Source: Dehalococcoidia bacterium (GTDB lineage Bacteria; Chloroflexota; Dehalococcoidia; Lucifugimonadales; CAZENU01). From it: a stretch of 64,000 nt of DNA. The stretch lies in assembly GCA_965220785.1 (NCBI GenBank), contig CBDCQW010000003.1, positions 702,003 to 766,002 on the forward strand. The letters are read 5' to 3'. The position numbers and the translations under genes are program-made. Below the pieces are notes generated by a model. The model was not told the DNA's origin, did no database searches, and saw nothing but the letters and a program-made list of their open reading frames with translations. Below, one piece after another: positions 1 to 64,000 of the stretch. How positions within the stretch are numbered: the first letter of the stretch is position 1; each line of letters begins with the position of its first letter.

Positions 1-6
1 TACTTC

Positions 7-1653
7 GTGCGGACCGCGGACGGCTACGCGGCGCGCACGGCCGAGGCGGTGGACGAGATAAGGACGCGTCGCCGTCGCCAGGCGGAGTACGCCGCCGACG
101 CGGACGCGCTGATGGAGGCGCTGCGGGAGCGGCGGCTGCCGGACCCGCCGACGAAAAGCCAGGAGGCCCAGCTCCACCATCTGCGCGAGTACGCGGTCCA
201 CGGCGACGACTACGCTCGTGGTCACGCCGCCCGCGACCTGCTCGAACGGGCCGCGACCGGTTCCGGCGACCCGCAGAGGGCCTGCTTCGAGCTTCTCGCC
301 GCCGCCCGGGTGCTCTCCCCCGACGAGCCTCTGGAGCTCGCGCGCGCCGACATACCGCTGGAGCATCCCGCCGACGCTCTGTCCGAGGCCGAGGCGGTAG
401 CCCGCGAGCCGGCCCGGCCCGCCGAGGCCGCCGATCTGACCGGGCTCGGCGTCCTCACGATCGACAACGCGGGTACGCAGGAGCGGGACGACGCGCTGTC
501 GATCGAGGCGGCCGGCGGGTCGACGTTCCGCATCGGAGTCCACGTCGCCTACGCCGGTCTGCTCGTGCCGCGCGGCGGCGCCATGGACCGCGAGGCGGAC
601 CGCCGGATGGCCACGCTGTACCTGCCCGAGCGGCGGATCGACATGCTGCCGCCAGCCTTCTGCCTCGGCGTCGGCAGCCTGGACCCCGCCGAGGACAGGT
701 ACGCCCTGAGCCTGTCGATCGAGCTCTCCGAGTCCGGCGAGCCGGTGAGCTGGGAGCTGAAGCCGTCCCTGGTGCGCAGCGGCGCCGCGCTCTCGTACGA
801 GGACGCCGACCGTGTCCTGGGAGACGAGGCAGAGCCGACACATCCGGCGATCGCCGGTCTCGAGCGCGCCGCTCGCGCGCTGCGGGCCAGACGAGAGGAG
901 GCGGGCGCCGTCAGCCTGGACCAGCCCGAGATGTCGATCAGCGTAGACGAGCATGGCCGCGTTCGCGTGACGGTCACGCGCCGCGACAGTCCCGCCAGGC
1001 AGCTCGTGGCGGAGATGGCGATCCTGTACAACGTGCTCGCGGCCGAGCTGTGCAGGAGCGAGGGGATACCGGCCGTCTACCGGGTGCAGGCCGCCCCCGA
1101 CCTCTCCGGCATCGCCGACTTCCCCGAGCCGCTGAGGCGCTACCAGGCGGCCAGGCGGCTGTTCCCGGCCGACCTCGACTCCGAGCCCGGCCCGCACGGC
1201 GGACTCGGCGTATCCGCGTACCTGCAGGCGACGTCGCCGCTAAGGCGCTACCCCGACCTGGTGATGCAGCGACAGATCGCCCACCACCTCGCCACCGGCG
1301 GGAACCTCTACACCCCCGAGGAGATCGCGTCGGTCATGCAGCGGGCCGAGGTCCAGCTCCGCGAGCTGTCGAGGATCGAGAACGCGCGCAGGCGCTACTG
1401 GTTCCTCAGGTTCCTGCAGACCACCGTGCTGGAGTCCCCCGACCCCTCCGCGGTGAGCCGGGAGTTCGACGCGGTCGTGCTGGAGAACGAGCCCCACCGG
1501 CGAGCGCTGCTGGAGCTGGACGAGTACCCGTTCAGGATGAGGGCGGAGGTGCCCAGGCAGGTCGAGCCGGGCCACCGTGTCGCGCTCGAGCTCCGGGAGG
1601 TCGACCTGTGGCGCCGCCTGGCGCACTTCGTCTACAGCCAACGCGCCCCGTAG
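7..1653 (+). CDS. RNase II/RNase R family 3'-5' exoribonuclease (RNB domain)
   Basis: 548-aa ORF with RNB-type motifs TIDNAGTQERDDALS and SPLRRYPDLVMQRQI. The frame is open back to base 1, so the true 5' end may lie outside the window. Confidence 0.8.
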   Translation: MRTADGYAARTAEAVDEIRTRRRRQAEYAADADALMEALRERRLPDPPTKSQEAQLHHLREYAVHGDDYARGHAARDLLERAATGSGDPQRACFELLAAARVLSPDEPLELARADIPLEHPADALSEAEAVAREPARPAEAADLTGLGVLTIDNAGTQERDDALSIEAAGGSTFRIGVHVAYAGLLVPRGGAMDREADRRMATLYLPERRIDMLPPAFCLGVGSLDPAEDRYALSLSIELSESGEPVSWELKPSLVRSGAALSYEDADRVLGDEAEPTHPAIAGLERAARALRARREEAGAVSLDQPEMSISVDEHGRVRVTVTRRDSPARQLVAEMAILYNVLAAELCRSEGIPAVYRVQAAPDLSGIADFPEPLRRYQAARRLFPADLDSEPGPHGGLGVSAYLQATSPLRRYPDLVMQRQIAHHLATGGNLYTPEEIASVMQRAEVQLRELSRIENARRRYWFLRFLQTTVLESPDPSAVSREFDAVVLENEPHRRALLELDEYPFRMRAEVPRQVEPGHRVALELREVDLWRRLAHFVYSQRAP

Positions 1654-1722
1654 CCCGCCGTTCCTCTTCCTTGACGAGACCTTTGCGTAACTCCCCTTAC
1701 GTAACGGTGGGTGCGCCGCCGT

Positions 1723-1803
1723 CCGTCGTTCCCGTGGAGACGGGAACCCATCCCCTCACCCCTGGATTCCCGCCTGCGCGCGAATGACGGTTATGCAAGG
1801 TCT
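1723..1803. repeat. Two adjacent REP-like hairpin units (CCGTCGTTCCCGTGGAGACGGGAACCCATCCCC, then CCCCTGGATTCCCGCCTGCGCGCGAATGACGG...)
   Basis: First unit recurs inverted at 35945-35976. Second unit recurs at 58231-58276 (about 45 nt nearly identical). Both contain short GC-rich palindromes. Confidence 0.85.
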
Positions 1804-1855
1804 CTTGACGGGAGAGGACTGAGGGAGGGTGACCGGAGCCGATGCCTCGCCGCCC

Positions 1856-1917
1856 AACACAACCCGTTCACCCCGAGTAGCGCCGCTGCTTCAGCGGCGC
1901 GTATCGAGGGGCGCGGT
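1856..1917. repeat. REP unit of the CTCAGGGTGAACGGGTT / TATCGAAGGGC family (inverted orientation)
   Basis: AACCCGTTCACCCCGAGTAGCGCCGCTGCTTCAGCGGCGCGTATCGAGGGGCGCG. Same architecture (conserved arms around a variable hairpin) as units at 33.85-34.03 kb and 52.85-53.29 kb. Confidence 0.85.
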
Positions 1918-1945
1918 CAAGGCCTGACCAGCACGTGAGAGGGCG

Positions 1946-2368
1946 CTATCCCCCCTCCAGCGGGACGGCCGCCGTCGCCGATATCTCGACCAGCGCCTCG
2001 GAGCCGCCCAGGGACGCGATGTTCACCAGCGTCGAGCACGGGTAGCCGCCGTTGGGGTAGAGCTCGCGAAAGACCTCCGCCCGTGTCTCGAGGAATGGGT
2101 CCACCGAGTCCACGCCCACGAGATAGATGGTGAACTCGACCACGTCCTCGAATCCGGCGCACGACCCCTCCAGCACCTTGCCCAGGTTGTGGAACACCTG
2201 CCGCGTCTGGGCCGCGGCGTCCCCCTCGCCCACGAAATTGCCGTCGGGGCCGCCCGCGGTCTGGCCCGAGACGAACAGCAGGTCGGACCCCGACACTCTG
2301 ACCGCGTGAGAGTACAACCCCGTAGGCGGGGCGACGCCTTCGGCGATGATCCGGCGGAGCTTGGTCAC
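1946..2368 (-). CDS. ridA: RidA/YjgF family reactive-intermediate deaminase
   Basis: 140 aa with the typical family N-terminus PPTGLYSHAVRVSGSDLLFVSGQTA and typical length. Confidence 0.8.
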   Translation of the reverse strand: MTKLRRIIAEGVAPPTGLYSHAVRVSGSDLLFVSGQTAGGPDGNFVGEGDAAAQTRQVFHNLGKVLEGSCAGFEDVVEFTIYLVGVDSVDPFLETRAEVFRELYPNGGYPCSTLVNIASLGGSEALVEISATAAVPLEGG

Positions 2369-2398
2369 GGCGGCCCTCCTGGCGTCAGCGAGAATCTT

Positions 2399-2809
2399 CT
2401 AGGTCCTGAAGACGACCCCGTCGGGCTCCACGCTGACGATGACGCGGTCTTCCCGCCGCAGCGTGGCCATCCGGGCTTCGACCCCGTCCGGCTCGACGTA
2501 GCGCTCCACGATGGCGCGGGTGTCCTCCCATATCGAGTCGTCGTCCCTGATCTCCGCGCGGCCCCGCACCGTCACGTACTCCTCGGCCATCGGCTCGGAG
2601 CAGACGCAGACCGCGACCCGGCCGTCGCGCACCAGGTTGCGGTGCTTGACGCGCTGTTTGGTAGTCGAGACGAGCAGCCGCCCGTCCGAGTACACGTACC
2701 AGTTCGGCGTGAGCTGCGGCATGCCGCCGCGGCCGATCGTCGCCACGACGGCGATTCTCGGGGGCGCGAGGAACTCCGCGAGCCTGGACCGCTCTTCAGG
2801 GCCGATCAT
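2399..2809 (-). CDS. PPOX-class (pyridoxamine 5'-phosphate oxidase fold) probable F420-dependent enzyme
   Basis: 136 aa. Pattern VVATIGRGGMPQLTPNWYVYSDGRLLVSTTKQRVKHRNLVRDGRVAVCV is typical of split-barrel PPOX-class proteins. Confidence 0.7.
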   Translation of the reverse strand: MIGPEERSRLAEFLAPPRIAVVATIGRGGMPQLTPNWYVYSDGRLLVSTTKQRVKHRNLVRDGRVAVCVCSEPMAEEYVTVRGRAEIRDDDSIWEDTRAIVERYVEPDGVEARMATLRREDRVIVSVEPDGVVFRT

Positions 2810-2835
2810 CTGTCGCGGCTCTCCATCGGCTTCCC

Positions 2836-4443
2836 CTACCTCAGCAGGATGGCGTCGTTGGCTATGGGCCAGTTGAACGGGTGAAACTCGATGCCGTCCA
2901 CGGAGTCGCGCAGGGACACGAAGACGGGCATGAAGACCGGAATGATCGTGGGCACGTCGTCGATCAGGATTTGCTGGATCTGCTCGTAGGTGGCCCGGCG
3001 CTCCGCTTCGTCGAGCTGAGTGCGCGCCAGCTTGATCAGGTCGTCCAGCTCAGGGTTGCTGTAGTTGGACGCGTTCAGGGGCGAGTCGGACCGGTACATC
3101 AGGGCCAGCGTCTCGTCCGGCAGGCCCTGGTTCCACGTCATCGTCGCGAACGACTCCTTCAGCCACACGTCCGGGACGTAACCCCGCTCCGCCGACTCCT
3201 CGATTTCGACCCTGAATCCGGCCGGCTCCACCATCTCCTTGATGGCCGCGGCTATGGCCGCCATGCCCGGCCGCACTGAGCTCGTGTGTAGCGTCACGTC
3301 GACCCCGCCGCCGAAGCCCGCCTCCGCCAGCAGCGCCTTGGCGGCGTCCACGTCGAACTCCGCCGCCTGCTGCCCCGACCAGTAGAGGGGATCGGAGGGC
3401 GCTATCGGATGGTCGTTGGCGACCACGCCGTCGCCGCCCAGCACCTCGTCGACCAGGGCCTGCCGGTCTATGGCCGCCCTGAACGCCTGGCGCACCTGCT
3501 TGTTGTCGAACGGCGCCGAGGTCACGTCCATCGTCAGGCTTACGAACGACGAGGCCGGTATCTGGGTGACGATCACCGAGTCCGTCCCCTCCAGTTTCTT
3601 GGCCTCGCTCGCCTCGATCGGAAATACGATGTGCACCTGCCCGGCCGAGAGGCCCGAGATGCGGGTCTTGAGCGCCGGCGTCGCCAGGAACGTGAGTTGG
3701 TTCAGCCGCGGCTGGCCCTCCGCCCAGTAGTCTTCGTACTTCTTCAGGACCGTCCGTGAGCCGCCAGAGTGGTGCTCGATCTGGAACGGGCCCGTGCCGA
3801 TCGCGGAGCTGATCCGGTCGTCCGGCTCCTTGCCGGCCGCGACGATCTTCGCCTGCGTTATCGCGACCAGCTCAGGAAGCAGCGAGCTTGGCGCCGAGAG
3901 ATCGAACCGCACCGTCGCCGGGTCCACCGCGACGACGTCCTCGATGATGTCCAGGACCGGCAGCGCGGGGGACTCCATCTCCGGGTCCAGCAGGCGCTTG
4001 AACGTGGCGACGACGTCCTCGGACGTGAATTCCTTCCCGTTGTGGAACTTGACGCCCGACCGCAGCGTAAACGTCCACTGCGTGCTGTCCGCGTTCGGTT
4101 GCCACGACTCGGCGAGCTGCGGCCCCAGCGTGCCGTCGACGCCCCGGACCACGAGATTCTCGAAGAGCGCCTGCGCCACGTATACGTCCGGGTTCGTCAG
4201 GGCCTTGGCCGGGTCCAGGGTCGTGAAGTCGGGGCTCGTCGTGATCAGCAGCGTCACGAGCTGCAGCCGCTCCCGCCCGCCGTCCCCCGGTTGCGGAGTG
4301 CCAGCGCCTCCCGCGACCGCCGGGTCGGGCGTGGCGGTGCCCGCGGGAGTGCCGCCGCCGCAGGCAGCGAGCAGCGCCGCGCAGACCAAGACCATTGGGA
4401 CCAGGTACGTCAACGCCCGCCCGCGGTGGGGAAAAGTCCTCAT
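2836..4443 (-). CDS. ABC transporter substrate-binding protein, family 5 (peptide/nickel type), lipoprotein
   Basis: Start chosen at MRTFPHRG, giving the signal plus lipobox LLAACGG. Length and sequence are typical of SBP_bac_5. The ORF-track start at 4512 is an upstream extension. Confidence 0.8.
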   Translation of the reverse strand: MRTFPHRGRALTYLVPMVLVCAALLAACGGGTPAGTATPDPAVAGGAGTPQPGDGGRERLQLVTLLITTSPDFTTLDPAKALTNPDVYVAQALFENLVVRGVDGTLGPQLAESWQPNADSTQWTFTLRSGVKFHNGKEFTSEDVVATFKRLLDPEMESPALPVLDIIEDVVAVDPATVRFDLSAPSSLLPELVAITQAKIVAAGKEPDDRISSAIGTGPFQIEHHSGGSRTVLKKYEDYWAEGQPRLNQLTFLATPALKTRISGLSAGQVHIVFPIEASEAKKLEGTDSVIVTQIPASSFVSLTMDVTSAPFDNKQVRQAFRAAIDRQALVDEVLGGDGVVANDHPIAPSDPLYWSGQQAAEFDVDAAKALLAEAGFGGGVDVTLHTSSVRPGMAAIAAAIKEMVEPAGFRVEIEESAERGYVPDVWLKESFATMTWNQGLPDETLALMYRSDSPLNASNYSNPELDDLIKLARTQLDEAERRATYEQIQQILIDDVPTIIPVFMPVFVSLRDSVDGIEFHPFNWPIANDAILLR

Positions 4444-4728
4444 CGTAGTGTCTCCGTCTGCAAGTCTGTGTGGATTTCTCTTTGACTGCGAGTGTAAGTA
4501 TCGCCCATGCACCTTGTCAACGATAACCTCAATCCCGGCAAGTGTCGCCCTGAACGAAGTGAAGGGCCTGGGGTGAGGAGAGACCGCGTCGTCAGCCAGG
4601 TCGAGGGACCCCTCCCCAGGTCCCTCTCTCCGATCGGGACGACAGGGCGTGGCCGCGGGCGAGGCGTGTTAAGATTCCACGCGCTACCGGCTGAGCCGTC
4701 AACGAGGGTGCCCCGACTGGAGGTCGAC

Positions 4729-5838
4729 ATGTCCAACTACACGGTCGCGATCATAGGAACCGGCAGGGTCGGAGCCCAGTTCGACTTCGTTCCCAAGCTT
4801 CCCGACAACCACGCCGACGCCATAGTCGCGAACGACTCGTTCACACTGGTCGCCGGAGTCAATCGCGGGCGCGACAAGCTGGACCTGTTCGGCAAACGCT
4901 ACGGCATAGACGCTCTCTACCACGACTACCGGCGGATGCTGGAAGAGGTCGGCCCGGACGTCTGCATCGTCGCCACGCACCCGGAGCTGCACCGCGAGAT
5001 GGTCGAGGGCTGCGCCGCCGCGTCGACGACGCGGGCGATCATCTGCGAGAAGCCGATGGCCCTGTCGCTCGAGGAGTGCGACGCCATGATCGACGCCTGC
5101 GCGCGCGCAGGCGTCCTGCTGCAGATCAACCACAACCGCCGCTGGCACCCCCACTGGCTCAGGGTCAAGGAGCTCGTCGACTCGGGCGCCATCGGGACCC
5201 TGAACCACGTCTACTGCTACATGGACGGCGGCAAGCCCGCCCCCTGGTGGCGTGCCGAGAACGAGGGGCCCCTGCTGCACGACTTCACCCACTACTTCGA
5301 CCTGCTGGACATGTACGTCGGCGACGTCGACTGGCTGTGCGGCATGGCCGAGCAGCGCAGCCGGCCCTGGGCCGTCGAGGACTTCACCGCGGCGTTCATC
5401 AAGTTCAAGAGCGGGGTTACCGCGCTGGCCTCGGGAGCCGAGCTCAGCGACTACGACGACAGCGGCATGGAGCTCAGGGGCTCCACCGGCGTCATTCGCT
5501 ACGGCAGAAACGGCTTCGAGCTCCTCCAGTCCGAGCCCGACGTCTACGAGCCGGACAGCGGCTTCCAGTGGAGCACGCTGCAGCCCAGGGACATGGAGCT
5601 GCCCCCGGACAACTCCACCTACGTCGCGGCCCTCGAGGAGCTCGCCGGCGCCCTGGACGGCAAAAACGCCCTCCGCAGCGACGGAGAGGTCGGCCGCCGC
5701 TCGCTCGAGATCGTCATGGGCATCTACCAGTCCCAGCTCGAAGGCTGCGCCCCCGTGCGCTTCCCCGTCTCGCTCACCTCATCCGGCGTGGGTGCGCTGC
5801 GGTCGGCCGGGCACTTCGTGGAGCGCTCCGAGGGCTGA
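4729..5838 (+). CDS. Gfo/Idh/MocA family oxidoreductase
   Basis: Start at MSNYTVAIIGTGRVG (Rossmann GxGxxG) preceded by GGAGG. The upstream 74 codons of the track ORF run through a REP-like intergenic region. Confidence 0.8.
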   Translation: MSNYTVAIIGTGRVGAQFDFVPKLPDNHADAIVANDSFTLVAGVNRGRDKLDLFGKRYGIDALYHDYRRMLEEVGPDVCIVATHPELHREMVEGCAAASTTRAIICEKPMALSLEECDAMIDACARAGVLLQINHNRRWHPHWLRVKELVDSGAIGTLNHVYCYMDGGKPAPWWRAENEGPLLHDFTHYFDLLDMYVGDVDWLCGMAEQRSRPWAVEDFTAAFIKFKSGVTALASGAELSDYDDSGMELRGSTGVIRYGRNGFELLQSEPDVYEPDSGFQWSTLQPRDMELPPDNSTYVAALEELAGALDGKNALRSDGEVGRRSLEIVMGIYQSQLEGCAPVRFPVSLTSSGVGALRSAGHFVERSEG

Positions 5839-5884
5839 CGGGGTGCGGCAGGGCCGCCGCGAAGATCGCTGGGCCGACTCGGCG

Positions 5885-6150
5885 AAACTGTTCCATTCCG
5901 TTCCAAAGTGTTCCATCCCTATCTGGGCGGTGGAACACTTTTTCGAGAAATGGAACAGCGGGTGTTCCACGTTTCGTATCTGAGATGGAACAGGGCGGGA
6001 GCAAATGGGACACTGGTGTTCCATCGGCGTAAGGCCCGCGCTCTCGCCGGTCCTCTCCCATCTTGGGAGCGGAGGCGAGACGGGGGCAGGGGGAACCTTT
6101 CGTCAAGTCCATGGGCGGGCAGAGTAGCACGGATGTGCTGTCGGGTGCAA
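5885..6150 (-). repeat. TGGAACA-hairpin element, copy A (candidate sRNA gene, minus-strand sense)
   Basis: The reverse complement aligns over about 150 nt with 16804-16961 and 53414-53561. Promoter-like TTGCAC-N18-TACTCT lies on the minus strand at 6150-6121. Confidence 0.9.
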
Positions 6151-6401
6151 GGGGCGGAAGCTGTCTGAACCGGGATTATCATGATTAGAGGATTTTCATG
6201 ATTGGGCTCCCCTGAAGTCCGGTACATCCTGATTCGGGCGGGCCGCCTTATGGCACAGCGAGGGAAGGAGGGTTGCAAACCCTCCCCTACGGGTAACTCG
6301 CGACCTTCGGCCGGGCGCCGGTCAGCACAGGGTGATGCCCCGATACCCACCTTCGCGGGTATGACGGCAGCATGGTTATTGGCTAAGAATCGGAGGGCGC
6401 G

Positions 6402-6677
6402 ATGGACGTGAAGGAGGCGGTTCGGCTGGCGAAGTCGTACGTTGCCGACCTCTTCGAAGCTGAGCAGATCACGAACGTCGGCCTCGAAGAGATCGAGTTC
6501 GACGAGATGTCGAATTGTTGGAACGTCACCATCGGCTTCTCACGGCCTTGGGAACAGAGCGGCCCACTCGCTACCGCGCTGGCAGAGAAAAGCCCCGCGC
6601 GCTCCTACAAGATCGTTCGCATCAATGACCAGAGTCAGCAATTCAAGTCCATCACGGACCGCTTCTTGGAAGCTTAA
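6402..6677 (+). CDS. hypothetical small protein
   Basis: 91-aa ORF with coding-like composition and no family recognised. First gene of the lower-G+C island. Confidence 0.5.
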   Translation: MDVKEAVRLAKSYVADLFEAEQITNVGLEEIEFDEMSNCWNVTIGFSRPWEQSGPLATALAEKSPARSYKIVRINDQSQQFKSITDRFLEA

Positions 6678-6747
6678 TCCGAGGCAGGCGTGGCGGCTTG
6701 ACAACCCCATTAGCTATAGGATTAGCTAATCGCATCATCGGGGGGAA

Positions 6748-6987
6748 ATGGCGATGGCGACCGTCAACGTCCACGAAGCCAAGACCAACCTGTCCCGTCT
6801 CCTTGCCCGGGTCGAGGCGGGGGAGGATGTCGTCATCGCCCGCAACGGCAAGCCCGTCGCCCGGCTCGTGAGCTGCAAGCCAAGGGCCAAGCCCCAACCC
6901 GACGTCCTGAAGGGCAAGGTCGTCATCGACGACAGCTTCTTCGATCCGCTCCCGGAGGAGGAGCTGAGGGCGTGGGAGGGCCGATAG
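6748..6987 (+). CDS. Phd/YefM family type II antitoxin
   Basis: N-terminus VNVHEAKTNLSRLLARVEAGEDVVIARNGKPVARLV is the canonical Phd/YefM signature. Confidence 0.85.
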   Translation: MAMATVNVHEAKTNLSRLLARVEAGEDVVIARNGKPVARLVSCKPRAKPQPDVLKGKVVIDDSFFDPLPEEELRAWEGR

Positions 6988-7180
6988 CGCTGCGGCCCCC
7001 TTGGAAGCGCAAGCGCTTCTGTGGTGGGCCACGGACAGCGACAGAGGAGGACACGCGAGCGGAGCCCTGTGCATCACCTGGCTGACGCGACCCTCGGAGA
7101 CGGCCCAGCCAGAGGGTCAGATGTTTGCGGGGGATCATCGGGTGATCGGCCCATCGAGTTTGTTAGCGTTCCTCGACCTC
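6968..7180 (+). pseudogene. possible decayed PIN (VapC-like) toxin remnant
   Basis: Directly after the antitoxin, the frame reads PLEAQALLWWATDSDR, resembling the VapC N-terminus LLDT(H/Q)ALLWW with the catalytic Asp lost. No ATG/GTG start and no recognisable PIN sequence downstream. Confidence 0.3.
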
Positions 7181-7634
7181 TTAAAGCGGTACTGTCCGCT
7201 CCCATCGCGAAACGCCGTCGCCTGTCAGATAGTCAAACACACCGCTTCCCGGCGGGCCGCTGGGGATGATGGCGAATGCAAAGGTGTTGGCGTTGGCCGA
7301 CACAGCGCCGAACGACCTTTCGTGATGCACTTCGTCCGTCGTCACCGGATATCGGTGATCCCCAAGGAGGTGCCAGGCGCTTCCGTCTAGCCTGCAAAAG
7401 GACGTCAGCTCGGTAGTGTCTCTGTCCAAGGCCAAGGCTGGTTGCCGCTTCGCGAAGCGCTGCAACGGCGAAGAGCATGGCTCCACTTGGTACAGAACTA
7501 ACGTAGACTCTCCTAGGGCGAAAGTCCCGTTGTGCCCGAGTGACGATGTGCGCTAGTCTTTGCCATACACCCGACCAGTTTGCAATGTGGACTGGAGCTA
7601 AGCCGGTAGGGTAGCCGATGCAATGATATTCTGA

Positions 7635-8987
7635 CTAACGGATGAAGTGGGGTAAGTCCTGATATTTGCTTATAGTTTGGTCAACCAGACTCTGCGAGAC
7701 CTCGGCGAACTCAAACTTCACAAATAGCGAGCTTGCTATGTCGTGAACCAGTTGCACTAGTTGTCCTCTTATTAGGTCTGTTGTGACTTTACCTTGCCAT
7801 TCGTGAGCATCCACGTTGCTTGTTCTCCGAAAGTCTATGAAGGATGGATAATCAAGCACGGACGTATACAAGGTCCGCCGATGAAGCCCTCTGTGTTTGA
7901 TTGCCACTGAAAAACTTTCATTAGGCGCAATACCCAATTCCTCGTAGAGAAGTGCACCATGCAACAGCGCCCTAGCGATTCTAAAGATTGCCAGGTCGAA
8001 CCATAATGACCTCTTCGGATGGCCTAAGCTTGAAGAAAAAAATGGTGCCTCATAGTCTTCTCGAAAGAAAGCGGAGGAAAAGCAGGCACCATCTTGCGCA
8101 AGATGCCAATGGTCTGTCCCCGCAGGAGCTTTAGGCTCTGTTCGGCTTTCGATGCCGTCCTCCGCAGGAACGAGTTGGCTACTGTCAAACCACTCCGTGT
8201 AAGGCAGTTTTGCAGATACGGCTGCCCTTCGAAGTTCCTGAATGGTCCATCTTGAATCCCGTGGGCGAATCAACACTTGACCTGACTCCATGTAGCCGCC
8301 CCCGTCTGGTAGCGACTCCTTGGTCGTCAAATCAACCCGTCGTTTGACCATCCATTCATTCAATGCCTCCTTCATGTCCCCAGCAGGGGTTGCATCGCCT
8401 GCGTTCATGCGACGGAACAAGTCGACAAATTCTGATAGAAATTCGTCCCGCCGTTGCGAAACGCATCGCCTGAGCAAGTCCTCCCACTCTGATGGAGTTT
8501 GAATCTCAGAAGTCGCCGCTCCTGGTCTTCGGATGTACACCTTGCCTGTTTGCAGAATTGGTTGGTTTGCGTCGGACATGCCTTTGGTTGACCGACAGAT
8601 GAAGGGAGTCTTTTCAAGTCCCTGTATTCGAATGATTGGGTGGGGAAGTTGGGTCTTGGGATGGATCTCCATGAAGACTGTTAGCCGTATACCGCGGTCT
8701 CCATGAATATACTTGTCGACTGCGGCGCTCAGTCGAGTCGTATCGTAGGTGGCGGCGATCTCTTGTGAGTGATTGAGGTCAACCTGGAGAGTATCGTCAC
8801 TGTACCCGATTACGATCCACCCACCACCAACATTTGCCATTCCAAAGATGTGCTTTACCAATCTCAAGCCGAACGCCGTGTTGTCATCAAAGGGGACGGC
8901 TGACTTGTACTCCACGTCTTGGCGTTCACCGGGTGACGTAAGTAGGGACTTCCTGAAGTCAGCCACACCGGACTGGTCGGTGGTCAT
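7635..8987 (-). CDS. AlbA_2 (Schlafen-like divergent AAA/DNA-binding) domain protein with unknown about 300-aa C-terminal region
   Basis: N-terminal GERQDVEYKSAV...VKHIFGMANVGGGWIVIGY matches the AlbA_2 pattern (E-x-E/K-F/Y-K ... AfaNt-GG-liiG). G+C is clearly lower than the genome background. Confidence 0.65.
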   Translation of the reverse strand: MTTDQSGVADFRKSLLTSPGERQDVEYKSAVPFDDNTAFGLRLVKHIFGMANVGGGWIVIGYSDDTLQVDLNHSQEIAATYDTTRLSAAVDKYIHGDRGIRLTVFMEIHPKTQLPHPIIRIQGLEKTPFICRSTKGMSDANQPILQTGKVYIRRPGAATSEIQTPSEWEDLLRRCVSQRRDEFLSEFVDLFRRMNAGDATPAGDMKEALNEWMVKRRVDLTTKESLPDGGGYMESGQVLIRPRDSRWTIQELRRAAVSAKLPYTEWFDSSQLVPAEDGIESRTEPKAPAGTDHWHLAQDGACFSSAFFREDYEAPFFSSSLGHPKRSLWFDLAIFRIARALLHGALLYEELGIAPNESFSVAIKHRGLHRRTLYTSVLDYPSFIDFRRTSNVDAHEWQGKVTTDLIRGQLVQLVHDIASSLFVKFEFAEVSQSLVDQTISKYQDLPHFIR

Positions 8988-9037
8988 ATGTTGATATCTC
9001 CTACAGGGTCAAGCTGAACTGCCCCGGGGGTAGCGCT

Positions 9038-9970
9038 TTACCGTTCGTATAGCTCTATCGTCTCGGCGACCTGCCCGAAAACTCGCTTGAACTTTTCAAT
9101 TGCGTTATCGATCCAGCGCCGAGTCGCCGCTATCACGGCATCGTCGTCAAAGCAGGTGCGATCAGACAGGTACGCACATATGCGATACGAATTGTCGGAG
9201 TATGGGATGCCCCAATGCAACGGCCCTAACTCCGACTCAATAGATACTCGCTGCTGTGTCAGAGCAGTCAAGACTTCTTGGCGTATCGCTAAGGCTTGGG
9301 CTTCCCGTTCTGTATCTGTGCCCTCATAACGCCCCCTATAGACAGTCTCAATCCATATTCCCACCCCGGCTCTGTCCTGGCCGGGTTCCCACCATTCCCG
9401 CACGCTGATGTCCGCCGAGATTGTACAGTCCGGTTTGTAAGACCAGCTCCTGTGCGACCAGTTCCGGAAAAAAGACCAGGCTGGCTTTGTGGGAAGCTGC
9501 CGCCAGAATACTCTACCAAAGTCCCGTAGCGTCTGAACGAACCACTCCTCTACTTCCATCAAGGCTTTGGGGCTGTCATCAATGGTACAGTTCGGAAGTC
9601 GCACTGATATATGGGACTCTCCGTTGCGTTCTCGCTCCCAAATCAATTCCCCAAGCTCGGATTCAATGTTCCTCTTGTCTTCCAGGATGAAATCGAACAG
9701 CCGATGATTCCGAGCTGCATCGAGGTTGTGAATCACAACCGCAACTCTTGCTTCACGCAAGTCCGGGAGGAATGCAGCCCGATAGTGTACCCACGGGTAG
9801 GTGGCACGGAATTCTAGCCAATGTGCTGGTGTGGGAGTCGGAGGGTTATCGAATCCTTGGCTCTTCAACCGATCTGCAATCTTTAGGAAGAAGCATCTGT
9901 ACCGTGCGTCTTCTTGACGACGGCGGGCTTCATCGTGATGGGCCGGATCCCCTGGCACCATACCGTACAC
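9038..9970 (-). CDS. hypothetical protein with an internal tandem duplication, DUF4268-like
   Basis: Two about 140-aa halves each carry the I-E-S-E-L-G-x-L-x-W block (NIESELGELIWERE and SIESELGPLHWGIP), as in DUF4268. Low G+C. Confidence 0.45.
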   Translation of the reverse strand: MYGMVPGDPAHHDEARRRQEDARYRCFFLKIADRLKSQGFDNPPTPTPAHWLEFRATYPWVHYRAAFLPDLREARVAVVIHNLDAARNHRLFDFILEDKRNIESELGELIWERERNGESHISVRLPNCTIDDSPKALMEVEEWFVQTLRDFGRVFWRQLPTKPAWSFFRNWSHRSWSYKPDCTISADISVREWWEPGQDRAGVGIWIETVYRGRYEGTDTEREAQALAIRQEVLTALTQQRVSIESELGPLHWGIPYSDNSYRICAYLSDRTCFDDDAVIAATRRWIDNAIEKFKRVFGQVAETIELYER

Positions 9971-10042
9971 CTCCTTGGTGTCTCCCTGGGATCAGTTGAG
10001 CTCGTTCACCCGTGCGGAGAGGTCTAGGACAAGGCTCCGAAC

Positions 10043-13000
10043 TCACCGCGCCACCAGCCCCAATATCCCCCCAATCCGCCGCGCCGTGTCCGTGAAGTGC
10101 TGCACCTCCTCCGGCTTCAGCGGCCGGCCCAGGACGGACTGCTCGCGGTACGACAGCCACTTCTTCAGCACCTGGTACCCGCCGAGCTTGTAGCCCCAGA
10201 CGGCGGCGGGCACGTTGCGCCAGTACGCCCGGCCGTTGAGGTGGACGTCGAACGTCGTGTCGCCGAGCGCGGAAACGACGTCGCCCAGCGCCGTATGCTC
10301 CACCGACGTGTACGGGCGCTCGTCGACCCGCCCCTGCCCCGGCATCACCGCCTCGCCCTGACCGAAGTGGCCCCAGCCCGCCGTCAGCGCGAAGTCGCCG
10401 CCCGCCATGTTGCCGCCGTCCGTCGTCGACGGCACGGCGACCTTGGCGGCCTCGGGCCGCGGCGCCCCCGTCGTGACCCCGGGTACCGGCGTGTCCGAGT
10501 CGAGCAGCGCGGCCAGCTCCCGGCCCCGCGCGGCCGACGCGGCGAGGGCGTCCGACGCCCCGTCCTCGTCACCGTCCGGCCAGCCCGGAAGCGGGATGCG
10601 CGGCCACTCCATCCGCAGCGCTCCGGCGTTCGCCTCCCGGTACGCGGGATCGTGCAGCACCGCGAGCACGTGGTGGAACAGGTCCTCCACGCCGGCGCCT
10701 AAGTGCTCCAGATAGTTCTGGGTGGCTTCTGATAAGTTAGGACGTCGGCCAAGATGGTCGCCGTGGGGGTCCATGGCGCCGGCTTGAAGCCAAGCGGGGA
10801 CGCAAGTGGCGCCACGATCCATAAGGTCAAGGCACCCCATGTGTGCGATGACCTGCGGCGGTGACCACTCCCTACGCGGTTTCTGCTGGGTAACCAGCCA
10901 CTGACTCCTTTCGAAGACGTGCGGCTTATAGTCGGGTCGCGGCCGATCAAGCAATTCGCCATCCGGTTCCCAATAGAGCCACCGCGTATCGAATGGCCGG
11001 TAGCTGTATTGGATGAAGCCAGCTTCCTCGGGTCCACTTCTCTCAGTCTCGCCGGACTTGAAATAGGTTGAGAGACGCGCCTTAAGTCGATCGAGATCGA
11101 TGTCGACCAGGAACGAGTCACGGCTTGTCTTGACTCCTGGAAACGACATCGGAAAGAGATCAGGCAACGACGGCCAGTCGGACCATTCGTCGCTTACCGC
11201 CATCCGCGTGAACGGCAGGCCCAGCGGCAGATTCGGTTCGAAGCCGTCGTAGAGCGCGTCTGGCTCCGCGTGCGCCGTCGCCATCAGGTGCTCGCGCTTC
11301 GTCTGGCCCCATAAGTGGCGGAAGCCGACGGTCTTGGCCGGCACGTGGTCGTCCTTGCGCACCAGCGTGGCGATCGCAGTACCGACTTGGATGCTAACTG
11401 GCTTCTCGGGCGTCGAGAAGATGCTCGGGTCCGGATCGCCGTCCGGCGTCTTTTTCCCCGTCTTGTACTTGTCGCCGTTGAGACAGTCGATGCGGATCGC
11501 GTCGAACGCCTCCAGGTACCGTTCCCTCATGCCCGTGAACGACAGTCCGTCCAGCCACGAGTAGTTCGATATGAAGCACACGACGCCCCTGCCCGTCTTC
11601 TCGGCGATCCGCCGCTCGGCCATGCGGAAGAACCGCACGTACAGGTCGTTCAGGCCCTGACCCTCAGGCCTACGTACACGCTTTATCGTCCGATAGGCTG
11701 TCGAAAGCTCGCGCTCTTCGTCCACAGCCATGCCGGCGAACCCGTTATAGGGCGGATTGCCAAGTATCACAAGGACTGGTGCCTCCTGCTTCACACGCTC
11801 GGCGCGGTCGCGCTCCTCCTCCAGTTCTGGGAATGGGATCGTCTTCTTCTCCTTCGGCTCCCAGCCGGTGAGGGCATTTGTCATGAATATCCCCGCCCGC
11901 TCGTCCGCGTCCTCGGTCAGCGGCGCGTCGAGGTCCTGCATCGTCAGCCCGACCTGCAGGTGGGCGACGACGAATGGCGCGGGCATGATCTCGAAGCCGA
12001 AGACGCGCTCGGTCGCCGCCTGCTTCACACGCGCCCCCGTCAACGCCCCCAGGCCGCGTCCCTCCAGGTTCGCGGCGATGCGCCGCAGCACCTCCGACAG
12101 GTACGCGCCCGTGCCGCAGCACGGGTCCAGCACGTACACGTTCTTGGCCGCCAGCCCGTCGGCGATGCCCAGGTCGTCTTTCAGCGCACGGTCGACGCGG
12201 GCCACCATGTAGCGCACCACCTCGACCGGCGTGTACCAGACGCCGAGCTGCTTGCGCAGCGCCGGATCGAACGCCTCCAGGAACGGCTCGTAGAAGTACG
12301 GGACCGCCTCGCCCTCGCTGAATCGGTCGAAGAAGGCCCCGCGCTCCACCCGGTCCAACGCCGCCGCCGTCCAGTCCAGCACCTCGACCAGCCCCAGCGG
12401 CTGTAGCCGGCCGGGGTCCGATAGCTGCTGGAACAGCGCCCGCAGCACCGGCGCGCGGAGATGCCAGACCGCGGTGCGCCAGTCGAACGCGCCTACGGGC
12501 GGCGGCGTCTGACGGGCCCACAGCACCCACGCCGAGAAGACGCCGTAGAAGAGTGTCTGAACCAGCGTCGACCGGAAGAACGCCGCGCCGCGCTCGCCCT
12601 CGAAGCGGACTCCGAGCGCCTCCTCCAGGGCGGAGCGCACGGCGGCGAGGGACGGCGCGTCACCGGCGGCCTCCACGCGCGCCAGCCCGTCGCGGGCGTA
12701 GGACGCCATGAGCCAGGCCAAATCCCGTGGCTCGGCGAGCGAGGCGCGGTGGGACAGCGCGCGGCAGAGGTACTCGCCGAGGCCGGCGCCGACGTCGCCG
12801 GCGAAGTCGCGAGGCGTCTCCAGCCGCGACTCGAACTGCTCAGCGGACTCGGCCAGCCGGAACGTCTCCAGCTTCGCGGGCCCGCCCGCCGCGTCCTCCC
12901 CGAGCAGCACGAAGTCGCGGGTGTTCGTCACCAGCACGAGCCCGTACCTGCCCCAATAGCGGCTCACCTGGTCGCCGGACGCCGTCAGCCACGCGTCGTC

Positions 13001-13303
13001 GTCGACCGGCTTGACCTCCACGACGCCGCGCTCCGGGGTCTGCCCCTCGCGCAGCCTGCCCCGCTGCGTCTGCCGCGCGGCGTAGAGCCCGAGGTCGGGA
13101 TGGCCCGCCCCCTGCTCCGCCAGCTCGCTGACGCAGTAGACCTTGGGCTTCAGCGTAGCGCCCACGGCGTTCAGCAGGTTCGTCAGCGGAGGGTAGTACG
13201 ACCGCTCGCCGGTCGCCCCGCCGGATGCCCGGATGCGCCGCAGGTCGCCAAGATAGCTCTCGACGGCCGCGGTCAGCCTCTCCCGTGTCCCTGCCATGTC
13301 CAT
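10043..13303 (-). CDS. Fused restriction-modification enzyme: N-terminal PD-(D/E)xK nuclease-like region + N6-adenine DNA methyltransferase + type ISP-like C-terminal domain (type IIG/IIL-like)
   Basis: GHPDLGLY...VVEVKP (PD..ExK). SAM motif I VLDPCCGTGAYL and motif IV LGNPPYNG. C-terminal WGYKLGGYQVLKKWLSYRE is typical of type ISP / MmeI-like enzymes. No helicase domain. Start set at MDMAGTRE; the track start at 13423 is an extension. Confidence 0.8.
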   Translation of the reverse strand: MDMAGTRERLTAAVESYLGDLRRIRASGGATGERSYYPPLTNLLNAVGATLKPKVYCVSELAEQGAGHPDLGLYAARQTQRGRLREGQTPERGVVEVKPVDDDAWLTASGDQVSRYWGRYGLVLVTNTRDFVLLGEDAAGGPAKLETFRLAESAEQFESRLETPRDFAGDVGAGLGEYLCRALSHRASLAEPRDLAWLMASYARDGLARVEAAGDAPSLAAVRSALEEALGVRFEGERGAAFFRSTLVQTLFYGVFSAWVLWARQTPPPVGAFDWRTAVWHLRAPVLRALFQQLSDPGRLQPLGLVEVLDWTAAALDRVERGAFFDRFSEGEAVPYFYEPFLEAFDPALRKQLGVWYTPVEVVRYMVARVDRALKDDLGIADGLAAKNVYVLDPCCGTGAYLSEVLRRIAANLEGRGLGALTGARVKQAATERVFGFEIMPAPFVVAHLQVGLTMQDLDAPLTEDADERAGIFMTNALTGWEPKEKKTIPFPELEEERDRAERVKQEAPVLVILGNPPYNGFAGMAVDEERELSTAYRTIKRVRRPEGQGLNDLYVRFFRMAERRIAEKTGRGVVCFISNYSWLDGLSFTGMRERYLEAFDAIRIDCLNGDKYKTGKKTPDGDPDPSIFSTPEKPVSIQVGTAIATLVRKDDHVPAKTVGFRHLWGQTKREHLMATAHAEPDALYDGFEPNLPLGLPFTRMAVSDEWSDWPSLPDLFPMSFPGVKTSRDSFLVDIDLDRLKARLSTYFKSGETERSGPEEAGFIQYSYRPFDTRWLYWEPDGELLDRPRPDYKPHVFERSQWLVTQQKPRREWSPPQVIAHMGCLDLMDRGATCVPAWLQAGAMDPHGDHLGRRPNLSEATQNYLEHLGAGVEDLFHHVLAVLHDPAYREANAGALRMEWPRIPLPGWPDGDEDGASDALAASAARGRELAALLDSDTPVPGVTTGAPRPEAAKVAVPSTTDGGNMAGGDFALTAGWGHFGQGEAVMPGQGRVDERPYTSVEHTALGDVVSALGDTTFDVHLNGRAYWRNVPAAVWGYKLGGYQVLKKWLSYREQSVLGRPLKPEEVQHFTDTARRIGGILGLVAR

Positions 13304-13461
13304 ACTGTACCCCAGCAGAGGCAACGGCATGAAGGGGAAATCACCCGATGCGACGCTCAGCCGCCGCTTCGTCAGCTCGTCCCCTGGCGCCGTGAGCACC
13401 GTCAGGGCGACGGCCGGGTCCACCCGTCAGGGCCGCGCTGCGCAGGCGCGGGGTCCCGAAG

Positions 13462-13602
13462 CCGACGGAGCCCTATATCGTGGGCGATCTGACCATCGAC
13501 TATGACGAGCGCCTGGTGAGCCTTGCCGGTCGTCCAGTCGAGCTGACCGCCATCGAGTACCGGACGCTGGCCGAACTTTCGGCCAACGCCGGGCGTCGGG
13601 CG
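13462..13602 (+). pseudogene. stranded fragment of an OmpR/PhoB-type response regulator (winged-helix part only)
   Basis: EPYIVGDLTIDYDERLVSLAGRPVELTAIEYRTLAELSANAGR is the start of a Trans_reg_C domain. There is no receiver domain upstream, and the sequence diverges before the recognition helix. Confidence 0.7.
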
Positions 13603-13634
13603 ACCCTCGCCGGGAGGCTCAAGGCGTACAGGTG

Positions 13635-13640
13635 TATAAT
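13635..13640 (+). promoter_or_regulatory. perfect TATAAT -10 box 31 nt upstream of the ATPase start
   Basis: GGTGTATAATCAG. No good -35 seen. Confidence 0.3.
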
Positions 13641-13670
13641 CAGCAAGAATCCAGTACAAGGCGGCGAGCG

Positions 13671-14861
13671 ATGAACGCGCTAAGAGGAAATACGCCCCTT
13701 CGAAACATAACCTTGAAGAATCTCTTGTCGTTCGGCCCCGAGGGTCTGAGCCTGGATCTTGAGCCCCTCAACGTGCTGATAGGTCCGAACGGGTCCGGCA
13801 AGTCCAATTTGCTTGACGGAATTGAACTCTTGAAGTCAGCCCCCGTTCGGGTTACTGACCCTATTGCCAACGGAGGCGGTATCCGCAATTGGATTTGGGG
13901 AAGACAGCCCGGCCCCACTGCCTGGGTTGAGACCATCATGGAAAATCCCAATGACGGTCGACATTTCCTCCGCCACAAGATCGAATTCAGAGAGTTCGAA
14001 CAGGCCTTTCGGTTGGTGGATGAGAGGGTCGAGAACGAGTTCCCGGACTTAGGACACGAAGACCCCTTTTTTTTCTACAGATTCCAAGATGGCCGACCAG
14101 CACTGGCGGTCAAGGGTGAAGATAACCGCAGGCCGCTTCAGAGAGAGGATGTAGCTGACGACGAGTCCATACTCTCGCAGCGAAAGGAACCGGATCAATA
14201 CCCGGAGCTGGCCCATCTGAGCAGTTTGTACGAGGGCATGAGGCTTTATCGCGACTGGGGTTTTGGACGGAAGGCTCCCTTTCGTCAGCCCCAGAGTACC
14301 GATGTCCGTCCGACTCCTCTCAGGGAGGATTTTTCCAATCTTGGCATGTTCTTGAATCGTATCCGGCAAAACCCTAGAACCAAGTCGAGACTCATCGATC
14401 GTCTGACCGATGCTTACGAAGGGCTGAACGACTTTGAACTAAACTTCGAAGGAGGCTCCGTTCAGGTGTTCTTCAGCGAAGGCGATCTCGCCGTACCGGC
14501 AACGCGATTGTCGGACGGCAGCATGAAATACCTGTGTCTCCTGGCGATTCTGCTGAACCCGAATCCACCGCCAATTGTGTGTATAGAGGAGCCGGAGATG
14601 GGTATGCACCCTGACCTGCTGCCGAAAATTGCCGACCTCTTGGTCGAGGCGTCACAGCAGTGCCAACTGATAGTCACTACGCACTCGGATATTCTAGTTA
14701 ACGCACTAACCGACCGGCCCGCTTCGATAGTCGTGTGCGAAAAGCATGACGGCAAAACCTCGATGACCCGCCTTGACCCGGGGGACTTGTCGAGCTGGCT
14801 GGCAGAATACCGCCTAGGTGAACTGTGGACCAAAGGCCAGCTCGGGGGTGTCAGGTGGTGA
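13671..14861 (+). CDS. ABC-type (AAA_21/OLD-like) ATPase
   Basis: Walker A GPNGSGKSN, signature-like LSDGSMKYL, Walker B IVCIEEPEMGMHP and H-loop VTTHS. Start at MNALRGN. Confidence 0.85.
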   Translation: MNALRGNTPLRNITLKNLLSFGPEGLSLDLEPLNVLIGPNGSGKSNLLDGIELLKSAPVRVTDPIANGGGIRNWIWGRQPGPTAWVETIMENPNDGRHFLRHKIEFREFEQAFRLVDERVENEFPDLGHEDPFFFYRFQDGRPALAVKGEDNRRPLQREDVADDESILSQRKEPDQYPELAHLSSLYEGMRLYRDWGFGRKAPFRQPQSTDVRPTPLREDFSNLGMFLNRIRQNPRTKSRLIDRLTDAYEGLNDFELNFEGGSVQVFFSEGDLAVPATRLSDGSMKYLCLLAILLNPNPPPIVCIEEPEMGMHPDLLPKIADLLVEASQQCQLIVTTHSDILVNALTDRPASIVVCEKHDGKTSMTRLDPGDLSSWLAEYRLGELWTKGQLGGVRW

Positions 14862-15454
14862 AGGCGCGCATTTTTCTGGAGGGTGGGGGAGGAAAGGATC
14901 TAGATTCCAGATGCAGGGAGGGTTTCAACAAGCTTTTGAAAAAATGTGGCTTTGAAGGCCGGATGCCTAAGCTGACTGCCAGCGGGGACAGGAATTCCGC
15001 TTACAAGGGCTTCAAGTCCGCCCACGCGAGTGCGTCCAGCCAAGACTATATCGCAATGCTGGTAGACAGCGAGGACCCGGTCAAGGACGTCTACTCTCCC
15101 TGGGCGCACCTGGTCGAGAGAGAAGGTTGGAACGTGCCGCCGGGTGCCACGGACGAGCAGGTGCTGCTGATGGCGACTTGCATGGAAACCTGGATAGTCG
15201 CGGACGGGAGGGCCTTGGCCGCCCACTACGGCCAGTGTCTGCAGAGGTCCGCCCTGCCAGCGGTTAACAACCTGGAATCCAAAGATACGAAGACGGTTCA
15301 GGACAGTTTATTCCGCGCGACAAGGAACTGCACCGGCCCATACGAGAAGGGAAAGAAGTCTTACGAACTGCTGGGACAGATCAACCCCGCCGCCATCGAC
15401 CCCCTGCTGCCCAGCTTCAAGAGGGCACGGGACATATTGGTCTCAAAACTGTGA
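14858..15454 (+). CDS. DUF4276 family protein (Toprim-like E...DxD pattern)
   Basis: The GTG start overlaps the ATPase stop (GTGA). RIFLEGGGGKD near the N-terminus and MLVDSEDP later. Overall resemblance to DUF4276 proteins, which are routinely paired with AAA_21 ATPases. Confidence 0.7.
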   Translation: MKARIFLEGGGGKDLDSRCREGFNKLLKKCGFEGRMPKLTASGDRNSAYKGFKSAHASASSQDYIAMLVDSEDPVKDVYSPWAHLVEREGWNVPPGATDEQVLLMATCMETWIVADGRALAAHYGQCLQRSALPAVNNLESKDTKTVQDSLFRATRNCTGPYEKGKKSYELLGQINPAAIDPLLPSFKRARDILVSKL

Positions 15455-15854
15455 ACCGGCTACTTTCACTGCGACATCCGGAAGGATCCCGCGGCACGGG
15501 CAGGTTGTTCCGTCCGGCCACGCAAATGACATTAGGAGCGGTGGCCTTTTCGACATAGGCCGTGCCCGGCCCGTACGGAGAAATCGCTCCATCGTTGTCG
15601 CCGACCCCGTGCCAGACGGTAGCCCGGGTGTCACCTCCCGGCATATTCCTACGTTCGTCCGGCTGTCTGACGGGACGGAAGGCCGCCGTCGGGTCGTGCG
15701 TCGGCGACTCCGTCAGCCTGCTCGATGGACTGATCACCGGCGCGAACCCGGCGACGGTGATCTCGGTGGACACCTGTCCGAAGTCGTCAAAACTGCCGCG
15801 ACCTTCGGAGACTTCAGCCCACCGCGGACGGTCGCACGGGTGAAGCATCTGCAC
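15417..15854 (-). CDS. hypothetical protein (uncertain)
   Basis: 145-aa ORF convergent with and slightly overlapping the DUF4276 gene. No family recognised. Confidence 0.3.
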   Translation of the reverse strand: MQMLHPCDRPRWAEVSEGRGSFDDFGQVSTEITVAGFAPVISPSSRLTESPTHDPTAAFRPVRQPDERRNMPGGDTRATVWHGVGDNDGAISPYGPGTAYVEKATAPNVICVAGRNNLPVPRDPSGCRSESSRFTVLRPICPVPS

Positions 15855-15924
15855 GATAATTTCCCCTTTCAGATAGGAAACGGTCGTATCCCGTCGTGGT
15901 TTTTCCCTAAATTGTTCCCCTAGG

Positions 15925-16338
15925 CTAGGGAAGAAATATGCCGAGTAACTGCGGGGCTCTGCAAGCGTAAGCGGGCTGAATCGGAGGGATGGCGTCTAAT
16001 GTCACCGCCGGTGTAAGAATGACCCAGTAGCGCCGGAATGGAATTGACCCACCCCTTACGACAGCGATGGCGGCAACTACGACGATGGCCAGTGCGACGA
16101 CGTATCCCATGAACATGCCCAGCCGTCGTCGGCTTGAGGCTTCCCTCTCGAGGTTACGCCGGTGCTCAGACTCCGTTTCGACATTCTTGAATATCCGATC
16201 GGCGGCGCCTGGAAGAGTCTTCTCGTAAGCCTCGAGCGCTGCGGGCGGTGGCAGAGGACCGCTCCAACTGGCAGAGACGATGGAAGTACGAACTTCTCGC
16301 TCGTCGCTATCCTCGGACCGGTTCTCGATCTCTGCCAT
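15925..16338 (-). CDS. DUF2335 domain membrane protein
   Basis: SWSGPLPPPAALEAYEKTLPGAADRIFKNVETESEHRR is the DUF2335 signature, followed by a transmembrane segment. Confidence 0.75.
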   Translation of the reverse strand: MAEIENRSEDSDEREVRTSIVSASWSGPLPPPAALEAYEKTLPGAADRIFKNVETESEHRRNLEREASSRRRLGMFMGYVVALAIVVVAAIAVVRGGSIPFRRYWVILTPAVTLDAIPPIQPAYACRAPQLLGIFLP

Positions 16339-16552
16339 CGGACTCTGTCTCGCTCAGGATGTCCAAGTCGTGCTCTTCCTCAAAGGCGACCATCGCCTGC
16401 CGCAAGCTCTCTCCGAACAGCTCCCAGTCCCGGCGAATGGAATCCAGATCGGCTTGAAGGGCTTCAGCAGCAGTCGAATGCTGTTTGCAATACTTGTCGA
16501 AGAAGTAGTCAGAGATATCGAACGGCGCGAAGAAGCGGGTCCGAGAGGTCAT
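16307..16552 (-). CDS. hypothetical small protein
   Basis: 81-aa ORF immediately upstream of, and overlapping, the DUF2335 gene. Confidence 0.4.
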   Translation of the reverse strand: MTSRTRFFAPFDISDYFFDKYCKQHSTAAEALQADLDSIRRDWELFGESLRQAMVAFEEEHDLDILSETESDGRDREPVRG

Positions 16553-16721
16553 GGAGTTCTCCCCTGCTTACATGGCCTGTCCGAGGCGGGGCCGGATTGT
16601 AAGCCGACGTAGCATAGCCTGTCAAGGCGGAGCGCAGCCACCGCTACCAGCATACCACAGCGGCCAGCTTGGCTAACCGGGGCACCGGAGAATGGTGATG
16701 GACCAAGACCCGTGCGACCTC

Positions 16722-16961
16722 TGGACAATAGCCGTACATCTGTGCTATTCTTCCCGCGTGACAACCGCACCCATCCCCCAACTACCCACTATCCACCATC
16801 CACTATGAAACACCCCTGTCCCAAAATGTCCCATTTTGTTCCGCCCTGTTCCACCTCAGATACGAACCGTGGAACACCTGGTGTTCCATTTTTCGGCAAA
16901 GTGTTCCACCGCCCAGATAGGAATGGAACACTTTGGAACACAATGGAACAGTTCACACGGA
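16722..16961 (+). repeat. TGGAACA-hairpin element, copy B (candidate sRNA gene)
   Basis: TGGACA (16722-16727)-N18-TATTCT (16746-16751), then a core near-identical to copy C. Contains a small internal duplication (TGTCCCAAAATGTCCCATTTT). Confidence 0.9.
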
Positions 16962-17038
16962 ATCGACTCCGGGCCAGGCGCTCCCCAACACGTGAGACCC
17001 CTGCGTAACCGCCCGCGTTCCCGCGCCGCCTCGACGCG

Positions 17039-18211
17039 CTAGACCCGCGCCGCCTCCAGCTCCTCCAGCGTCATCTCGATGCCGAAGCCGGGGGCGTCGC
17101 TGGGGACGAGTCGCCCCTGCTTCGGGGACGCCATGCCGGGGGTCAGACGCCCGCCGTAGACGTTGTCCAGCGACACGCCCGGCGCCGTCGTCGCCGACAG
17201 CTCGCCCCACGGGACGGCCGGCATCGCGTAGCAGACGTGCTGCCCGTACGCGTCGTTCATGCCTCCGTGGGGGATAACCGATATCCCCGCCGCCTCCGCG
17301 ATGTGGCATATCTTCACGATCGCCGTCGCGCCGCCCACCCACTGGATGTCCGGCTGGAAGATGTCCACCGAGTGCCGGGCAGCCGCCGCCATGAACGGCA
17401 CCGTCGTGTACCAGTGCTCGCCCGTCGCCAGCGTCTGCCACGGCAGACGCCGACGCATCTCCTCGAACCCCTGGAAGTCGTCCGGGATCAGGCTGTCCTC
17501 CAGCCACTTCAGGTCGTACTGCCGCAGACGCTCCGCCTGCCGCACAGCGAACTCCAGGTCCAGCGCCATCCAGCAGTCCAGCATCAGCTCGACGGCCGGC
17601 CCGATCGTCTCCCTCGCCTTCGCGACCAGCTCCTCGTTCCGGCGCAGCCCGTCGAGGCCGTCGGCAGGGCCGTAGGGGCACGCCAGCTTCGTGGCCTCGA
17701 ACCCCAGCTCCATGTACCAGTCGGTGTCGTTGCCGGTCGCGTAGCAGAAGATGCTGTCGCGCGCCGGCCCGCCCAGCAGCTCGTAGACGGGCCGCCCCAG
17801 CAGCTTGCCCTTCAGGTCCCAGAGAGCCAGGTCGACCGCGCTGATCGCGTAGCTGGCGAGCCCGGACGACCCGTACGGCGACGCGATGCGGTACATCATG
17901 TCCCACAGCCTCTCGGTCGCCGTGCACTCCTCGTCGACCAGCAGCCGCGCGAAGTGGTCGTTGATCACCGGCGCGACCGGGCCGCTGTGCGTCGTGAAGC
18001 CGAGCCCCCACGTGCCGTCCTCGGCCGTGACGACGCAGGCCAGCGGCGGCCAGCTCGGCGACCACAGCCTGCGGATGCGCTTGTACCGCGGGTACCTCGA
18101 CATCGGGTTCGCCACCTCCGCCGTCTCCGACCAGGCGGGCCGCCGGGCCCTCGGATCGGACGCCGGCTGTGGAAACGAGACCGGAAAGGCGACTATCTCT
18201 TTGATCTTCAT
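17039..18211 (-). CDS. enolase-superfamily dehydratase, L-rhamnonate dehydratase-like
   Basis: Start at MKIKEIVAFPV. Blocks VDLALWDLKGK, MLDCWMA, LKWLED, TGEH and FQPDIQWVGG parallel E. coli RhmD. Confidence 0.8.
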   Translation of the reverse strand: MKIKEIVAFPVSFPQPASDPRARRPAWSETAEVANPMSRYPRYKRIRRLWSPSWPPLACVVTAEDGTWGLGFTTHSGPVAPVINDHFARLLVDEECTATERLWDMMYRIASPYGSSGLASYAISAVDLALWDLKGKLLGRPVYELLGGPARDSIFCYATGNDTDWYMELGFEATKLACPYGPADGLDGLRRNEELVAKARETIGPAVELMLDCWMALDLEFAVRQAERLRQYDLKWLEDSLIPDDFQGFEEMRRRLPWQTLATGEHWYTTVPFMAAAARHSVDIFQPDIQWVGGATAIVKICHIAEAAGISVIPHGGMNDAYGQHVCYAMPAVPWGELSATTAPGVSLDNVYGGRLTPGMASPKQGRLVPSDAPGFGIEMTLEELEAARV

Positions 18212-18449
18212 CGGCGGAGCCTCCCGCGGCCCGCTGACCCGGACCGCACGCCCAAACCGTAGTCGACCGCCGCGGGCGCCGTCAACTACCGCCGGGGGCG
18301 GCACCCCGATCCCCCGCCTCCGTCATTCACGCCGCTGGTCAGGGGTGAGGTCATCGCGAGCACGACCCGTTCGCTCTCAGCAGCGTAAGCCGCGGGCGGG
18401 CCGTGCAGATGGAAGTAACTGGGCGGGCGCCTTGGGCTGTACACTGAGG

Positions 18450-20162
18450 TCAGAACGGGGAGTAGCGGTTGACGATGGGCATGCGCCGGTCGCGGCCGAA
18501 GTTTCGCGGCGTGATCTTGACTCCCGGCGGGGCCTGCCTGCGCTTGTACTCGCTGCGGTCGACAAGGTTGATCGTCCGCTTGACGACGTCGGCGTCGAAC
18601 CCCATGCCGACGATCTCGTCGAACGTCCGGTCCTCCTCCACGTAGGCCTTCAGGATGGGGTCGAGCACCTCGTAGGGTGGCAGGCTGTCCTGATCGGTCT
18701 GGTCGGGCCGCAGCTCGGCGCTCGGGGGCTTGGTCAGCACGGATTCGGGAATCACCTCCCCGTCCAGGCCGTTGCGGTACCGGGCCAGCCGGTAGACGAG
18801 CGTCTTGGGGACGTCCTTGATGACGGCGTAGCCGCCGGCCATGTCACCGTAGATAGTCGCGTAGCCGACCGCCATCTCGCTCTTGTTGCCCGTGGTCAGC
18901 ACCAGCCAGCCGGGCCGGTTCGACAGCGCCATGACCAGCAGCCCGCGGACCCGGGACTGCAGGTTCTCCTGGGCGAGCCCCGGAATCGCGCCGTCGAAGT
19001 GGCCGTCCAACGAGTCCAGGGACGCGCCGAAGACGTCCTCGATCGGGACCTTGCGCAGTGTAATGCCGAGGTTGTCCGCCAGCGCCATCGCGTCCAGCAG
19101 GCTGCCCTCGGACGAGTAGCGCGACGGCATGGAGACGCCGACGACGTTCTCGGCGCCGAGCGCGTCGACCGCGACCGCGGCGACAAGGCTGGAGTCGATG
19201 CCCCCGGACAGCGCGACGAGCGCCTTGCCGTGGCCCGACTTGCGGACGTAGTCCCTCGTGGCCGATACGAGCGCGGCGTAGACCTCGGCCTCGTCGTCGT
19301 ATAGCGTCGGCTCCGCGGGCTCGAGGGGCGGCCTGGGCGACTCCGTGTAGTCGGACACGTGGACAATCGTGGGTTCGCCGGCCGCGTCCGGCGGGGTGGA
19401 GGCCCGGCCGCGGGAGCGGAGCGCGGCCTCGACTTCGAGGTCGACGGTGAGCAGCTCCTCCTCGAACTGTCCGGCGCGGGCCAGCGGCTCGCCGGCGGGG
19501 CCGAAGACGACGCTGGCGCCGTCGAATACCAGCTCGTCCTGCCCGCCTACCATGTTGACGTAGCCGATGAACAGATCGTTGTCGGCCGCCCGCGCGCCGA
19601 TCGTCCTCTCGCGGACGTGGCGCTTGCCCATGTCGTAGGGCGAGCCGTTGATGTTCACGATGACCTCGGCGCCCGCCGCGCGCTGCACCTCGGTGGGGCC
19701 GTCGGGAAACCAGATGTCCTCGCAGACGTTGACGCCGACGGGCGTGCCGGCGACCACGTACACGGGGCAGACGCGGCCTGGCCTGAAGTAGCGCTGCTCG
19801 TCGAAGACGCCGTAGTTGGGTAGCCGTATCTTGCGGTAGACGCCGACCAGCTCGCCGCCGGAGGCCACGGCCGCGGCGTTGTACAGCCCGTCGGCGGACT
19901 CGTCCGCGAACCCGAACACGACGGCGATGCCGCGCGACTCCTCCGCCACCCGCTTCGTCCGTTCGAGGTTGTCGCGAATGAGCTGCGGCTTGAAGAGCAG
20001 GTCTTCAGGCGGGTATCCGGTAATCGCCAGCTCGGGGAAGGCTACGAGGTCGGCGTCGACTGCGCGGGCGCGGTCCACGTACTCGAGTATCTTCGACGTG
20101 TTGCCGTCGAGGTCGCCGACCGTGGGGTTGGTCTGGGCCAGCGCCAAGCGAAGGGTGCGCAT
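18450..20162 (-). CDS. nadE: glutamine-dependent NAD+ synthetase
   Basis: Start at MRTLRLALAQ (nitrilase/CN-hydrolase domain), then the PP-loop LSGGIDSS synthetase domain. The track ORF start at 20615 is an Arg-rich extension. Confidence 0.9.
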   Translation of the reverse strand: MRTLRLALAQTNPTVGDLDGNTSKILEYVDRARAVDADLVAFPELAITGYPPEDLLFKPQLIRDNLERTKRVAEESRGIAVVFGFADESADGLYNAAAVASGGELVGVYRKIRLPNYGVFDEQRYFRPGRVCPVYVVAGTPVGVNVCEDIWFPDGPTEVQRAAGAEVIVNINGSPYDMGKRHVRERTIGARAADNDLFIGYVNMVGGQDELVFDGASVVFGPAGEPLARAGQFEEELLTVDLEVEAALRSRGRASTPPDAAGEPTIVHVSDYTESPRPPLEPAEPTLYDDEAEVYAALVSATRDYVRKSGHGKALVALSGGIDSSLVAAVAVDALGAENVVGVSMPSRYSSEGSLLDAMALADNLGITLRKVPIEDVFGASLDSLDGHFDGAIPGLAQENLQSRVRGLLVMALSNRPGWLVLTTGNKSEMAVGYATIYGDMAGGYAVIKDVPKTLVYRLARYRNGLDGEVIPESVLTKPPSAELRPDQTDQDSLPPYEVLDPILKAYVEEDRTFDEIVGMGFDADVVKRTINLVDRSEYKRRQAPPGVKITPRNFGRDRRMPIVNRYSPF

Positions 20163-20245
20163 CGCGGCGTGGAGCCTACCTCGCAGATTGGGCCGAGTAT
20201 AGCACAGGGCCCCGGCCGCCCCCGATCCGCCGCCGAACGGGACGC

Positions 20246-21412
20246 TTAGCGCCTGGAGGCGACGAAGGCTTCCATACGCTCGAGGGCCTTCTCGATGTTC
20301 TCCGCCGAGTTGGCGAAGGAGAAGCGCACGCAGCCCGCGCCGTACCTGCCGAACGACTCGCCGGCGAGGCAGGCGACGGCCTGCTCCTGCAGCAGCCCGT
20401 CGGCGAACTCGCGGCTGGACATTCCCGTGCCCTCGATGCTGGGGAAGGCGTAGAACGCGCCTTTGGGCATCGGACATCGGATGCCGGGAATCGCGTTCAG
20501 CCCGTCGACGATGAGGTCGCGGCGGCGTTTGAACTCGGCGACGATCTCGTTTGCCGCGTCCTGCGGGCCGTCGATCGCCTCGACCGCGGCCAACTGCGTG
20601 AAGGCGGCGGTGCACGATACGCTGTTCGTGGTCAGGCGCGAGATGGGCTCGACAAGCTCCGTCGGCATCACGCCGAAGCCGATGCGCCAGCCGGTCATCG
20701 CGTAGGTCTTGGAGAAGCCGTCCAGGATGATCGTCCTCTCGCGCATGCCGGGGAACGAGCTGATGCTGTGGTGCTCGCCCTCGTACAGGTACCGGCTGTA
20801 TATCTCGTCGGAGAGCACGACGACGTCGTTCTCCACGGCCATCTCCGCCAGCGCCCCCAGCGTCTCCCGATCGACGATGCTGCCGCAGGGGTTGTTGGGG
20901 GAGTTGACGATCATCAGCTTCGTCTTGGGCGTGATCTGCGCCGCGACCTCGTCGAGGTCTATGTCGAACTCCCTGTCGACCGAGAGGCGCATCGGTGCGG
21001 GCGTTCCGCCGACGAAGTCGATCATCGACTCGTAGATCGGGAATCCGGGGTTGGGGTAGAGCACCTCGTCGCCCTCGTCGACGAGGGCGAGGATGGCGAA
21101 GAACATGATCGGCTTCGCGCCGGGGGTTATGACCACGTTGTCGCCCGCGACCGAGATGCCACGGGTGTCCGATATCTCCTGGGCGATGCGGTCGCGCACC
21201 TCCGTCAGTCCGGGCGACGGGCCGTAGTGGGTGTGGCCGCCTTGGAGAGCATCGACGCCGGCCTGCACGATGTTCGCCGGCGTATCGAAGTCGGGCTCAC
21301 CGATCTCGAGGTGGATGACGTCCCGTCCCTCGCGCTCCAGCAGCCTCGCCCTGGCGAGCACCTCGAACGCGGTCTCGGTGCCCAGTCTGTTCATCCGCTC
21401 CGCCAGCCTCAT
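20246..21412 (-). CDS. class I/II pyridoxal-phosphate aminotransferase (aspartate aminotransferase-like)
   Basis: Start at MRLAERMNRLGTETAFEV. Contains NSPNNPCG and SFSKTYAMTGWR (PLP lysine). Confidence 0.85.
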   Translation of the reverse strand: MRLAERMNRLGTETAFEVLARARLLEREGRDVIHLEIGEPDFDTPANIVQAGVDALQGGHTHYGPSPGLTEVRDRIAQEISDTRGISVAGDNVVITPGAKPIMFFAILALVDEGDEVLYPNPGFPIYESMIDFVGGTPAPMRLSVDREFDIDLDEVAAQITPKTKLMIVNSPNNPCGSIVDRETLGALAEMAVENDVVVLSDEIYSRYLYEGEHHSISSFPGMRERTIILDGFSKTYAMTGWRIGFGVMPTELVEPISRLTTNSVSCTAAFTQLAAVEAIDGPQDAANEIVAEFKRRRDLIVDGLNAIPGIRCPMPKGAFYAFPSIEGTGMSSREFADGLLQEQAVACLAGESFGRYGAGCVRFSFANSAENIEKALERMEAFVASRR

Positions 21413-21656
21413 TCTCGCTCTCCGTACGGTCGTATCCGACAAGTATACACATACCGACCGGCTCCAACGACGCAGGTCTTCTTGCGGTGTAACGGGGGAT
21501 GCAGCCGATTCCGAGAAATTGTCTTCAAAGCTGAGCACGACTTGGGGTCGACATCGCGGGGGGCTTGCCTCCCAGGGGACGCTGACACGAGGACGGGATT
21601 GTCCAGGGACGTCCTCCGTGATATAGTTCCGCGCTGAGTGAAGTAGGCTTCATGAC

Positions 21657-22034
21657 TTGGGGTATGCCATGATGGCCGGTTCACTGGGCCTCGTCGGTCC
21701 GGTCTCAGGGGTACTCGCAACGCGGGAGAGTCCGGTGGCGGCACAAGCGAAGTATTGCGAATGGTGCGAAGGCTGGCCGTGCGAACGGCTCTACCTGCAC
21801 AACCTCCGGCAGTACTGGAAAGAGCACATAGTCCACGTGCTGGTAGGCGCGATCGCCGGCGCGCTACTCACGTCGGACTACCCCTGGGCCGGCATCGCGA
21901 TCATGGGTACGGTCTGGGTGCGGCAAGGTCTCGAGTTCCAGAAGCGCAAGGATACGCCGGGCATCGACCTCGCCTATCACCTGGGCGGCCTCGTGGCGGG
22001 GACCATCCTGTCGATCGGTATCGCATCTAGCTGA
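21657..22034 (+). CDS. hypothetical small membrane protein
   Basis: 125-aa ORF with two or three hydrophobic segments. Start uncertain. Confidence 0.45.
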   Translation: MGYAMMAGSLGLVGPVSGVLATRESPVAAQAKYCEWCEGWPCERLYLHNLRQYWKEHIVHVLVGAIAGALLTSDYPWAGIAIMGTVWVRQGLEFQKRKDTPGIDLAYHLGGLVAGTILSIGIASS

Positions 22035-22080
22035 GGCGGCGTGTAAGCAGCACGAGCCGGTTGGCCTCGCCGGCAGAGCG

Positions 22081-22785
22081 ATGGAAGTACGCGTTGACAG
22101 CCTGTTGGAGGGCGCCGCCCGGACGGAGGGGACGGCGGTAATCGTCGACGTGTACCGGGCTTTCACGACTGCCGCGGTCGCGTTCTCCAGGGGCGCGGAA
22201 CGGATTATCCTCGTTCCGGAGATCGAGGAGGCGCTTGCCCTTCGCGACAGCGGCGCGGGCGAGCTGTGCATCGGCGAGGTCGGGGGCGTCAAGCCCGACG
22301 GCTTCGACTTCGGCAACTCGCCGTACGAGCTCTCCCTGGCCGACGTGAGGGGCAGGACGCTGATCCAGTCGACGCGGGCCGGCACGGTCGGCGTCTCCCT
22401 GGCGCGCGGCGCCGATCGGGTCTACGCGGGCTCGCTGGCCATAGCGTCGGCGACGGCCGCGGCGGTGCTGGATGATCGGCCACGGCTGGTCACGATCGTC
22501 GCGATGGGGTGGGAGGGCAGGACGCGCACCGACGAGGACGAGCTGTGCGCCCTGTACTTAAAGAACCTGCTGGAGGGCCGCAGGCCGGACCGAGAAGCCG
22601 TCGCCGCCCTGGTACGCGCCGGGGAGCACTCGCAGAAGTTCGACGATCCCAACCAGCCGCATTTCCACCCGATGGACCGCGAGATCGCGCTGGCCGTCGA
22701 CAGCATCGGGCTGGCCATCCGCGTCGAGCGCGAAGACGGGCTGCTGGTCGCGACCGCCGAGGCCGGGCGCGCGCGGTTCCGGTGA
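22081..22785 (+). CDS. 2-phosphosulfolactate phosphatase (ComB) family protein
   Basis: AVIVDVYRAFTTAAVAF and overall length are typical of the ComB family. Confidence 0.75.
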   Translation: MEVRVDSLLEGAARTEGTAVIVDVYRAFTTAAVAFSRGAERIILVPEIEEALALRDSGAGELCIGEVGGVKPDGFDFGNSPYELSLADVRGRTLIQSTRAGTVGVSLARGADRVYAGSLAIASATAAAVLDDRPRLVTIVAMGWEGRTRTDEDELCALYLKNLLEGRRPDREAVAALVRAGEHSQKFDDPNQPHFHPMDREIALAVDSIGLAIRVEREDGLLVATAEAGRARFR

Positions 22786-22815
22786 GTTCGTGGGCGGCTC
22801 TTCCCCCTTGCGAAG

Positions 22816-25629
22816 TTGGGTAGGGCTCCCAATAGACGAGGCCGACTCGTGGCGGCCCTCATTCTCGGCTTGATTGTCGCCCCGCCCGCGGGCGGGGACT
22901 GGCCCGGTCTCGCCGCGTTGGACAATGGGACCGTCCAGATCCAGGACGGGGCGGGTAACGTACCCGACAACCTGACGCCCGGCGACAATATCGTGGTCTT
23001 CATCCAGGACGCCAGTTTGGGCGGCTCCAGCACGGGCGAAGCCACATGGACGAGTATCCCTGAGGAGGTGCCCGGCGACGGCGACGATTGGTGGAGCGTG
23101 GCCACCGGGGAGCTCTTCCCGTCGATCTACACGTTGTCGGCAAGTGGCTACGACACCTCCACGCCCGAAAACACCCCGCTGACCGGGCGTCCTACGGCCG
23201 AAGTCGATGGGGTCGACACCGTCCTATCGGACTGGTATGTGGAAACCGGGGAATTCATACCGCTCTATGACATCAACGCGAGCAGTACGCTGGTTGTGAG
23301 GTTCACCTTCGACGGAGTCGACTTCCACTCAGTCTCGGACCAAGTGCTCAGGGTGACGAGCACGTCCGACCCGGACGGCGAGTGGGTCGCCGTGTCCGAG
23401 GTCGCCAGCGAGACGGACTCGAGTCCGAGTGTTACCTCCGGCCTCTTCCGCGGCGAGGTGGCTCTCAGCGGCGACGCCTCTTTCTCCGGGTTGGGCGACG
23501 GCAAAGTCTGGGTGAAAGGCGGCGACGAGGTGACCGCCGCGTACCACAAGCCCGGCGGAGCTCAGGTCCGCACCCACCGGCTGCAAGTCGTTTCCGCGCC
23601 GATGCCGATGCCCACGCACACGGCCACGCCTACGCCGACGCCCACAGCTACGCCGACGCCCACGCCCACCGCCACGCCGACGCCAACGCACACGGCCACG
23701 CCTACGCCGACGCCCACAGCCACGCCGACGCCGACGCCCACAGCCACGCCTGCGCCTGCGCCCACAGCCACGGCTACGCCCACCGCCACGCCGACGCCGA
23801 CGCACACGGCCACGCCTACACCCACGCCCACAGCTACGCCGACGCCCACGCCCACCGCCACGCCGACGCCTACGCCTGCGCCCACAGCCACGCCTACGCT
23901 TGCGCCTACAGCCACGCCTGCGCCTGCGCCCACAGCCACGCCTACGCCGACGCCCACAGCCACGCCTACGCCGACGCCCACAGCCACGCCTACGCCAACG
24001 CACACGGCCACGCCTGCGCCTGCGCCCACAGCCACGCCTACGCCGACGCCCACAGCCACGCCGACGCCGACGCACACGGCCACGCCTACGCCGACGCCCA
24101 CAGCCACGCCTACGCCGACGCCCACAGCCACGCCTGCGCCTGCGCCCACAGCCACGCCGACGCACACAGCCACGCCCACCGCCACGCCTACGCCCACAGC
24201 CACGCCTGCGCCTGCGCCCACAGCCACGCCGACGCCCACAGCCACGCCGACGCCCACCGCCACGCCCATCGCCACGCCTACGCCCACCGCCACGCCGACG
24301 CCGACGCACACGGCCACGCCTACGCCGACGCCCACGCCCACCGCCACGCCTACGCCTGCGCCCACAGCCACGCCTACGGCGACGCACACCGCCACGCCCA
24401 CCGCCACGCCGACGCCCACGCCCATAGCCACGCCTACGCCCACGCCCACGGCCACACCTACGCCCACCGCCACGCCTACGCCCACGCCGGGCGGGTTGGC
24501 TCATGGGAGCGTCCAGGTCCAGGACGGGGCGGGTAACGTACCCGACAGCCTGCAGTCCGGCGACATACTGGTCGTCCTCATCCGGGACACCGATCTTCAC
24601 GGCTCCAGCACGGGCGAAGCCACATGGACGAATATCCCCGAGCAGGTGCAGGCCTTCGACGTGTGGAACCTGGTCACCGGATCGCCGCACCCGTCGGTCC
24701 ATACGTTGTCGGCGAGCGGCTACGATACTGCCGCCCCAGAAAACACCCCGCTGCTAACGGTTATGGCCGAGGTCAACGGGGTGCCGAACATCGTCTCGGA
24801 CTTCGACTTCGATCCGGGGTACTTCGAGTTGCCCTACGACGTGAACGCGGCGAGCGCCTTGGTGGTGACGTTCACCTTCGACGGTGTCGACTCGTTCTCA
24901 TCCTCGGACCGGGTGGCCAGAGTGACGAGCACCTCCGACCCGGACGGCGAGTGGGTCGCCGTCTCCGAGGTCGCCAGCGAGACGGACTCGAGTCCGAGTG
25001 TTACCTCCGGCCTCTTCCGCGGCGAGGTGGCTCTCAGCAGCGGCGCTTCTTTCTCGGGATTGGGCGACGGCAAGGTCTGGGTAGAAGGCGGCGACGACGT
25101 GACCGCCACGTATTATGAGCCCGGAGGCACTCAGGTCATCGACAGCCACTGGTTGCGGGCCATCATATCCACGCCCACGCCACCTCCCACGCCCACAGCC
25201 ACGCCCACGCCCACAGCCACGCCTACGCACACAGCCACGCCCACGCCCACAGCCACGCCCACGCCCACAGCCACGCCCACGCCCACAGCCACGCCTACGC
25301 CAACCCCCACGCCCACAGCCACGCCCACAGCCACGCCCACGCCCACAGCCACCCCCACGCAGACAGCCACGCCTACGCAGACAGCCACGCCTACGCACAC
25401 AGCCACGCCTACGCACACAGCCACGCCTACGCCCACAGCCACGCCCACGCCCACAGCCACGCCCACGCCCACAGCCACGCCTACGCCAACCCCCACGCTT
25501 ACGCCAATCCCCACGCCGGCGCTCCCCATCCCAGCCGCTCACTCCGCAGGGCTGTTCGCCATGGGGCTCCTGTTCGTCGCGGCGGTCTCGTGGCGATTGC
25601 GCCGGTCAGATGGCGCGGTGCGGGGATAG
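22816..25629 (+). CDS. secreted or surface repeat protein: two about 230-aa homologous domains, each followed by a long Thr-Pro(-Ala) linker, with a C-terminal hydrophobic anchor
   Basis: Signal-like N-terminus. The domain [15 protein letters not shown]...[12 protein letters not shown]...[39 protein letters not shown] is repeated from about 24486. The C-terminus is [22 protein letters not shown]. Confidence 0.8.
23590..24485 (+). repeat. coding low-complexity tandem repeat (TPTPTATP units, about 300 codons)
   Basis: Iterated ACGCC(C/T)AC(A/G)(C/G)C(C/T)ACGCC motifs. Confidence 0.95.
25168..25505 (+). repeat. second coding Thr-Pro tandem repeat (about 110 codons)
   Basis: Same repeat type as 23590-24485. 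Confidence 0.95.
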
Positions 25630-25662
25630 GACTCACGCCCTGTCCGGTCGGCCCGCGTCCGG

Positions 25663-27603
25663 TCAGCGGCGCCGGCCGCCGTCCATGAGCTCCGCGATCC
25701 GCTGCCGGCTGATGACCGCGGCAAGCACGACGGCGGCAGCCACGGCGAGGACCAGGCTCACGGTCGCAACCCCCGAGGCGAGCCTGTCCGAGACGGACTC
25801 GATCACGTCGAACGTCTGGCCGGCCACGAGCCGGCCGGTGTCGGCGTAGTCGTCGGCAGGGTCGATATCGCCGATGGCCTGCCAGCGGGCCTCGTCGATC
25901 AGGGGCGAGGCGACGGCCGGATAGACCAGACCGGACAGCACGGCGACCGCGGCGGCGCATACGATGAGGGCCGCGGCCCCCCAGACGACCCGCCCCCACC
26001 AGTCGCGTCCGCCCAGGAGCCCGACGCCCGCCAGCAGCAGCAGGGCCGGCAGGAAGAGGAGCCACCGGTACGTCCTGGCCGCCGCGACCGCGGTCCGGGC
26101 GCGGTCTATGTCGGCCATCGCCTCGGCGCCGTCGCTCTCGATCACGTCCTCGGTGAAGTCGGCGGTCGTGTAGGTCCAGCCGTCGGCGAGCGCCGCCCGC
26201 GCTTCCTGCAGCGCGTCGTAGACGCCTTCGTTGCCCCTCCCGGTCAGGTCCTCCCGCAGGTCGTCCTGCGTGTATGTCCAGCCGTCCCTCATGAGCGATC
26301 TGATTTCGTCCAGCCGCTCGACGCTGTCCCCGGCCCCAGCCTCCTCGAAGGCGTCTCGGAGCCGCTCATGTGAGAAGGAGACCGAATCCGGGACCTGGTC
26401 CAGGACCAGCCGCGTCACCTCCGCGCCGAGGTCTATCCCCAACTCGTCGAGGAGCTCGCTATGGGTGCGGCTCGGAGGTATGCATGTGGGCAGCTTCGGT
26501 GTGCCGCTCAGGAGCGGAGACAGTGCCTGTTCCGGCGTCCGGCAGACCGGCAACCGGTCGATCCGCGCCTGTATCTTTCTCTCGACAAACCGGGTCAAGG
26601 GCCCATGCGCGAGGCGCTTGTTCTCGGCGAGAGACACCTCGAAGTCGAAGCCTTCGGCCCGCCCCGCGATGTATGGAGTCGCCTCGTCTATCAGGCGCTC
26701 GACCTGGACGCGGACCCATGACGGCGGGGCGGCGTCGCGCAGGGCCGAGACCACCTCGGCCGACGATACAGTCTCGCCGAAAGGAAGCCCATCGATCGTG
26801 TCGCCCAGTTCCTTCAACATCTTCGGCGCTATGACCTCGTCGTACAGCAGGTCGTAGGCCGGGCTCTCGGCGAGGATGTCCTTGACCTCGGCCGCAGCGA
26901 TATCGACGCGATCGGCGAGAGGGACGCTGATGACGAACTCGTCGGTATCGCCCTTCACGTAGGGAGCTACCTCGTCGAACATGCGCTGTCCTTGCTCCCG
27001 CGCCCACTCCGGAGGCAGCACGGCGCGGGCGGCTTCGGCGATGCGCTCGTCCGAGACCTGGACGCCGCCCGGGAGTCCTTCGCGCGCCCAGCCGGCGGCG
27101 GCCTCTTCGATTCGCGGGATGAGCACCAGCTCGTGGAGGATCGCGTAGCCGTCCGACTCGTCGAGCAGGGCTCTGATCTCGGCGATCAGGTCGTCCGCGC
27201 GCTCGTCTGTCGCGACGACGAGGGTGAAGTCGTCGCTCCGCCCGGTGACGTAGCCGCCGAGCTCGTCCAGGTTGCGCTCAACGGCGTCCTGCAGCCAGTC
27301 GGGCGGGACGGCGCGGTTGAGGGCGGCGACTATCCGGTCGGTCGTGAGGCCGGAGTCCAGCAGGGGCGTGTCCTCGACCTTGTCGCCCGCCTTCGCTTCC
27401 TCCACGGCCCGCCGGTCCTCGAGGACCGACGTCGGCAGGTCCGCGAGCGCGAACTCGTATACGTCGTTCTCGTCGAGCAGCGAGGCGTAGGACTGTGGGT
27501 CCAGGAAAAAGCCGCTTACCTGCCAGACGACCAACGTCGTCAGCAGCACGAAGAAGAAGACCGCGGCCACGACCAGGGACAGCGCGCGCGTGATCCAGAT
27601 CAT
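25663..27603 (-). CDS. hypothetical integral membrane protein with a large extracytoplasmic region
   Basis: 646 aa with an N-terminal TM helix (LSLVVAAVFFFVLLTTLVVW) and C-terminal TM helices. No family recognised. Confidence 0.65.
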   Translation of the reverse strand: MIWITRALSLVVAAVFFFVLLTTLVVWQVSGFFLDPQSYASLLDENDVYEFALADLPTSVLEDRRAVEEAKAGDKVEDTPLLDSGLTTDRIVAALNRAVPPDWLQDAVERNLDELGGYVTGRSDDFTLVVATDERADDLIAEIRALLDESDGYAILHELVLIPRIEEAAAGWAREGLPGGVQVSDERIAEAARAVLPPEWAREQGQRMFDEVAPYVKGDTDEFVISVPLADRVDIAAAEVKDILAESPAYDLLYDEVIAPKMLKELGDTIDGLPFGETVSSAEVVSALRDAAPPSWVRVQVERLIDEATPYIAGRAEGFDFEVSLAENKRLAHGPLTRFVERKIQARIDRLPVCRTPEQALSPLLSGTPKLPTCIPPSRTHSELLDELGIDLGAEVTRLVLDQVPDSVSFSHERLRDAFEEAGAGDSVERLDEIRSLMRDGWTYTQDDLREDLTGRGNEGVYDALQEARAALADGWTYTTADFTEDVIESDGAEAMADIDRARTAVAAARTYRWLLFLPALLLLAGVGLLGGRDWWGRVVWGAAALIVCAAAVAVLSGLVYPAVASPLIDEARWQAIGDIDPADDYADTGRLVAGQTFDVIESVSDRLASGVATVSLVLAVAAAVVLAAVISRQRIAELMDGGRRR

Positions 27604-27612
27604 AGGGCCAGT

Positions 27613-28321
27613 CTACCTCGCCGGGTCGGTGCAGGGCCGGGGTCTGGATCCGGCCGCAGGTACGCCGGCGGCGGCCATCAACTCGCGCAGCTCGGCCATC
27701 AGATGCTCGGGCGGCCTTATCGCGGGCGGTCTGGGCGGCCCGGCGGGCAGGCCGACCGTCTCCATCGGGGCCTTGATGATCGGCCCCTCGCCGGCGGTAA
27801 CCTCGCCTACCCTGGCGATCCACCGGCGCCAGGCCCACTTGAACGAGGCCATGTGGTCCTTGACGCCGACATAGTCCCGGGCCTCGAGCAGACTCCACGT
27901 CTTCAGCGGGTACTCGGGCCAGCAGGTGCCGAGATGGCCGACGAAGCCGCGCGCGCCGAGCGCGTGGCTCCAGGCAAGGTTGTCGGTGTTGTCCAGCACG
28001 ACGAGCCGGTCGGCGAACGTGACTATGCCGTCGCGGAACGAGTCGTCGTCGGGCGTGGCCCACTTCAAAGCTCTGACCGTCTCTATCTCGGCGAGCTGTT
28101 CGATCAGGTCGAGGCTCATGGAGAAGCCCAGCCACCAGGTGTTGTACGCCATGATCGACACGTCGGCTGCCGCGTTCGCTACCCGGTTGAACAGCCGCAG
28201 CACGTCGCCCTCCGTGGCCGGATAGTAGTATGCCGGCGATACCTGGACGGCTGAGACGCCTACGCGCGCCGCGTGGCGGGCCATGTCGGCGACCGTCCTG
28301 GCGTCGGTAGTGGGCTTCCTT
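27613..28321 (-). pseudogene. DapA/NAL (dihydrodipicolinate synthase) family gene, C-terminal two-thirds
   Basis: TTDARTVADMARHAARVGVSAVQVSPAYYYPATEGDVLRLF...VRALKWAT (Schiff-base Lys block). An in-frame TGA lies just upstream, and the N-terminal part is found 434 bp away. Confidence 0.75.
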
Positions 28322-28401
28322 CAGTGAACATACAGGAACCTCATATCTTGCCGTGGCTGGGAGGTTGGTTCCCGTTCTCTGCCGTCCCTATCTCTCTGCC
28401 C

Positions 28402-28431
28402 TTGACAAGCCACAAAATGCGATGCTAGGCT
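28402..28431 (+). promoter_or_regulatory. sigma70-like promoter candidate TTGACA-N18-TAGGCT upstream of the tRNA
   Basis: Consensus -35 box, with an 18-nt spacer as in the TGGAACA-element promoters. Lies about 175 nt upstream of the tRNA. Confidence 0.35.
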
Positions 28432-28555
28432 CAGTACGCTGCTCACATATAACTCAGCCCCGTATCTAACTCAGACCTGCCCACACGGGCCTCTATTTAC
28501 CAACCGGCTCTCCGCACCTTAGTTGTCTCGACCTTCGCTGCTGCATGGACTAAAA

Positions 28556-28585
28556 CGGGGCGACAGCGTTTGGACTGTCGCCCCG
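28556..28585. other. perfect 11-bp GC-rich hairpin (CGGGGCGACAG-loop-CTGTCGCCCCG)
   Basis: Seen directly. On the minus strand it is followed by GTTTTAG, on the plus strand by no T-run. Lies between the promoter-like box and the tRNA. Confidence 0.6.
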
Positions 28586-28608
28586 CCATCCAAACCAAGG
28601 GTTGCTGT

Positions 28609-28702
28609 GGAGGGATGCCTAGAGCGGTAATGGGCCTGACTCAAAATCAGTGGCACGGCGCTTACCCCGCCGTCGTGGGTTCGATCCCCACTCCCTCCGC
28701 CA
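28609..28702 (+). tRNA. class II (long variable arm) tRNA, anticodon CAA by manual folding (Leu), encoded CCA
   Basis: Acceptor GGAGGGA/TCCCTCC, T arm GTGGG-TTCGATC-CCCAC, anticodon arm CCTGA-CTCAAAA-TCAGT, variable arm ACGGCG-CTTACCC-CGCCGT, discriminator G. 94 nt. Confidence 0.75.
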
Positions 28703-28755
28703 TCACCTCGGCTTGGTGGCCCATAGCTTACCACACTCTATTTTCCCCCTGCCGC

Positions 28756-28899
28756 CTAATGCTCTCCGGCCGCTCCGCCGACTAGCAGCGAGCCGTTGCC
28801 CGTGGTGACGCCGTGCTCTATGGTGAATCGCAGGTTGTGGCGCAGCGCGTCGAGGTCGAGCCTGAAGTCCTCGGTGAACGGGGTCGCCATGGGTATCAT
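28756..28899 (-). pseudogene. DapA/NAL family gene, N-terminal 47 codons
   Basis: MIPMATPFTEDFRLDLDALRHNLRFTIEHGVTTGNGSLLVGGAAGEH then stop. Matches the family N-terminus (TPF...D...L...GV.G..v.GttGE). Confidence 0.7.
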
Positions 28900-28969
28900 G
28901 GGGCCTGGAGCCACTCTCGTATTCGTTCAGGTTCCAAAGGCCGGTCTCCTTTCGATCTTCGGGTAGTCT

Positions 28970-30331
28970 CTACAGGCCCGCTTCCCTGACCGTCTCCGGC
29001 GTTACCGTGCTGGGCAGCCTGTAGCCCCGGAACAGCCAGTATCCCAGAAATGCGACCGCGCCGGCCACCGGGCCGACCATGCGCAGGCCCAGCGGGTTGA
29101 CCGCAGTGTCTCCCAACTTCAGCACGATGGCCAGCACGAGGGGAGAGAACGACGAGCCGATCTTCTCGAACAGGTTCTGGGTCGCGTAGAACATCCCCTC
29201 GCGGCGCATCCCTGTGCGGATGTGGTCGTAGTCGGTGATGTCGGCCGTGATGGCCCTGGGCAGCAGGTTGACGCCCGCCATCGGGATGCCGGCAAGGAAG
29301 GCGAACGCGATGCCCTGCGCCAGCTTCGGCGCGAACGGTAGGAAGCCCGCGAAGAAGAGGAACGGCATGTAGACCGCCGTGCCGAGCAGGCAGGCGGAGT
29401 AGACCCACCGCTTGCCCTTGCGGTCGCCCAGCTTCCACAGCGCGAACGCCGAGAGCACCATCGCCAACAGGGCGACCGCGGTCAGCAACGAGGTGATGGT
29501 CCCCTCGTTCTCACGCTCCAGGACCTCCGTCACGAAGAACGGCAGCCACGAGATAACCATCGACACGGCGAGCTGGTAGAAGACGAAGGTGGGCAGGAAG
29601 TAGAGGAACTGCTTGTTGCGCAGCGTCGCGGTGAAGGCGGACCCGAGCTCGATGTCCGCCGCGGGCGTCTCCCTCGGCGCGTGCTTCCAGACGCCGCCCA
29701 GGCCGGTGTAGCGGGAGCCGAGGGCCAGCAGCGCGAAGATCGCCCCCATCGCGAAGAAGCCTAGCTGGTCTTTGATCAGCCCGCTCAGCGCGAGCCCGGC
29801 CACCGCGCCCGCGATCCCGAAGTAGAACTGCCACGCGACGATGCTCATGCGGTCCCGGTGCCCGGGCGCGATCTCCGGCAGCAGCGCCTCGTACGGCCCG
29901 CCCGTGAGCGTAGTCGCCAGGAAGAACAGCTCCAGGACGACGAAGAGATAGACGGCGTTGACGTAGCTGGAGTCGCCGCCGGGCGTGAGCCAGAGCAGCG
30001 CGAAGAAGAGCGCGTAGAACGGGGTGCCGAACAGCACGAACGGGATGCGCCGGCCCCAGCGGCTACGCGTCCGGTCGCTCCACCAGCCGATGATCGGGTC
30101 GTCGATGGCCTCGATCACCCGGCCCGCCGTCAGGATAAGGCCGACGAGCACCCGGGGGTCGATGTCCAGCGGGCCAACGGACACGCCGGGCACCGCGGAG
30201 ACCGCGCCCTCGTCCGCGGGAGGCGCCAGGAAGAACAGCAGCCACAGGTGCCTGCTCTGGGCCATGGCCTGGGTGCCCACCAGGTCCGCAGTGTAAAGCA
30301 GCTTGTTGACGACCGGGAGTCTGCTAGCCAC
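28970..30331 (-). CDS. MFS transporter of the glycoside-pentoside-hexuronide (GPH, MelB-like) type
   Basis: IEAIDDPIIGWWSDRTRSRWGRRIPFVLFGTP is the GPH signature. About 12 hydrophobic segments. Confidence 0.8.
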   Translation of the reverse strand: MASRLPVVNKLLYTADLVGTQAMAQSRHLWLLFFLAPPADEGAVSAVPGVSVGPLDIDPRVLVGLILTAGRVIEAIDDPIIGWWSDRTRSRWGRRIPFVLFGTPFYALFFALLWLTPGGDSSYVNAVYLFVVLELFFLATTLTGGPYEALLPEIAPGHRDRMSIVAWQFYFGIAGAVAGLALSGLIKDQLGFFAMGAIFALLALGSRYTGLGGVWKHAPRETPAADIELGSAFTATLRNKQFLYFLPTFVFYQLAVSMVISWLPFFVTEVLERENEGTITSLLTAVALLAMVLSAFALWKLGDRKGKRWVYSACLLGTAVYMPFLFFAGFLPFAPKLAQGIAFAFLAGIPMAGVNLLPRAITADITDYDHIRTGMRREGMFYATQNLFEKIGSSFSPLVLAIVLKLGDTAVNPLGLRMVGPVAGAVAFLGYWLFRGYRLPSTVTPETVREAGL

Positions 30332-30401
30332 GCCGGCGTTCCCGTGAGTGCGCGTTCGCAGTCGAGAGGATTACGAACCTCGCCTGATGGCGGGTCACCG
30401 G

Positions 30402-32879
30402 CTACAAAGCCTTGACGGCGGACTCCAGCCGCGCCGTGGCCTCGAGGTAGTCGGCGCCCCGCGGGAAGACTATCGGCTCGCCGAAGTGGACGTCGATCTT
30501 TCCCCTCGACAGCAGGGGGCCGCGGTCGAATATCGTCGCCTTGTGGAGCTTCACGCGGATGGGCACCACGGGAGTCCGGGACTCGACGGCAATCAGGCCG
30601 GTCCCCGACTTGAACGGTTGCATGCCCTCAGGGTACCGGCCGCCCTCGGGATAGATCAGTATCGACCAGTCCATGTCCAGGAGCCGGCCCAGGTGCTCCA
30701 GGCTGGCCCTGATCGAGCCCTCCCGGGCGAACGGGAACGCGTTGCCGAGCAGCACGTTCGCCATGCCCTTGATGCGCGGCCCGAATATGTCGTCGGCGGC
30801 CGCGGCGGGGCTGAGCCGCCAGCGCCAACCGGGCGGCAGCGCCATCAGCGTGACCGCGCTGTCGAGCTTGACGTTGTGGTTGGAGGCGAACAGCACGGGT
30901 CCCTGGAGCCCGGCCAGGTTCTCCTTGCCGTACACGCGGATCCTGTAGAAGAGGCGCAGGGTGGTGAAGATGACCGCGTACTGAAGCGCGGCGCGGAGAA
31001 GGCGACACCACCACGCTCTGCCCCAGTTTGGGAATCGCATAGGCTGGGCCTGCGCGCCCTCCCGCACCATGGCCGTCAGCTCGGCCAGGGTCGTCTCCGG
31101 CCCCACCCGGTCGTCGTCGACGTAGGCTCCCAACTCCGCCTCGATGGCGGAGAGCAGCTCGACGCGTCCCAGGGAGTCGAGGCCCAGGTCGTCGCTGAGG
31201 CTGCTGTCGTCGCCGATCTGGTCCGCCGGAATCTCGCTCACGATAGCCGCGATGCGGTGGACGTCGTTCAACGGCGCCGCCTTGATGTCCGGCGTGGCGG
31301 CCGGCTCGTCCTGGTCCGCGCCGCGCATCCGCAGCAGGTGGTCGAGCACGAGCTGCTTCTTCACCTTGAGCGTGTGCGTGCGCGGGAAGTCCTCGTCGGG
31401 CCACGCGGTGAAGCCCTGTACGCGCTGATGGTCGGCCAGCACCGCGTTCGCGGACCGCACTATCTCGTCGGCGTCCGCCTCCTCTTCGAGCAGCAACGCC
31501 GCGTGGACCTCGATCGAGGAGTCCCCGGACGGCAGCCCCAGCACCACGCCTTCCCTGACGCCGGGCTGCTTGGCGAGCGCGGTCTCGATGTCCTCGGGGT
31601 AGACGTTCTGTCCGTTGGCCAGGACGATCAGGTCCTTCTTGCGCCCCTTGAGGTACAGGAAGCCGTCGTCGTCCATGAAACCGAGGTCGCCGGTCTTGTA
31701 CCAGCCGTCCTCGAATGCCGCCTCGGTGGCGGCCTCGTTTCGCCAGTAGCCCCGCGTGACGTTGGGCCCGCGCGTCAGCACCTCGCCGTCCTCGGCTATT
31801 CGGACCTCCTGGCCGTCCACGACGCGTCCGACCGAACCCGGCCTCTGCTGGTCGAGGCTGTTCGTGGTGATCACCGGGGACGCCTCGGTCGCTCCGTAGC
31901 CCTGCATCACCCGGATTCCGAGCGTGCCCCACTTCTTCTGCAGCTCGGGGTCGAGGTAGGCGCCGCCGGACATGAAGAACCTGACGCGGCCGCCCATCTG
32001 CCGGTGGACGGGGCGGAACAGCAGCCGCCGTATCGCCATCGGCAGCTTCGACGCGACTCTCTGGAGCAGCTTCCACTGGCGGTCCTTGCCCCGCGCGCTG
32101 ACCTCCCGCTCGATGCCGTTCATGAAGAGCTGGAGGGCCTGCGGGACCAGGACGATGTTCGTCACACGGTTGGCCCGCAGGGTCTTGAAGATCACCGTCG
32201 GCTGGCGGCTGACGGGGTAGACCACGCCCGCGCCGCCGCTCAGCGGCGCCAGCAGCCCTCCCGTCTGCTCCAGCATGTGACTGAGGGGCAACAGGGAAAA
32301 CAGCCGGTCCGACGGCCGGATCGGCACGGCCTCGACGGCGGCGAGGACGTTGGAGGCTATGTTGCCGTGGGTGAGCATCACGCCCTTCGGGTCGCCGGTG
32401 GTGCCGGACGTGAACATCACCTCCGCCAGATCGTCCGCTGCGACGTCGGGACAGCCTGCGCCGGGGTCCGCGGTCTCGACCAGCTCCTCCAGATCGTCGA
32501 GCAGGGCGATGGGCACCGTGTCCCGCAGGGGGCCGTCCGGCGTCTGGCGCGACAGGAAGGCGAGCTTCGGAGTCGTGTGCTCGACGACGCGCTCGACGAA
32601 GTCGGGCGCGGTACGGACGTCCAGGGGCACGGCGACTACGCCGGCGCGCATGCAGCCGAAGAAGGCGGCGACCCATTCCGGTCGGTTCACGGACCAGATG
32701 ATGGCCCGGTCGCCCTTTTCCAGGCCACGTTGCGCCAGGTAGGCGGCCACGCGGCCGGAGAAGTCCCAGAGCCGCTCGTAGCTCCACCTCTGCTGCCGGA
32801 AGCCCGGCGTGATCGTCAGGGCGGTCGAGTCCCCATACCGCTCCGCGGACTCCTTCAGGAGGTCGACGAGTGTCTGCAT
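30402..32879 (-). CDS. tri-domain AMP-dependent acyl ligase + phosphopantetheine carrier + lysophospholipid (PlsC-type) acyltransferase
   Basis: AMP-binding FTSGTTGDPKGV and YKTGDLG. Carrier site LGLDSLGRVEL. Acyltransferase HX4D block ASNHNVKLDS plus IYPEGGR. Confidence 0.85.
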   Translation of the reverse strand: MQTLVDLLKESAERYGDSTALTITPGFRQQRWSYERLWDFSGRVAAYLAQRGLEKGDRAIIWSVNRPEWVAAFFGCMRAGVVAVPLDVRTAPDFVERVVEHTTPKLAFLSRQTPDGPLRDTVPIALLDDLEELVETADPGAGCPDVAADDLAEVMFTSGTTGDPKGVMLTHGNIASNVLAAVEAVPIRPSDRLFSLLPLSHMLEQTGGLLAPLSGGAGVVYPVSRQPTVIFKTLRANRVTNIVLVPQALQLFMNGIEREVSARGKDRQWKLLQRVASKLPMAIRRLLFRPVHRQMGGRVRFFMSGGAYLDPELQKKWGTLGIRVMQGYGATEASPVITTNSLDQQRPGSVGRVVDGQEVRIAEDGEVLTRGPNVTRGYWRNEAATEAAFEDGWYKTGDLGFMDDDGFLYLKGRKKDLIVLANGQNVYPEDIETALAKQPGVREGVVLGLPSGDSSIEVHAALLLEEEADADEIVRSANAVLADHQRVQGFTAWPDEDFPRTHTLKVKKQLVLDHLLRMRGADQDEPAATPDIKAAPLNDVHRIAAIVSEIPADQIGDDSSLSDDLGLDSLGRVELLSAIEAELGAYVDDDRVGPETTLAELTAMVREGAQAQPMRFPNWGRAWWCRLLRAALQYAVIFTTLRLFYRIRVYGKENLAGLQGPVLFASNHNVKLDSAVTLMALPPGWRWRLSPAAAADDIFGPRIKGMANVLLGNAFPFAREGSIRASLEHLGRLLDMDWSILIYPEGGRYPEGMQPFKSGTGLIAVESRTPVVPIRVKLHKATIFDRGPLLSRGKIDVHFGEPIVFPRGADYLEATARLESAVKAL

Positions 32880-32904
32880 GTCTGGAAGTCCTCTCTTGTC
32901 CCGG

Positions 32905-33600
32905 CTAATCGAGCGACTCGCTGAATCTCCGGAGGATAGGCCCCGCCTTGCCTCGGATCGGTGGATAGTGGCTGAAGCAGAGCACGTCGAAGTCCAGCTC
33001 CGCCAGCTTTCGGATCGACCGCTTGGCCTGCCCCATGTCCGCGGTGAAGTGGCTGGATGGCAGTCCGAGCCTGCCGTGGCGGTGCTCCAGCGCGTCCCCG
33101 ACCATCAGCAGGCCCCTGCGCGGGAGGTGGATGCTGATGCTTCCCGGGGTATGCCCGGGCGAATGGACCACCCGAACGGCGCCGAGAACATCTCCGTCCT
33201 CGAGAGTGAGATCGACCGCCACGGGCCTCGGCTTCCGGGAGGCCACCAATGGGGACATCAGGCGGCCCAGGACACGGTTCGTAAACGGGCTGGGGGGCGT
33301 CGCGTCTCCCTGTACGAAGGGTGCCTCGTCACGGTGGACGGCGACGCGTGCGGAGCAGCGTTCGCTCAGATAGGCGGCGTCTCCGAGGTGGTCGGTGTGG
33401 TGGTGGGTGACGATGATGTTCGAGACCTCGGACGGATGACGGCCCAACCGGGCCAGGGACTCCAGCACGCTCCGGCCTGTGCCCCGCCACCCGGAGTCGA
33501 CGATCGCGACCTCGTCGTCCAGCAGCACGAAGACGCTGGTGCCCGGCAGTGAGACCTGGTAGACGTTGGTGACGACTTCGGACGCTCTGGGCACGAACAT
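32905..33600 (-). CDS. MBL-fold metallo-hydrolase
   Basis: VTHHHTDHLGD metal-binding motif, 231 aa. Confidence 0.8.
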   Translation of the reverse strand: MFVPRASEVVTNVYQVSLPGTSVFVLLDDEVAIVDSGWRGTGRSVLESLARLGRHPSEVSNIIVTHHHTDHLGDAAYLSERCSARVAVHRDEAPFVQGDATPPSPFTNRVLGRLMSPLVASRKPRPVAVDLTLEDGDVLGAVRVVHSPGHTPGSISIHLPRRGLLMVGDALEHRHGRLGLPSSHFTADMGQAKRSIRKLAELDFDVLCFSHYPPIRGKAGPILRRFSESLD

Positions 33601-33835
33601 GCCTTCCGATTCGGCGCTGGCCGGCGAGCTGCCAACGCGGTCAAAGTAGCACGACGCTATGCGGCGCGCAACACCGATCGGCGTTCCGTAAATCCCCCAC
33701 CTCCGTCATTCCCGCGAACAGCCTGCCCTCGCGTAGGCGGGGGCGGGAATCTATCACCGACATGGTGCACCATCACGACCCCGAAAGCAGTCAGTCGCGC
33801 GTGCCTTCCCAATCAGGTGGTGAATCCTGGGTTCC

Positions 33836-34141
33836 GTAACTGTTCAGACTTGAGGGGCCGAGACAACCCGTTCACCCTGATTAGCGCCGGTGCCTTGACC
33901 GGCGCGTATCGAAGGGCGCGCGAAACTTTCCCGCCAATGCTGGTGTCGGCCCCACCCAAGGACTGCGTCGTGCGGGCCCTTCGATACACCCCGACGAAGG
34001 GTCGGGGCACTCAGGGCGAACGGGTTGTGTGGCGACGGCCCCGCCCCTACCAGGACTTGACGACCGCAGCAGTGTCATGCCGACGAAAGAGGGAATCTAT
34101 AAGGTTGGGCCGTGTTCCTCTCAGCAACTCTGAACAGTTAC
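33836..34141. repeat. REP/BIME-like cluster bounded by GTAACTGTTCAGA ... AACTCTGAACAGTTAC
   Basis: Two oppositely oriented units of the GAACGGGTT / TATCGAAGGGC family between inverted boundary motifs. A CCGTCATTCCCGCG hairpin unit lies just upstream (33711-33752). Confidence 0.85.
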
Positions 34142-34275
34142 CCAGGAGCGGGTCAGGAGCGGGCGGATCCTGCGTCTCCGGGGCTCGTGGGGGGACACAA
34201 GAGAGTCGTCGCGATTCTCCCGGCGCCCGTGCGCCAAAACGCCCGGCATCGGTGTTAACATCCGGCCCGACGGGT

Positions 34276-35925
34276 ATGGGAACGATGATCGACAGAATGC
34301 GCGGCGGCGTGGCCTACGACCTCGAGGCGTTCCGCGGCGACCTCTTCGGAGGCGTTACCGCCGCGGTGGTCGGGCTTCCGGTGGCCCTGGCCTTCGGTGT
34401 GGCGTCGGGTCTTGGAGCCGTCGCCGGGCTGTACGGCGCCATCACGGTCGGCTTCTTCGCGGCGGTGTTCGGGGGCACGAAGTCCCAGATATCCGGCCCC
34501 ACCGGCCCGATGGCCGTCGCGATGGCCGTGATAGTCACCAATCACGCGAGCAATCTGGCGGAGGCCTTCACGATAGTCGTGATGGCGGGCCTGATCCAGA
34601 TATCTCTGGGCGTGATGAGGATCGGCCGATTCGTGTCCTACACGCCGTATTCGGTGATATCCGGGTTCATGTCCGGTATCGGGGTCATCATCATACTGGT
34701 GCAGACCCTGCCCTTCATCGGCGCGAAGGTGGTCTCGGGCGGACCGGTGGGGACCATCAGGGCGTGGCCGAACGCGATAGGAGACTTTGACGCGGGCGCA
34801 TTGCTCATTGCGATTGTCACCCTGGTCGTGGTCGTCCTATGGCCGCCCCAGCTGAAGCGGTTCCTGCCCCCTACGCTCGCCGCTTTGATCGCCGGCACGC
34901 TGCTGGGCGTGCTGTGGGTAAGCAACGCGCCGGTGATCGGCGAAGTGCCGACCGGGTTGCCCGACCTGCAACTGCCGGTCGTCTCCCTTGACGTGATTGG
35001 GCACGCGGTGCAACCGGCACTCATCATCGCGCTGCTCGGTTCGATCGACAGTCTGCTCACCTCCCTGATAGCCGACGCGATGACCCGCACCCGCCACGGC
35101 CCGAACCGGGAGCTCATCGGCCAGGGCATCGGAAACTCGCTTGCGGGGTTTATCGGCGGCCTGCCCGGCGCCGGGGCCACCCTGGGCACGGTGGTCAACA
35201 TCCGGGCCGGCGGAAGGACTCCGGTGTCGGGCGTGCTGCGGGCCGGAATCCTGCTGGCGCTGGTCCTGGGCCTGGGCAGGTACGTCGAGGTGATACCCCA
35301 CGCGGCCCTTGCCGGCATCCTGATGAAGGTCGGCTGGGACATCATCGATTGGCGCTTTCTCCGCCGCATCCACCGCGTTCAGCGCACGCACCTGCTGGTG
35401 ATGGCGATCACCATGGGACTCACGGTGTTCCTCGATCTCGTCACGGCCGTGGCCATCGGCCTTATCGCGGCGGGCATGGCCGCGGCGCGGCAGCTCGAGC
35501 GCCTGGAGCTGGACAGCGTGGTGTCGGTGCCGATGACGGACCGGACTTTCTTCGGCGACGACGCAACCCTGGGCGCGGACCCCTTCTCGGCGCGCGTCGG
35601 ACTCGTGGCGCTAAGGGGCAACTTCACCGTGGCCTCGTCCGTCAAGCTGATCAACACGATCAGCGTAGACATACGGGACCACGATGTCGTGATCTTCGAT
35701 TTCTCCGAGACCGTCTACATGGACGACAGCGCCGCCCTGGTTGTGGAGCAGCTCATCGACGTCGCCATCGCCGAGAAGACCGAGTGCGTCGTGATGGGGC
35801 TCGAGGGCCTGCCCGCCATAGCGCTTCAGGGGCTCAACGTGCTGAAGGGCGTCCCCGCGGACCACGTAGTCGCAAACCTGGACGAGGCGAGGGGTGTCGC
35901 CAGGCGACTGCTGCTCGAGGCGTAG
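34276..35925 (+). CDS. SulP family anion transporter with C-terminal STAS domain
   Basis: Start at MGTMIDRM. FRGDLFGGVTAAVVGLPVALAFG is typical of SulP. The upstream 153 codons of the track ORF cross the REP cluster. Confidence 0.85.
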   Translation: MGTMIDRMRGGVAYDLEAFRGDLFGGVTAAVVGLPVALAFGVASGLGAVAGLYGAITVGFFAAVFGGTKSQISGPTGPMAVAMAVIVTNHASNLAEAFTIVVMAGLIQISLGVMRIGRFVSYTPYSVISGFMSGIGVIIILVQTLPFIGAKVVSGGPVGTIRAWPNAIGDFDAGALLIAIVTLVVVVLWPPQLKRFLPPTLAALIAGTLLGVLWVSNAPVIGEVPTGLPDLQLPVVSLDVIGHAVQPALIIALLGSIDSLLTSLIADAMTRTRHGPNRELIGQGIGNSLAGFIGGLPGAGATLGTVVNIRAGGRTPVSGVLRAGILLALVLGLGRYVEVIPHAALAGILMKVGWDIIDWRFLRRIHRVQRTHLLVMAITMGLTVFLDLVTAVAIGLIAAGMAAARQLERLELDSVVSVPMTDRTFFGDDATLGADPFSARVGLVALRGNFTVASSVKLINTISVDIRDHDVVIFDFSETVYMDDSAALVVEQLIDVAIAEKTECVVMGLEGLPAIALQGLNVLKGVPADHVVANLDEARGVARRLLLEA

Positions 35926-35944
35926 CGGCTATCCACGGCGGGGC

Positions 35945-35976
35945 GGGATGGGTTCCCGTCTCCACGAGAACGACGG
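35945..35976. repeat. REP-like hairpin unit (inverted copy of 1723-1755)
   Basis: GGGATGGGTTCCCGTCTCCACGAGAACGACGG. Confidence 0.8.
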
Positions 35977-36018
35977 GCGGTGGCGCGTCGTCTGCCCGAC
36001 AGCCGCGGCTCGGGAACC

Positions 36019-37656
36019 CTACAGCGTCAGGCCCGCCCGGGCTCCGGTGTGTCCGTCGGGCGACACGGTGATCTGGCCGTTGACGACCACCCACTCGATG
36101 CCGTCGGGGTACTCCTGGGGGTTGGAGTAGTCGGCCCTCTCGATGACGGTGGCGGGGTCGAAGACGACGACGTCGGCCGCAAGTCCCTCTCGCAGTACGC
36201 CGCGGTCCCAGAGGCCTACCCTGGAGGCCGGGATGGCGGTCATCTTCTGCACGGCCTCCTCCCAGGTCAGCACGCCGCGCTCCCTGACGTAGCGTCCGAG
36301 GACGCGCGGGAAGGTGCCGTAGGAGTTGGGCCGGTCCTGGTAGGCGAGCGGCCCCTCGGGCGCGAGGGCGAAGCCGTCGGCGATGGGCACGCCCATGGGA
36401 TGCGTGAGCAGCGCGTCGACGTCCTCGTCGCACTTGTTTGTCGGCGCGATCCAGGTCTGGCCGTCGTCCTGGAGCAGCATCAGCAGGCCAGCCTCCGGTG
36501 GCGTCCGGCCGCTCTCCCGTGCGAGCTCGCCTATCGACCTGCCGAGCCACGCGCGATGCTCGGCCAAGCCCGTCCGGCAGATGACCATGTCGTCCCAGCC
36601 GAAGCCGAAGGAGTACTGCTTTCCCTGTTCGATCTCCGAGCCGATCCTCCGGCGGAGCGCGGGGTCGCGCAGGCGTTCGAGGGTGGCGTCGTGTCCTCCC
36701 GTGCGCGCCCACGCCGGGACGATGCCGAGCATCGGCCCGCCGCCCCTGGGCCACGGCGTCACGTCGTAGCCGGTCTCCAGGCCGCGGTCCCGCGCACGTT
36801 CGAGGATCTCGATGGCGGCGTCGGCCTGTCCCCAGTACTCGCGGCCGGCCGGGTACATGTGCGCGACGACCAGCGGCACCTCGGCGGTCTCGGCCACGTG
36901 GACGGCCTCCCTGACGGCGTCGAGCAGGTGCGCGCCGTAGTCCCTGATGGTGGCGTGGTAGGCCCAGCCATAGGGCCTGAGCGCGCGGGCGATCTCGATT
37001 ATCTCCTCCGTCTCCGAGAAGACCGCCGAGTAGATCAGGCCGACGCTGAGGCCCCGGGCGCCCTCGGACAGCGCCTCGGCGACCAGCTCTCGCATCCGCA
37101 CACGCTCGGCGGGCGTTGCGGTGCGGCTGGCCTCCCCCATGGCGACGGCTCTGACGGGGTGATTGCCAACGAGCGAGACGACGTTGACGGAGGGCTTCGC
37201 CGCCTGGACGGCGGCGAGGTACTCGCCCATGCCGCGCCATCTCCACTCGAAGCCGTCGAAGTTGAACAGCGGCGCCGAGCGCGTATAGACATCGAGCATC
37301 TCGTCGGCGACCGGGGCGGCTGACATGCCGCAGAGACCGACGACCATGGTCGTCATGCCCTGCCGCACCGCGCTGTGGGCGAGCGGATCGACGACGAAGG
37401 TGCCGTCGGAGTGGCAGTGCTCCTCGATGAACCCGGGGCACACGAACATGCCGGCGGCGTCGACGACCTGTGCCGCCTCGCGTCCGGCCAGGTGTCCGAT
37501 GGCGACAATCCTGTCTCCGGCGACGGCAACGTCCGCTCGGCGCCAAGGGCTCCCGGTGCCGTCGAGCACGCGACCGTTGGCTATCAGGATGTCGTACATT
37601 CGCTTCGGGTCACCGGGCTGCGGAGTGTCCGCCATCGGACCACCGGCAGTATACAC
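36019..37656 (-). CDS. D-aminoacylase (N-acyl-D-amino-acid deacylase) family amidohydrolase
   Basis: YDILIANGRVLDGTGSPWRRADVAVAGDRIVAIG, then the HCHSD metal site. Start could be 37656 or 37635. Confidence 0.8.
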   Translation of the reverse strand: MYTAGGPMADTPQPGDPKRMYDILIANGRVLDGTGSPWRRADVAVAGDRIVAIGHLAGREAAQVVDAAGMFVCPGFIEEHCHSDGTFVVDPLAHSAVRQGMTTMVVGLCGMSAAPVADEMLDVYTRSAPLFNFDGFEWRWRGMGEYLAAVQAAKPSVNVVSLVGNHPVRAVAMGEASRTATPAERVRMRELVAEALSEGARGLSVGLIYSAVFSETEEIIEIARALRPYGWAYHATIRDYGAHLLDAVREAVHVAETAEVPLVVAHMYPAGREYWGQADAAIEILERARDRGLETGYDVTPWPRGGGPMLGIVPAWARTGGHDATLERLRDPALRRRIGSEIEQGKQYSFGFGWDDMVICRTGLAEHRAWLGRSIGELARESGRTPPEAGLLMLLQDDGQTWIAPTNKCDEDVDALLTHPMGVPIADGFALAPEGPLAYQDRPNSYGTFPRVLGRYVRERGVLTWEEAVQKMTAIPASRVGLWDRGVLREGLAADVVVFDPATVIERADYSNPQEYPDGIEWVVVNGQITVSPDGHTGARAGLTL

Positions 37657-37681
37657 CGCGGCCCGCCGGTTGGGCCGCCTC

Positions 37682-39076
37682 TCAAAGCGGCGGGACCATC
37701 TTGTGCCACTGCGTGGCCTGCTCGTAGGCGTAGGCGGCCCGGTACAGCAGCGCCTCGTCGTTCGCGCGCCCGTGCAGCATCAGGCCCACGGGGAAGACGC
37801 CTCCCAGGCCGAACCCGCACGGCACGGACAGGGCGGGATGGCCGCAGACGGCGGCGAGCAGGTTCCGGTACGTTCCCCGGGATCTGGCCTGTACGACCTG
37901 ACCGCGTATCGTCGCCGTCTTCGCGTCCCACCTGTCGCCGAAGCTGCTGCCCGTCGGCGTGGCGATAACGTCGACCTCCCGCAGCACGGTCTCGACCTCC
38001 TGCCTGATGAAGGCGCGGCGCCTGAGCGCCTCCAGGTAGTCGTCGAAAGAGTCCGAGATGGCCTGCCGGGTGGACTCGAGCGCGTATCGCCACGCGTCGG
38101 CGTGTTCGGCCGCTGCCGGGTCCGGGTTCAGCGCGGGCGGCTCGGACAGAGTGGGCACGGCCGATGAGCGCGCCTCGGCCGATCTCGGCAGCCTGATTTC
38201 CCGCACCTCGGCGCCCAGGTCTTCGAGGACGGTCAGCGCCCGACGCACTATCGTCTCCTCCTCCTCCGACAGCCGGTCGAGCCAGGCCCAGTCGTCGGTC
38301 GGCACACCGATCGTGACGCCGGCGACGCCGCCGTCCATACCGGCACGGTAGTTGCGGCGCGGCTCGACGATGCTCGCCGGATCGGACGGGTCGTGGGCGC
38401 CCAGCACGCCGAGCACGATGGCGTTGTCGGTCACCGTCCTGGTCAGCGGGCCGGCGGTGTCGACGCTCCACGAGACCGGCCACACGCCCATCCGGCTGAT
38501 GCGGCCGAAGGTGGGCTTGAGGCCGACCAGGTTGCTGTTGCTGGCGGGATGACGCACCGAGCCCGCGGTGTCGGTGCCGATGGAGAACAGGCCGAGAGAC
38601 GCCGCGACGGCCGATCCGGAGCCGCTGCTGGACGTACCCGGGCTCATGTCGGTATTCCAGGCGTTGCGGCTGCTCACCGGCTTGTCGTGGCTGCGGCCCA
38701 CCTCCGAGACGACCTTGCCGACCAGCACCGCGCCGGCCTCCTCCAGCAACGCGTTGATCGTCGAGTCCCGCGTCGGGACGTACTCGGTCCGGTCGGCGTC
38801 GCCGAAGATCGTCCTGACGCCCCTGGTCGCGATGACTTCCTTCAGCGTGTACGGCACGCCGTGGAGCGGCCCGCGGTCGTGTCCCCGCCGGAGCTCCCGC
38901 TCCGCCTGCCGCGCGCGGTCGAGGGCATAGTCTCCGGTGATCGTGACGAAGGCGTGGAGGCGCGGCTGGAGCTCGACGATGCGCTCCAGGGTGGCCTCGG
39001 CCAGCTCGACGGGCGAGAGCTCACCGCTGCGCAGCAGGTCCGCGGCGCCGCTTATGGTCAGGCTGCGGAGGTCCAT
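37682..39076 (-). CDS. amidase-signature family amidase
   Basis: GGSSSGSG-type block (PGTSSSGSGSAVAA) and 464-aa length. Confidence 0.85.
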   Translation of the reverse strand: MDLRSLTISGAADLLRSGELSPVELAEATLERIVELQPRLHAFVTITGDYALDRARQAERELRRGHDRGPLHGVPYTLKEVIATRGVRTIFGDADRTEYVPTRDSTINALLEEAGAVLVGKVVSEVGRSHDKPVSSRNAWNTDMSPGTSSSGSGSAVAASLGLFSIGTDTAGSVRHPASNSNLVGLKPTFGRISRMGVWPVSWSVDTAGPLTRTVTDNAIVLGVLGAHDPSDPASIVEPRRNYRAGMDGGVAGVTIGVPTDDWAWLDRLSEEEETIVRRALTVLEDLGAEVREIRLPRSAEARSSAVPTLSEPPALNPDPAAAEHADAWRYALESTRQAISDSFDDYLEALRRRAFIRQEVETVLREVDVIATPTGSSFGDRWDAKTATIRGQVVQARSRGTYRNLLAAVCGHPALSVPCGFGLGGVFPVGLMLHGRANDEALLYRAAYAYEQATQWHKMVPPL

Positions 39077-39098
39077 CGTAGCCAGTGGCGGTCGCTCC

Positions 39099-39238
39099 TT
39101 AGGACTCGCCGGCCCAGTCGGCGCGCATCACCTTTTCGAACTCGCGGTCGATGACGGCCATCTCGTCCGGGGAGAAAGCTGCCGCAGGACAAGAAAGCCG
39201 AACACGTCGAAGAAGGACATCTGCTCGGGCGTCAGCAT
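39099..39238 (-). pseudogene. N-terminal remnant of a PhyH (phytanoyl-CoA dioxygenase) family gene, frameshifted
   Basis: MLTPEQMSFFDVFGFLVLRQL, then after a 1-nt frame change SPDEMAVIDREFEKVMRADWAGES and stop. The rest of the about 260-aa family is absent. Confidence 0.55.
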
Positions 39239-39299
39239 ATGTCGCTCCTCTTCGCTGGCCCGGTCGATACGCGGGTCGCGGTACCGCCGGCGCCGTCCG

Positions 39300-39345
39300 C
39301 GCCTAGTGTACACTTCGCTGGCCCGGAATCGAACCGGAGAGCGCT
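39300..39345 (-). other. tRNA-like 3' fragment (T arm + acceptor strand) with a nearby 14-nt direct repeat
   Basis: The minus strand reads TCCGG-TTCGATT-CCGGG-CCAGCGA-A. CTTCGCTGGCCCGG occurs at 39248-39261 and 39313-39326. No complete cloverleaf can be folded. Confidence 0.4.
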
Positions 39346-39380
39346 TGCCTTTCACAACCGCCATGTTATGAAATAGGGTT

Positions 39381-39596
39381 GTGACCGGAAGAGAGTTCAT
39401 ACGACGAGTAAGGAGAATTGGTCGCGAGCGCGGCGTGACGGTGTCTATTGACACGGATCGGGGCAGGGGCAGTCATGTCGTGCTCTATTATGGCTCGCGC
39501 GCCACTGCCGTGAAAGATCGGCGTAAGGATATTGGCCCCGGCTTACTATCGGCGATGATCCGCCAGCTGGGGCTGAGTCGGGAGGACTTCCGCTAG
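39381..39596 (+). CDS. hicA: HicA family mRNA-interferase toxin
   Basis: 71 aa, REFIRRVRRIGRERGVTV...GSHVVLYYG...IGPGLLSAMIRQLGL. GTG start. Confidence 0.8.
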   Translation: MTGREFIRRVRRIGRERGVTVSIDTDRGRGSHVVLYYGSRATAVKDRRKDIGPGLLSAMIRQLGLSREDFR

Positions 39597-39609
39597 CGAG
39601 GAGGCGGCC

Positions 39610-40047
39610 ATGCGTTTCGCTTATGCTGCGCGTTTCGAGAACACTGGCCCTGATGAGGTTGTCGTCTCGTTCCGCGACCTTCCGGAGTGTCTCACCTCCG
39701 GTGCGGACGAAGTCGAGGCTTTGGAAGAGGCGCAAGATGCGTTGGAGGCGGTCGTTGCGGCGCGTATCAACCGGGGTGACCCCATCCCCGCGCCAAGCGA
39801 ACGGCTTACAGGCGAGCATCTTGTAGCCGTACCCACGGATATGTCAGCGAAAGCGGCCTTTGTGCTTGCATTTCGCAAGAGCGGCCTGACACAAGAAGGA
39901 CTCGCCCAACGTCTAGGGACAAAGCAGCCAGTCATACATCGGATGCTCGATCCACGTCACGGCACCACGGCAAGCGACCTCAATCGAGCGCTCCGCGTTC
40001 TCGGTAGCGAGCTCGTGGTCGAGGTGCGCGACCTGGCGATATCCTGA
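39610..40047 (+). CDS. hicB: HicB family antitoxin with C-terminal HTH
   Basis: MRFAYAARFENTGPDEVVVSFRDLPECLTSG..., then an HTH-like LTQEGLAQRLGTKQPVIHRML. Immediately follows hicA. Confidence 0.8.
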   Translation: MRFAYAARFENTGPDEVVVSFRDLPECLTSGADEVEALEEAQDALEAVVAARINRGDPIPAPSERLTGEHLVAVPTDMSAKAAFVLAFRKSGLTQEGLAQRLGTKQPVIHRMLDPRHGTTASDLNRALRVLGSELVVEVRDLAIS

Positions 40048-40139
40048 TCTCCGACCTCACCGGTTCCTTGTTGGCGCCCTGCCCGAACGCATATACTTGT
40101 AGCTGCGTCCGGTAGACTTCACGTGCCCAGAGGTACAGG

Positions 40140-41168
40140 TTGAAAGTCGGCATCATCAACGTGTCCGGGTACGCGGGCTCCGAGCTCGCGGGCCTGCTGT
40201 GGCGTCATCCCGACGCCGAGATCGTCTCGGTCACGGGCCGGAGCGCGGCGGGCAAGCGGCTGCCCGAGGTCCTGCCGCACCTGTGGCAGCTCGATCTCCC
40301 CGTCACGAAGAGCATCGCCGTCTCGGTCGACGTGGCCTTCTCGGCGCTTCCCAGCGGGGCCAGCGCGGCCGTCCTCGCCCCGATAGTCCAGGACGGCGCC
40401 AGGGGGGTCGACATAGCGGCCGACTTCCGGCTGCGCTCGCCGGCTGCCTTCGAGGAGGCCTACGGCGCGGAGCATCCAGCCCCGGAGCTGCTCGAGGACG
40501 CCGTGTACGGCCTGCCCGAGCTGCACCGAGAGGCGATCAGGAACGCGTCCCTCGTCGCCAATCCGGGGTGCTACCCGGAGGCCTCGCTGCTGGCGCTCGC
40601 GCCCGCGGTGCGCGAAGGACTCGTCGCGGACGACATCGTGATCGACGCCAAGTCGGGCATCTCGGGCGCCGGCCGCGGAGGCCTGGCGGCGAGCACGATG
40701 GACCACTACGCGGAGGCCAACGAGAACGTCATCGCCTACGGTCTGGAGGGTCACGGCCACCAGGCTGAGATCGCCCAGGAGGTCGCCGGGCTCCGGGAGG
40801 CTGACAGCGCGCGCGTGACCTTCGTCCCGCACCGCGTCCCGATGACGCGCGGCATTCTCGCCACGTGCTACGCGCCGCTGATCGACGCGGACATGACCGG
40901 GGACGACGTGAGGAAGGTGTACCGCGACTTCTACGACGGCGAGCCGTTCGTTCGGGTCACGGAGACGCCGCCTCAGACTAAGCAGACCGTCGGCTCGAAC
41001 TTCTGCCTCGTACACCCCACGGTCGACCCACGGGCGAACAGGCTGATCGTGGTGAGCTGCATCGACAACCTGGTCAAGGGCGCGGCCGGCCAGGCGGTGC
41101 AGAACATGAACCTGATGTTCGGCCTGCGCGAGGAAGAGGGCCTGGACCGACCCGCCCTGTACCCGTAG
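40140..41168 (+). CDS. argC: N-acetyl-gamma-glutamyl-phosphate reductase
   Basis: KVGIINVSGYAGSEL, ANPGCYPEA (active-site Cys), NLVKGAAGQAVQNMNLMFG. TTG start. Confidence 0.9.
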   Translation: MKVGIINVSGYAGSELAGLLWRHPDAEIVSVTGRSAAGKRLPEVLPHLWQLDLPVTKSIAVSVDVAFSALPSGASAAVLAPIVQDGARGVDIAADFRLRSPAAFEEAYGAEHPAPELLEDAVYGLPELHREAIRNASLVANPGCYPEASLLALAPAVREGLVADDIVIDAKSGISGAGRGGLAASTMDHYAEANENVIAYGLEGHGHQAEIAQEVAGLREADSARVTFVPHRVPMTRGILATCYAPLIDADMTGDDVRKVYRDFYDGEPFVRVTETPPQTKQTVGSNFCLVHPTVDPRANRLIVVSCIDNLVKGAAGQAVQNMNLMFGLREEEGLDRPALYP

Positions 41169-41200
41169 AAGCGTCCCGGAAGTCGGCTCCGGCCCGATCT

Positions 41201-41899
41201 CTATTCGCGGCCCAGCAGGTTGAGCACGTCGGGAATCGCCGAGATAGCCTCGCCCGCCCAGGCTTCGCGGGCGCCGTCCGCCCGGTCGTAGGGCGCCCGA
41301 ATAAGCACGGCCGTCATCCCCGTGTTGGCCGCGCCGCTCAGCTCGCCGTCGCTGCCGTCGCCGACGTAGAGGCAGCGTTCCGCCCTCACTCCCAGCCCGC
41401 TGATCGCGAGCTCGTAGATTCGCGGGTCGGGCTTCGCGAGACCCGCGTCGAACGACAGCACCGCCGTGTCGACGAGCGGCGCGAAGGGCGTCGACCTCCA
41501 CAGCCGGGAGACCTCCTCGGTGCAGTTGCTGATGAGCCCGACCCGGTAGCCCGACTGCTTCAGCGCGGACATCGTCTCGATTGTGCCTGGCCGCGGCGAT
41601 AGAGCGCCGCGCACGTACTCGTACCGGATCTGGGCGGCGGCACGGATGCGGTCTGCGCCCGGATCGGCGCCAAGCTGCCCGCAGATGTGCGACAGCGTGG
41701 CATCGGTCGACGGGGAGCGTCCAACCATGCGGTCGGGCGCGGTCGCGCTCCAAGCGCTGGCGAAGTCGTCACGGTCGAGGCCGAGCAGGTCGGCCGTCTC
41801 GTCGGTCTTCCGCCGGTAGACGATTCGATGTTCCTCCGGGTGAGTCAGCTCGTCCACCAACGTACCCCAGAGATCGAAGACCACCGCGTCGTACCTGTT
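41201..41899 (-). CDS. HAD-superfamily hydrolase
   Basis: GTG start after GGAGG. Motif I VVFDLWGTL and motif IV YVGDGSDGEL. Confidence 0.8.
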   Translation of the reverse strand, partial: NRYDAVVFDLWGTLVDELTHPEEHRIVYRRKTDETADLLGLDRDDFASAWSATAPDRMVGRSPSTDATLSHICGQLGADPGADRIRAAAQIRYEYVRGALSPRPGTIETMSALKQSGYRVGLISNCTEEVSRLWRSTPFAPLVDTAVLSFDAGLAKPDPRIYELAISGLGVRAERCLYVGDGSDGELSGAANTGMTAVLIRAPYDRADGAREAWAGEAISAIPDVLNLLGRE

Positions 41900-42110
41900 C
41901 ACCGCCGCCTCCGGTTTGGACAGATGGACAGAGTCTAGCACGCGCCGTTGGGCGGCCCCGCCGTCCATGCGTTCGCCGCCCGGCTAGGTGGTTGACTTGG
42001 AGCGGTTTCCGTGGTTTGCTGCTGTTACGATCACCCTCGGAGATGCCCGAGGAGTACAAGAACAAGGTCATGGATCCCAGCGCGCGGGCGCCTTTGGACA
42101 GGAGTAGTCG

Positions 42111-42854
42111 ATGAAGGTCTTCCCCCGAGTCATGGCCCAGCTGGCCGTCGCATCGCTCGCCGCATTGTTCCTGGCCTGTTCGAGCGACGGCGAGGAGTCG
42201 GCGGCGCCGGCCGCCGCCCCGGATGCCCCCGCCGACGATGCAGGTGGCGAGGCTTCCGTCCAGCAGGAGATAGCCGCCACCATCACGTTTACGAGCCCGG
42301 TCTTCAACGAGAAGCGCCGCATCCCGGTCAAGCACACCTGCGCCAACGAACGCCCGCCCCCGGATGGGGTTACGGTAGCTCCCGGCAAGACGGGCGAGAA
42401 TATCTCGCCTCCCCTGGAGTGGACTGACGTCCCCGAGGGCACGGCTTCGCTCGCTCTCATTCTCGATAGCGAGGAGGCTGCCGGTCCCTGGACCCACTGG
42501 GTGGTCTGGAACATCCCGGCGGACTTGACCGGCCTGGGCGAGGGTGTTTCGACCGAGGGAGAGCTGCCCGACGGCTCGAGGCAGGGGGTCAACGACGGAG
42601 GGGACGTCGGATACCTGGGGCCCTGCCCGCCGCCTTTCGCGATCATTGACGCCAGCGCCGGAGGGGACGTAGTTCGCAGTAAGACCGGGTCGGTCCAGAA
42701 GTACTACTTCCATCTGTATGCGTTGGACAGCGTGCTCGATCTGGCTCCGGGAGCGACCAAGGAAGACCTGCTCCAGGCGATGGAGGGGCACGTCCTCGGA
42801 GCGGGCGAGCTCGCCGGAGAGCGAGTCGGCAGAAAGATACTCAAACACCAGTGA
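42111..42854 (+). CDS. YbhB/YbcL (PEBP, Raf-kinase-inhibitor-like) family lipoprotein
   Basis: Lipobox LFLACSS. SPPLEW, HWVVWNIP, GYLGPCPP, YYFHLYALD. Confidence 0.8.
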   Translation: MKVFPRVMAQLAVASLAALFLACSSDGEESAAPAAAPDAPADDAGGEASVQQEIAATITFTSPVFNEKRRIPVKHTCANERPPPDGVTVAPGKTGENISPPLEWTDVPEGTASLALILDSEEAAGPWTHWVVWNIPADLTGLGEGVSTEGELPDGSRQGVNDGGDVGYLGPCPPPFAIIDASAGGDVVRSKTGSVQKYYFHLYALDSVLDLAPGATKEDLLQAMEGHVLGAGELAGERVGRKILKHQ

Positions 42855-42918
42855 AGGGCAGCGAGGACATGGAGCAGTTCGCCATAGGCCACTCCCACGG
42901 CGACACCGAGGGCCGTCG

Positions 42919-43800
42919 ATGAACGCTGCCTCGGCCGGCAGGACGAAGACCCCGCCGCCACTGGACCGCGACAGCGTCGCGCGCAGCCTGGAGCGCCTCG
43001 GGCTCGCGGCCGGCGACATCGTCTTCGTCCACAGCTCGCTGAGCAGCATGGGCTACGTCGAGGGCGGCGCCGACGCGGTCGTCGACGCCTTCCTCGACGT
43101 GCTCGGGCCGGAGGGGACTCTCGTCGTGCCGGCCTTCACCCCACGCCACAGGCGCAGCTACTCGGTCTTCGACCCAGCCAACGACTACTCGGAGGTCGGC
43201 AAGATCACCGAGACCGTCCGCACTCGCCCCGGCGCCTATCGCAGCCGGAACATGAGGGAGTCGATGGCCGCCCTGGGGCCGGCCGCCCGCGAGATGATGA
43301 GAGTGCATCGCGCCGCCGCCTGGGGCGCCGACGGCCCGTTCTGGAAGCTGTACGAGCTCGACGCCCGGATCATGCTGCTCGGCGTCCCGTACTACCGGAG
43401 CACGTTCTGGCACCTGATCGAGCAGTGGGCGCAGCCCGCCTACGGCAGGTGGCACGGGTTCACCGCCCGGATCAGGGAGGCCGACGGTACAGAGGGGCCG
43501 CTATCGTTCTTGGGTTTCGGTCCGGGACCGACCCTCCGCGGCCACATGACCGACTTCAACAAGCTGGGCGCCAGGCTGGAAGCCCGCGGGCTCGTCTCGA
43601 TTGGCGCGGTCGGCAACGCGATGGCCCGCCTCTTCCGCGCCAGGGACGCGTTCGACTACGGTTTGATCGAGTTCCGCGCCGACCCGCTGCTCTTCCGCGC
43701 CTCGGGCGAGCGGCCGAGGCATCTCCCCGACGGCGTCATCGTGGGGGAGCAGGGCAACGAGAAGTCCGTCGTCGACCCCGACCTCATGTTCTCTCGGTAG
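42919..43800 (+). CDS. AAC(3) family aminoglycoside N-acetyltransferase-like protein
   Basis: LGLAAGDIVFVHSSLSSMGYVEGGADAVVDAFLDVLGPEGTLVVPAFT is the Antibiotic_NAT signature. Confidence 0.75.
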   Translation: MNAASAGRTKTPPPLDRDSVARSLERLGLAAGDIVFVHSSLSSMGYVEGGADAVVDAFLDVLGPEGTLVVPAFTPRHRRSYSVFDPANDYSEVGKITETVRTRPGAYRSRNMRESMAALGPAAREMMRVHRAAAWGADGPFWKLYELDARIMLLGVPYYRSTFWHLIEQWAQPAYGRWHGFTARIREADGTEGPLSFLGFGPGPTLRGHMTDFNKLGARLEARGLVSIGAVGNAMARLFRARDAFDYGLIEFRADPLLFRASGERPRHLPDGVIVGEQGNEKSVVDPDLMFSR

Positions 43801-43974
43801 ACCACGGGCCGACCGTACCCGACGAAATCGGATCTTCGGGACTTGGAGTTCGCTCCATCCATGTGAACGCGCCCGCGGCCCCAGGCTGGTTGCCTCGGAC
43901 GCCGAGGTATTGACAGGAACCGCCATCCTGCTACGGTGGCCAATGGTCTGGGCCTTTGAGGATGGGGAGACCAG

Positions 43975-44131
43975 ATGTCGGCCACCGTTTCGAGATCGAG
44001 GTTTCTGACGCTGGCTGTCGCGGTTGTCCTGATCGCCGCGGTCGCCGGATGTCTCGGCGACGATCCGGCGGAGACCGCAACCCCGGAAGCGGCCGTGCAG
44101 CGCCCCGACACCCCGACGCGATCGGCGCCCG
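43975..44131 (+). pseudogene. N-terminal stub of a lipoprotein gene truncated by the IS fragment
   Basis: MSATVSRSRFLTLAVAVVLIAAVAGCLGDD (signal plus lipobox) runs straight into the IS1380-end repeat. Confidence 0.45.
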
Positions 44132-44404
44132 CCTTAGCCCGAATCCACCGATGCGGAGCGGCCTTGGGGTTGGAACAAGGGGTGAGGGCCGTGGGACGCG
44201 ACGGTCCGCGCTCGATTCCGATAAATGGGGCCGGTGGCGGCCATTGGTTGTCGTTGGTAGCGCCGATGGCGGTCCTGGGCAGCGGCGCTGGGGCGGGGTC
44301 GACGGGACAACATGCAGGGGAAGACAATCGCGGACCGGGCCGGTGCGACTCTGTGGGGCGGTTGGGTAGTCTGGTGGACGGGTCAGGCGCCGTCGGTCCC
44401 GTCC
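44132..44404 (+). repeat. solo copy of the IS1380-family element end (terminal repeat to transposase stop, no transposase)
   Basis: About 273 nt with about 13 mismatches versus 48666-48938. Similarity stops exactly at the position of the transposase stop codon. Confidence 0.9.
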
Positions 44405-44627
44405 TGCGAAGGCGACTAAGGCCCGCCTGGTCCCGCCGAACTGGACGGGATCGAGGACCTTGAGCTGGACCGGCAGAGGCCGCACGTCAACTGCGGCGAG
44501 CCGTCGCCAGGCCGCCACCACCGCGCTCGAGCCATGCGGGCCGAACTCCAGCCGCAGCCCCGTGGAAGCCACATGCGAGCCGGTGCTGATATAGTAGCCC
44601 CACTTTCAGGCACCAGGAGAAAACGGA

Positions 44628-45395
44628 ATGAAATCGGCTCACGGCACATTCTCTCTCGACCAGCTCGAAGAGGAGGGCTACACCGGCCCGGTGCCGCTGC
44701 TGAGCGCCGACGAGGCGGCTGCCGCCAGGCGGGCCTACTACGAGGCCATCGGACAGTCCGAGGAGTCCCCGGGCCCTAACCCCGGGCCCCCGTACGGCTT
44801 CAACACCCGGTACCGATGGGCCCACGACCTCTCGATCAACGAGAGGGTGCTCGACCACGCCGAGACGGCCTTGGGGCCGGACATCGTCCTGTGGGCCTCC
44901 GTGTTCTGGTACAAGGAGCCCCACAACCCCAAGTACATCCCCTGGCACCAAGACGCCAGCTACTGGCCGATGGAGCCGCGCATCAACCTGACCGCCTGGA
45001 TCGCGCTCGGGCCGACCTTCCCCGAAAACGGCTGCCTGCGGCTGATCCCCGGCTCGCACAAAGAGTGGCTGGACGACGAGTACAGGCCCCTCGACGACAA
45101 GGACAGCGCCTTCTCGCGGGGGCTGACTCCCGACCAGATCGACGAGTCGAAGGCCGTCGACATGGTCATGGACCCCGGCGACGTTGTCTTCTTCAGCGAG
45201 GCCACCCTCCACGGCTCGAACGCCAACCGCAGCGACGTGCCCCGGCTCGGCTTCTCCCTCCGGTTCACCACCCCGGAGGTGAAGTTCGACGTGAAAAGCG
45301 AGCCCGCCGAGTACATAACCGGCCTGCTCCTCGTACGAGGCGAGGACAGGTACCACCTCAACGACGAGCTGGTGGTGGAGCCGCCGCACGGGTAG
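44628..45395 (+). CDS. PhyH (phytanoyl-CoA dioxygenase) family Fe(II)/2-oxoglutarate oxygenase
   Basis: IPWHQDASYWP (HxD), LIPGSH, TLHGSNANRS. Confidence 0.8.
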   Translation: MKSAHGTFSLDQLEEEGYTGPVPLLSADEAAAARRAYYEAIGQSEESPGPNPGPPYGFNTRYRWAHDLSINERVLDHAETALGPDIVLWASVFWYKEPHNPKYIPWHQDASYWPMEPRINLTAWIALGPTFPENGCLRLIPGSHKEWLDDEYRPLDDKDSAFSRGLTPDQIDESKAVDMVMDPGDVVFFSEATLHGSNANRSDVPRLGFSLRFTTPEVKFDVKSEPAEYITGLLLVRGEDRYHLNDELVVEPPHG

Positions 45396-45427
45396 TGCGG
45401 GAGCGGACTGAGGTTGCGACCGACGCC

Positions 45428-45994
45428 ATGAACGCCGGCGAGCCGAAGCTGCCGCAGCTCAGGATGACGTTCGACGGGTTCGACTCGCTGCCCCCGGTTT
45501 CGCTCCCGCCGGGCTACGCTATGACGACGCTCAGCGAGGCCGGAGTCGACGCATGGATCGAGTGCCTCGACGCCACCGGCCAGCTCGGCGACTGGGACGC
45601 CGACAGGGCGGGCGAATGGCTCTCGGGAGAGCGGCATGCCATACCGGAGGGCACCTTCATCGTGACGTCCGGCCGCCGGCCCTCGGCGACATGCTGCACG
45701 ATCCCGCCGATCTCGACGGAGCGCCGCGCCGAGCTGGGCTGGCTGTCGGTCACGCCGGAACACCAGGGCAGGGGATTGGGCTCCCAGGTCTGCCTCGCGG
45801 TGTTACACTTCACGCGGCGGATGGGGTACGCGGAAATCTACCTCAACACGGACGACTGGCGCCTGCCCGCGGTCAAGACGTACCTGACCCTGGGCTTCGA
45901 GCCCGAGATGGCCCACGAAAGCCATCCACGGCGCTGGGCAACGGTGTACGAAAAACTCGGCGTCGCCGGGGCCCCGGACCGACAGGAGGAGTAG
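45428..45994 (+). CDS. GNAT family N-acetyltransferase
   Basis: LGWLSVTPEHQGRGLGSQV acetyl-CoA binding block. Start at MNAGEPK. Confidence 0.75.
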   Translation: MNAGEPKLPQLRMTFDGFDSLPPVSLPPGYAMTTLSEAGVDAWIECLDATGQLGDWDADRAGEWLSGERHAIPEGTFIVTSGRRPSATCCTIPPISTERRAELGWLSVTPEHQGRGLGSQVCLAVLHFTRRMGYAEIYLNTDDWRLPAVKTYLTLGFEPEMAHESHPRRWATVYEKLGVAGAPDRQEE

Positions 45995-45999
45995 ACACA

Positions 46000-47016
46000 A
46001 TGCTGAGACTTGGACTGATCGGCGTCGGACACGGCAGCACACTCATGCAGGTGAACTCCCCCGACCACGACGACGTGCCGATGCGCGTGACGGCGGTCTG
46101 CGACGTGAACGAAGGCAGGATGGCGGCCGCCGCGGCCGAGTACGGCGTGTCCAGGACGACCACCGACTTCCGCGAGCTGGTCGAGGGCGACGACATAGAC
46201 GTGGTGGGCGTCTACTCGCCAGGGCCGCTCCACGCCGACCAGGTGGTGGCGGCGCTGGACGCCGGCAAGCACGTCATGGTCACCAAGTCGATGGTCTACT
46301 CCATCGAGGAGGCGGAGCGCGTCGTCGAAGCCGTCGACCGCACCGGCCTCGTGCTGCTCGTCACCCAGACGATGCGCGGCGACGCCAAGCACATGGAGTC
46401 GAAGCGCCTGTGCGACACTGGCGTCATCGGCGACCTGCTCGTGGGCGAGGCCACCTACATCCACGACCTGCGCCCGGTCTACGCCCGCACCCCGTGGCGG
46501 ATCCAGATGCCCCAGGACCTGCTGCTCGGCGGCGCCTGCCACCCGATCGACGCGCTGCGCTGGTTCTTCGGCGATGTCGACGAGGTGCACTGCTACGGCC
46601 TGCGCGGCGGCGTCGCGAAGGACTATCCGCAGGAGGACAACTTCGTCATCAACCTGCGTTTCAAGAGCGGCAGGATCGGCCGGGTGGCCGCACTGTGCGG
46701 CGTCGTGCACCCCCCGACGCTGCTCATGAACGGCCTCAACCTCTACGGGACCAGGGGCAGCATCGTCGACGGCAGAGTCCGGCTCGAGCCGGAGGGGATA
46801 GTGCCGGTCCGGGAGTACGACATAACCTTCCCGGAGACGCAGCGCGGCCACGGCACCGAGATGATCGTCATGATCGATCACATGGTCGACTGCGTGGTCA
46901 ACGGCGCCACGCCGTGGGTCGGCGTCCGCGAGGGCGCCAGGGTCGTCGCGACCGGTCTCGCGTGCTGGGAGTCGATGCGCACCGGCCAACCGGCCAAGGT
47001 CCGCAACGACTTCTAA
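46000..47016 (+). CDS. Gfo/Idh/MocA family oxidoreductase
   Basis: MLRLGLIGVGHGS Rossmann start preceded by GGAGGAG. 338 aa. Confidence 0.8.
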   Translation: MLRLGLIGVGHGSTLMQVNSPDHDDVPMRVTAVCDVNEGRMAAAAAEYGVSRTTTDFRELVEGDDIDVVGVYSPGPLHADQVVAALDAGKHVMVTKSMVYSIEEAERVVEAVDRTGLVLLVTQTMRGDAKHMESKRLCDTGVIGDLLVGEATYIHDLRPVYARTPWRIQMPQDLLLGGACHPIDALRWFFGDVDEVHCYGLRGGVAKDYPQEDNFVINLRFKSGRIGRVAALCGVVHPPTLLMNGLNLYGTRGSIVDGRVRLEPEGIVPVREYDITFPETQRGHGTEMIVMIDHMVDCVVNGATPWVGVREGARVVATGLACWESMRTGQPAKVRNDF

Positions 47017-47176
47017 CAGGCTGCACAACAACTGTCGTCCCGAGCAGCGCGAAGGACCTGGGGCGGGGTCGGCACCGCCCTGGGCCATATCTCGCCCGCG
47101 GCGGCCTTGAGCGGCTTCAGCGGCCCGCAACCGTCAGTCCTCCGGTACTGGTAGGATGGAAGTGGAGGTACATCCG

Positions 47177-47329
47177 GTGACGGCTTCCACCCGACAGGCG
47201 AGGCGGCGAAGGCCCGCGGCGGACGACAAGCTCGTCCTCTGCGACATATGCGGCGCCGAGATGCTCGCCGCCCACTGCAAGCTCCGCTGCGTCCACTGCG
47301 GCTACACCCGTGACTGCAGCGACCCGTAG
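47177..47329 (+). CDS. possible 50-aa zinc-ribbon protein (below the ORF-track length cutoff)
   Basis: VTASTRQARRRRPAADDKLVLCDICGAEMLAAHCKLRCVHCGYTRDCSDP. Two CxxC pairs, and G/C-rich third codon positions. Confidence 0.4.
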   Translation: MTASTRQARRRRPAADDKLVLCDICGAEMLAAHCKLRCVHCGYTRDCSDP

Positions 47330-47459
47330 CGGAACTCGCCCACCGAGGCTGTGGGTCGTCGGTATGTCCGTGCAAGAGAACTGGATGCCGGTGTCATCTA
47401 TGGTATCGTCCCCGGGACCGTACCGTGGCGACTGAGTTGTGATCGAGGAGGACGAAGAC

Positions 47460-47693
47460 ATGCAGAAGGCATTGCACGTACGGACCACGGTGCTGCCGGA
47501 AGGGAAGGTGGAGATTGTCGATCAGGACCTTCCAGTGGGAGAGGATGCGGACGTAGTGGTGAGTCCTGCGTCCTCTACGGCGGGGCGGTCTGCCGTCGAC
47601 ATCTTGAACGAGGCGCCGGGGGGCTTGGCCTTCAAGACGGCGGCAGACGTAGCGGAATACTTGAAGGAAGAGAAGGAATCATGGGGCCGCTGA
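47460..47693 (+). CDS. small antitoxin-like protein
   Basis: MQKALHVRTTVLPEGKVEIV...TAADVAEYLKEEKESWGR. Start preceded by GAGGAGG. Architecture resembles VapB-like partners of PIN toxins. Confidence 0.5.
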   Translation: MQKALHVRTTVLPEGKVEIVDQDLPVGEDADVVVSPASSTAGRSAVDILNEAPGGLAFKTAADVAEYLKEEKESWGR

Positions 47694-47767
47694 GGCTGCC
47701 CACTGGCGGTCCAGTCTACATCGACGCCAACGCAATGGGAGTTATAGACGGTTTTAGCCAGAGCTAG
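47683..47767 (+). pseudogene. 28-codon stub of a PIN-type toxin
   Basis: MGPLRLPTGGPVYIDANAMGVIDGFSQS then stop. The PVYIDAN block resembles the first PIN strand (v-y-l-D-t-N). Confidence 0.3.
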
Positions 47768-48016
47768 TCAGGGGGATTGACTCTACTCCGCCCTTTGATG
47801 CATTCCGTGCACTCCCACACCTGGGCGCGCTGCGAGAATCCCGCGTCTATGGACGCGCCCCTTGTGGCATACGGCCCGCCGCTCTCCGCGGCCTCATGAC
47901 GGCAGTCTTCTCGGTGGACAATCGCAATATGAGGGTCCTACAGGCTGATTCGGTACGTCATGCGAAACCTCTCCTGGGGCGGCTAGGAGACTGGGACGTA
48001 GCAGGCGGCGCAGCGG

Positions 48017-48391
48017 CTAGAGTGCAGGCCGGTATGAACCGGGCAGACTGGGCACTGCAACTAGGCAATGGTTGGACGTGTCGGCGACCAGTCCGAACAC
48101 CTGTAGAGTAGTAGCGCCTAATAGGTACTGCCCTTCATCTCCAAAGACCACGCGGTTGGGGATTTCCCGGCCCTCGATATGCACCGTCGCGTCTCCTACC
48201 GGGAGAAGTGCTTCCGCACCATCTGCAAACGTGAAGGTCTGGTGCTCTTTGGGCTGTACCCCTACACGGTCGCGCAGGATGGCGTCGGGCAGAACTGTAT
48301 ACGTCGCGCCCGTGTCCACCAAGGCGTCAACCCACTCTGTCGGCCCGCCGTTCCCGTCACTGACGCCAACACGCGCGCTGAACGTGCCCAT
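48017..48391 (-). CDS. retropepsin-like (clan AA) aspartic protease
   Basis: ALVDTGATYTVLP catalytic D-T-G-A motif, 124 aa. Confidence 0.75.
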   Translation of the reverse strand: MGTFSARVGVSDGNGGPTEWVDALVDTGATYTVLPDAILRDRVGVQPKEHQTFTFADGAEALLPVGDATVHIEGREIPNRVVFGDEGQYLLGATTLQVFGLVADTSNHCLVAVPSLPGSYRPAL

Positions 48392-48394
48392 GTC

Positions 48395-48649
48395 TTACCT
48401 CCCGGCTGGGACAGCGCTATGGCAGTCCGCGCACAGGCCGTCCAGGTGCAACGTCTCCGGGTAGTGCACCTCCTGGCGACAGCCCGCGCAGCGGTACACA
48501 GGCCCATCGGCCCCAGCGCTCAGGTACTCCCACTGGTGGTCTGCGGGCAGCTTGAACATGGCCTGAGCCATTTCCTCAGCCGTTGCGTCCACGCGGGGCG
48601 GGTACTTACGCCCCAAGGGTCGGCCCCGTTCCTTCTTGGGCTTTGCCAT
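48395..48649 (-). CDS. small Cys-rich (zinc-ribbon-like) protein
   Basis: 84 aa with YRCAGCRQEV...DGLCADCH. Stop lies 3 nt before the protease start. Confidence 0.5.
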   Translation of the reverse strand: MAKPKKERGRPLGRKYPPRVDATAEEMAQAMFKLPADHQWEYLSAGADGPVYRCAGCRQEVHYPETLHLDGLCADCHSAVPAGR

Positions 48650-48666
48650 GCCTACCAGTATAGCCC

Positions 48667-50389
48667 CTTAGCCCGAATCCACCGATGCGGAGCGGCCTTG
48701 GGGTTGGAACAAGGGGTGAGGGCCGTGGGGCGCGACGGTCCGCGCTCGATCCCGATAAATGGGGCCGGTGGCGGCCTTTGGTTGTCGTTGGGGGCGCCGA
48801 TGGCGGTTCTGGGCAGCGGCGCTGGGGCGGGGTCGGCGGGACAGCATGCAAGGGAAGACAATCGCGGACCGGGCCGGTGCGACTCTGTGGGGTGGTTGAG
48901 TAGTCTGGTGGACGTGTCAGGCGCCGTCGGTGCCGTCAGGCAGGCAATGGCAGGGCTCGCAATCGAGCCAGGGCGCGAGTGAACTGGGTTTCCCAAGGCC
49001 AGCCCTGTGGCAGATGCAAAGTGAGGCGGCGGGCCGAGCGGGTGAGCCGTCCGGCCAGGGAGAAGAAGCGCCGCCGGAGGGTCCTGGTGGTCACCACCCC
49101 CTCGCCCAGACCGATGCGCGCGGTCCAGCGGGCCAGGTTATGGGCCAGCACCTGGACGGCCAGCCAGGCGCCGTTGGCGGCGAAGCGGCCCGAGGGGAGA
49201 TGATTGAGGCCGACGCCGTGCTTGAGGTCTCGGATGGCATTCTCGATCTCGGCGTGGCGGCGATGGTCGGCCTCCAGTTCCAGGACATCCCCCTCGCGGT
49301 CTGTGATGAAGGCGTGATAGCTGTAGTTGGCGAACAGCGCCAGTTGAGATCCGGGTGTGGGCCTCACCCGGCGGACGATGAGCCGTACCGGCGCGGCGTC
49401 GGGCTCGCCCTTGAAGGGCGTGTAGCTGGTTTCGGCCACGTCGGCAGCGCCCTCCATCCAGTAGGGTATGGGCGTCCAGTGATCCTCGGGTATGGCTTCT
49501 ATCAGACTGCGCAGGCTCTGGTGCTGGCGCACGGTGATGGAGAAACGGACATCCATCTTGCGGCAGACGACGACCAGGGCGTGGGCATAGAAGCCGCTGT
49601 CGGCCCGCACCGTGAGTTGTCCTGTAGCCCCAGCATGGCGCACCCGGCCCACGGTCTCCCGCAGGAAGTGGGCGGCGCCCCGAACGGTGTTGGCCCGGCC
49701 CTCGCGAAGCCGGGACATCAGCACGTCGCCGGTGCCGGCGGCGATGGCCAGCAGCGGGTGATAGCCCCGCTTGCCGGTGTAGCCATGGTGGCGCGCCCCT
49801 TCCTTGGCCAGTCCGTAGGTTTCGCAGATGGTGGAGTCCAGATCGATGGTCAACGACCCGTCGCCGGGTCCACCACCAGCGGCCCAGGCTCGGGACAGCA
49901 GCTCCCGGCTCACCCGATCCAACTGGCGGACGTGGCCCCACCGGAAGCTGCGCAGGAAGGTCCCCAGGGTGGACGGCGCCTTGACCACGTAGCCCAGGAC
50001 CCGCCCCGTCCTGCCGGAACGCAACACGTCGGCGTCGTCGATGCAGTCGCCCCCAGCCAGAGCGGAGGCCACCAGGGTCAGCAGCTTGTCCCCGGTGTTG
50101 GCCCGGCCCGGCGCGTCTCCCAGGTCGACGTGGCTGTCGACGAGTTCACGCAGGCCCAGGTGCTGGGCTAGGGTCACCGGAAGCAGCAGCCCAGCATTGG
50201 CCACCAGGCGGGTGTCGTCGAAGGCGATACGGATGCGGTCGGGGTGGTTGCGTGGTAGCATCTATTGGGTGCTCCTTGTTCTGGGGTCGGCTTTGCTGTT
50301 CCAAAACCATTATCCCAGATTCACAGGAGCACCCTCTTGCCGCTTCAGGACACTGACCCGACGCCCTCCTTCGGTGGATTCGGGCTTAG
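48667..50389 (-). mobile_element. IS1380-family insertion sequence, apparently intact
   Basis: Terminal inverted repeats CTTAGCCCGAATCCACCGA (48667-) and its complement with one mismatch (-50389). Single 441-aa transposase. Confidence 0.85.
48936..50261 (-). CDS. IS1380-family DDE transposase
   Basis: N-terminus IAFDDTRLVANAGLLLPVTLAQHLGLRELVD and the 441-aa size are typical of IS1380 transposases. Confidence 0.85.
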   Translation of the reverse strand: MLPRNHPDRIRIAFDDTRLVANAGLLLPVTLAQHLGLRELVDSHVDLGDAPGRANTGDKLLTLVASALAGGDCIDDADVLRSGRTGRVLGYVVKAPSTLGTFLRSFRWGHVRQLDRVSRELLSRAWAAGGGPGDGSLTIDLDSTICETYGLAKEGARHHGYTGKRGYHPLLAIAAGTGDVLMSRLREGRANTVRGAAHFLRETVGRVRHAGATGQLTVRADSGFYAHALVVVCRKMDVRFSITVRQHQSLRSLIEAIPEDHWTPIPYWMEGAADVAETSYTPFKGEPDAAPVRLIVRRVRPTPGSQLALFANYSYHAFITDREGDVLELEADHRRHAEIENAIRDLKHGVGLNHLPSGRFAANGAWLAVQVLAHNLARWTARIGLGEGVVTTRTLRRRFFSLAGRLTRSARRLTLHLPQGWPWETQFTRALARLRALPLPA

Positions 50390-50445
50390 CCGGCCTCGTC
50401 AATATCCCTATCATCAAAGGCAGGATTCCACAGAGGCCATGACCG

Positions 50446-50595
50446 CTATGAGCCAAAAAACAGGATGATGCCGCAACCTACCGCCATGTACGTGCCGTGA
50501 CGGTCAAGCTCTAGGTCGTGTCCGCATTGCGGGCACATCTTTCCCTGGCTAGAAACCCTTCTCCCACAGCCACCGCACGGCCTAAACTTGGGCAT
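50446..50595 (-). CDS. possible 49-aa zinc-ribbon protein with a hydrophobic tail (below the ORF-track cutoff)
   Basis: MPKFRPCGGCGRRVSSQGKMCPQCGHDLELDRHGTYMAVGCGIILFFGS. Confidence 0.4.
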   Translation of the reverse strand: MPKFRPCGGCGRRVSSQGKMCPQCGHDLELDRHGTYMAVGCGIILFFGS

Positions 50596-50600
50596 GACTG

Positions 50601-50906
50601 CTACCTCAGCCGTACCCAGGGGCGGCAGAAAACGGTTGTGAACTCAACGTCGGTCTCGTGGACGTGCAGGATAGCCGGGCCGCGCGTAGTGTGCTGAATG
50701 CGCCGCTCGGCAGTTACCCGCCAGTACCCGCACTCCGCGCCGGTGTCCGTCACGCCCTCAGTCCAGTAGACGCTGGGCGCTATGTCCTCACCTACGGCGT
50801 ACGTCCCACGGCCCGGCAGTGTCTCAGGCAGCCCCAGTCCGGCAGAATAGACGAGGCAGGAGATAGGCACCATGCCCCGCAACAACAGGAATCGGCCCCG
50901 CAACAA
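50601..50906 (-). CDS. hypothetical protein
   Basis: 101-aa ORF. The GTYAVGEDIAPSVYW...CGYWR block resembles small secreted-protein domains. Family not recognised. Confidence 0.4.
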   Translation of the reverse strand: MLRGRFLLLRGMVPISCLVYSAGLGLPETLPGRGTYAVGEDIAPSVYWTEGVTDTGAECGYWRVTAERRIQHTTRGPAILHVHETDVEFTTVFCRPWVRLR

Positions 50907-50915
50907 CAGGCCAAC

Positions 50916-51056
50916 TTCTACGGCAACGATGTGGCCGAGCTCAGACGCGAGTTCTCCGCGTCTGTCGATGAGTATCTTGCCTCCTGCGAGGAGGATGGCG
51001 TCGAGCCCGTCAAGCCCTTCTCTGGCAATCTCCGTCTCGCCTCCCGCCAGTCTTGA
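50916..51056 (+). pseudogene. internal fragment of a HicB-family antitoxin
   Basis: FYGNDVAELRREFSASVDEYLASCEEDGVEPVKPFSGNLRL matches the conserved HicB block (sv.El...F...vddYLe.C...G..P.KpfSGk..lR). No N-terminus and a premature stop. Confidence 0.55.
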
Positions 51057-51167
51057 AGTTCCCGGTGCGGGCGTGCGACGATACCGGCACTTCTACCTGG
51101 TACCGCGGAGAGCAAGACCATCACCGAAGAGTCCACAGACTTCGTACGCGCCATCGTTCGGGACGAT

Positions 51168-52790
51168 GTGGCGGCGGGCAAGCACGGCGGCCGCGTCGCC
51201 ACGCGGTTTCCGCCGGAGCCCAACGGCTATCTGCACGTCGGCCACGCGTCGGCCATATGCCTCAACTTCGGCATCGCCGCCGAGAACGGCGGCGTCTGCC
51301 ACCTCCGCTTCGACGACACCAACCCGATCAAGGAATCCACGGAGTACGTCGAGTCGATCATCGAGGACGTTCGCTGGCTTGGTTGGGACTGGGGCGAGCA
51401 CCTCTACTACAGCTCCGACTACTTCGAGCAGCTCTACGAGTTCGCCGTCAAGCTCATCAGGGACGGCAAGGCGTACGTCTGCGATCTGAGCCAGACGGAG
51501 ATCAGGGACTACCGCGGCACGCCGACGGAGCCGGGTAGGAACAGCCCCTACCGCGACCGGTCGGTCGAGGAGAACCTCAGCCTGTTCGAGGGGATGCGCG
51601 CCGGCGAGTTCGAGGAAGGGTCTCGCGTGCTACGGGCCAGGATCGACATGGCGTCGGGCAATCTGAACCTCCGGGACCCGGTCATCTACCGCATCCTGAA
51701 GGTCTCCCACCACCGCACCGGCGACGCCTGGTGCATATACCCGACGTACGACTTCGCCCAGGGGCAGTCGGACTCGATCGAGCGGGTCACCCACTCGATC
51801 TGCACCACAGAGTTCGAGGACCACCGGCCGCTATACGACTGGCTACTCGATTCGCTGGGCCTGTTCCACCCGCAGCAGATCGAGTTCGCGCGCCGGAATC
51901 TCAGCCACACCGTCATGAGCAAACGGATGCTGCTGAGGCTCGTCGAGCAGGGGACCGTCGATGGCTGGGACGACCCGAGGATGCCCACGATTTCGGGGAT
52001 GCGCAGGCGGGGATACACGCCGGAGTCGATCAGGGCGTTCTGCGAGCAGATCGGCGTCGCCAAGCGGGGGAACGTCGTCGACGCCGCGCTGCTCCGGCAC
52101 TGCGCCCGCGAGGACCTCAACAGACGAGCTCCCCGCGTTCTCGCCGTCCTGCGCCCGCTCAAGGTCGTCATCGAGAACTACCCGGAGGGTCAGGTCGAGG
52201 AGCTCGACGCCGTCAACAACCCGGAGGACGCGAGTATGGGGACGCGGAAGGTCCCGTTCTCCAGGGAGTTGTACGTCGAGCGGGACGACTTCCGGGAGGA
52301 CCCGCCGCGCAAGTTCTACCGGCTGTCCCCGGGCCGCGAGGTGAGGCTCCGGTACGGGTACCTGATCACCTGCACGGACGTCGTGAAGGACGAGCACGGC
52401 GAAGTCGTCGAGCTCCGCTGCACATACGACCCCGAGACGCGCGGAGGCCAGGCGCCCGACGGACGGAGGGTCCGCGGGACCATCCACTGGGTGTCGGCCG
52501 CCCACTCGCTTCCGGCGGAGCTGCGGCTCTACGACCACCTGTTCCTGTCCGAGCATCCCGACCAGGCCGACGACCCGCTGTCGGAGCTGAACCCGGCATC
52601 GCTGGAGGTGCTGCGTTCGGCGAGAGTGGAGCCGGGTCTGGCCGCCGCCGAGCCGGGCGACCGGTTACAGTTCGAGAGACAGGGCTACTTCGCCGTGGAC
52701 CCCGACTCCCGTCCCGAAGCGCTCGTCTTCAACCGCACCGTGCCGCTCCGCGACTCCTGGGCCAGGATCGAGAAGGCATCACGCCGCTGA
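51168..52790 (+). CDS. glnS: glutaminyl-tRNA synthetase
   Basis: [12 protein letters not shown] (HIGH) and VMSKR (KMSKS). Homology to GlnRS N-termini extends upstream to about 51120, where no ATG/GTG/TTG exists. The coordinate given is the first canonical start. Confidence 0.9.
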
Positions 52791-52810
52791 GTAACCCGCC
52801 GCCGTAGGCC

Positions 52811-53300
52811 GTAACTGTTCGCGTTCGATGGGGCCCGTGTGCGCCTGTCCGAGCTTCAGGCGGGCCCTTCGATACGGCCCGCCCAAAGTGGCGGGCCTAC
52901 TCAGGGTGAACGGGTTGTGTGGGGCCCGAAGCGGCGCGGCTGCTCAGGTGAACGGATTGTGTGGGCATCAACTCTGAACAATTACCGCCGGCCGCGTTCG
53001 CAGCCGTCACCCTCGCTCCAGACGTCGACGTATCTGTTCAGAGTTACTGACAGGAACACGGGCCACCGCCGGTAGATTCCTCATTTCGTGGGCATGACGG
53101 TGCGTGGGGCCGTTGCCGCACGACCCGTTCACCCCGAGTGCCCCGACGCTTCGTCGGGGTGTATCGAGGGGCCCGCACAGCCCATTGTTTGGGGCGGGGC
53201 CGACGCCGGCATTGGCGACAGAGCTGCGCGCCCCCTTCGATACGCGCCGGTAAAAGCACCGGCACTACTCAGGGTCAGCGGGTTGGGTCGATCCCCGATA
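52811..53300. repeat. REP/BIME-like cluster (at least four units of the GAACGGGTT / TTCGATAC family)
   Basis: Boundary motifs GTAACTGTTCG (52811), AACTCTGAACAATTAC (52970) and CTGTTCAGAGTTAC (53034). Units at about 52860-52925, 52926-52965, 53110-53175 and 53225-53290. Confidence 0.85.
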
Positions 53301-53330
53301 GTCTTCGCGACCGGCCGGGCGTGCAACTTC

Positions 53331-53561
53331 TGGACAATAACCGTACATGCGTGCTATTCTACCCGCGTGATACCCACCCCCGACGCCCCAACTATCCACT
53401 CTTCACTATCCACTATGGAACACCCCTGTCCCATTTTGTTCCGCCCTGTTCCACCTCAGATACGACACGTGGAACACTTGGTGTTCCATTTTTCGGCAAA
53501 GTGTTCCATCGCCCAGATAGGAATGGAACACTTTGGAACACAATGGAACAGCTCACACGGA
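53331..53561 (+). repeat. TGGAACA-hairpin element, copy C (candidate sRNA gene)
   Basis: TGGACA (53331-53336)-N18-TATTCT (53355-53360). Hairpins at 53448-53475, 53469-53489 (followed by a T-run) and 53498-53534. Confidence 0.9.
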
Positions 53562-53658
53562 AAATCCACCGCCCAACGCCCCAACTATCCACTATCCCAC
53601 TACTCCTATCGACCGCTCCACTCAGCCCCAGGGCGCTCCCGCACGTCCCGTCGAGGGA

Positions 53659-54090
53659 TTACGGCTGGTCGCCGCCGGTGCCCACCCAGCCGGACTGCGA
53701 GATGTCGACCATCACGCCGTCCGGGCCGTCGTACTTGGACTCCACGTTTGGGCCATGAGGCGCGGCGTCCATCGGCGGCCGCAGCGCGTCGTTGATCTCG
53801 TTCATCGGCAGCGAGCCCGCGGCCCGCAGCCGCGCGTCGGAGGCCTCCGCGTCGTCGACCTGGAACCCGATGTGATGTATGCCGCTGTAGTCGGCGCCCA
53901 GCTTGCCGGCGACGACAGGGTTCTTGAACCGGAGGATCGCCATGTTCACGTTGCCGTCGCTCAGGTAGTATCCCTCGGCGTTCTCACCGGCTACGCGTCC
54001 GACCTCTTTCAGGTCGAACACCTCCTTGTAGAACCGGGCCGTCTCGTCCGGGTCCTGCGTCGCGATCGCGATGTGCTTGATCTTTGCCAT
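53659..54090 (-). CDS. VOC (glyoxalase/bleomycin-resistance/dioxygenase) family protein
   Basis: MAKIKHIAIATQDPDETARFYKEVFDL, 143 aa. Confidence 0.8.
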   Translation of the reverse strand: MAKIKHIAIATQDPDETARFYKEVFDLKEVGRVAGENAEGYYLSDGNVNMAILRFKNPVVAGKLGADYSGIHHIGFQVDDAEASDARLRAAGSLPMNEINDALRPPMDAAPHGPNVESKYDGPDGVMVDISQSGWVGTGGDQP

Positions 54091-54210
54091 TGTCGCCCCT
54101 CGCCCCGCCGCCGACTTTTGGATGTCCGGCCTGAATGGGGTAGTATGGATTAAAGTCCATGTGGGGGTGGCCGGTCAAGTCTGCCCGGGCCCGGTCGATG
54201 GAGGCGCGCG

Positions 54211-55029
54211 GTGGAAATAGGCGTCCTGACGCTGAACACGTCCGAGTCCACGGACGCCGCCGTGATCGGGCGGCGCGCCGAGGAGCTCGGCTTCGATTCG
54301 CTCTGGGTGCCGGAGCACCAGGTGGTGCCCGTGCACACCCGAGAGTCGGTCCCGGAGCTGTACAGCCGCTTCCCGGACCCGTTCGTGACGCTGTCGCGCG
54401 TCTCCGCGGTCACGGACAGGCTGAAGCTCGGCACCGCCGTCTGCCTCGTCCCGCAGCACCACCCGTTGATACTCGCCAAGGAGATCGCGAGCCTCGACAT
54501 GTACTCCGGCGGCCGGTTCGTGTTCGGCGTCGGGTCGGGATGGATCAGGGAGGAAGGCGAGATACTGGGAGTCGACTTTGACCGCCGGTGGACGCAGACG
54601 ATGGAGGCCATACGCGCCATCAAGGAGCTGTGGACCGGCGAGACGAGCGAGTTTCACGGCGACTACTACGATTTCCCGCCGGTCTACCACTACCCCAAGC
54701 CCGTGAGCCGGCCGTGTCCGCCGATTCTGCTGGGGAGCGCGGCTCCGAAGGTCTTCGAGAGGATCGTCGCGGACGCCGACGGCTGGATTCCGATCGGCGC
54801 CACGCCGGCCGAGATCGAGTCGGCCCGCGCGACGCTGGACAGACTCGCGGCGGCCGCCGGCCGCGACCCCGCCACCCTGCAGATCGTGGCCGACGACGTG
54901 GACGCCGACAGGCAGACGATCGCCGACCTGGCGTCCGCGGGCGCCGACGCCGCGATACTTGGCCCGAGAACGCCCGACAGCCAGTGGACGGTCTCCGAGC
55001 TCGAACGCGCCGCGGAAGCCGTACTGTAG
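54211..55029 (+). CDS. LLM-class (luciferase-like) probable F420-dependent oxidoreductase
   Basis: RRAEELGFDSLWVPEHQVVP and 272-aa length. Confidence 0.8.
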   Translation: MEIGVLTLNTSESTDAAVIGRRAEELGFDSLWVPEHQVVPVHTRESVPELYSRFPDPFVTLSRVSAVTDRLKLGTAVCLVPQHHPLILAKEIASLDMYSGGRFVFGVGSGWIREEGEILGVDFDRRWTQTMEAIRAIKELWTGETSEFHGDYYDFPPVYHYPKPVSRPCPPILLGSAAPKVFERIVADADGWIPIGATPAEIESARATLDRLAAAAGRDPATLQIVADDVDADRQTIADLASAGADAAILGPRTPDSQWTVSELERAAEAVL

Positions 55030-55049
55030 CGGCCCAAGGAGGAGAAGCT

Positions 55050-55880
55050 ATGCCAGCCAGGGCAATGTGGAAAGGCGCGATCAGCTTCGGCATGGTCGTC
55101 ATCCCGATCCGCCTCTTCAACGCCACCAGGAGCAGGACGATCCCGTTCTCGACGCTCCACAGCACCTGCAACACCAAGCTGCGCCATCGCCGCTGGTGCG
55201 AGTACCACAACGAGTTCGTCGAAAGGGACGAGGTATCCCGCGGCTACGAGTACGAGCGCGGCCAGTACCTCGTGATGGAAGACACCGACTTCCAGGGACT
55301 GCCGGTCTCCTCCACCCATACCATCGGCATCACGAAGTTCGTCAGCCTCGAAGATATCGACCCGATATACTACCAGCGCAGCTACTGGCTCGAGCCTGAA
55401 GCCCTCGGAAGGAAGCCGTACCGGCTGCTCAAGGAGGCGCTGGAAAAGACCAACCGCGTAGCCATCGCCTCCGTGTCGATCCAGCAGAAGGAGCACGTGT
55501 GCGCGGTCAGGGCGACCGAGAACGGCCTGCTGATGTCGACGATGGTCCACTCCGACGAGCTGGCCCGCACCGACGACCTGGAGCTGGACGAAGGCGAGGG
55601 AGACGTCTCGGCCGCGGAGGTCGATATGGCCGTGACCCTGATCGATCAGCTCGCCGGCGAGTTCGCCCCGGAGGAGTACACGGACGAGTACAGGCTCGCC
55701 CTGGAGAAGAGGATCGAGGCCAAGCTGGCCGGCGCGGCGCCGCAGGTCGCTTCGGCAGCGCCCGAAGCGGGACAGGTCGTCGACCTCATGGCCGCGCTCA
55801 GGTCCAGCATCGAGGCGACACGCAGGCAGGCGGGCGCGGACACGTCCGAAGAGCCCGAGCCGGCCGCCGCGTCGGGTTAG
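55050..55880 (+). CDS. ku: Ku protein (non-homologous end joining)
   Basis: MWKGAISFGMVVIPIRLFNAT is the bacterial Ku N-terminus. Start preceded by AGGAGGAG. Confidence 0.9.
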   Translation: MPARAMWKGAISFGMVVIPIRLFNATRSRTIPFSTLHSTCNTKLRHRRWCEYHNEFVERDEVSRGYEYERGQYLVMEDTDFQGLPVSSTHTIGITKFVSLEDIDPIYYQRSYWLEPEALGRKPYRLLKEALEKTNRVAIASVSIQQKEHVCAVRATENGLLMSTMVHSDELARTDDLELDEGEGDVSAAEVDMAVTLIDQLAGEFAPEEYTDEYRLALEKRIEAKLAGAAPQVASAAPEAGQVVDLMAALRSSIEATRRQAGADTSEEPEPAAASG

Positions 55881-55897
55881 CCCCGGCTGGGGACGAC

Positions 55898-56299
55898 CTA
55901 CCCCACGACCTCCGTCGTGTTGTCCGGCGTCATCAGGGCGACGTGGGAGAAGTCCGACTCGTCCGACGCGCCGTGCCAGTGTCTCTCGCCCGCCGGAATG
56001 AAGACCGTGTCGCCGACCGTGACCTCCGCCACCTCGTCGTCCGTGCCCACCAGGCCGTCGCCCTTCGTGACGAAGAGGATCTGGTCCGACGTGTGGACGT
56101 GGAGCCTGTTCTTGGCGCCCGCAGCGAAGTTGACTATGTTGAAGTTGAAAGACTCGCTGACGCCTTCACCTATCAGCGGCTGACGCGACACCCGCCCGCC
56201 GTAGAAGATCGGCGCGTCGGTCGCGTCCTGCTCGGCGACCTCCGCTATTCTGACTACCTTCATCTTCGCTCCCTTCGATTGCCTGCGCTCACGATTCAC
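55898..56299 (-). CDS. cupin domain protein
   Basis: 133 aa, HVHTSDQILFV...IPAGERHWHGA. Confidence 0.75.
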   Translation of the reverse strand: MNRERRQSKGAKMKVVRIAEVAEQDATDAPIFYGGRVSRQPLIGEGVSESFNFNIVNFAAGAKNRLHVHTSDQILFVTKGDGLVGTDDEVAEVTVGDTVFIPAGERHWHGASDESDFSHVALMTPDNTTEVVG

Positions 56300-56438
56300 G
56301 GTCCCGGCCCGGCGGCTACGCCTGACCGGCCCCCATGGTACCCGACGCCGCGCCCGGCTGTCCGGCTCCTTGGCCAGCAGGACAGCTATGTCATGTTATG
56401 TTTGTGATGACCGGTGGGACAGATGGGAGCCTGATCGG

Positions 56439-56894
56439 ATGAGATTCACCTATCCGGCACAACTGGAGCGCTACGGTGAGGACGAGGTGGTCGTCTCATT
56501 TCGAGACGTGCCGTGGTGCCACATGTCGGGCGGCGACGTGGCCGGGGCGCTGGTCGAGGCTGCGGACGCGTTGGAGGAGGCCATCGCCTGGTACATCGGC
56601 GAAGACCAAGCGGTCCCGATGCCGAGCCCACCCCTTCCAGGCGAGTACGAGATCGCTCTGCCTCCTGAGATGGCTGCCAAAGCGGCGCTCGTCCTGGCGT
56701 TCCGGTCAAGCGGCCTGAGTCGCGTCGCCCCGGCCAAGCGTCTTGGCGTGCATGATCGGGTCGTCCGCCGCATGCTCGATCCGCGTCACGGCACGTCCGT
56801 CAGCCGCATCAACGACGCGTTGCGGCTCCTCGGCAGGGAAGCCGTCCTCGTAGTACAGCCCTTCGCACCCGACGCAGTGGCCCAGGCGCGCTAG
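56439..56894 (+). CDS. hicB: HicB family antitoxin (orphan, paralogue of 39610-40047)
   Basis: MRFTYPAQLERYGEDEVVVSFRDVPWCHMSG...RMLDPRHGTS aligns along its length with the first HicB. Confidence 0.8.
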   Translation: MRFTYPAQLERYGEDEVVVSFRDVPWCHMSGGDVAGALVEAADALEEAIAWYIGEDQAVPMPSPPLPGEYEIALPPEMAAKAALVLAFRSSGLSRVAPAKRLGVHDRVVRRMLDPRHGTSVSRINDALRLLGREAVLVVQPFAPDAVAQAR

Positions 56895-57089
56895 AGGACA
56901 TCCGGTTTGCTGCGTCCCGCTTGGAGCGCGGGGGCCTGACGACGTACTTCGCGGAGGCGCGGCGTGAAAGAGCGCCCTTTTCTCGCTTGCGGGAAGGCGT
57001 GTATCGCTGCTATCACGATGTACACCGTCTCGAAGCGAACGCGAGGCTCGAGCTTGCTCCGTCCGGTCTTCCCAAAGGCGTGCCGTCCT

Positions 57090-58124
57090 ATGAACGACTC
57101 CCGCTCAAGATTTCTCTGTAGGCGCACCGGCGCGCTGTCATCGACACGTCTTTCCGGCGTCGTCTGGCTGCTGATAGCCGTCGCCTGTCTGTCGTTCGCC
57201 GCCTGCGGGGGCGGCTCCGACCCGATTCTGTTCACCTCCGACAGGCAGGACGACCTAGAGGTCTACGTGATCGATCCGGAGACGGGCGTGGAGCAGGCAC
57301 TGACGAACAGCCTGCCCGACGAGCACGCCCCCCTGCTTTCGTCGGACGGCTCGATGGCCGCCTTCCTGTCCGGCTCGGAGGGGAGCATGGCCCTGGAGGT
57401 GATGCAGGTCGACGGTGACGGCCGTAGGAGACTCGGCCAGCCTGCCGCGCGAATCGACAGCTACCGCTGGTCTCCCGACGGGAGTCGCATCGCCTACGTG
57501 TCGCAGGACGATGGCGACTCGTTCCTCTACGTCATCGACGCGGACGGCGGCGCCCCGATGCTGTTGACGGCGGTGCCGGTCGACCACGTCGGCGGCTGGT
57601 CGCCAAGAGGGGACGACGTCGTCTTCGCGGTGTCGTCGCTCGGCAACCGGGGTATCTGGGTCCGGAACCCGGACGGCGTCAACGAGCTCCGGCTCACCGA
57701 TCAGGACGACTACCAGCCGGTCTGGTCTCCCGATGCGAAGCGGATCGCCTTCCTGTCCCGCCGGGACGGCAATCCCGAGCTGTACGTGATGCGCGCCGAC
57801 GGCTCCGAACAGACCAGGCTGACCAACACCACCGAGCCCGAGTACCAGGTCTCCTGGTCGCCCAAAGGCAGGCGGATACTGTTCGTGTCCGAGCGCGACG
57901 GCAATCCCGAGATATACGTGACCGACGTCCGGGGCGACAACGTCGTGAGGCTGACGACAAACAACGTCCGGGACGACGAGCCGGTCTGGTCGCCGAACGG
58001 GCGTCGGATAGCCTTCGTCTCCTACCTCGACGGCGACGCGGACATCTTCACCATGGACGCCGACGGCGACAATCAGCTCCGCCTCACGAGCAACGACTTC
58101 GAAGACACCGGCCCATCCTGGTAG
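57090..58124 (+). CDS. TolB-like beta-propeller (PD40/WD40-like repeat) lipoprotein
   Basis: Lipobox SFAACGG. Six or more repeats of the form SPDG.RIAF.S.RDGN.E.Y. Confidence 0.8.
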   Translation: MNDSRSRFLCRRTGALSSTRLSGVVWLLIAVACLSFAACGGGSDPILFTSDRQDDLEVYVIDPETGVEQALTNSLPDEHAPLLSSDGSMAAFLSGSEGSMALEVMQVDGDGRRRLGQPAARIDSYRWSPDGSRIAYVSQDDGDSFLYVIDADGGAPMLLTAVPVDHVGGWSPRGDDVVFAVSSLGNRGIWVRNPDGVNELRLTDQDDYQPVWSPDAKRIAFLSRRDGNPELYVMRADGSEQTRLTNTTEPEYQVSWSPKGRRILFVSERDGNPEIYVTDVRGDNVVRLTTNNVRDDEPVWSPNGRRIAFVSYLDGDADIFTMDADGDNQLRLTSNDFEDTGPSW

Positions 58125-58230
58125 GCGGCCGCCGCGGGCCGCCCGCCACCGCGAGAGGAGACCCTTGCGGAACTCCTGTTGCGGGAGCAAATGCGGCGGA
58201 GATGCGTAGATTTCCTGGCTGGAGACCCCG

Positions 58231-58276
58231 CCCCTGGATTCCCGCCTGCGCGGGAAAGACGGTTGTGCGAAGGTCT
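58231..58276. repeat. REP-like hairpin unit (copy of 1759-1803)
   Basis: CCCCTGGATTCCCGCCTGCGCGGGAAAGACGGTTGTGCGAAGGTCT. Confidence 0.85.
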
Positions 58277-58359
58277 GCTGAGGCGGGCCGTCGGTCGCCT
58301 GCGGCGCTGCTATAATGGCCGCGGACTCCCGGGACTTCTCGACCCCCTCAGGTCTCCCT

Positions 58360-59532
58360 ATGCTGTCTCAGAAGGACCGTCATACAGCGCGGGCTCCGGA
58401 GCGCTCCGAACGGGAGCGGCTTTCCTACGGCCGTGTCGTGGTCAAGGCGGGGACGACGCTTCTCACGGACCCGTCCGACCGGCTTGATCTTCAGATCATG
58501 GCGTCCCTTGTGGGGCAGCTCGCTCGTCTTCGGTCGCAGAATGTCGAGACGCTGCTGGTCTCGTCGGGCGCCGTCGCGGCGGGGCGCCACGTTCTGGGAA
58601 TACCCAAGGGCAAACGCAACGTGCCGTTCAGACAGGTCCTCGCCGCCGCCGGCCAGGCCCGGCTGATGCATGCCTACGAGCAGCTCTTCGACTGGCACCA
58701 GATACCGGTTGCCCAGGCGCTGCTGACCCGCGCCGACTTCGGCGACCGGCTGGGCTATCTCAGCGTCCGCAACACGCTGCTGTCGCTGCTCGAGCTCGAC
58801 GTTATCCCGATCATCAACGAGAACGACGTCGTCGCTGTCGACGAGCTGACCGGCGAGGTCTTCGGCGACAACGACAACCTGTCGGCACTGGTCGCCAACC
58901 TGGTCGACGCCGACCTGCTGGTGCTGCTGGGGCGCGTGAGCGGGCTCTACACCGCCGATCCCAACGTCGACTCAGGGGCCGTGCTCGTGCCCACCGTCGA
59001 ACAGCTCGACGAGAGCGTGGAGGCAATGGGCGGCAGGTCCTGGGACGAGCAGGGCAGGGGAGGCATGGAGACGAAGCTTCAGGCGGCCAGGCTCGCCACC
59101 GCCTCCGGGGTCGACGTCGTCATCGCGAGCGGCCTCGAAAGCGACGTTCTGCCCAGGCTGCTCGAAGGCGAGCGCATAGGAACATTCTTCCCAGCGACCG
59201 CATCCAGGATGGAGAGCCGTAAGCGGTGGATGCTCAGCCGGCTCGACGACAGCAGCGAGGTGGTCGTTGACTGGGGCGCGCGCCGCGCGCTGGTCGAGGG
59301 AAGCCGCAGCCTGCTGCCGGCCGGGATCGTCGAGGTGCTCGGCTCGTTCGACCGCGGCGAGGTGGTATCCGTCCTCGACCCCGAACGCAAGAGGATCGCC
59401 GCGGGCATCATCAACTACGGCTCGGACGACCTGACCAAGATCAGCGGCTCGCGGTCGAACGAGATCGAGGCGCTCGTCGGCCGGCACTACGGCGACGAGG
59501 CCGTGCACCGCAACAACATGGTGGTGCTGTAG
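58360..59532 (+). CDS. proB: glutamate 5-kinase
   Basis: VVVKAGTTLLT, NENDVVAVDEL, C-terminal PUA-like domain. Start could also be 58315. Confidence 0.9.
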   Translation: MLSQKDRHTARAPERSERERLSYGRVVVKAGTTLLTDPSDRLDLQIMASLVGQLARLRSQNVETLLVSSGAVAAGRHVLGIPKGKRNVPFRQVLAAAGQARLMHAYEQLFDWHQIPVAQALLTRADFGDRLGYLSVRNTLLSLLELDVIPIINENDVVAVDELTGEVFGDNDNLSALVANLVDADLLVLLGRVSGLYTADPNVDSGAVLVPTVEQLDESVEAMGGRSWDEQGRGGMETKLQAARLATASGVDVVIASGLESDVLPRLLEGERIGTFFPATASRMESRKRWMLSRLDDSSEVVVDWGARRALVEGSRSLLPAGIVEVLGSFDRGEVVSVLDPERKRIAAGIINYGSDDLTKISGSRSNEIEALVGRHYGDEAVHRNNMVVL

Positions 59533-59541
59533 GAGAGCGCG

Positions 59542-60825
59542 ATGGCTATCGCTACCACGACGAGTACGGACCTGGAACGCATCGGCGGCGACGCTCGTCT
59601 GGCGTCGCGCAGGTTGGGCAGGCTTCCGGGCAGCGTCAAGGACGGCGCGCTGGCCAATATCGCGGCCGAGCTGGTATCCCGCGAGGCGGAGATACTGGCC
59701 GCCAACGAGAAGGACATGGCCGCGGGACGCAGCGGCGCTCTCACGGACGCCGTCCTGGACCGGCTTCTCATCACGCGGGAAACGCTGCACGGCATGGCCG
59801 CGGGCGTTGGCCAGGTCCAGGCGCTTCCCGACCCGCTCGGCGAGTCGTTCGACGTTCGGGAGGCCCGGAACGGCCTCAGGCTGGCCAAGCGCAGGGTGCC
59901 TCTCGGCGTGGTGTGCGCCATATACGAGAGTCGGCCCAACGTCACGGTCGACATCGCGGCGCTGTGCATCAAGTCCGGCAACGCCATCATCCTGCGCGGC
60001 GGCAAGGAGGCGATCCACTCCAACTCGACGCTGGCCCGGGTCATACGCGACGCGATTGACGCCGCCGGGCTCCCGAGAAACGCGGTGCAGCTCATCGAGT
60101 CGACGGACCGCGTGCTCGTCGGCCGGCTGTTGACGATGAAGGACCATATCGACCTTGTGGTGCCGCGCGGCGGGGCCGAGCTGGTGCGGCGCGTGGCCGA
60201 CGAGGCGACGATGCCCGCGATCACCGGCGGAATCGGCGTCTGCCACACGTACGTCGACCGGGCGGCCGACGTCGAGATGGCCGTACGCATCGCCTCCAAC
60301 GCCAAGCTCTCGCGCCCATACGTTTGCAACGCGCTGGACACCCTGCTCGTCCACTCGGCCATCGCGCCGCAGCTCCTGCCGCGCATCGCCGCCGAATGGA
60401 CGGACGCCGGGGTCGAGCTCAGGTGCGACCGACGCGCGCTCACGATACTGGGCGGAGGCGCCGGCGAGGCAACCGTCCCCGCCGCCGACAGCGACTGGGG
60501 CACGGAGTTCCTGTCTCTCACCGCCGCCGTCAAGGTCGTGGACTCGATAGACGACGCGCTCGACCACATCGACACGTACACGTCCGGCCACACGGAGGCG
60601 ATAGTCACCGACAGCTACGACGCCGCCGGCCGGTTCCTCGACGAGGTCGACGCCGGAGTCGTGATGGTCAACGCTTCGACGCGGTTCAACGACGGCGGCG
60701 AGTTTGGACTCGGGGCCGAGGTCGGGATCAGTACGAACAAGCTGCACGCCAGGGGCCCGATCGGCCTCAATGAGCTGACATCTTACAAGTGGACGGTCAC
60801 GGGCAGCGGGCAGGTCCGCGTCTAG
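59542..60825 (+). CDS. proA: glutamate-5-semialdehyde dehydrogenase
   Basis: IYESRPNVTVD, NASTRFNDGGEFGLGAE. Follows proB by 9 nt. Confidence 0.9.
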   Translation: MAIATTTSTDLERIGGDARLASRRLGRLPGSVKDGALANIAAELVSREAEILAANEKDMAAGRSGALTDAVLDRLLITRETLHGMAAGVGQVQALPDPLGESFDVREARNGLRLAKRRVPLGVVCAIYESRPNVTVDIAALCIKSGNAIILRGGKEAIHSNSTLARVIRDAIDAAGLPRNAVQLIESTDRVLVGRLLTMKDHIDLVVPRGGAELVRRVADEATMPAITGGIGVCHTYVDRAADVEMAVRIASNAKLSRPYVCNALDTLLVHSAIAPQLLPRIAAEWTDAGVELRCDRRALTILGGGAGEATVPAADSDWGTEFLSLTAAVKVVDSIDDALDHIDTYTSGHTEAIVTDSYDAAGRFLDEVDAGVVMVNASTRFNDGGEFGLGAEVGISTNKLHARGPIGLNELTSYKWTVTGSGQVRV

Positions 60826-60913
60826 CCGGCGGGCAGCGCCGCCGGCCGCTGTTGCGGGCGTGCCGGCGCCGGGCGAGGGACCTGACAGCGGGGCCGTACC
60901 GCGGAGGAACAAG

Positions 60914-61228
60914 GTGATCGACTTCTACTTCGAGCGCGAGTGCAGGACGCCGCAGTCCGAGTGCTACACCGTGATGCAGGACGACAACGCGCTCGGCCGG
61001 GTCGACATCCACTACGCGCAGACCATCATTCACGCCACGCTGAGCATCGCGGAGAGCCTGACCAACGACGACATACAGTTCTTGGTCGACAGGATCGACG
61101 AGGAGCTGCTCGACTCGGTCGGCATCAGTCGGCAGGAGGTCATCGTCCACGTCCACCAGGGGCGCGACCTGGGCGTTTTCAGCACCCGAAACTTCGAGGG
61201 GAACGGCGGCCACGAACGCATGAACTAG
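60914..61228 (+). CDS. hypothetical protein
   Basis: GTG preceded by GGAGGA. 104 aa, no family recognised. Confidence 0.45.
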   Translation: MIDFYFERECRTPQSECYTVMQDDNALGRVDIHYAQTIIHATLSIAESLTNDDIQFLVDRIDEELLDSVGISRQEVIVHVHQGRDLGVFSTRNFEGNGGHERMN

Positions 61229-61309
61229 CCGGAGCCACGGCTCCCCCGGGAGCCGCGCTCCCACAGGAGGTCTGTCCGGCCGCCTCTCCTCAGGCGGCTG
61301 GTTTCTACA

Positions 61310-61897
61310 ATGGACTACGCCGATATCGCCCCGATGATGGGGCAGCTATGGTCGCCCATCGCGGCCGTGACCAGCTCCTGGCGCGGACGGGACAACGCGC
61401 AGATCGCCGTTGCCATCGGCGGAGCGTCCATCGTGCCGGACCAGCCCAGGGTGGTCGTGCAGATATACAAGCGCAACTTCAGCCACAACATGATCTACCG
61501 CGGCGGCGTATTCGTCCTGAACTTCCTGCGGCAAGACCAGCTGCAGCCGATTCACGACTTCGGCCTGCGCTCCGGCAGAATCCACCAGAAGCTGGAGGGC
61601 TACGACTATGAGGATCGCTTGATCAGCGTCCCGGTACTGCGCGACTGCTGGGGCTACCTCGAGTGCCTCGTGGTCAATGCCATGGACGGCGGCGACATGA
61701 CGTGCTTCCTGGCCGACGTAGTGGCCGGCAACACTCTCTCGGACGGCCCGCCGTTGACATGGAGCCAGGCCAAGCGGGACATCCCGGCCGAGTGGGCGAA
61801 GGAGTGGGAACAGAAGATCAGCAAGGAGATTCACCACTCGGCCGTGCGGATGGAGGACATAAACTTCACGCCCTATCGTCGCCCCCGTTTGCTCTAG
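61310..61897 (+). CDS. flavin reductase-like FMN-binding protein
   Basis: 195 aa, pattern VTSSWRGRDNAQIAV...VFVLNFL typical of Flavin_Reduct fold proteins. Confidence 0.65.
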   Translation: MDYADIAPMMGQLWSPIAAVTSSWRGRDNAQIAVAIGGASIVPDQPRVVVQIYKRNFSHNMIYRGGVFVLNFLRQDQLQPIHDFGLRSGRIHQKLEGYDYEDRLISVPVLRDCWGYLECLVVNAMDGGDMTCFLADVVAGNTLSDGPPLTWSQAKRDIPAEWAKEWEQKISKEIHHSAVRMEDINFTPYRRPRLL

Positions 61898-61906
61898 GCG
61901 GCCACG

Positions 61907-62698
61907 ATGAGCGACTCGGCCCGGACCATCGCCGCCTCGTTGTTCGTGACGTGCGTAGTCGACCAGTTCTATCCCGAGGTGGGCGAGAGCGCCGTCGCCG
62001 CGCTCTCTCGGCTCGGCGTGGACGTCGACTTCCCCAGCGGCCAGACCTGCTGCGGACAGCCGGCCTTCAACTCGGGCTACTGGAACGACGCCCTTCCGCT
62101 GGCGAAGCGCACGCTGGAAGTGCTCGAAGGCGCCGACTACGTAGTGGTGCCGTCCGGGTCTTGCGCCGCGATGCTCCGGGTGTTCTACGCCGAGCTGCTG
62201 CACGACCGCCCCGAGCTGCTCGCGAAGGCGCAACGGCTCGCGCCGCGAGTGTTCGAGCTCTCGGAGTTCGTCGTCGACGTGCTCGGCGTCAAGGACGTGT
62301 CGAGCGTGGGCGCCGGGGCGTCGCCCGCGGCGGGACGGAAGGCCGCGTATCATTCGTCCTGCCACCTCGCCCGCGAGCTCGGCGTGGTCGGCCAGCCCCA
62401 GGCATTGCTCGGCTCGCTTGCCGGCACCGAGCTCGTCGACATGGACCAGGCCGAGGTGTGCTGCGGGTTCGGCGGCACCTTCTCGGTCAAGTACCCGGAA
62501 ATCTCGGCGGCGATGCTGCAGGACAAGCTGGACGCGATTCGAGAGTCCGGGGCCGACGCCGTCATAGCCTGCGACAGCAGCTGCCTGATGCAGATCGGCG
62601 GCGGTCTCAGCCGGCAGGGGATCGACGTGCGCCCCGTCCACGTCGCCCAGGTGCTCGACGAGGCGACGCGGCCGGCTCCCGCCGAGGCGTCGACGTGA
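61907..62698 (+). CDS. lutA: (Fe-S)-binding CCG-domain protein, LutA-like lactate utilisation subunit
   Basis: LFVTCVVDQFYPEVG...GQTCCGQPAFNSGY and a second CCG block CCGFGGTF. Confidence 0.8.
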   Translation: MSDSARTIAASLFVTCVVDQFYPEVGESAVAALSRLGVDVDFPSGQTCCGQPAFNSGYWNDALPLAKRTLEVLEGADYVVVPSGSCAAMLRVFYAELLHDRPELLAKAQRLAPRVFELSEFVVDVLGVKDVSSVGAGASPAAGRKAAYHSSCHLARELGVVGQPQALLGSLAGTELVDMDQAEVCCGFGGTFSVKYPEISAAMLQDKLDAIRESGADAVIACDSSCLMQIGGGLSRQGIDVRPVHVAQVLDEATRPAPAEAST

Positions 62699-64000
62699 AG
62701 CCCTCGACGCGCGACTTCAAGCGCGCTGCCGCCGCCGCGGTCGATGACAGGCAGGTCCAGGCCAATCTCGAAGGTCTCTACCGGGGCTTCCACCAGGCAC
62801 GCGAGCGGGCCGCCGCGGACACCCCTGACTGGGAGTCGATGCGAGACCGCGCCCGCGAAGTCAAGGCCCACACCCTGGCCAATCTCGACCACTACCTGGA
62901 GATGGCCGAGCGCAACGTCCAGGCGGCCGGCGGCAACGTCTTTTTCGCCGGCGACGCCGAGGCGGCTGCACGGTACGTGCTGGACCTGGCGAGAGACAGG
63001 GGCGTAAGGGTCGCCATCAAGAGCAAGTCGATGCTGTCCGAGGAGATGGGGCTGAACGAACTCCTCACGAAGGAGGGCGTCGAGCCCGTCGAGACCGACC
63101 TGGGCGAGTACATCATCCAGCTCGCGGACGAGACTCCCTTCCACATCATCGCGCCCGCCATCCACAAGTCCAGGGAGGAAGTCTCCACGCTCTTCCAGGA
63201 GAAGCACGGCACGCGGCGCCACGAGGATATCGAGGACCTGACCGCCGAGGCCCGCGACCAGCTCCGCGGCAAGTTCGTGCAGGCCGACATGGGCATCACC
63301 GGCGCCAACTTCGTGGTGGCCGAGACCGGCACGGTCGTCCTGGTGACAAACGAGGGCAACGGCCGCATGTGCACCTCGATGCCGCGCATCCACGTGGCCA
63401 TCATGGGAATGGAGCGGGTTGTCCCCTCCCTGGAGGACATGGGAATCTTCCTCCGGCTGCTGATCCGGTCGGCGACCGGGCAGCGGATCAGCAGCTACGT
63501 CACGACCGTCACCGGCCCCAGGGCGGAGGGCGCCGAGGACGGCCCCGACGAGTTCCACCTGGTCGTGGTCGACAACGGCCGGTCGCGCCTCCTCGCCGAC
63601 CCGGAGCTGCGCGAGGCGCTGTTCTGTATCCGCTGCGGGGCCTGCCTCAACGCCTGCCCCGTCTACCGCAAAGTCGGCGGGCACTCCTACGGTTGGGTGT
63701 ACCCCGGACCCATCGGCGCCGTCGTGTCGCCGATGCTGACCGATCTGTCCGACGCACGGGACCTGCCCTACGCCTCCACCCTCTGCGGCAACTGCAGGGA
63801 GGTCTGCCCGGTGCGGATCGACATACCGCGCATGTTGCTGCACCTGCGCAAGGAGCTGACCGTCGGCGAGACCTACCCCGAGGCCCGGAGCGCTCCCCTG
63901 TCGGAGCGGCTCGCGATGAAGCTGTGGCGCGTCGCCGTCGGCAGCCCGATGGCGATGCGCGCCGCGAATGTGCTGGGCAGGCTCGCCATGGTGCCGCTGC
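62695..64000 (+). CDS. lutB: LutB-like iron-sulfur lactate utilisation protein, 3'-partial
   Basis: The GTG overlaps the lutA stop (GTGA). Contains ...IKSKSMLSEEMGLN..., two 4Fe-4S motifs CIRCGACLNACP and CGNCREVCP. The open frame runs to the window end and is not in the supplied track. Confidence 0.8.
   Translation, partial: MKPSTRDFKRAAAAAVDDRQVQANLEGLYRGFHQARERAAADTPDWESMRDRAREVKAHTLANLDHYLEMAERNVQAAGGNVFFAGDAEAAARYVLDLARDRGVRVAIKSKSMLSEEMGLNELLTKEGVEPVETDLGEYIIQLADETPFHIIAPAIHKSREEVSTLFQEKHGTRRHEDIEDLTAEARDQLRGKFVQADMGITGANFVVAETGTVVLVTNEGNGRMCTSMPRIHVAIMGMERVVPSLEDMGIFLRLLIRSATGQRISSYVTTVTGPRAEGAEDGPDEFHLVVVDNGRSRLLADPELREALFCIRCGACLNACPVYRKVGGHSYGWVYPGPIGAVVSPMLTDLSDARDLPYASTLCGNCREVCPVRIDIPRMLLHLRKELTVGETYPEARSAPLSERLAMKLWRVAVGSPMAMRAANVLGRLAMVPL

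Follow-up and report, generated by a model that had tools for sequence, protein, structure and literature searches.

The locus considered here raises the question of how a tRNA gene came to lie inside a protein-coding gene and of which amino acid that tRNA would deliver. The window, which is the whole stretch of 64,000 nucleotides analysed from a contig of a Dehalococcoidia bacterium (Chloroflexota), carries on its minus strand a gene of the DHDPS/NAL family interrupted by a segment with a plus-strand class II tRNA gene. The account to which we lean, at somewhat better than even chances, is that of a recent replacement of coding sequence by a foreign-derived segment bearing a seryl-type tRNA with a leucine anticodon, with possible mistranslation as its consequence.

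The N-terminal remnant of the aldolase gene (28760–28899, minus strand) retains 46 family codons plus a His, and its translation runs from MIPMATPF...GGAAGEH into a TAG stop (28758–28756) that arose at the junction; an alternative GTG start is located at 28914. The C-terminal part (27613–28308, minus strand) consists of 231 codons, is open to the normal stop and contains the Schiff-base lysine block ALKWAT. In the six full-length homologues aligned, RALKW is identical throughout and is followed by A and then T, A, or S, and the (A/V)YNTWW motif is conserved save for its first residue; from what is generally known of the DHDPS/NAL family, the Lys of the RALKW block is presumably the catalytic Schiff-base residue. 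The two pieces match positions 7–47 and 86–271 of the Pfam profile PF00701, respectively; positions 48–85 are missing from the DNA, and a match to the full (beta/alpha)8 barrel is not obtained. Since 31 codons of the TIM barrel are absent and a stop stands at the junction, the aldolase locus is now a pseudogene of a DHDPS/NAL family member. The two halves share a reading frame, which is expected by chance in one case out of three and is given no weight.

A sequence-only reading of this DNA had proposed that a DapA/NAL-family gene is split by a tRNA-bearing segment, and this is borne out by one intact orthologue collinear with both halves and present without interruption in five related assemblies (L001, L002, L003, L004, and L262), whose proteins, found by search, share 81–96% amino-acid identity with the window. 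In particular, the N-terminal remnant is collinear with L001 up to its position 3751 and the C-terminal part with L001 3846–4538, the window aligning to L001 on both sides of the insert with no other rearrangement. The gene order in L001 and L004, namely MFS_2 transporter, DHDPS-family gene, and 645-aa protein, is that of the window, where the upstream neighbour (28970–30331, minus strand) is an intact MFS_2 sugar-type transporter of 453 aa according to Pfam, syntenic with the relatives, and the downstream neighbour (25663–27603, minus strand), recognised as an ORF and by synteny, is an intact gene for a predicted membrane protein of 646 aa with no significant Pfam family. The synteny with relatives rules out an origin from two paralogues, so that the halves belong to one gene, as had been supposed. 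Because the related assemblies have the uninterrupted gene, with the same neighbours wherever flanks are available, the insertion is the derived state. The downstream gene probably shares an operon with the DHDPS-family gene, since in L001 it starts 10 bp past the stop of the latter; the inserted unit lies antisense to this host operon. None of three proteins of the window, namely the MFS protein, the 646-aa protein, and the product of the truncated DHDPS ORF, has an entry in the collections searched.

The alignment of the halves to an intact orthologue, which the same reading had recommended, places the junctions at 28760/28759 and 28309/28308, each uncertain by 1–4 bp. Homology ends at 28760 and restarts at 28308; 451 bp (28309–28759, delimited by blastn and junction alignment) occupy the place of 94 bp (L001 3752–3845), so that the event, more than an insertion, also removed gene sequence. 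The 94 bp amount to 31 codons, which corrects an earlier estimate of roughly 35–40 missing codons. The segment had rightly been described as lower in G+C (57.2%, and 55.3% upstream of the tRNA, versus 66–69% in the flanks), while its bounds of 28322–28755 and length of 434 bp have to give way to those reported here. Similarly, both minus-strand pieces are present as described, the N-terminus reaching the TAG at 28756 and the C-terminal piece reaching 27613, but the residues RKPT (28321–28310), assigned to the gene, are encoded by the insert.

The insert shows no homology to any orthologous locus by blastn, and a search for further copies, also proposed beforehand, was carried out in the window and in the relatives' loci and found none there; the window contains neither a second copy of the insert nor a partial copy of the tRNA elsewhere. 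The ends of the insert have no target-site duplication, no terminal inverted repeat, and no flanking direct or inverted repeats, and among the genes scanned between 10 and 41 kb of the window, which serve metabolism, transport, or defence, there is no recombinase. A transposon, a MITE, an integron attC site, and an integrative element were considered and rejected, lacking terminal repeats, target duplication, core-site motifs by the hairpin, and a recombinase. One recent event, either an illegitimate recombination or an insertion with a subsequent deletion, exchanged 94 bp of a functional aldolase gene for the 451-bp segment; a tRNA unit placed within a coding gene with no recombinase footprint would be a clean, datable illegitimate capture of foreign DNA by a Chloroflexota chromosome.

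The time of the event can be judged from the state of the flanking halves, which have neither stop nor frameshift of their own. The N-terminal remnant differs from L001 by 8 synonymous codons and 1 non-synonymous codon, and the C-terminal part by 43 synonymous and 10 non-synonymous codons in addition to one extra codon; the corresponding figures for the intact MFS neighbour are 61 synonymous and 33 non-synonymous. Because the halves are free of stops and frameshifts and their differences from the orthologue are mainly synonymous, the replacement is recent. The segment is probably foreign and would derive from a donor that already carried the diverged tRNA, most likely a phage or some other mobile element. 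Since the flanking gene halves show no decay, we infer that the differences between this tRNA and the canonical tRNA-Ser of Chloroflexota cannot have accumulated at the present site.

Within the insert, the elements that had been noticed from the letters alone are all found. A sigma-70-type promoter-like box, TTGACA-N18-TAGGCT (28402–28431, plus strand), is directed at the tRNA; it has a perfect −35 hexamer (28402–28407), an 18-nt spacer, and a −10 hexamer (28426–28431) matching at three of six positions (T1, A2, and T6), with a TG at 28423–28424, one base upstream of this hexamer. A stricter scan for consensus promoters does not call the box because the −10 hexamer matches at only these three positions; the pattern TTGACA-N16-18-TANNNT occurs four times in the window versus 0.09 expected. 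The 5' end of the tRNA lies 177 nt past the −10 hexamer, and the leader of about 170 nt in between includes a perfect, G+C-rich 11-bp hairpin with an 8-nt loop (28556–28585; arms 28556–28566 and 28575–28585), which is the only structure that stands out in the plus-strand leader fold and has no U tract behind it on that strand. On the minus strand the hairpin (−38.1 kcal/mol, z = −5.7, with none of 200 shuffles as stable) is followed by GUUUUAGU, an arrangement that is terminator-like, and it would probably also lower the transcription of the C-terminal remnant and of the downstream 646-aa gene. The terminator scan does not call the 11-bp hairpin and finds no plus-strand terminator after the tRNA; Rfam reports no other RNA family in the insert at E values up to 10.

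The tRNA gene itself (28609–28702, plus strand) has 94 nt including an encoded CCA and is called tRNA-Leu(CAA) by ARAGORN, which together with an Rfam tRNA (RF00005) score of 41.2 bits, against a gathering score of 29, upholds the class II assignment proposed for it. The anticodon CAA is at 28642–28644 and the discriminator G73 at 28699. A 7-bp acceptor stem and a 5-bp T stem make up a 7/5 architecture, the ARAGORN cloverleaf having stems of 7/4/4(+1 mismatch)/6/5 bp. The acceptor, T, and variable stems are perfectly paired, and the T loop, G18G19, U33, A37, and CCA are all present. The variable region has 23 nt, and its arm shows a 6-bp stem, a 7-nt loop, and one unpaired 3' nucleotide. The D region is irregular, being one nucleotide too long between positions 8 and 13 unless nucleotide 26 is instead taken to be missing, and the 3' part of the D loop is short, without 20a and 20b. 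The canonical D arm of tRNA-Ser, defined by 3 bp plus G13-A22 with 20a and 20b in the loop (CCAGAGCGGACGAAUGGG or CCGGAGUGGUUGAUCGGA), is not found; compared with it, the window D arm (CCUAGAGCGGUAAUGGG) has one more 5' nucleotide and two fewer in the 3' loop. An 8/4 or 9/3 architecture of the allo-tRNA kind was considered and discarded, as U8 and G9 cannot pair with C65 and A64.

In Bacteria, Eukarya, and Archaea alike, A73 is the determinant of leucine identity; G73 acts on LeuRS as an antideterminant, and serine identity depends on the variable arm independently of the anticodon (PMC9976931). With respect to what is usual in bacterial tRNA-Leu, the window tRNA has the leucine anticodon and lacks A73, a G being present at 28699; the Leu-type variable arm, with a short stem and 2–3 unpaired 3' nucleotides, is likewise absent. 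With respect to bacterial tRNA-Ser, it has G73, G1-C72, G2-C71, and a long variable arm (a stem of at least 5 bp and one unpaired 3' nucleotide), to which A3-U70 and its own 6-bp variable stem can be added, and lacks a serine anticodon (NGA or GCU) as well as the canonical D arm described above; CAA is one transition away from CGA, differing at position 35 only. By these features the tRNA has a seryl-type body with a leucine anticodon, for UUG, and is not an ordinary tRNA-Leu.

Comparison with tRNAs of other genomes points in the same direction. Reference genomes were scanned for the acceptor stem together with U8-G9-C10-C11, giving at least 119 matches; among the matches listed, the real G73 tRNAs all have serine anticodons (at least 69 CGA, at least 40 UGA, and at least 4 GGA), and the A73 tRNAs are mainly Tyr (at least 4 GUA; one has UGA), none being Leu. 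The best BLAST matches of the tRNA are tRNA-Ser(CGA) genes with 74–79% identity. One unpaired nucleotide in the variable arm, as in the window, occurs in 119 of 122 tRNA-Ser, whereas A73 tRNA-Leu(CAA) have variable stems of 0–4 bp, mostly 3, and mostly three unpaired nucleotides. The 123 CAA class II matches compared, about 14 of which are not recognised as tRNAs by ARAGORN, divide into those with A73 (99 of 123), nearly all of which have variable regions of 13–16 nt, and those with G73, in which the region spans 16–26 nt. Profile-HMM scoring is less discriminating and is not relied on for the isotype call, which uses discriminator, acceptor stem, and variable-arm geometry: the window tRNA scores 38.6 bits against all Ser, 25.1 bits against Ser chosen without the acceptor pattern, and 29.3 bits against an A73 Leu set that represents mostly one tRNA-Leu(CAA) type and not typical bacterial tRNA-Leu, genuine members scoring 45–83 bits against the profile of their own set. 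The dominant type in that Leu set we take to be archaeal or CPR-like. The comparison tRNA-Leu and tRNA-Ser(CGA) come from genomes other than that of the window. A GAGCGG D loop, considered as a serine marker, was dropped, as many genuine A73 tRNA-Leu(CAA) genes carry it.

If transcribed and processed, the tRNA would be expected to be charged by SerRS and rejected by LeuRS, because SerRS ignores the anticodon and G73 blocks LeuRS. The charged tRNA would read UUG as Ser in competition with the genuine tRNA-Leu, with a low level of Leu-to-Ser mistranslation as the outcome. In the host UUG means Leu, since orthologues have Leu opposite 21 of 26 TTG codons of the window, and a recoding of UUG to Ser is thereby ruled out; UUG amounts to about 5 per 1000 codons and 5% of Leu codons, and TCG is the commonest Ser codon. 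A recoding in the phage contigs that have similar tRNAs is also discarded, TTG there standing opposite Leu or another hydrophobic residue but in no case opposite Ser. That mistranslation at UUG actually takes place in this cell is a serious possibility falling short of an even chance; otherwise the tRNA would be an intact but idle passenger.

Hybrid tRNAs of this kind are not confined to the window. Well-formed G73 tRNA(CAA) genes occur in IMG/VR viral contigs (L130, L137, and L258) and beside a phage portal gene (L186/L205), and one further locus (L240) has a tandem pair of Ser-type UAA and CAA tRNAs. In an alignment of 12 sequences including the window tRNA, 21 of 25 pairs keep their pairing via changes on both sides, and structural selection clearly acts on the similar hybrid tRNAs elsewhere. 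Other G73 tRNA(CAA) genes score higher on the Ser than on the Leu profile models, some of them only narrowly. Exact-pattern scans with the D plus anticodon arm, the acceptor plus T arm, and the D arm gave nothing in reference genomes, IMG/VR, and JGI metagenomes; BLAST of the insert gave only a weak match to a phage tRNA-Ser among phages and none among plasmids, BLAST of the tRNA gave none in E. coli genomes, and BLAST of the insert flanks gave none among all 260 fetched loci. A protein search with a 71-aa antisense ORF, intended to reveal miscalled ORFs on similar DNA, was also negative, so that the collections searched yielded neither a donor nor any relative of the insert or of this specific tRNA. 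The G73 class II tRNA(CAA) genes, which recur in contigs of phages and metagenomes, may be a real, unrecognised class, since annotation pipelines label them tRNA-Leu from the anticodon alone; such a class would bear on the tolerance or use of mistranslation by phages and hosts, and on tRNA annotation. A broader proposal, which we regard as speculative, is that canonical 7/5 seryl-type tRNAs with UUR anticodons constitute an undescribed class on phages and mobile DNA across bacterial phyla, expressed for programmed or conditional Leu-to-Ser misincorporation or to supply Ser-tRNA for non-ribosomal use; such a class could also move as minimal promoter-tRNA cassettes landing in chromosomal genes.

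The strongest alternative, possible though on balance unlikely, is that the 451 bp were taken up as filler at a break, or are all that is left of a prophage or mobile element since deleted, the tRNA being unexpressed or unchargeable and the loss of the aldolase gene the sole effect. The irregular D arm would fit such a relic, as would the Rfam score, lower than that of every comparison tRNA (46.5–60.3 bits), and the poor fit of the tRNA to the Ser as well as the Leu profiles. The same can be said of an insert that is single-copy in the window with no relatives in the collections searched, and of the missing terminator after the tRNA; furthermore, a Leu-to-Ser mistranslating tRNA should be counter-selected, and an event so recent makes intact sequence uninformative on present function. 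Against an idle relic speak the perfect pairing of all stems other than the D stem and the full set of universal loop residues, the orientation towards the tRNA of a promoter-like box whose pattern class is strongly enriched in the window, and the clear structural selection on similar hybrid tRNAs elsewhere. Should the tRNA be idle, what remains is a pseudogene of recent origin that holds an unusual filler.

Very improbable is an ordinary tRNA-Leu(CAA), i.e., the tRNA with which this genome decodes UUG, moved into the gene and charged by LeuRS. The ARAGORN call agrees with it, being derived from the anticodon, and so do the leucine meaning of UUG in the host, the alignment of TTG with Leu or hydrophobic residues and never Ser in the phage contigs with similar tRNAs, which would fit leucine charging, and an A73 Leu profile score (29.3 bits) not worse than that of the unbiased Ser set (25.1 bits). 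Nevertheless, the discriminator is the LeuRS antideterminant G73 in place of A73 (PMC9976931), the 23-nt variable region has Ser-type geometry and not the 13–16 nt of nearly all the 99 A73 genes among the 123 CAA matches (with the proviso on about 14 of these given above), and the acceptor stem is common only to tRNA-Ser among G73 tRNAs in the matches listed. Slightly less probable still is an artefact, either a chimeric read or mis-join that put an unrelated tRNA locus into the gene, or a normal tRNA-Ser(CGA) in which base-calling errors produced A35 and the additional D-arm nucleotide, for although the collections searched hold no independent record confirming the junctions and assemblies of the lineage vary in quality (L004 is a 1x long-read contig and L262 a scaffold with Ns), a mis-join would not pick up the interrupted gene again after a gap of 94 bp, in unchanged orientation and with collinear flanks exceeding 1.5 kb and 2.6 kb, and the differences of the tRNA from canonical tRNA-Ser extend over many positions of the D arm, anticodon stem, and variable arm and go beyond one or two bases.

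The preferred reading of a captured seryl-type tRNA with a leucine anticodon finds its closest likeness in the allo-tRNAs, bacterial and phage tRNAs that combine seryl identity elements (G73 and a long variable arm) with non-serine anticodons, including UUA/UUG leucine ones; some of them insert Ser at Leu codons in E. coli, some adjoin transposon-related or toxin-antitoxin genes, and some are inactive (PMC5389517; PMC7609411). The window tRNA shares with them the seryl identity elements and the non-serine anticodon. In contrast, allo-tRNAs have a 12-bp acceptor branch of 8/4 or 9/3 type, whereas the window tRNA and the G73 tRNA(CAA) genes described here are canonical 7/5, and they are reported from Clostridia, Proteobacteria, and Acidobacteria and not from Chloroflexota, to which the host of the window belongs. 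Phage-encoded tRNA genes are a further parallel, as tRNA genes travel on phages and the similar hybrid tRNAs found here are in viral contigs, but no integrase, attachment repeat, or other phage gene is found near the window tRNA. In addition, the usual relation is that an element inserts into a tRNA gene, while in the window it is a protein-coding gene that contains the tRNA gene, along with 357 bp of DNA flanking the latter.

A tRNA-Ser body with a leucine anticodon is also known in the CUG-clade yeasts, whose tRNA-Ser(CAG) originated from a duplicated tRNA-Ser that gained a leucine anticodon, a change made possible by SerRS not reading the anticodon (PMC11415595); these organisms are eukaryotic, with CUG reassigned and genomes adapted to it, while in the window the codon is UUG and its positions are still Leu. 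In Streptomyces and Kitasatospora, tRNA-ProX with ProRSx is a natural bacterial tRNA in which body identity and anticodon are discordant (PMC11415595), as in the window; the amino acid and codons differ, and tRNA-ProX has a dedicated synthetase gene, whereas no synthetase gene is near the window tRNA. The human tRNA-Ser-AGA-2-3 G35A variant converts a serine anticodon into one for UUN codons and misincorporates Ser (PMC12993449, PMC9956149), by a mutation of the same kind as the difference between CGA and CAA; it is a point change of a resident gene at its native locus with an otherwise canonical body, and the window tRNA is part of an inserted cassette. If active, the latter would be a natural bacterial mistranslator of a sense codon that has an ordinary cloverleaf and was acquired horizontally, not by mutation of a resident gene, and would add to the knowledge gained from allo-tRNAs, the CUG-clade yeasts, and human tRNA-Ser variants.

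The DHDPS-family gene lies on the minus strand of the window in two pieces that share the same frame: the N-terminal piece (28899-28760) encodes MIPMATPFTEDFRLDLDALRHNLRFTIEHGVTTGNGSLLVGGAAGEH and is directly followed by TAG, and the C-terminal piece (28308-27613) encodes TDARTVADMARHAARVG, continues through ALKWAT and ends at a normal stop. The two pieces cover positions 7-47 and 86-271, respectively, of the Pfam profile PF00701 (DHDPS family). A protein search with the C-terminal piece as query returned full-length homologues of 307-316 aa with 81-96% identity, located on contigs whose gene order matches that of the window; in particular, the related locus L001 carries an MFS_2 transporter (453 aa), the DHDPS-family gene (308 aa), and a 645-aa protein, and L002, part of a 3.79-Mb contig, has the AMP-binding/acyltransferase, MFS, and DHDPS-family genes ordered as in the window. 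The central part of the gene is also uninterrupted in the related loci L003, L004, and L262, and blastn pairs two stretches of the window with L001, 30335-28760 with 2174-3751 and 28308-25660 with 3846-6488. These intact orthologues and the shared gene order support the sequence-only reading, according to which a single gene has been interrupted by a tRNA-bearing segment.

The limits of this segment had been placed at 28322-28755, which tracked stop codons. Inspection of the junctions against L001 shows that homology breaks after GAGCA (28760) and picks up again at ACCGACGCC (28308); 451 bp (28309-28759) stand in place of the 94 bp that encode PLLSVDERKAVMEAAVDAVQGDAPVITSIQH in the orthologues, each junction being uncertain by a few bases (possible match of CAC or T on the right and of T on the left). 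The RKPT residues formerly assigned to the gene are part of the insert and the loss, estimated at 35-40 codons, amounts to 31; with the limits so corrected the observation holds, including the lower G+C of the insert (57.2% vs. 66-69% in the flanks). Neither target-site duplication nor terminal inverted repeat was found at the insert, and neither a second copy of it in the window or the related loci nor a partial copy of the tRNA 3' end elsewhere in the window; phage, integrase, and transposase genes are absent near the insert in the window, where the neighbours are metabolic and transport genes.

The loss of the aldolase gene is the certain consequence of the insertion. Both gene halves are free of stops and frameshifts, and the codon differences counted against L001 as reference are 8 synonymous and 1 non-synonymous in 46 codons of the N-terminal half, 43 and 10 in 231 codons of the C-terminal half (which has one additional codon besides), and 61 and 33 in 454 codons of the intact MFS neighbour. 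The open halves and the mostly synonymous differences argue that the gene was under purifying selection for essentially the entire time since the window and L001 lineages parted, and the interruption is consequently judged to be young.

Directly after the intact DHDPS-family gene of L002, IS-type genes (HTH_Tnp_1 + rve, DUF772, DDE_Tnp_1; 10965-13892) occupy the place of the 645-aa gene present in L001 and the window; the boundary downstream of the DHDPS-family gene is rearranged more than once in the lineage. In L262, a short scaffold of metagenome origin that contains a stretch of Ns, the 5' end of the orthologous gene (365-623) is swapped for unrelated sequence to give a called 183-aa fusion protein (P0072), probably a scaffolding artefact. 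Elsewhere in the window, a lower-G+C island (6000-17000; 52-62% in places vs. 66% overall) contains defence-type genes, namely a weak Schlafen AlbA_2 match (7635-8987), DUF4268 (9038-9970), a type ISP restriction-modification enzyme (10043-13423), and an AAA_21 ATPase (13632-14861) with DUF4276 (14825-15454). A 937-aa ORF (22816-25629, plus strand) that is strongly skewed in both GC and AT matches no Pfam family; it contains two copies of a domain of about 230 aa, and after each copy come repeats rich in Thr and Pro (TPTPTATP...) that run for hundreds of residues. A weak Rfam CRISPR-DR23 match (27274-27309, plus strand), with 25.9 bits where the gathering score is 45, falls within the 646-aa coding region, has no repeat array, and was taken as noise.

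The tRNA of the insert (28609-28702, plus strand, anticodon CAA) is the sole one that ARAGORN finds in the 64-kb window; Rfam also recovers it (41.2 bits vs. a gathering score of 29), and both tools thus find the class II tRNA that had been read between the gene pieces. The acceptor stem is GGAGGGA/UCCCUCC with discriminator G73 and an encoded CCA, the T arm is GUGGG-UUCGAUC-CCCAC, and the anticodon loop is CUCAAAA; the variable region of 23 nt has a stem of 6 bp and a loop of 7 nt and leaves a single 3'-side nucleotide unpaired. By these features it does not appear to be an ordinary tRNA-Leu, and the predicted hybrid identity, a seryl-type body with a Leu anticodon, is the main addition to the sequence-only reading. 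A scan of one genome per species for the same acceptor stem with U8-G9-C10-C11, any anticodon, and purine 73 gave at least 119 matches; among the matches listed, the real G73 tRNAs bear Ser anticodons (at least 69 CGA, at least 40 UGA, and at least 4 GGA), the A73 tRNAs are mainly Tyr (at least 4 GUA; one UGA), and none is a tRNA-Leu. A TTA match of the same scan was discarded as not being a tRNA. In BLAST comparisons with all loci retrieved, the insert is matched best by tRNA-Ser(CGA) genes, and in phages the insert as a whole matches a single gene, which bears the annotation tRNA-Ser; CAA is one transition, at position 35, from CGA, and TCG is the commonest Ser codon in the window genes (194/524). 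In Bacteria, Eukarya, and Archaea alike the Leu determinant is A73, the G73 of tRNA-Ser is an antideterminant for LeuRS, and serine identity is decided by the variable arm independently of the anticodon (PMC9976931); these rules agree with the proposed seryl-type reading.

A scan of metagenomes and viral contigs for class II tRNAs that combine the D loop GAGCGG with the anticodon loop CUCAAAA gave 123 matches, about 14 of which are not recognised as tRNAs by ARAGORN. The variable region measures 13-16 nt in the A73 matches (n = 99), except two of 19, and 16-26 nt in the G73 matches (n = 21). In the ARAGORN structures, tRNA-Ser (n = 122) has a variable stem of 4-9 bp, mostly 5-7, with 1 unpaired 3' nucleotide in 119, and A73 tRNA-Leu(CAA) (n = 66), a set biased by the dominance of one type, which we take to be archaeal or CPR-like, has 0-4 bp, mostly 3, with mostly 3 unpaired 3' nucleotides; the well-formed G73 tRNA(CAA) genes have 5-8 bp and 1 unpaired 3' nucleotide in 7/7, and the window tRNA has 6 bp and 1. 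The GAGCGG D loop was dropped as a mark of Ser because many genuine A73 tRNA-Leu(CAA) genes carry it. The D region of the window tRNA is irregular, CCUAGAGCGGUAAUGGG vs. CCAGAGCGGACGAAUGGG or CCGGAGUGGUUGAUCGGA in canonical tRNA-Ser, in that it has one additional nucleotide 5' and its loop is two nucleotides shorter in the 3' part; the ARAGORN structure has a D stem of 4 bp and lacks nucleotide 26, and Rfam places an inserted base after position 9. The Rfam score is below that of every comparison tRNA (46.5-60.3 bits), and profile HMMs assign it to neither type, with 38.6 bits for all Ser, 25.1 for Ser tRNAs selected independently of the acceptor pattern, and 29.3 for A73 Leu, vs. 45-83 bits for genuine members with the model of their own set. 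The C27-U43 mismatch is also present in genuine gammaproteobacterial tRNA-Ser(CGA).

The promoter-like box described earlier is present and points toward the tRNA, with TTGACA at 28402-28407, an 18-nt spacer, TAGGCT at 28426-28431, and TG one base upstream of the -10 hexamer; a stricter consensus scan omits it because this hexamer matches only 3/6. TTGACA-N16-18-TANNNT occurs 4 times in the window vs. 0.09 expected from shuffles, an enrichment which suggests that promoters of this kind are used by the organism. The remaining three exact matches (4491-4520 and 16596-16625, minus strand; 43910-43937, plus strand) are likely real promoters, helpful for establishing its promoter consensus. A transcript from the box would have a leader of about 170 nt, in whose plus-strand fold only the perfect 11-bp hairpin noticed earlier (arms 28556-28566 and 28575-28585) stands out. 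On the minus strand the hairpin folds with -38.1 kcal/mol (z = -5.7) and GUUUUAGU comes next; as a terminator of the host operon, for which the scan tool makes no call, it could halt transcripts arriving from the MFS/DHDPS-family genes. Such a block would in addition deprive of transcription the C-terminal remnant and the 646-aa gene; the orthologue of the latter in L001 begins 10 bp past the DHDPS-family stop. The terminator scan found no plus-strand terminator downstream of the tRNA, and with E up to 10 the insert gave no further Rfam family.

If made and charged according to its identity elements, the window tRNA would compete with the true Leu tRNA at UUG, and the competition would give low-level Leu-to-Ser substitution at this codon, which accounts for 47/948 Leu codons in the window, about 5 per 1000 codons. 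That it is truly active in this cell we consider possible, while leaning against it; otherwise, not made or charged as predicted, it would be an idle passenger. Reassignment of UUG is ruled out, since TTG aligns with Leu both in host genes (21/26 comparisons with orthologues, the rest being Val, Met, and one Ser) and in phage contigs with similar tRNAs (8/9 positions in the terminase; 7 positions in the tail sheath, else other hydrophobic residues or Ala, never Ser), and by these alignments UUG still means Leu in the host genome.

Relatives of the insert or of its tRNA were not found in the reference genomes, phages, plasmids, IMG/VR, and JGI metagenomes searched, and differences between the window tRNA and Chloroflexota tRNA-Ser (L025, L037, L093, L115, L119) extend all along the D arm, the anticodon stem, and the variable arm. 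As the gene halves are undecayed and yet the tRNA is diverged, most of its differences must be older than the insertion, which points to a donor that already had a divergent tRNA, a phage or other mobile element being the obvious candidate. The segment could have entered by break repair with captured DNA, or a larger element could have integrated and then been deleted; the landing of a tRNA unit in a coding gene is unusual and mechanistically an ordinary illegitimate event.

Well-formed G73 class II tRNA(CAA) genes with a Ser-type variable arm, all labelled tRNA-Leu by ARAGORN, occur in L130, L137, L258, L186/L205, L176, L193, L218, L243, L246, and L252; a number of these are on viral contigs or adjoin structural genes of phages, in support of a phage or other mobile donor. 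In IMG/VR viral contigs, one adjoins a tail sheath gene (L130), another adjoins both an HNH endonuclease and a large terminase that shares 92% identity with its counterpart in Rhizobium phage RHph_TM3_3_14B (L137), and L258 holds a third; in L186/L205 the gene is beside a phage portal gene. L246 and L240 have G73 tRNA(CAA) amid genes of cellular appearance; the latter, a JGI metagenome contig that looks cellular, not phage, with a PD40 beta-propeller protein as neighbour, carries tandem Ser-type genes with UAA and CAA, 8 nt apart (887-1076, minus strand), both G73 with a long variable arm, that would together cover both UUR Leu codons. When eleven of these tRNAs are aligned with that of the window, a standard cloverleaf results, in which 21/25 pairs keep pairing with both sides changed; this compensation argues for a diverse set under structural selection, not a single mutant gene, and hints at a wider class of such hybrid tRNAs. 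Sequences that resemble G73 tRNA(CAA), but whose acceptor stem is unpaired at its first two positions (CCAGAGA/UCUCUCC), were observed at L150:9435-9524, L190:846-936, and L230:1470-1560; those of L150 and L190 directly adjoin genes that encode a Schlafen AlbA_2 domain. These sequences may represent decoys or remnants of attachment sites.

A full-text literature search for tRNA-Ser(CAA) gave only an in vitro code-engineering study. The closest described kind are the allo-tRNAs, bacterial and phage tRNAs that, like the window tRNA, combine seryl identity with non-Ser anticodons, including UUA/UUG; in E. coli, some of them decode Leu codons as Ser, and some are near transposon-related or toxin-antitoxin genes (PMC5389517, PMC7609411). 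However, allo-tRNAs have by definition an 8/4 or 9/3 architecture, which the window tRNA does not have, so that it is not a member of this group. The same logic is seen with the yeast CUG clade's tRNA-Ser(CAG) (PMC11415595) and with the human tRNA-Ser G35A variant (PMC12993449), both of these being eukaryotic.

Follow-up and report, generated by a model that had tools for sequence, protein, structure and literature searches.

Three intergenic repeats (copies A, B, and C) in the 64-kb window, which is the whole stretch of Dehalococcoidia DNA analyzed here, are, judging from their alignment with full-length homologues and from the codon remnants they retain, gene-less copies of the 5′ control region of a TerS-like gene. 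The feature is real and under selection. With a probability somewhat above even, the three copies are predicted to be orphan binding platforms for the TerS-like protein, either pac-like or of the operator/decoy type.

Layout of the copies and their gene-bearing homologues

A sequence-only reading of the window had described a three-copy element composed of a promoter-like box and an array of the heptamer TGGAACA or its complement TGTTCCA (heptads). This element is real, and its copies lie at or near the positions reported at the time (Table 1). Each unit is ∼300 nt long and follows one plan: a promoter-like box, a variable leader of 55–100 nt, and a core of ∼135 nt that is ∼90% identical across copies. 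Sigma70-like pairs at an 18-nt spacing are present as described, TGGACA-N18-TATTCT in B and C and TTGCAC-N18-TACTCT in A. The promoters are very probably real, because homologous promoters drive an intact gene elsewhere and because of the TG extended −10. A LexA-type operator (GAAC-N4-GTGC) in the promoter spacer was considered and dropped, GTGCTATTCT being the TG extended −10, with GAACA/GCACA located upstream of it.

As the sequence-only reading had it, the copies point at the 3′ end of a convergent gene, the stop codon of which lies 51–109 nt past the last heptad in all three. The extent it assigned to the unit was too short, however: homology continues past the last heptad for ∼65 nt (∼100 nt in C, which carries a 43-nt insert) and ends at GCGCTCCCGCAC. 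Likewise, a repeat on both sides of the core of C, given as 17 nt, does exist but measures 18 nt and occupies positions 53383–53400 and 53576–53593; it is confined to C and results from the duplicated 43-nt leader segment (Table 1). The window copies keep promoter, leader, and heptads, followed by a remnant of the ∼20 first codons, up to the “ALPH” codons; in the alignment, this remnant is decayed and contains frame-breaking indels. That the element represents a protein-coding gene cut down to its 5′ end had been missed. A small protein encoded by the core itself was considered and rejected on the grounds of a 10-nt insertion in B, the frame-breaking indels, and ORFs that are unlike among the copies.

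Table 1. Positions of copies A, B, and C, their parts, and the island between A and B (numbering of the window).
Feature	Position	Strand	Description and basis
Copy A, whole unit	5843–6163	minus	Promoter, leader, heptad core, and gene remnant; alignment of copies
Copy A, promoter	TTGCAC 6150–6145, N18, TACTCT 6126–6121	minus	Sequence read
Copy A, heptads	5889–6023	minus	
Copy A, end of gene remnant	5854–5843	minus	GCCCTGCCGCAC
Copy B, whole unit	16708–16995	plus	Alignment, promoter scan
Copy B, promoter	16722–16751	plus	TGGACA-N18-TATTCT; TG extended −10
Copy B, heptads	16806–16950	plus	
Copy B, end of gene remnant	16978–16991	plus	GCGCTCCCCAACAC
Copy C, whole unit	53317–53648	plus	Aligned with A, B, and six homologues
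Copy C, promoter	53331–53360	plus	TGGACA-N18-TATTCT; TG extended −10; promoter scan
Copy C, heptad core	53416–53550	plus	10 TGGAACA/TGTTCCA sites and two conserved CAGATA(C/G)G motifs
Copy C, triple direct array	53524–53550	plus	(TGGAACAnnn)x3
Copy C, 43-nt leader duplicate	53567–53609	plus	From 53374–53416, inserted in gene remnant
Defence island	6164–16707		Between inverted A and B; Pfam, PADLOC, lower G+C
Schlafen AlbA_2	7635–8987		Island
PDC-S11	9038–9970		Island
Type IIG restriction-modification enzyme	10043–13423		Island
HEC-01 A/B	13632–14861 and 14825–15454		Island
DUF2335	15925–16338		Island

A scan of one genome per species with the pattern (TGGAACA-N3)x3 returned more than 106 loci. 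Full-length homologues of the core were found in the Dehalococcoidia MAG OZ220748.1 (L018, L020, L021, L067, and L078) and at one further locus (L085). Copy B and L021 are syntenic, share a rhamnonate-dehydratase-like neighbour gene, and are 87% identical, which is the level of the adjoining coding gene; the window therefore derives from a SAR202-like Dehalococcoidia genome related to that MAG. Six strains (L121–L126) have copy C at the corresponding locus, and an equivalent of A was found in L128. Other Dehalococcoidia MAGs contain more distant versions with the same layout, namely a TTGAC-type −35, a TG extended −10, degenerate inverted heptads, and three perfect direct heptads. Clustering across 106 genome loci gave no conserved neighbour protein, an exact-protein look-up of two window genes gave no match on record, and only three loci of the GATAGG-array subfamily were recovered from metagenomes.

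Only one of the 32 pattern-matched Dehalococcoidia/Chloroflexota loci examined, L040 (Dehalococcoidia OY282365.1), is gene-bearing. A 137-aa gene there takes its ATG from the second heptad, and its product matches only small-terminase families in PHROGs, in addition to Pfam HTH_Tnp_1_2. An array overlapping the gene start was also found in P0010, P0009, P0003, P0016, P0020, and P0021, and all gene-bearing loci have a promoter, a leader containing inverted heptads, a ribosome-binding site, and three direct heptads, in this order. In these intact loci, the direct heptads span −10 to +20 around the start codon and thereby supply the start and codons 1–6.

Twenty homologues of the HTH gene product (136–159 aa) were obtained. 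All 19 aligned members match TerS PHROGs alone at E ≤ 0.001, with phrog_2538 matching 19 of 19 (best E 3e-11), and the precomputed Pfam matches of the family are Sf6_terminase and HTH_Tnp_1_2. In the AF2 model (pLDDT 76), the HTH is followed by two long helices. Sf6 TerS (3hef) was the best match of this model in Foldseek (E 0.44, not significant), the list of which also included 44RR gp16 (3txs, a T4-type TerS; not significant), and a profile search of PDB sequences retrieved Sf6 gp1 at E 0.7. The family amounts to 8,436 clusters at 50% identity (E ≤ 0.001), and neither NCBIfam nor PADLOC holds a model for it. A 96–101-aa gene located downstream of some of the HTH genes had no family match. 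Neither TerL nor any other phage gene was present within 5–8 kb in the six protein contexts examined, and the 64-kb window contains no intact member of the TerS-like family.

Phased heptads and RNA structure

The heptad occurs 30 times in the 64-kb window, compared with 3.2 occurrences expected (0 of 100 shuffles reach 30), and 22 of the 30 sit inside copies A, B, and C. Eight or nine heptamers per copy had been counted before; their multiplicity was reproduced but the numbers differ, exact matches being 7, 7, and 8 in A, B, and C, respectively, and 9, 11, and 10 when one mismatch is allowed (five direct and five inverted in C). All 9–11 heptads of each copy follow a 10.7-bp period (resultant length R = 0.9), as sites lined up along one side of a DNA duplex would. 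Across nine homologues from two species the heptads are invariant, as are the −10 of the promoter and the CAGATA(C/G)G motifs, unlike the gene remnant and the 5′ leader, which have accumulated many changes.

This pattern bears on the reading that the copies are functionless relics, that is, pseudogene stubs left behind after loss of the TerS-like gene and homogenized by gene conversion. The clearly decayed coding remnant with its frame-breaking indels is consistent with such an origin, as is the one end point shared by all copies of the A/B/C subgroup in the alignment, which suggests a single ancestral truncation; the paralogues B and C also look closer to each other than B does to its orthologue L021 when the alignments are judged by eye. 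Decay is, however, uneven, sparing the −10, the heptads, and CAGATA(C/G)G in nine copies from two species, and the core has even gained heptads through a duplication within it that is absent from the gene-bearing versions. Copy B, moreover, has been retained at its orthologous site with the same identity as the adjoining coding gene, and the gene is present in only one of the 32 Dehalococcoidia/Chloroflexota loci. That the copies are mere relics is thus considered rather unlikely.

Alternatively, the unit could be transcribed into a regulatory RNA (sRNA, antisense RNA, or attenuator), in which alternative heptad hairpins would set the 3′ end or the read-through into the convergent gene. The promoter is conserved, the pairings that the sequence-only reading named for copy C do exist in the sequence, and the region folds better than its shuffles (z = −4.3 for the plus strand and −3.5 for the minus strand). 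Furthermore, the array and the anti-heptads of the leader change jointly between L223 and L224 with complementarity kept, and the array of intact genes extends over the ribosome-binding site and the start, where pairing with the leader could control translation. The direct tests, in contrast, speak against such an RNA. Covariation was analyzed for 35 pairs in nine sequences, comprising the two hairpins proposed for copy C and a long-range minimum-free-energy helix. Of these pairs, 21 never vary; among the 14 that do, 10 show only changes that abolish pairing, and one has changed on both sides. The covariation score was 0.030 compared with a shuffle mean of 0.033, and 293 of 500 shuffles reached or exceeded the observed value. 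Covariation, a test of which had been suggested earlier, was not found across the nine homologues. The statement that the copies differ mostly in loops and retain their stems is true of A, B, and C but not of the nine homologues, in which stem positions outside the heptads are lost without compensation: extensions of the stems such as AAAG...CTTT are freely disrupted, and the “loop” CAGATA(C/G)G is conserved as strongly as the stems.

Searching the whole window against Rfam at the gathering threshold yielded a tRNA as the only match, and copy C at E ≤ 10 yielded chance miRNA/lncRNA matches of 13–15 bits (versus thresholds of 45), which agrees with the earlier impression that no known RNA family is involved. 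The hairpin of copy C that had been called terminator-like, with its 9 bp and TTTTT, is present but stays below the criteria of the terminator scan, which detected no intrinsic terminator in 53000–53700 and 16500–17100. Also difficult to reconcile with an RNA are the common variant TGTCCCA, which makes a C-A mismatch on the transcribed strand, the leaders of L107 and L222, which are alike despite different arrays, and the 10.7-bp phasing over 130 nt, which has no RNA rationale; the co-variation with protein residues described below points to a protein reader instead. A structured-RNA reading of A, B, and C is not supported, and a regulatory RNA is improbable as the explanation of the unit. Among the options listed by the sequence-only reading, sRNA and attenuator thus fell away (no Rfam match, no covariation, no scanned terminator), whereas the protein-binding array gained from the invariant heptads, their 10.7-bp phasing, and the co-variation with HTH residues. 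More generally, if the protein-binding reading holds, palindromic arrays 3′ of a promoter can mimic riboswitch-type RNA and yet be protein-binding DNA.

Heptad sequence and residues of the predicted recognition helix

The heptad varies between lineages, whereas the three copies inside one array stay alike, and each version of it is paired with a particular start of the predicted recognition helix. TGGAACA goes with G-R-T (V-G-R-T-T in L107 and also in L224, where the heptad is degenerate), TGCA(A/T)CA with N-R-T (TGCATCA with I-N-R-T-T in L222, TGCAACA with V-N-R-T-T in L223), and TGAGACA with A-R-A (I-A-R-A-T in L218). Between the sister loci L224 and L223, the change in the array is accompanied by one in the inverted leader repeats (TGTTCCA x5 in L224, TGTTGCA x3 in L223).

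Because the period of the array is 10 nt, residues 2 and 5 of the encoded protein read the same variable bases, so that the peptide M-x-Q-N-x-T reports the heptad. Residues 2 and 5, both encoded by the array, co-vary among 49 representatives of clusters formed at 50% identity (p ≤ 2e-4). Residue 5 also co-varies with HTH positions 3 and 5, both of which flank the conserved Arg (p ≤ 2e-4), and with position 7 (p = 0.0015), and no association was observed with positions 1, 2, 6, 8, and 9 (p 0.2–0.5); for residue 2 and HTH position 3, p was 6e-4. Peptides of the E..G type, corresponding to TGGAACA, are accompanied by G-R-T in seven of seven cases, Q..A representatives by N-R-K in two of two, and K..E peptides by Val after Arg or Lys in four of four. 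Shared descent could partly account for this co-variation; its concentration at HTH positions 3 and 5, however, argues for direct readout over shared descent alone. Given its co-variation with the residues on either side of the conserved Arg, the heptad is most likely the DNA site of the TerS-like protein itself. It is from such sequence patterns that we infer both binding of the protein to the heptads and the effect that binding would have.

Island borders and predicted role

Between A and B lies a 10.5-kb defence island of lower G+C (Table 1); that the two copies bracket inserted DNA of this kind had gone unnoticed in the sequence-only reading. A and B lie in inverted orientation (90% identity over 127 nt); their arrays form the outer ends, and their promoters point inward. 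L129 lacks the segment 5839–17038 entirely: the genes on either side converge across a gap of 46 nt that contains nothing but a REP-like hairpin, which identifies the whole block as an insertion. Such an arrangement is what would be seen if A and B were mobile-element ends (of a MITE or composite transposon), that is, terminal repeats carrying the transposase sites by which the island is moved, and Tn7/Mu-type ends do carry multiple subterminal repeats. This is nevertheless very unlikely. Pfam and PADLOC revealed neither a transposase nor an integrase in the A–B island, the related island of L128 has the A-side copy only, and there is no target-site duplication, the repeat around C being an internal duplication of the leader. 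The unit also lacks terminal inverted repeats, having internal palindromes only, and is homologous to the 5′ region of a gene, not to a known IS end.

Copy C has no cargo in six strains; upstream of it lies a tandem repeat of variable copy number (unit ∼170–260 nt), and the “genes” seen upstream of C in other strains are artefacts of that repeat. Comparison of eight contigs for P0010 and six for P0009 showed that the module and one of its flanks do not change and that strains differ in the sequence just upstream of the −35, the junction being located exactly at cccccTTGACC. The variable cargo is Type II R-M, SNF2 helicase, an Eco57I-like enzyme, HNH plus AAA ATPase, methylase-Vsr, DUF1828, or an IS. 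The P0001/P0003 locus resembles these two in having a constant module with a variable upstream side. Intact Dehalococcoidia modules mark the unchanging edge of a strain-variable, defence-carrying region. Several further gene-less copies are flanked by genes whose G+C at third positions is high, as is typical of this genome, and an association of every gene-less copy with a defence island was discarded as not general; the link to defence islands is frequent, not general.

The array pattern also matched many phyla in the genome scan and 64 viral contigs, many of the latter belonging to redundant phage groups. Triple arrays of shuffled heptamers had 5 and 16 viral matches (two controls), compared with the 64, which indicates that such arrays are generic in viral contigs; TGGAACA as a universal cross-phylum motif was rejected on the basis of these controls and the redundancy. 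Arrays upstream of terS-terL pairs occur in some viral contigs (L163 and L170), and none of the array-carrying viral contigs encodes a member of the TerS-like HTH family. The similarity across phyla is mostly convergent iteron architecture. TGGAACA arrays of other phyla adjoin proteins resembling, by sequence, P4-type primase-helicases, and the array of viral contig L158 adjoins a gene matching a PHROG DNA-primase family. These neighbours, together with short, helically phased repeats and a promoter, would suit iterons of a replication origin or the partition centromere of an integrated element. As an explanation of A, B, and C, this is scarcely credible: rep, primase, par, or initiator genes are absent near the Dehalococcoidia copies, three copies lie in 64 kb of chromosome, and the numbers obtained with shuffled heptamers make the shared heptamer largely coincidental. 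Assignment of the repeats as parS half-sites, DnaA boxes, or P4 ori iterons, all of which they resemble, was abandoned in the same way, as no par, rep, or primase genes are near the Dehalococcoidia copies.

The preferred reading, that of orphan TerS-like binding platforms, supposes that the TerS-like protein is encoded elsewhere in the genome, outside the window, and would act on the orphan copies in trans, several subunits, probably as an oligomer, docking on the phased heptads. The favoured role is that of a pac-like recognition platform, with the orphan copies serving as extra chromosomal entry points or as decoys for terminase. Alternatively, the platform would be an autoregulatory operator, and the orphan copies would titrate the TerS-like protein. 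The presence of a partner TerS-like gene in this genome is an assumption of this reading, none being located in the 64-kb window. Three observations weigh against the pac-like role. No large-terminase or phage gene adjoins any intact module. A ring of identical subunits is expected to favour direct repeats, whereas half of the heptads are inverted. Finally, the direction of packaging in SPP1 and P22 is that of terS transcription, and if packaging follows terS transcription here, the cargo upstream of the module would be on the unpackaged side. Because of the missing TerL, the inverted half of the sites, and the upstream cargo, a plain autoregulatory operator with decoy copies is nearly as likely as the pac-like role. 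A more far-reaching proposal is that of a domesticated TerS-like protein with a two-residue code that co-evolves with the 10-nt triple repeat spanning its own start codon, the gene-less copies, several or many per genome (3–6 exact-array matches per genome in the scan), forming a network of pac-like entry points that would recruit phage packaging or cutting machinery and so make or mobilize the bordering defence hotspots; it is possible but doubtful.

The pac site of the Bacillus phages SPP1 and SF6, which the small terminase G1P recognizes, takes in promoters, direct repeats arranged in sets, and the first part of terS; contact of these direct repeats by a ring of HTH domains has been proposed, and the purified DNA-binding domain of SF6 TerS had little sequence specificity for its own repeats (PMC4737164). 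Compared with this site, the gene-bearing modules have their repeats at the corresponding places, the promoter and the start of the terS-like gene, and the window unit represents the equivalent stretch, from the promoter to ∼codon 20. Unlike SPP1/SF6 pac, they have no terL, portal, or phage gene nearby, most copies are without terS, and the repeats of the window are 7-mers in both orientations, strictly phased, and co-varying with HTH residues. Chromosomal pac sites are known to drive lateral transduction of adjoining defence hotspots (PMC12829572). With the TerS/pac systems of phage-inducible chromosomal islands, the module shares a stand-alone terS-like gene and its own putative site beside defence genes. 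It differs from such islands in having no integrase, replication, or capsid-remodelling genes, in being stably syntenic and not excisable, and in the position of the cargo, which is upstream and not on the side expected to be packaged.

Arrays of the ParR-parC and pSM19035 omega type, which are bound cooperatively by a small DNA-binding protein, resemble the heptads in that a direct and inverted motif recurs about once per helical turn over a promoter. Their proteins, however, have a ribbon-helix-helix in place of the HTH and helical hairpin predicted here, and the window copies are chromosomally dispersed and without a partition ATPase. Like MITE and REP repeats, A, B, and C are multicopy, intergenic, palindromic, and often situated between convergent genes; in contrast to these, they carry a promoter, derive from the 5′ end of a gene, and lack terminal inverted repeats and target duplications.

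What would be new with respect to TerS/pac recognition is a system that is chromosomal, mostly gene-less, and endowed with a readable protein-DNA code. If this is true, an intergenic repeat of an uncultured class would be tied to a large, unmodelled TerS-like family, which would in turn be given a DNA target, as a prediction, and a recognition rule simple enough to test. The repeat would also provide a sequence landmark for the defence-gene hotspots of Dehalococcoidia, and orphan pac-like sites may let immune islands be cut, exchanged, or packaged without mobility genes of their own.

Apparent array growth and upstream motifs of heptad units

Copy B, one of the three gene-less heptad units of the window (promoter, leader and phased TGGAACA/TGTTCCA sites), contains a 10-nt duplication, TGTCCCAAAA, at 16817-16826, which results in one extra phased heptad; heptad arrays appear to grow in whole 10-nt steps. 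In planctomycete loci (see the table), tandem modules carry three heptads each, at 10-nt spacing, and a C-rich or A-rich tract follows each module. The sequences of these heptads differ (ATGTTAC, ATGCAAC, ATGTCAC, ATGTGAC, TGGAACA), all fit ATGnnAC, and the same variable-dinucleotide pattern is present in the TerS-like (small-terminase-like) family.

Upstream of the -35 box, at a distance of 5-40 nt, several units share the conserved motif AATCC..GTTCAGAC(A/G), which is absent from copies B and C. The related ACTCTGAACAGTTAC is located 50-75 nt upstream in L018, L020, L067 and L085.

Coordinates of features in the window and in loci of other genomes (L-numbers)
Feature	Location	Strand	Remark
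REP-like hairpin	window 6262-6293; L129 11196-11226; also L011, L043, L087, L093	minus (window)	
Motif AATCC..GTTCAGAC(A/G)	winA (copy A) 6176-6163; L021, L115, L218		upstream of -35
Promoter, TTGACA-N18-TACAAT	window 16596-16625	minus	near-consensus, 11/12
IS with DDE_Tnp_1_4 transposase	window 48936-50261	minus	
Hairpin-bearing repeat	window 53104-53272		core hairpin 53122-53173
Ku-domain ORF	window 54588-55880		listed at 430 aa; called at 276 aa in related contigs
Conserved 96-101-aa ORF	L115 8396-8701; L222 7396-7701; L223 5474-5773; L224 5477-5767		
Planctomycete loci with tandem heptad modules	Tepidisphaeraceae L022, L036, L060, L072; Gemmataceae L032, L035, L080		

Hairpins associated with heptad units

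A REP-like hairpin (GTAGGGG-nn-GGTTTG-n-AACC-nn-CCC), the copies of which differ by compensatory changes, is often found upstream of heptad units, and it is the sole content of the "empty" intergenic site of L129, a relative without the defence-gene island that lies between copies A and B. The core hairpin upstream of copy C, the ∼52-nt motif CCCCGACGcttcGTCGGGG, has 93-98% identical copies in five loci of OZ220748.1 (a related Dehalococcoidia MAG) and L085, and these usually precede a heptad unit by 125-240 nt. Because a unit of about 170-260 nt around this hairpin is repeated in two to four tandem copies between GlnRS and copy C in other strains, the gene calls of 200-444 aa in this interval are spurious.

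Genes at the island and beside TerS-like modules

Within the island, HEC-01, a candidate defence system, was matched very strongly at 13632-15454 (E = 1e-159 for subunit A and 2e-62 for subunit B); its neighbours are a PDC-S11 protein and a Type IIG R-M enzyme. The TTGACA-N18-TACAAT promoter, about 100 bp from that of copy B, is located upstream of a divergent 81-aa ORF (16307-16552) at the island's inner edge.

Directly downstream of the intact TerS-like P0010 in L107 (about 6500-6580) is an apparent tRNA gene, judged by eye to be probably tRNA-Pro, the promoter of which likewise has a TG extended -10 (TGCTATCCT). The conserved 96-101-aa ORF beside the TerS-like gene, which overlaps the stop codon of the latter in several lineages, had no match in Pfam, PHROG or PADLOC. 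A 92% identical copy of the IS in the window occurs within the variable cargo of L116, adjoining a TerS-like module. Finally, the Ku-domain ORF is about 1 kb from copy C, so this genome probably provides for non-homologous end joining.
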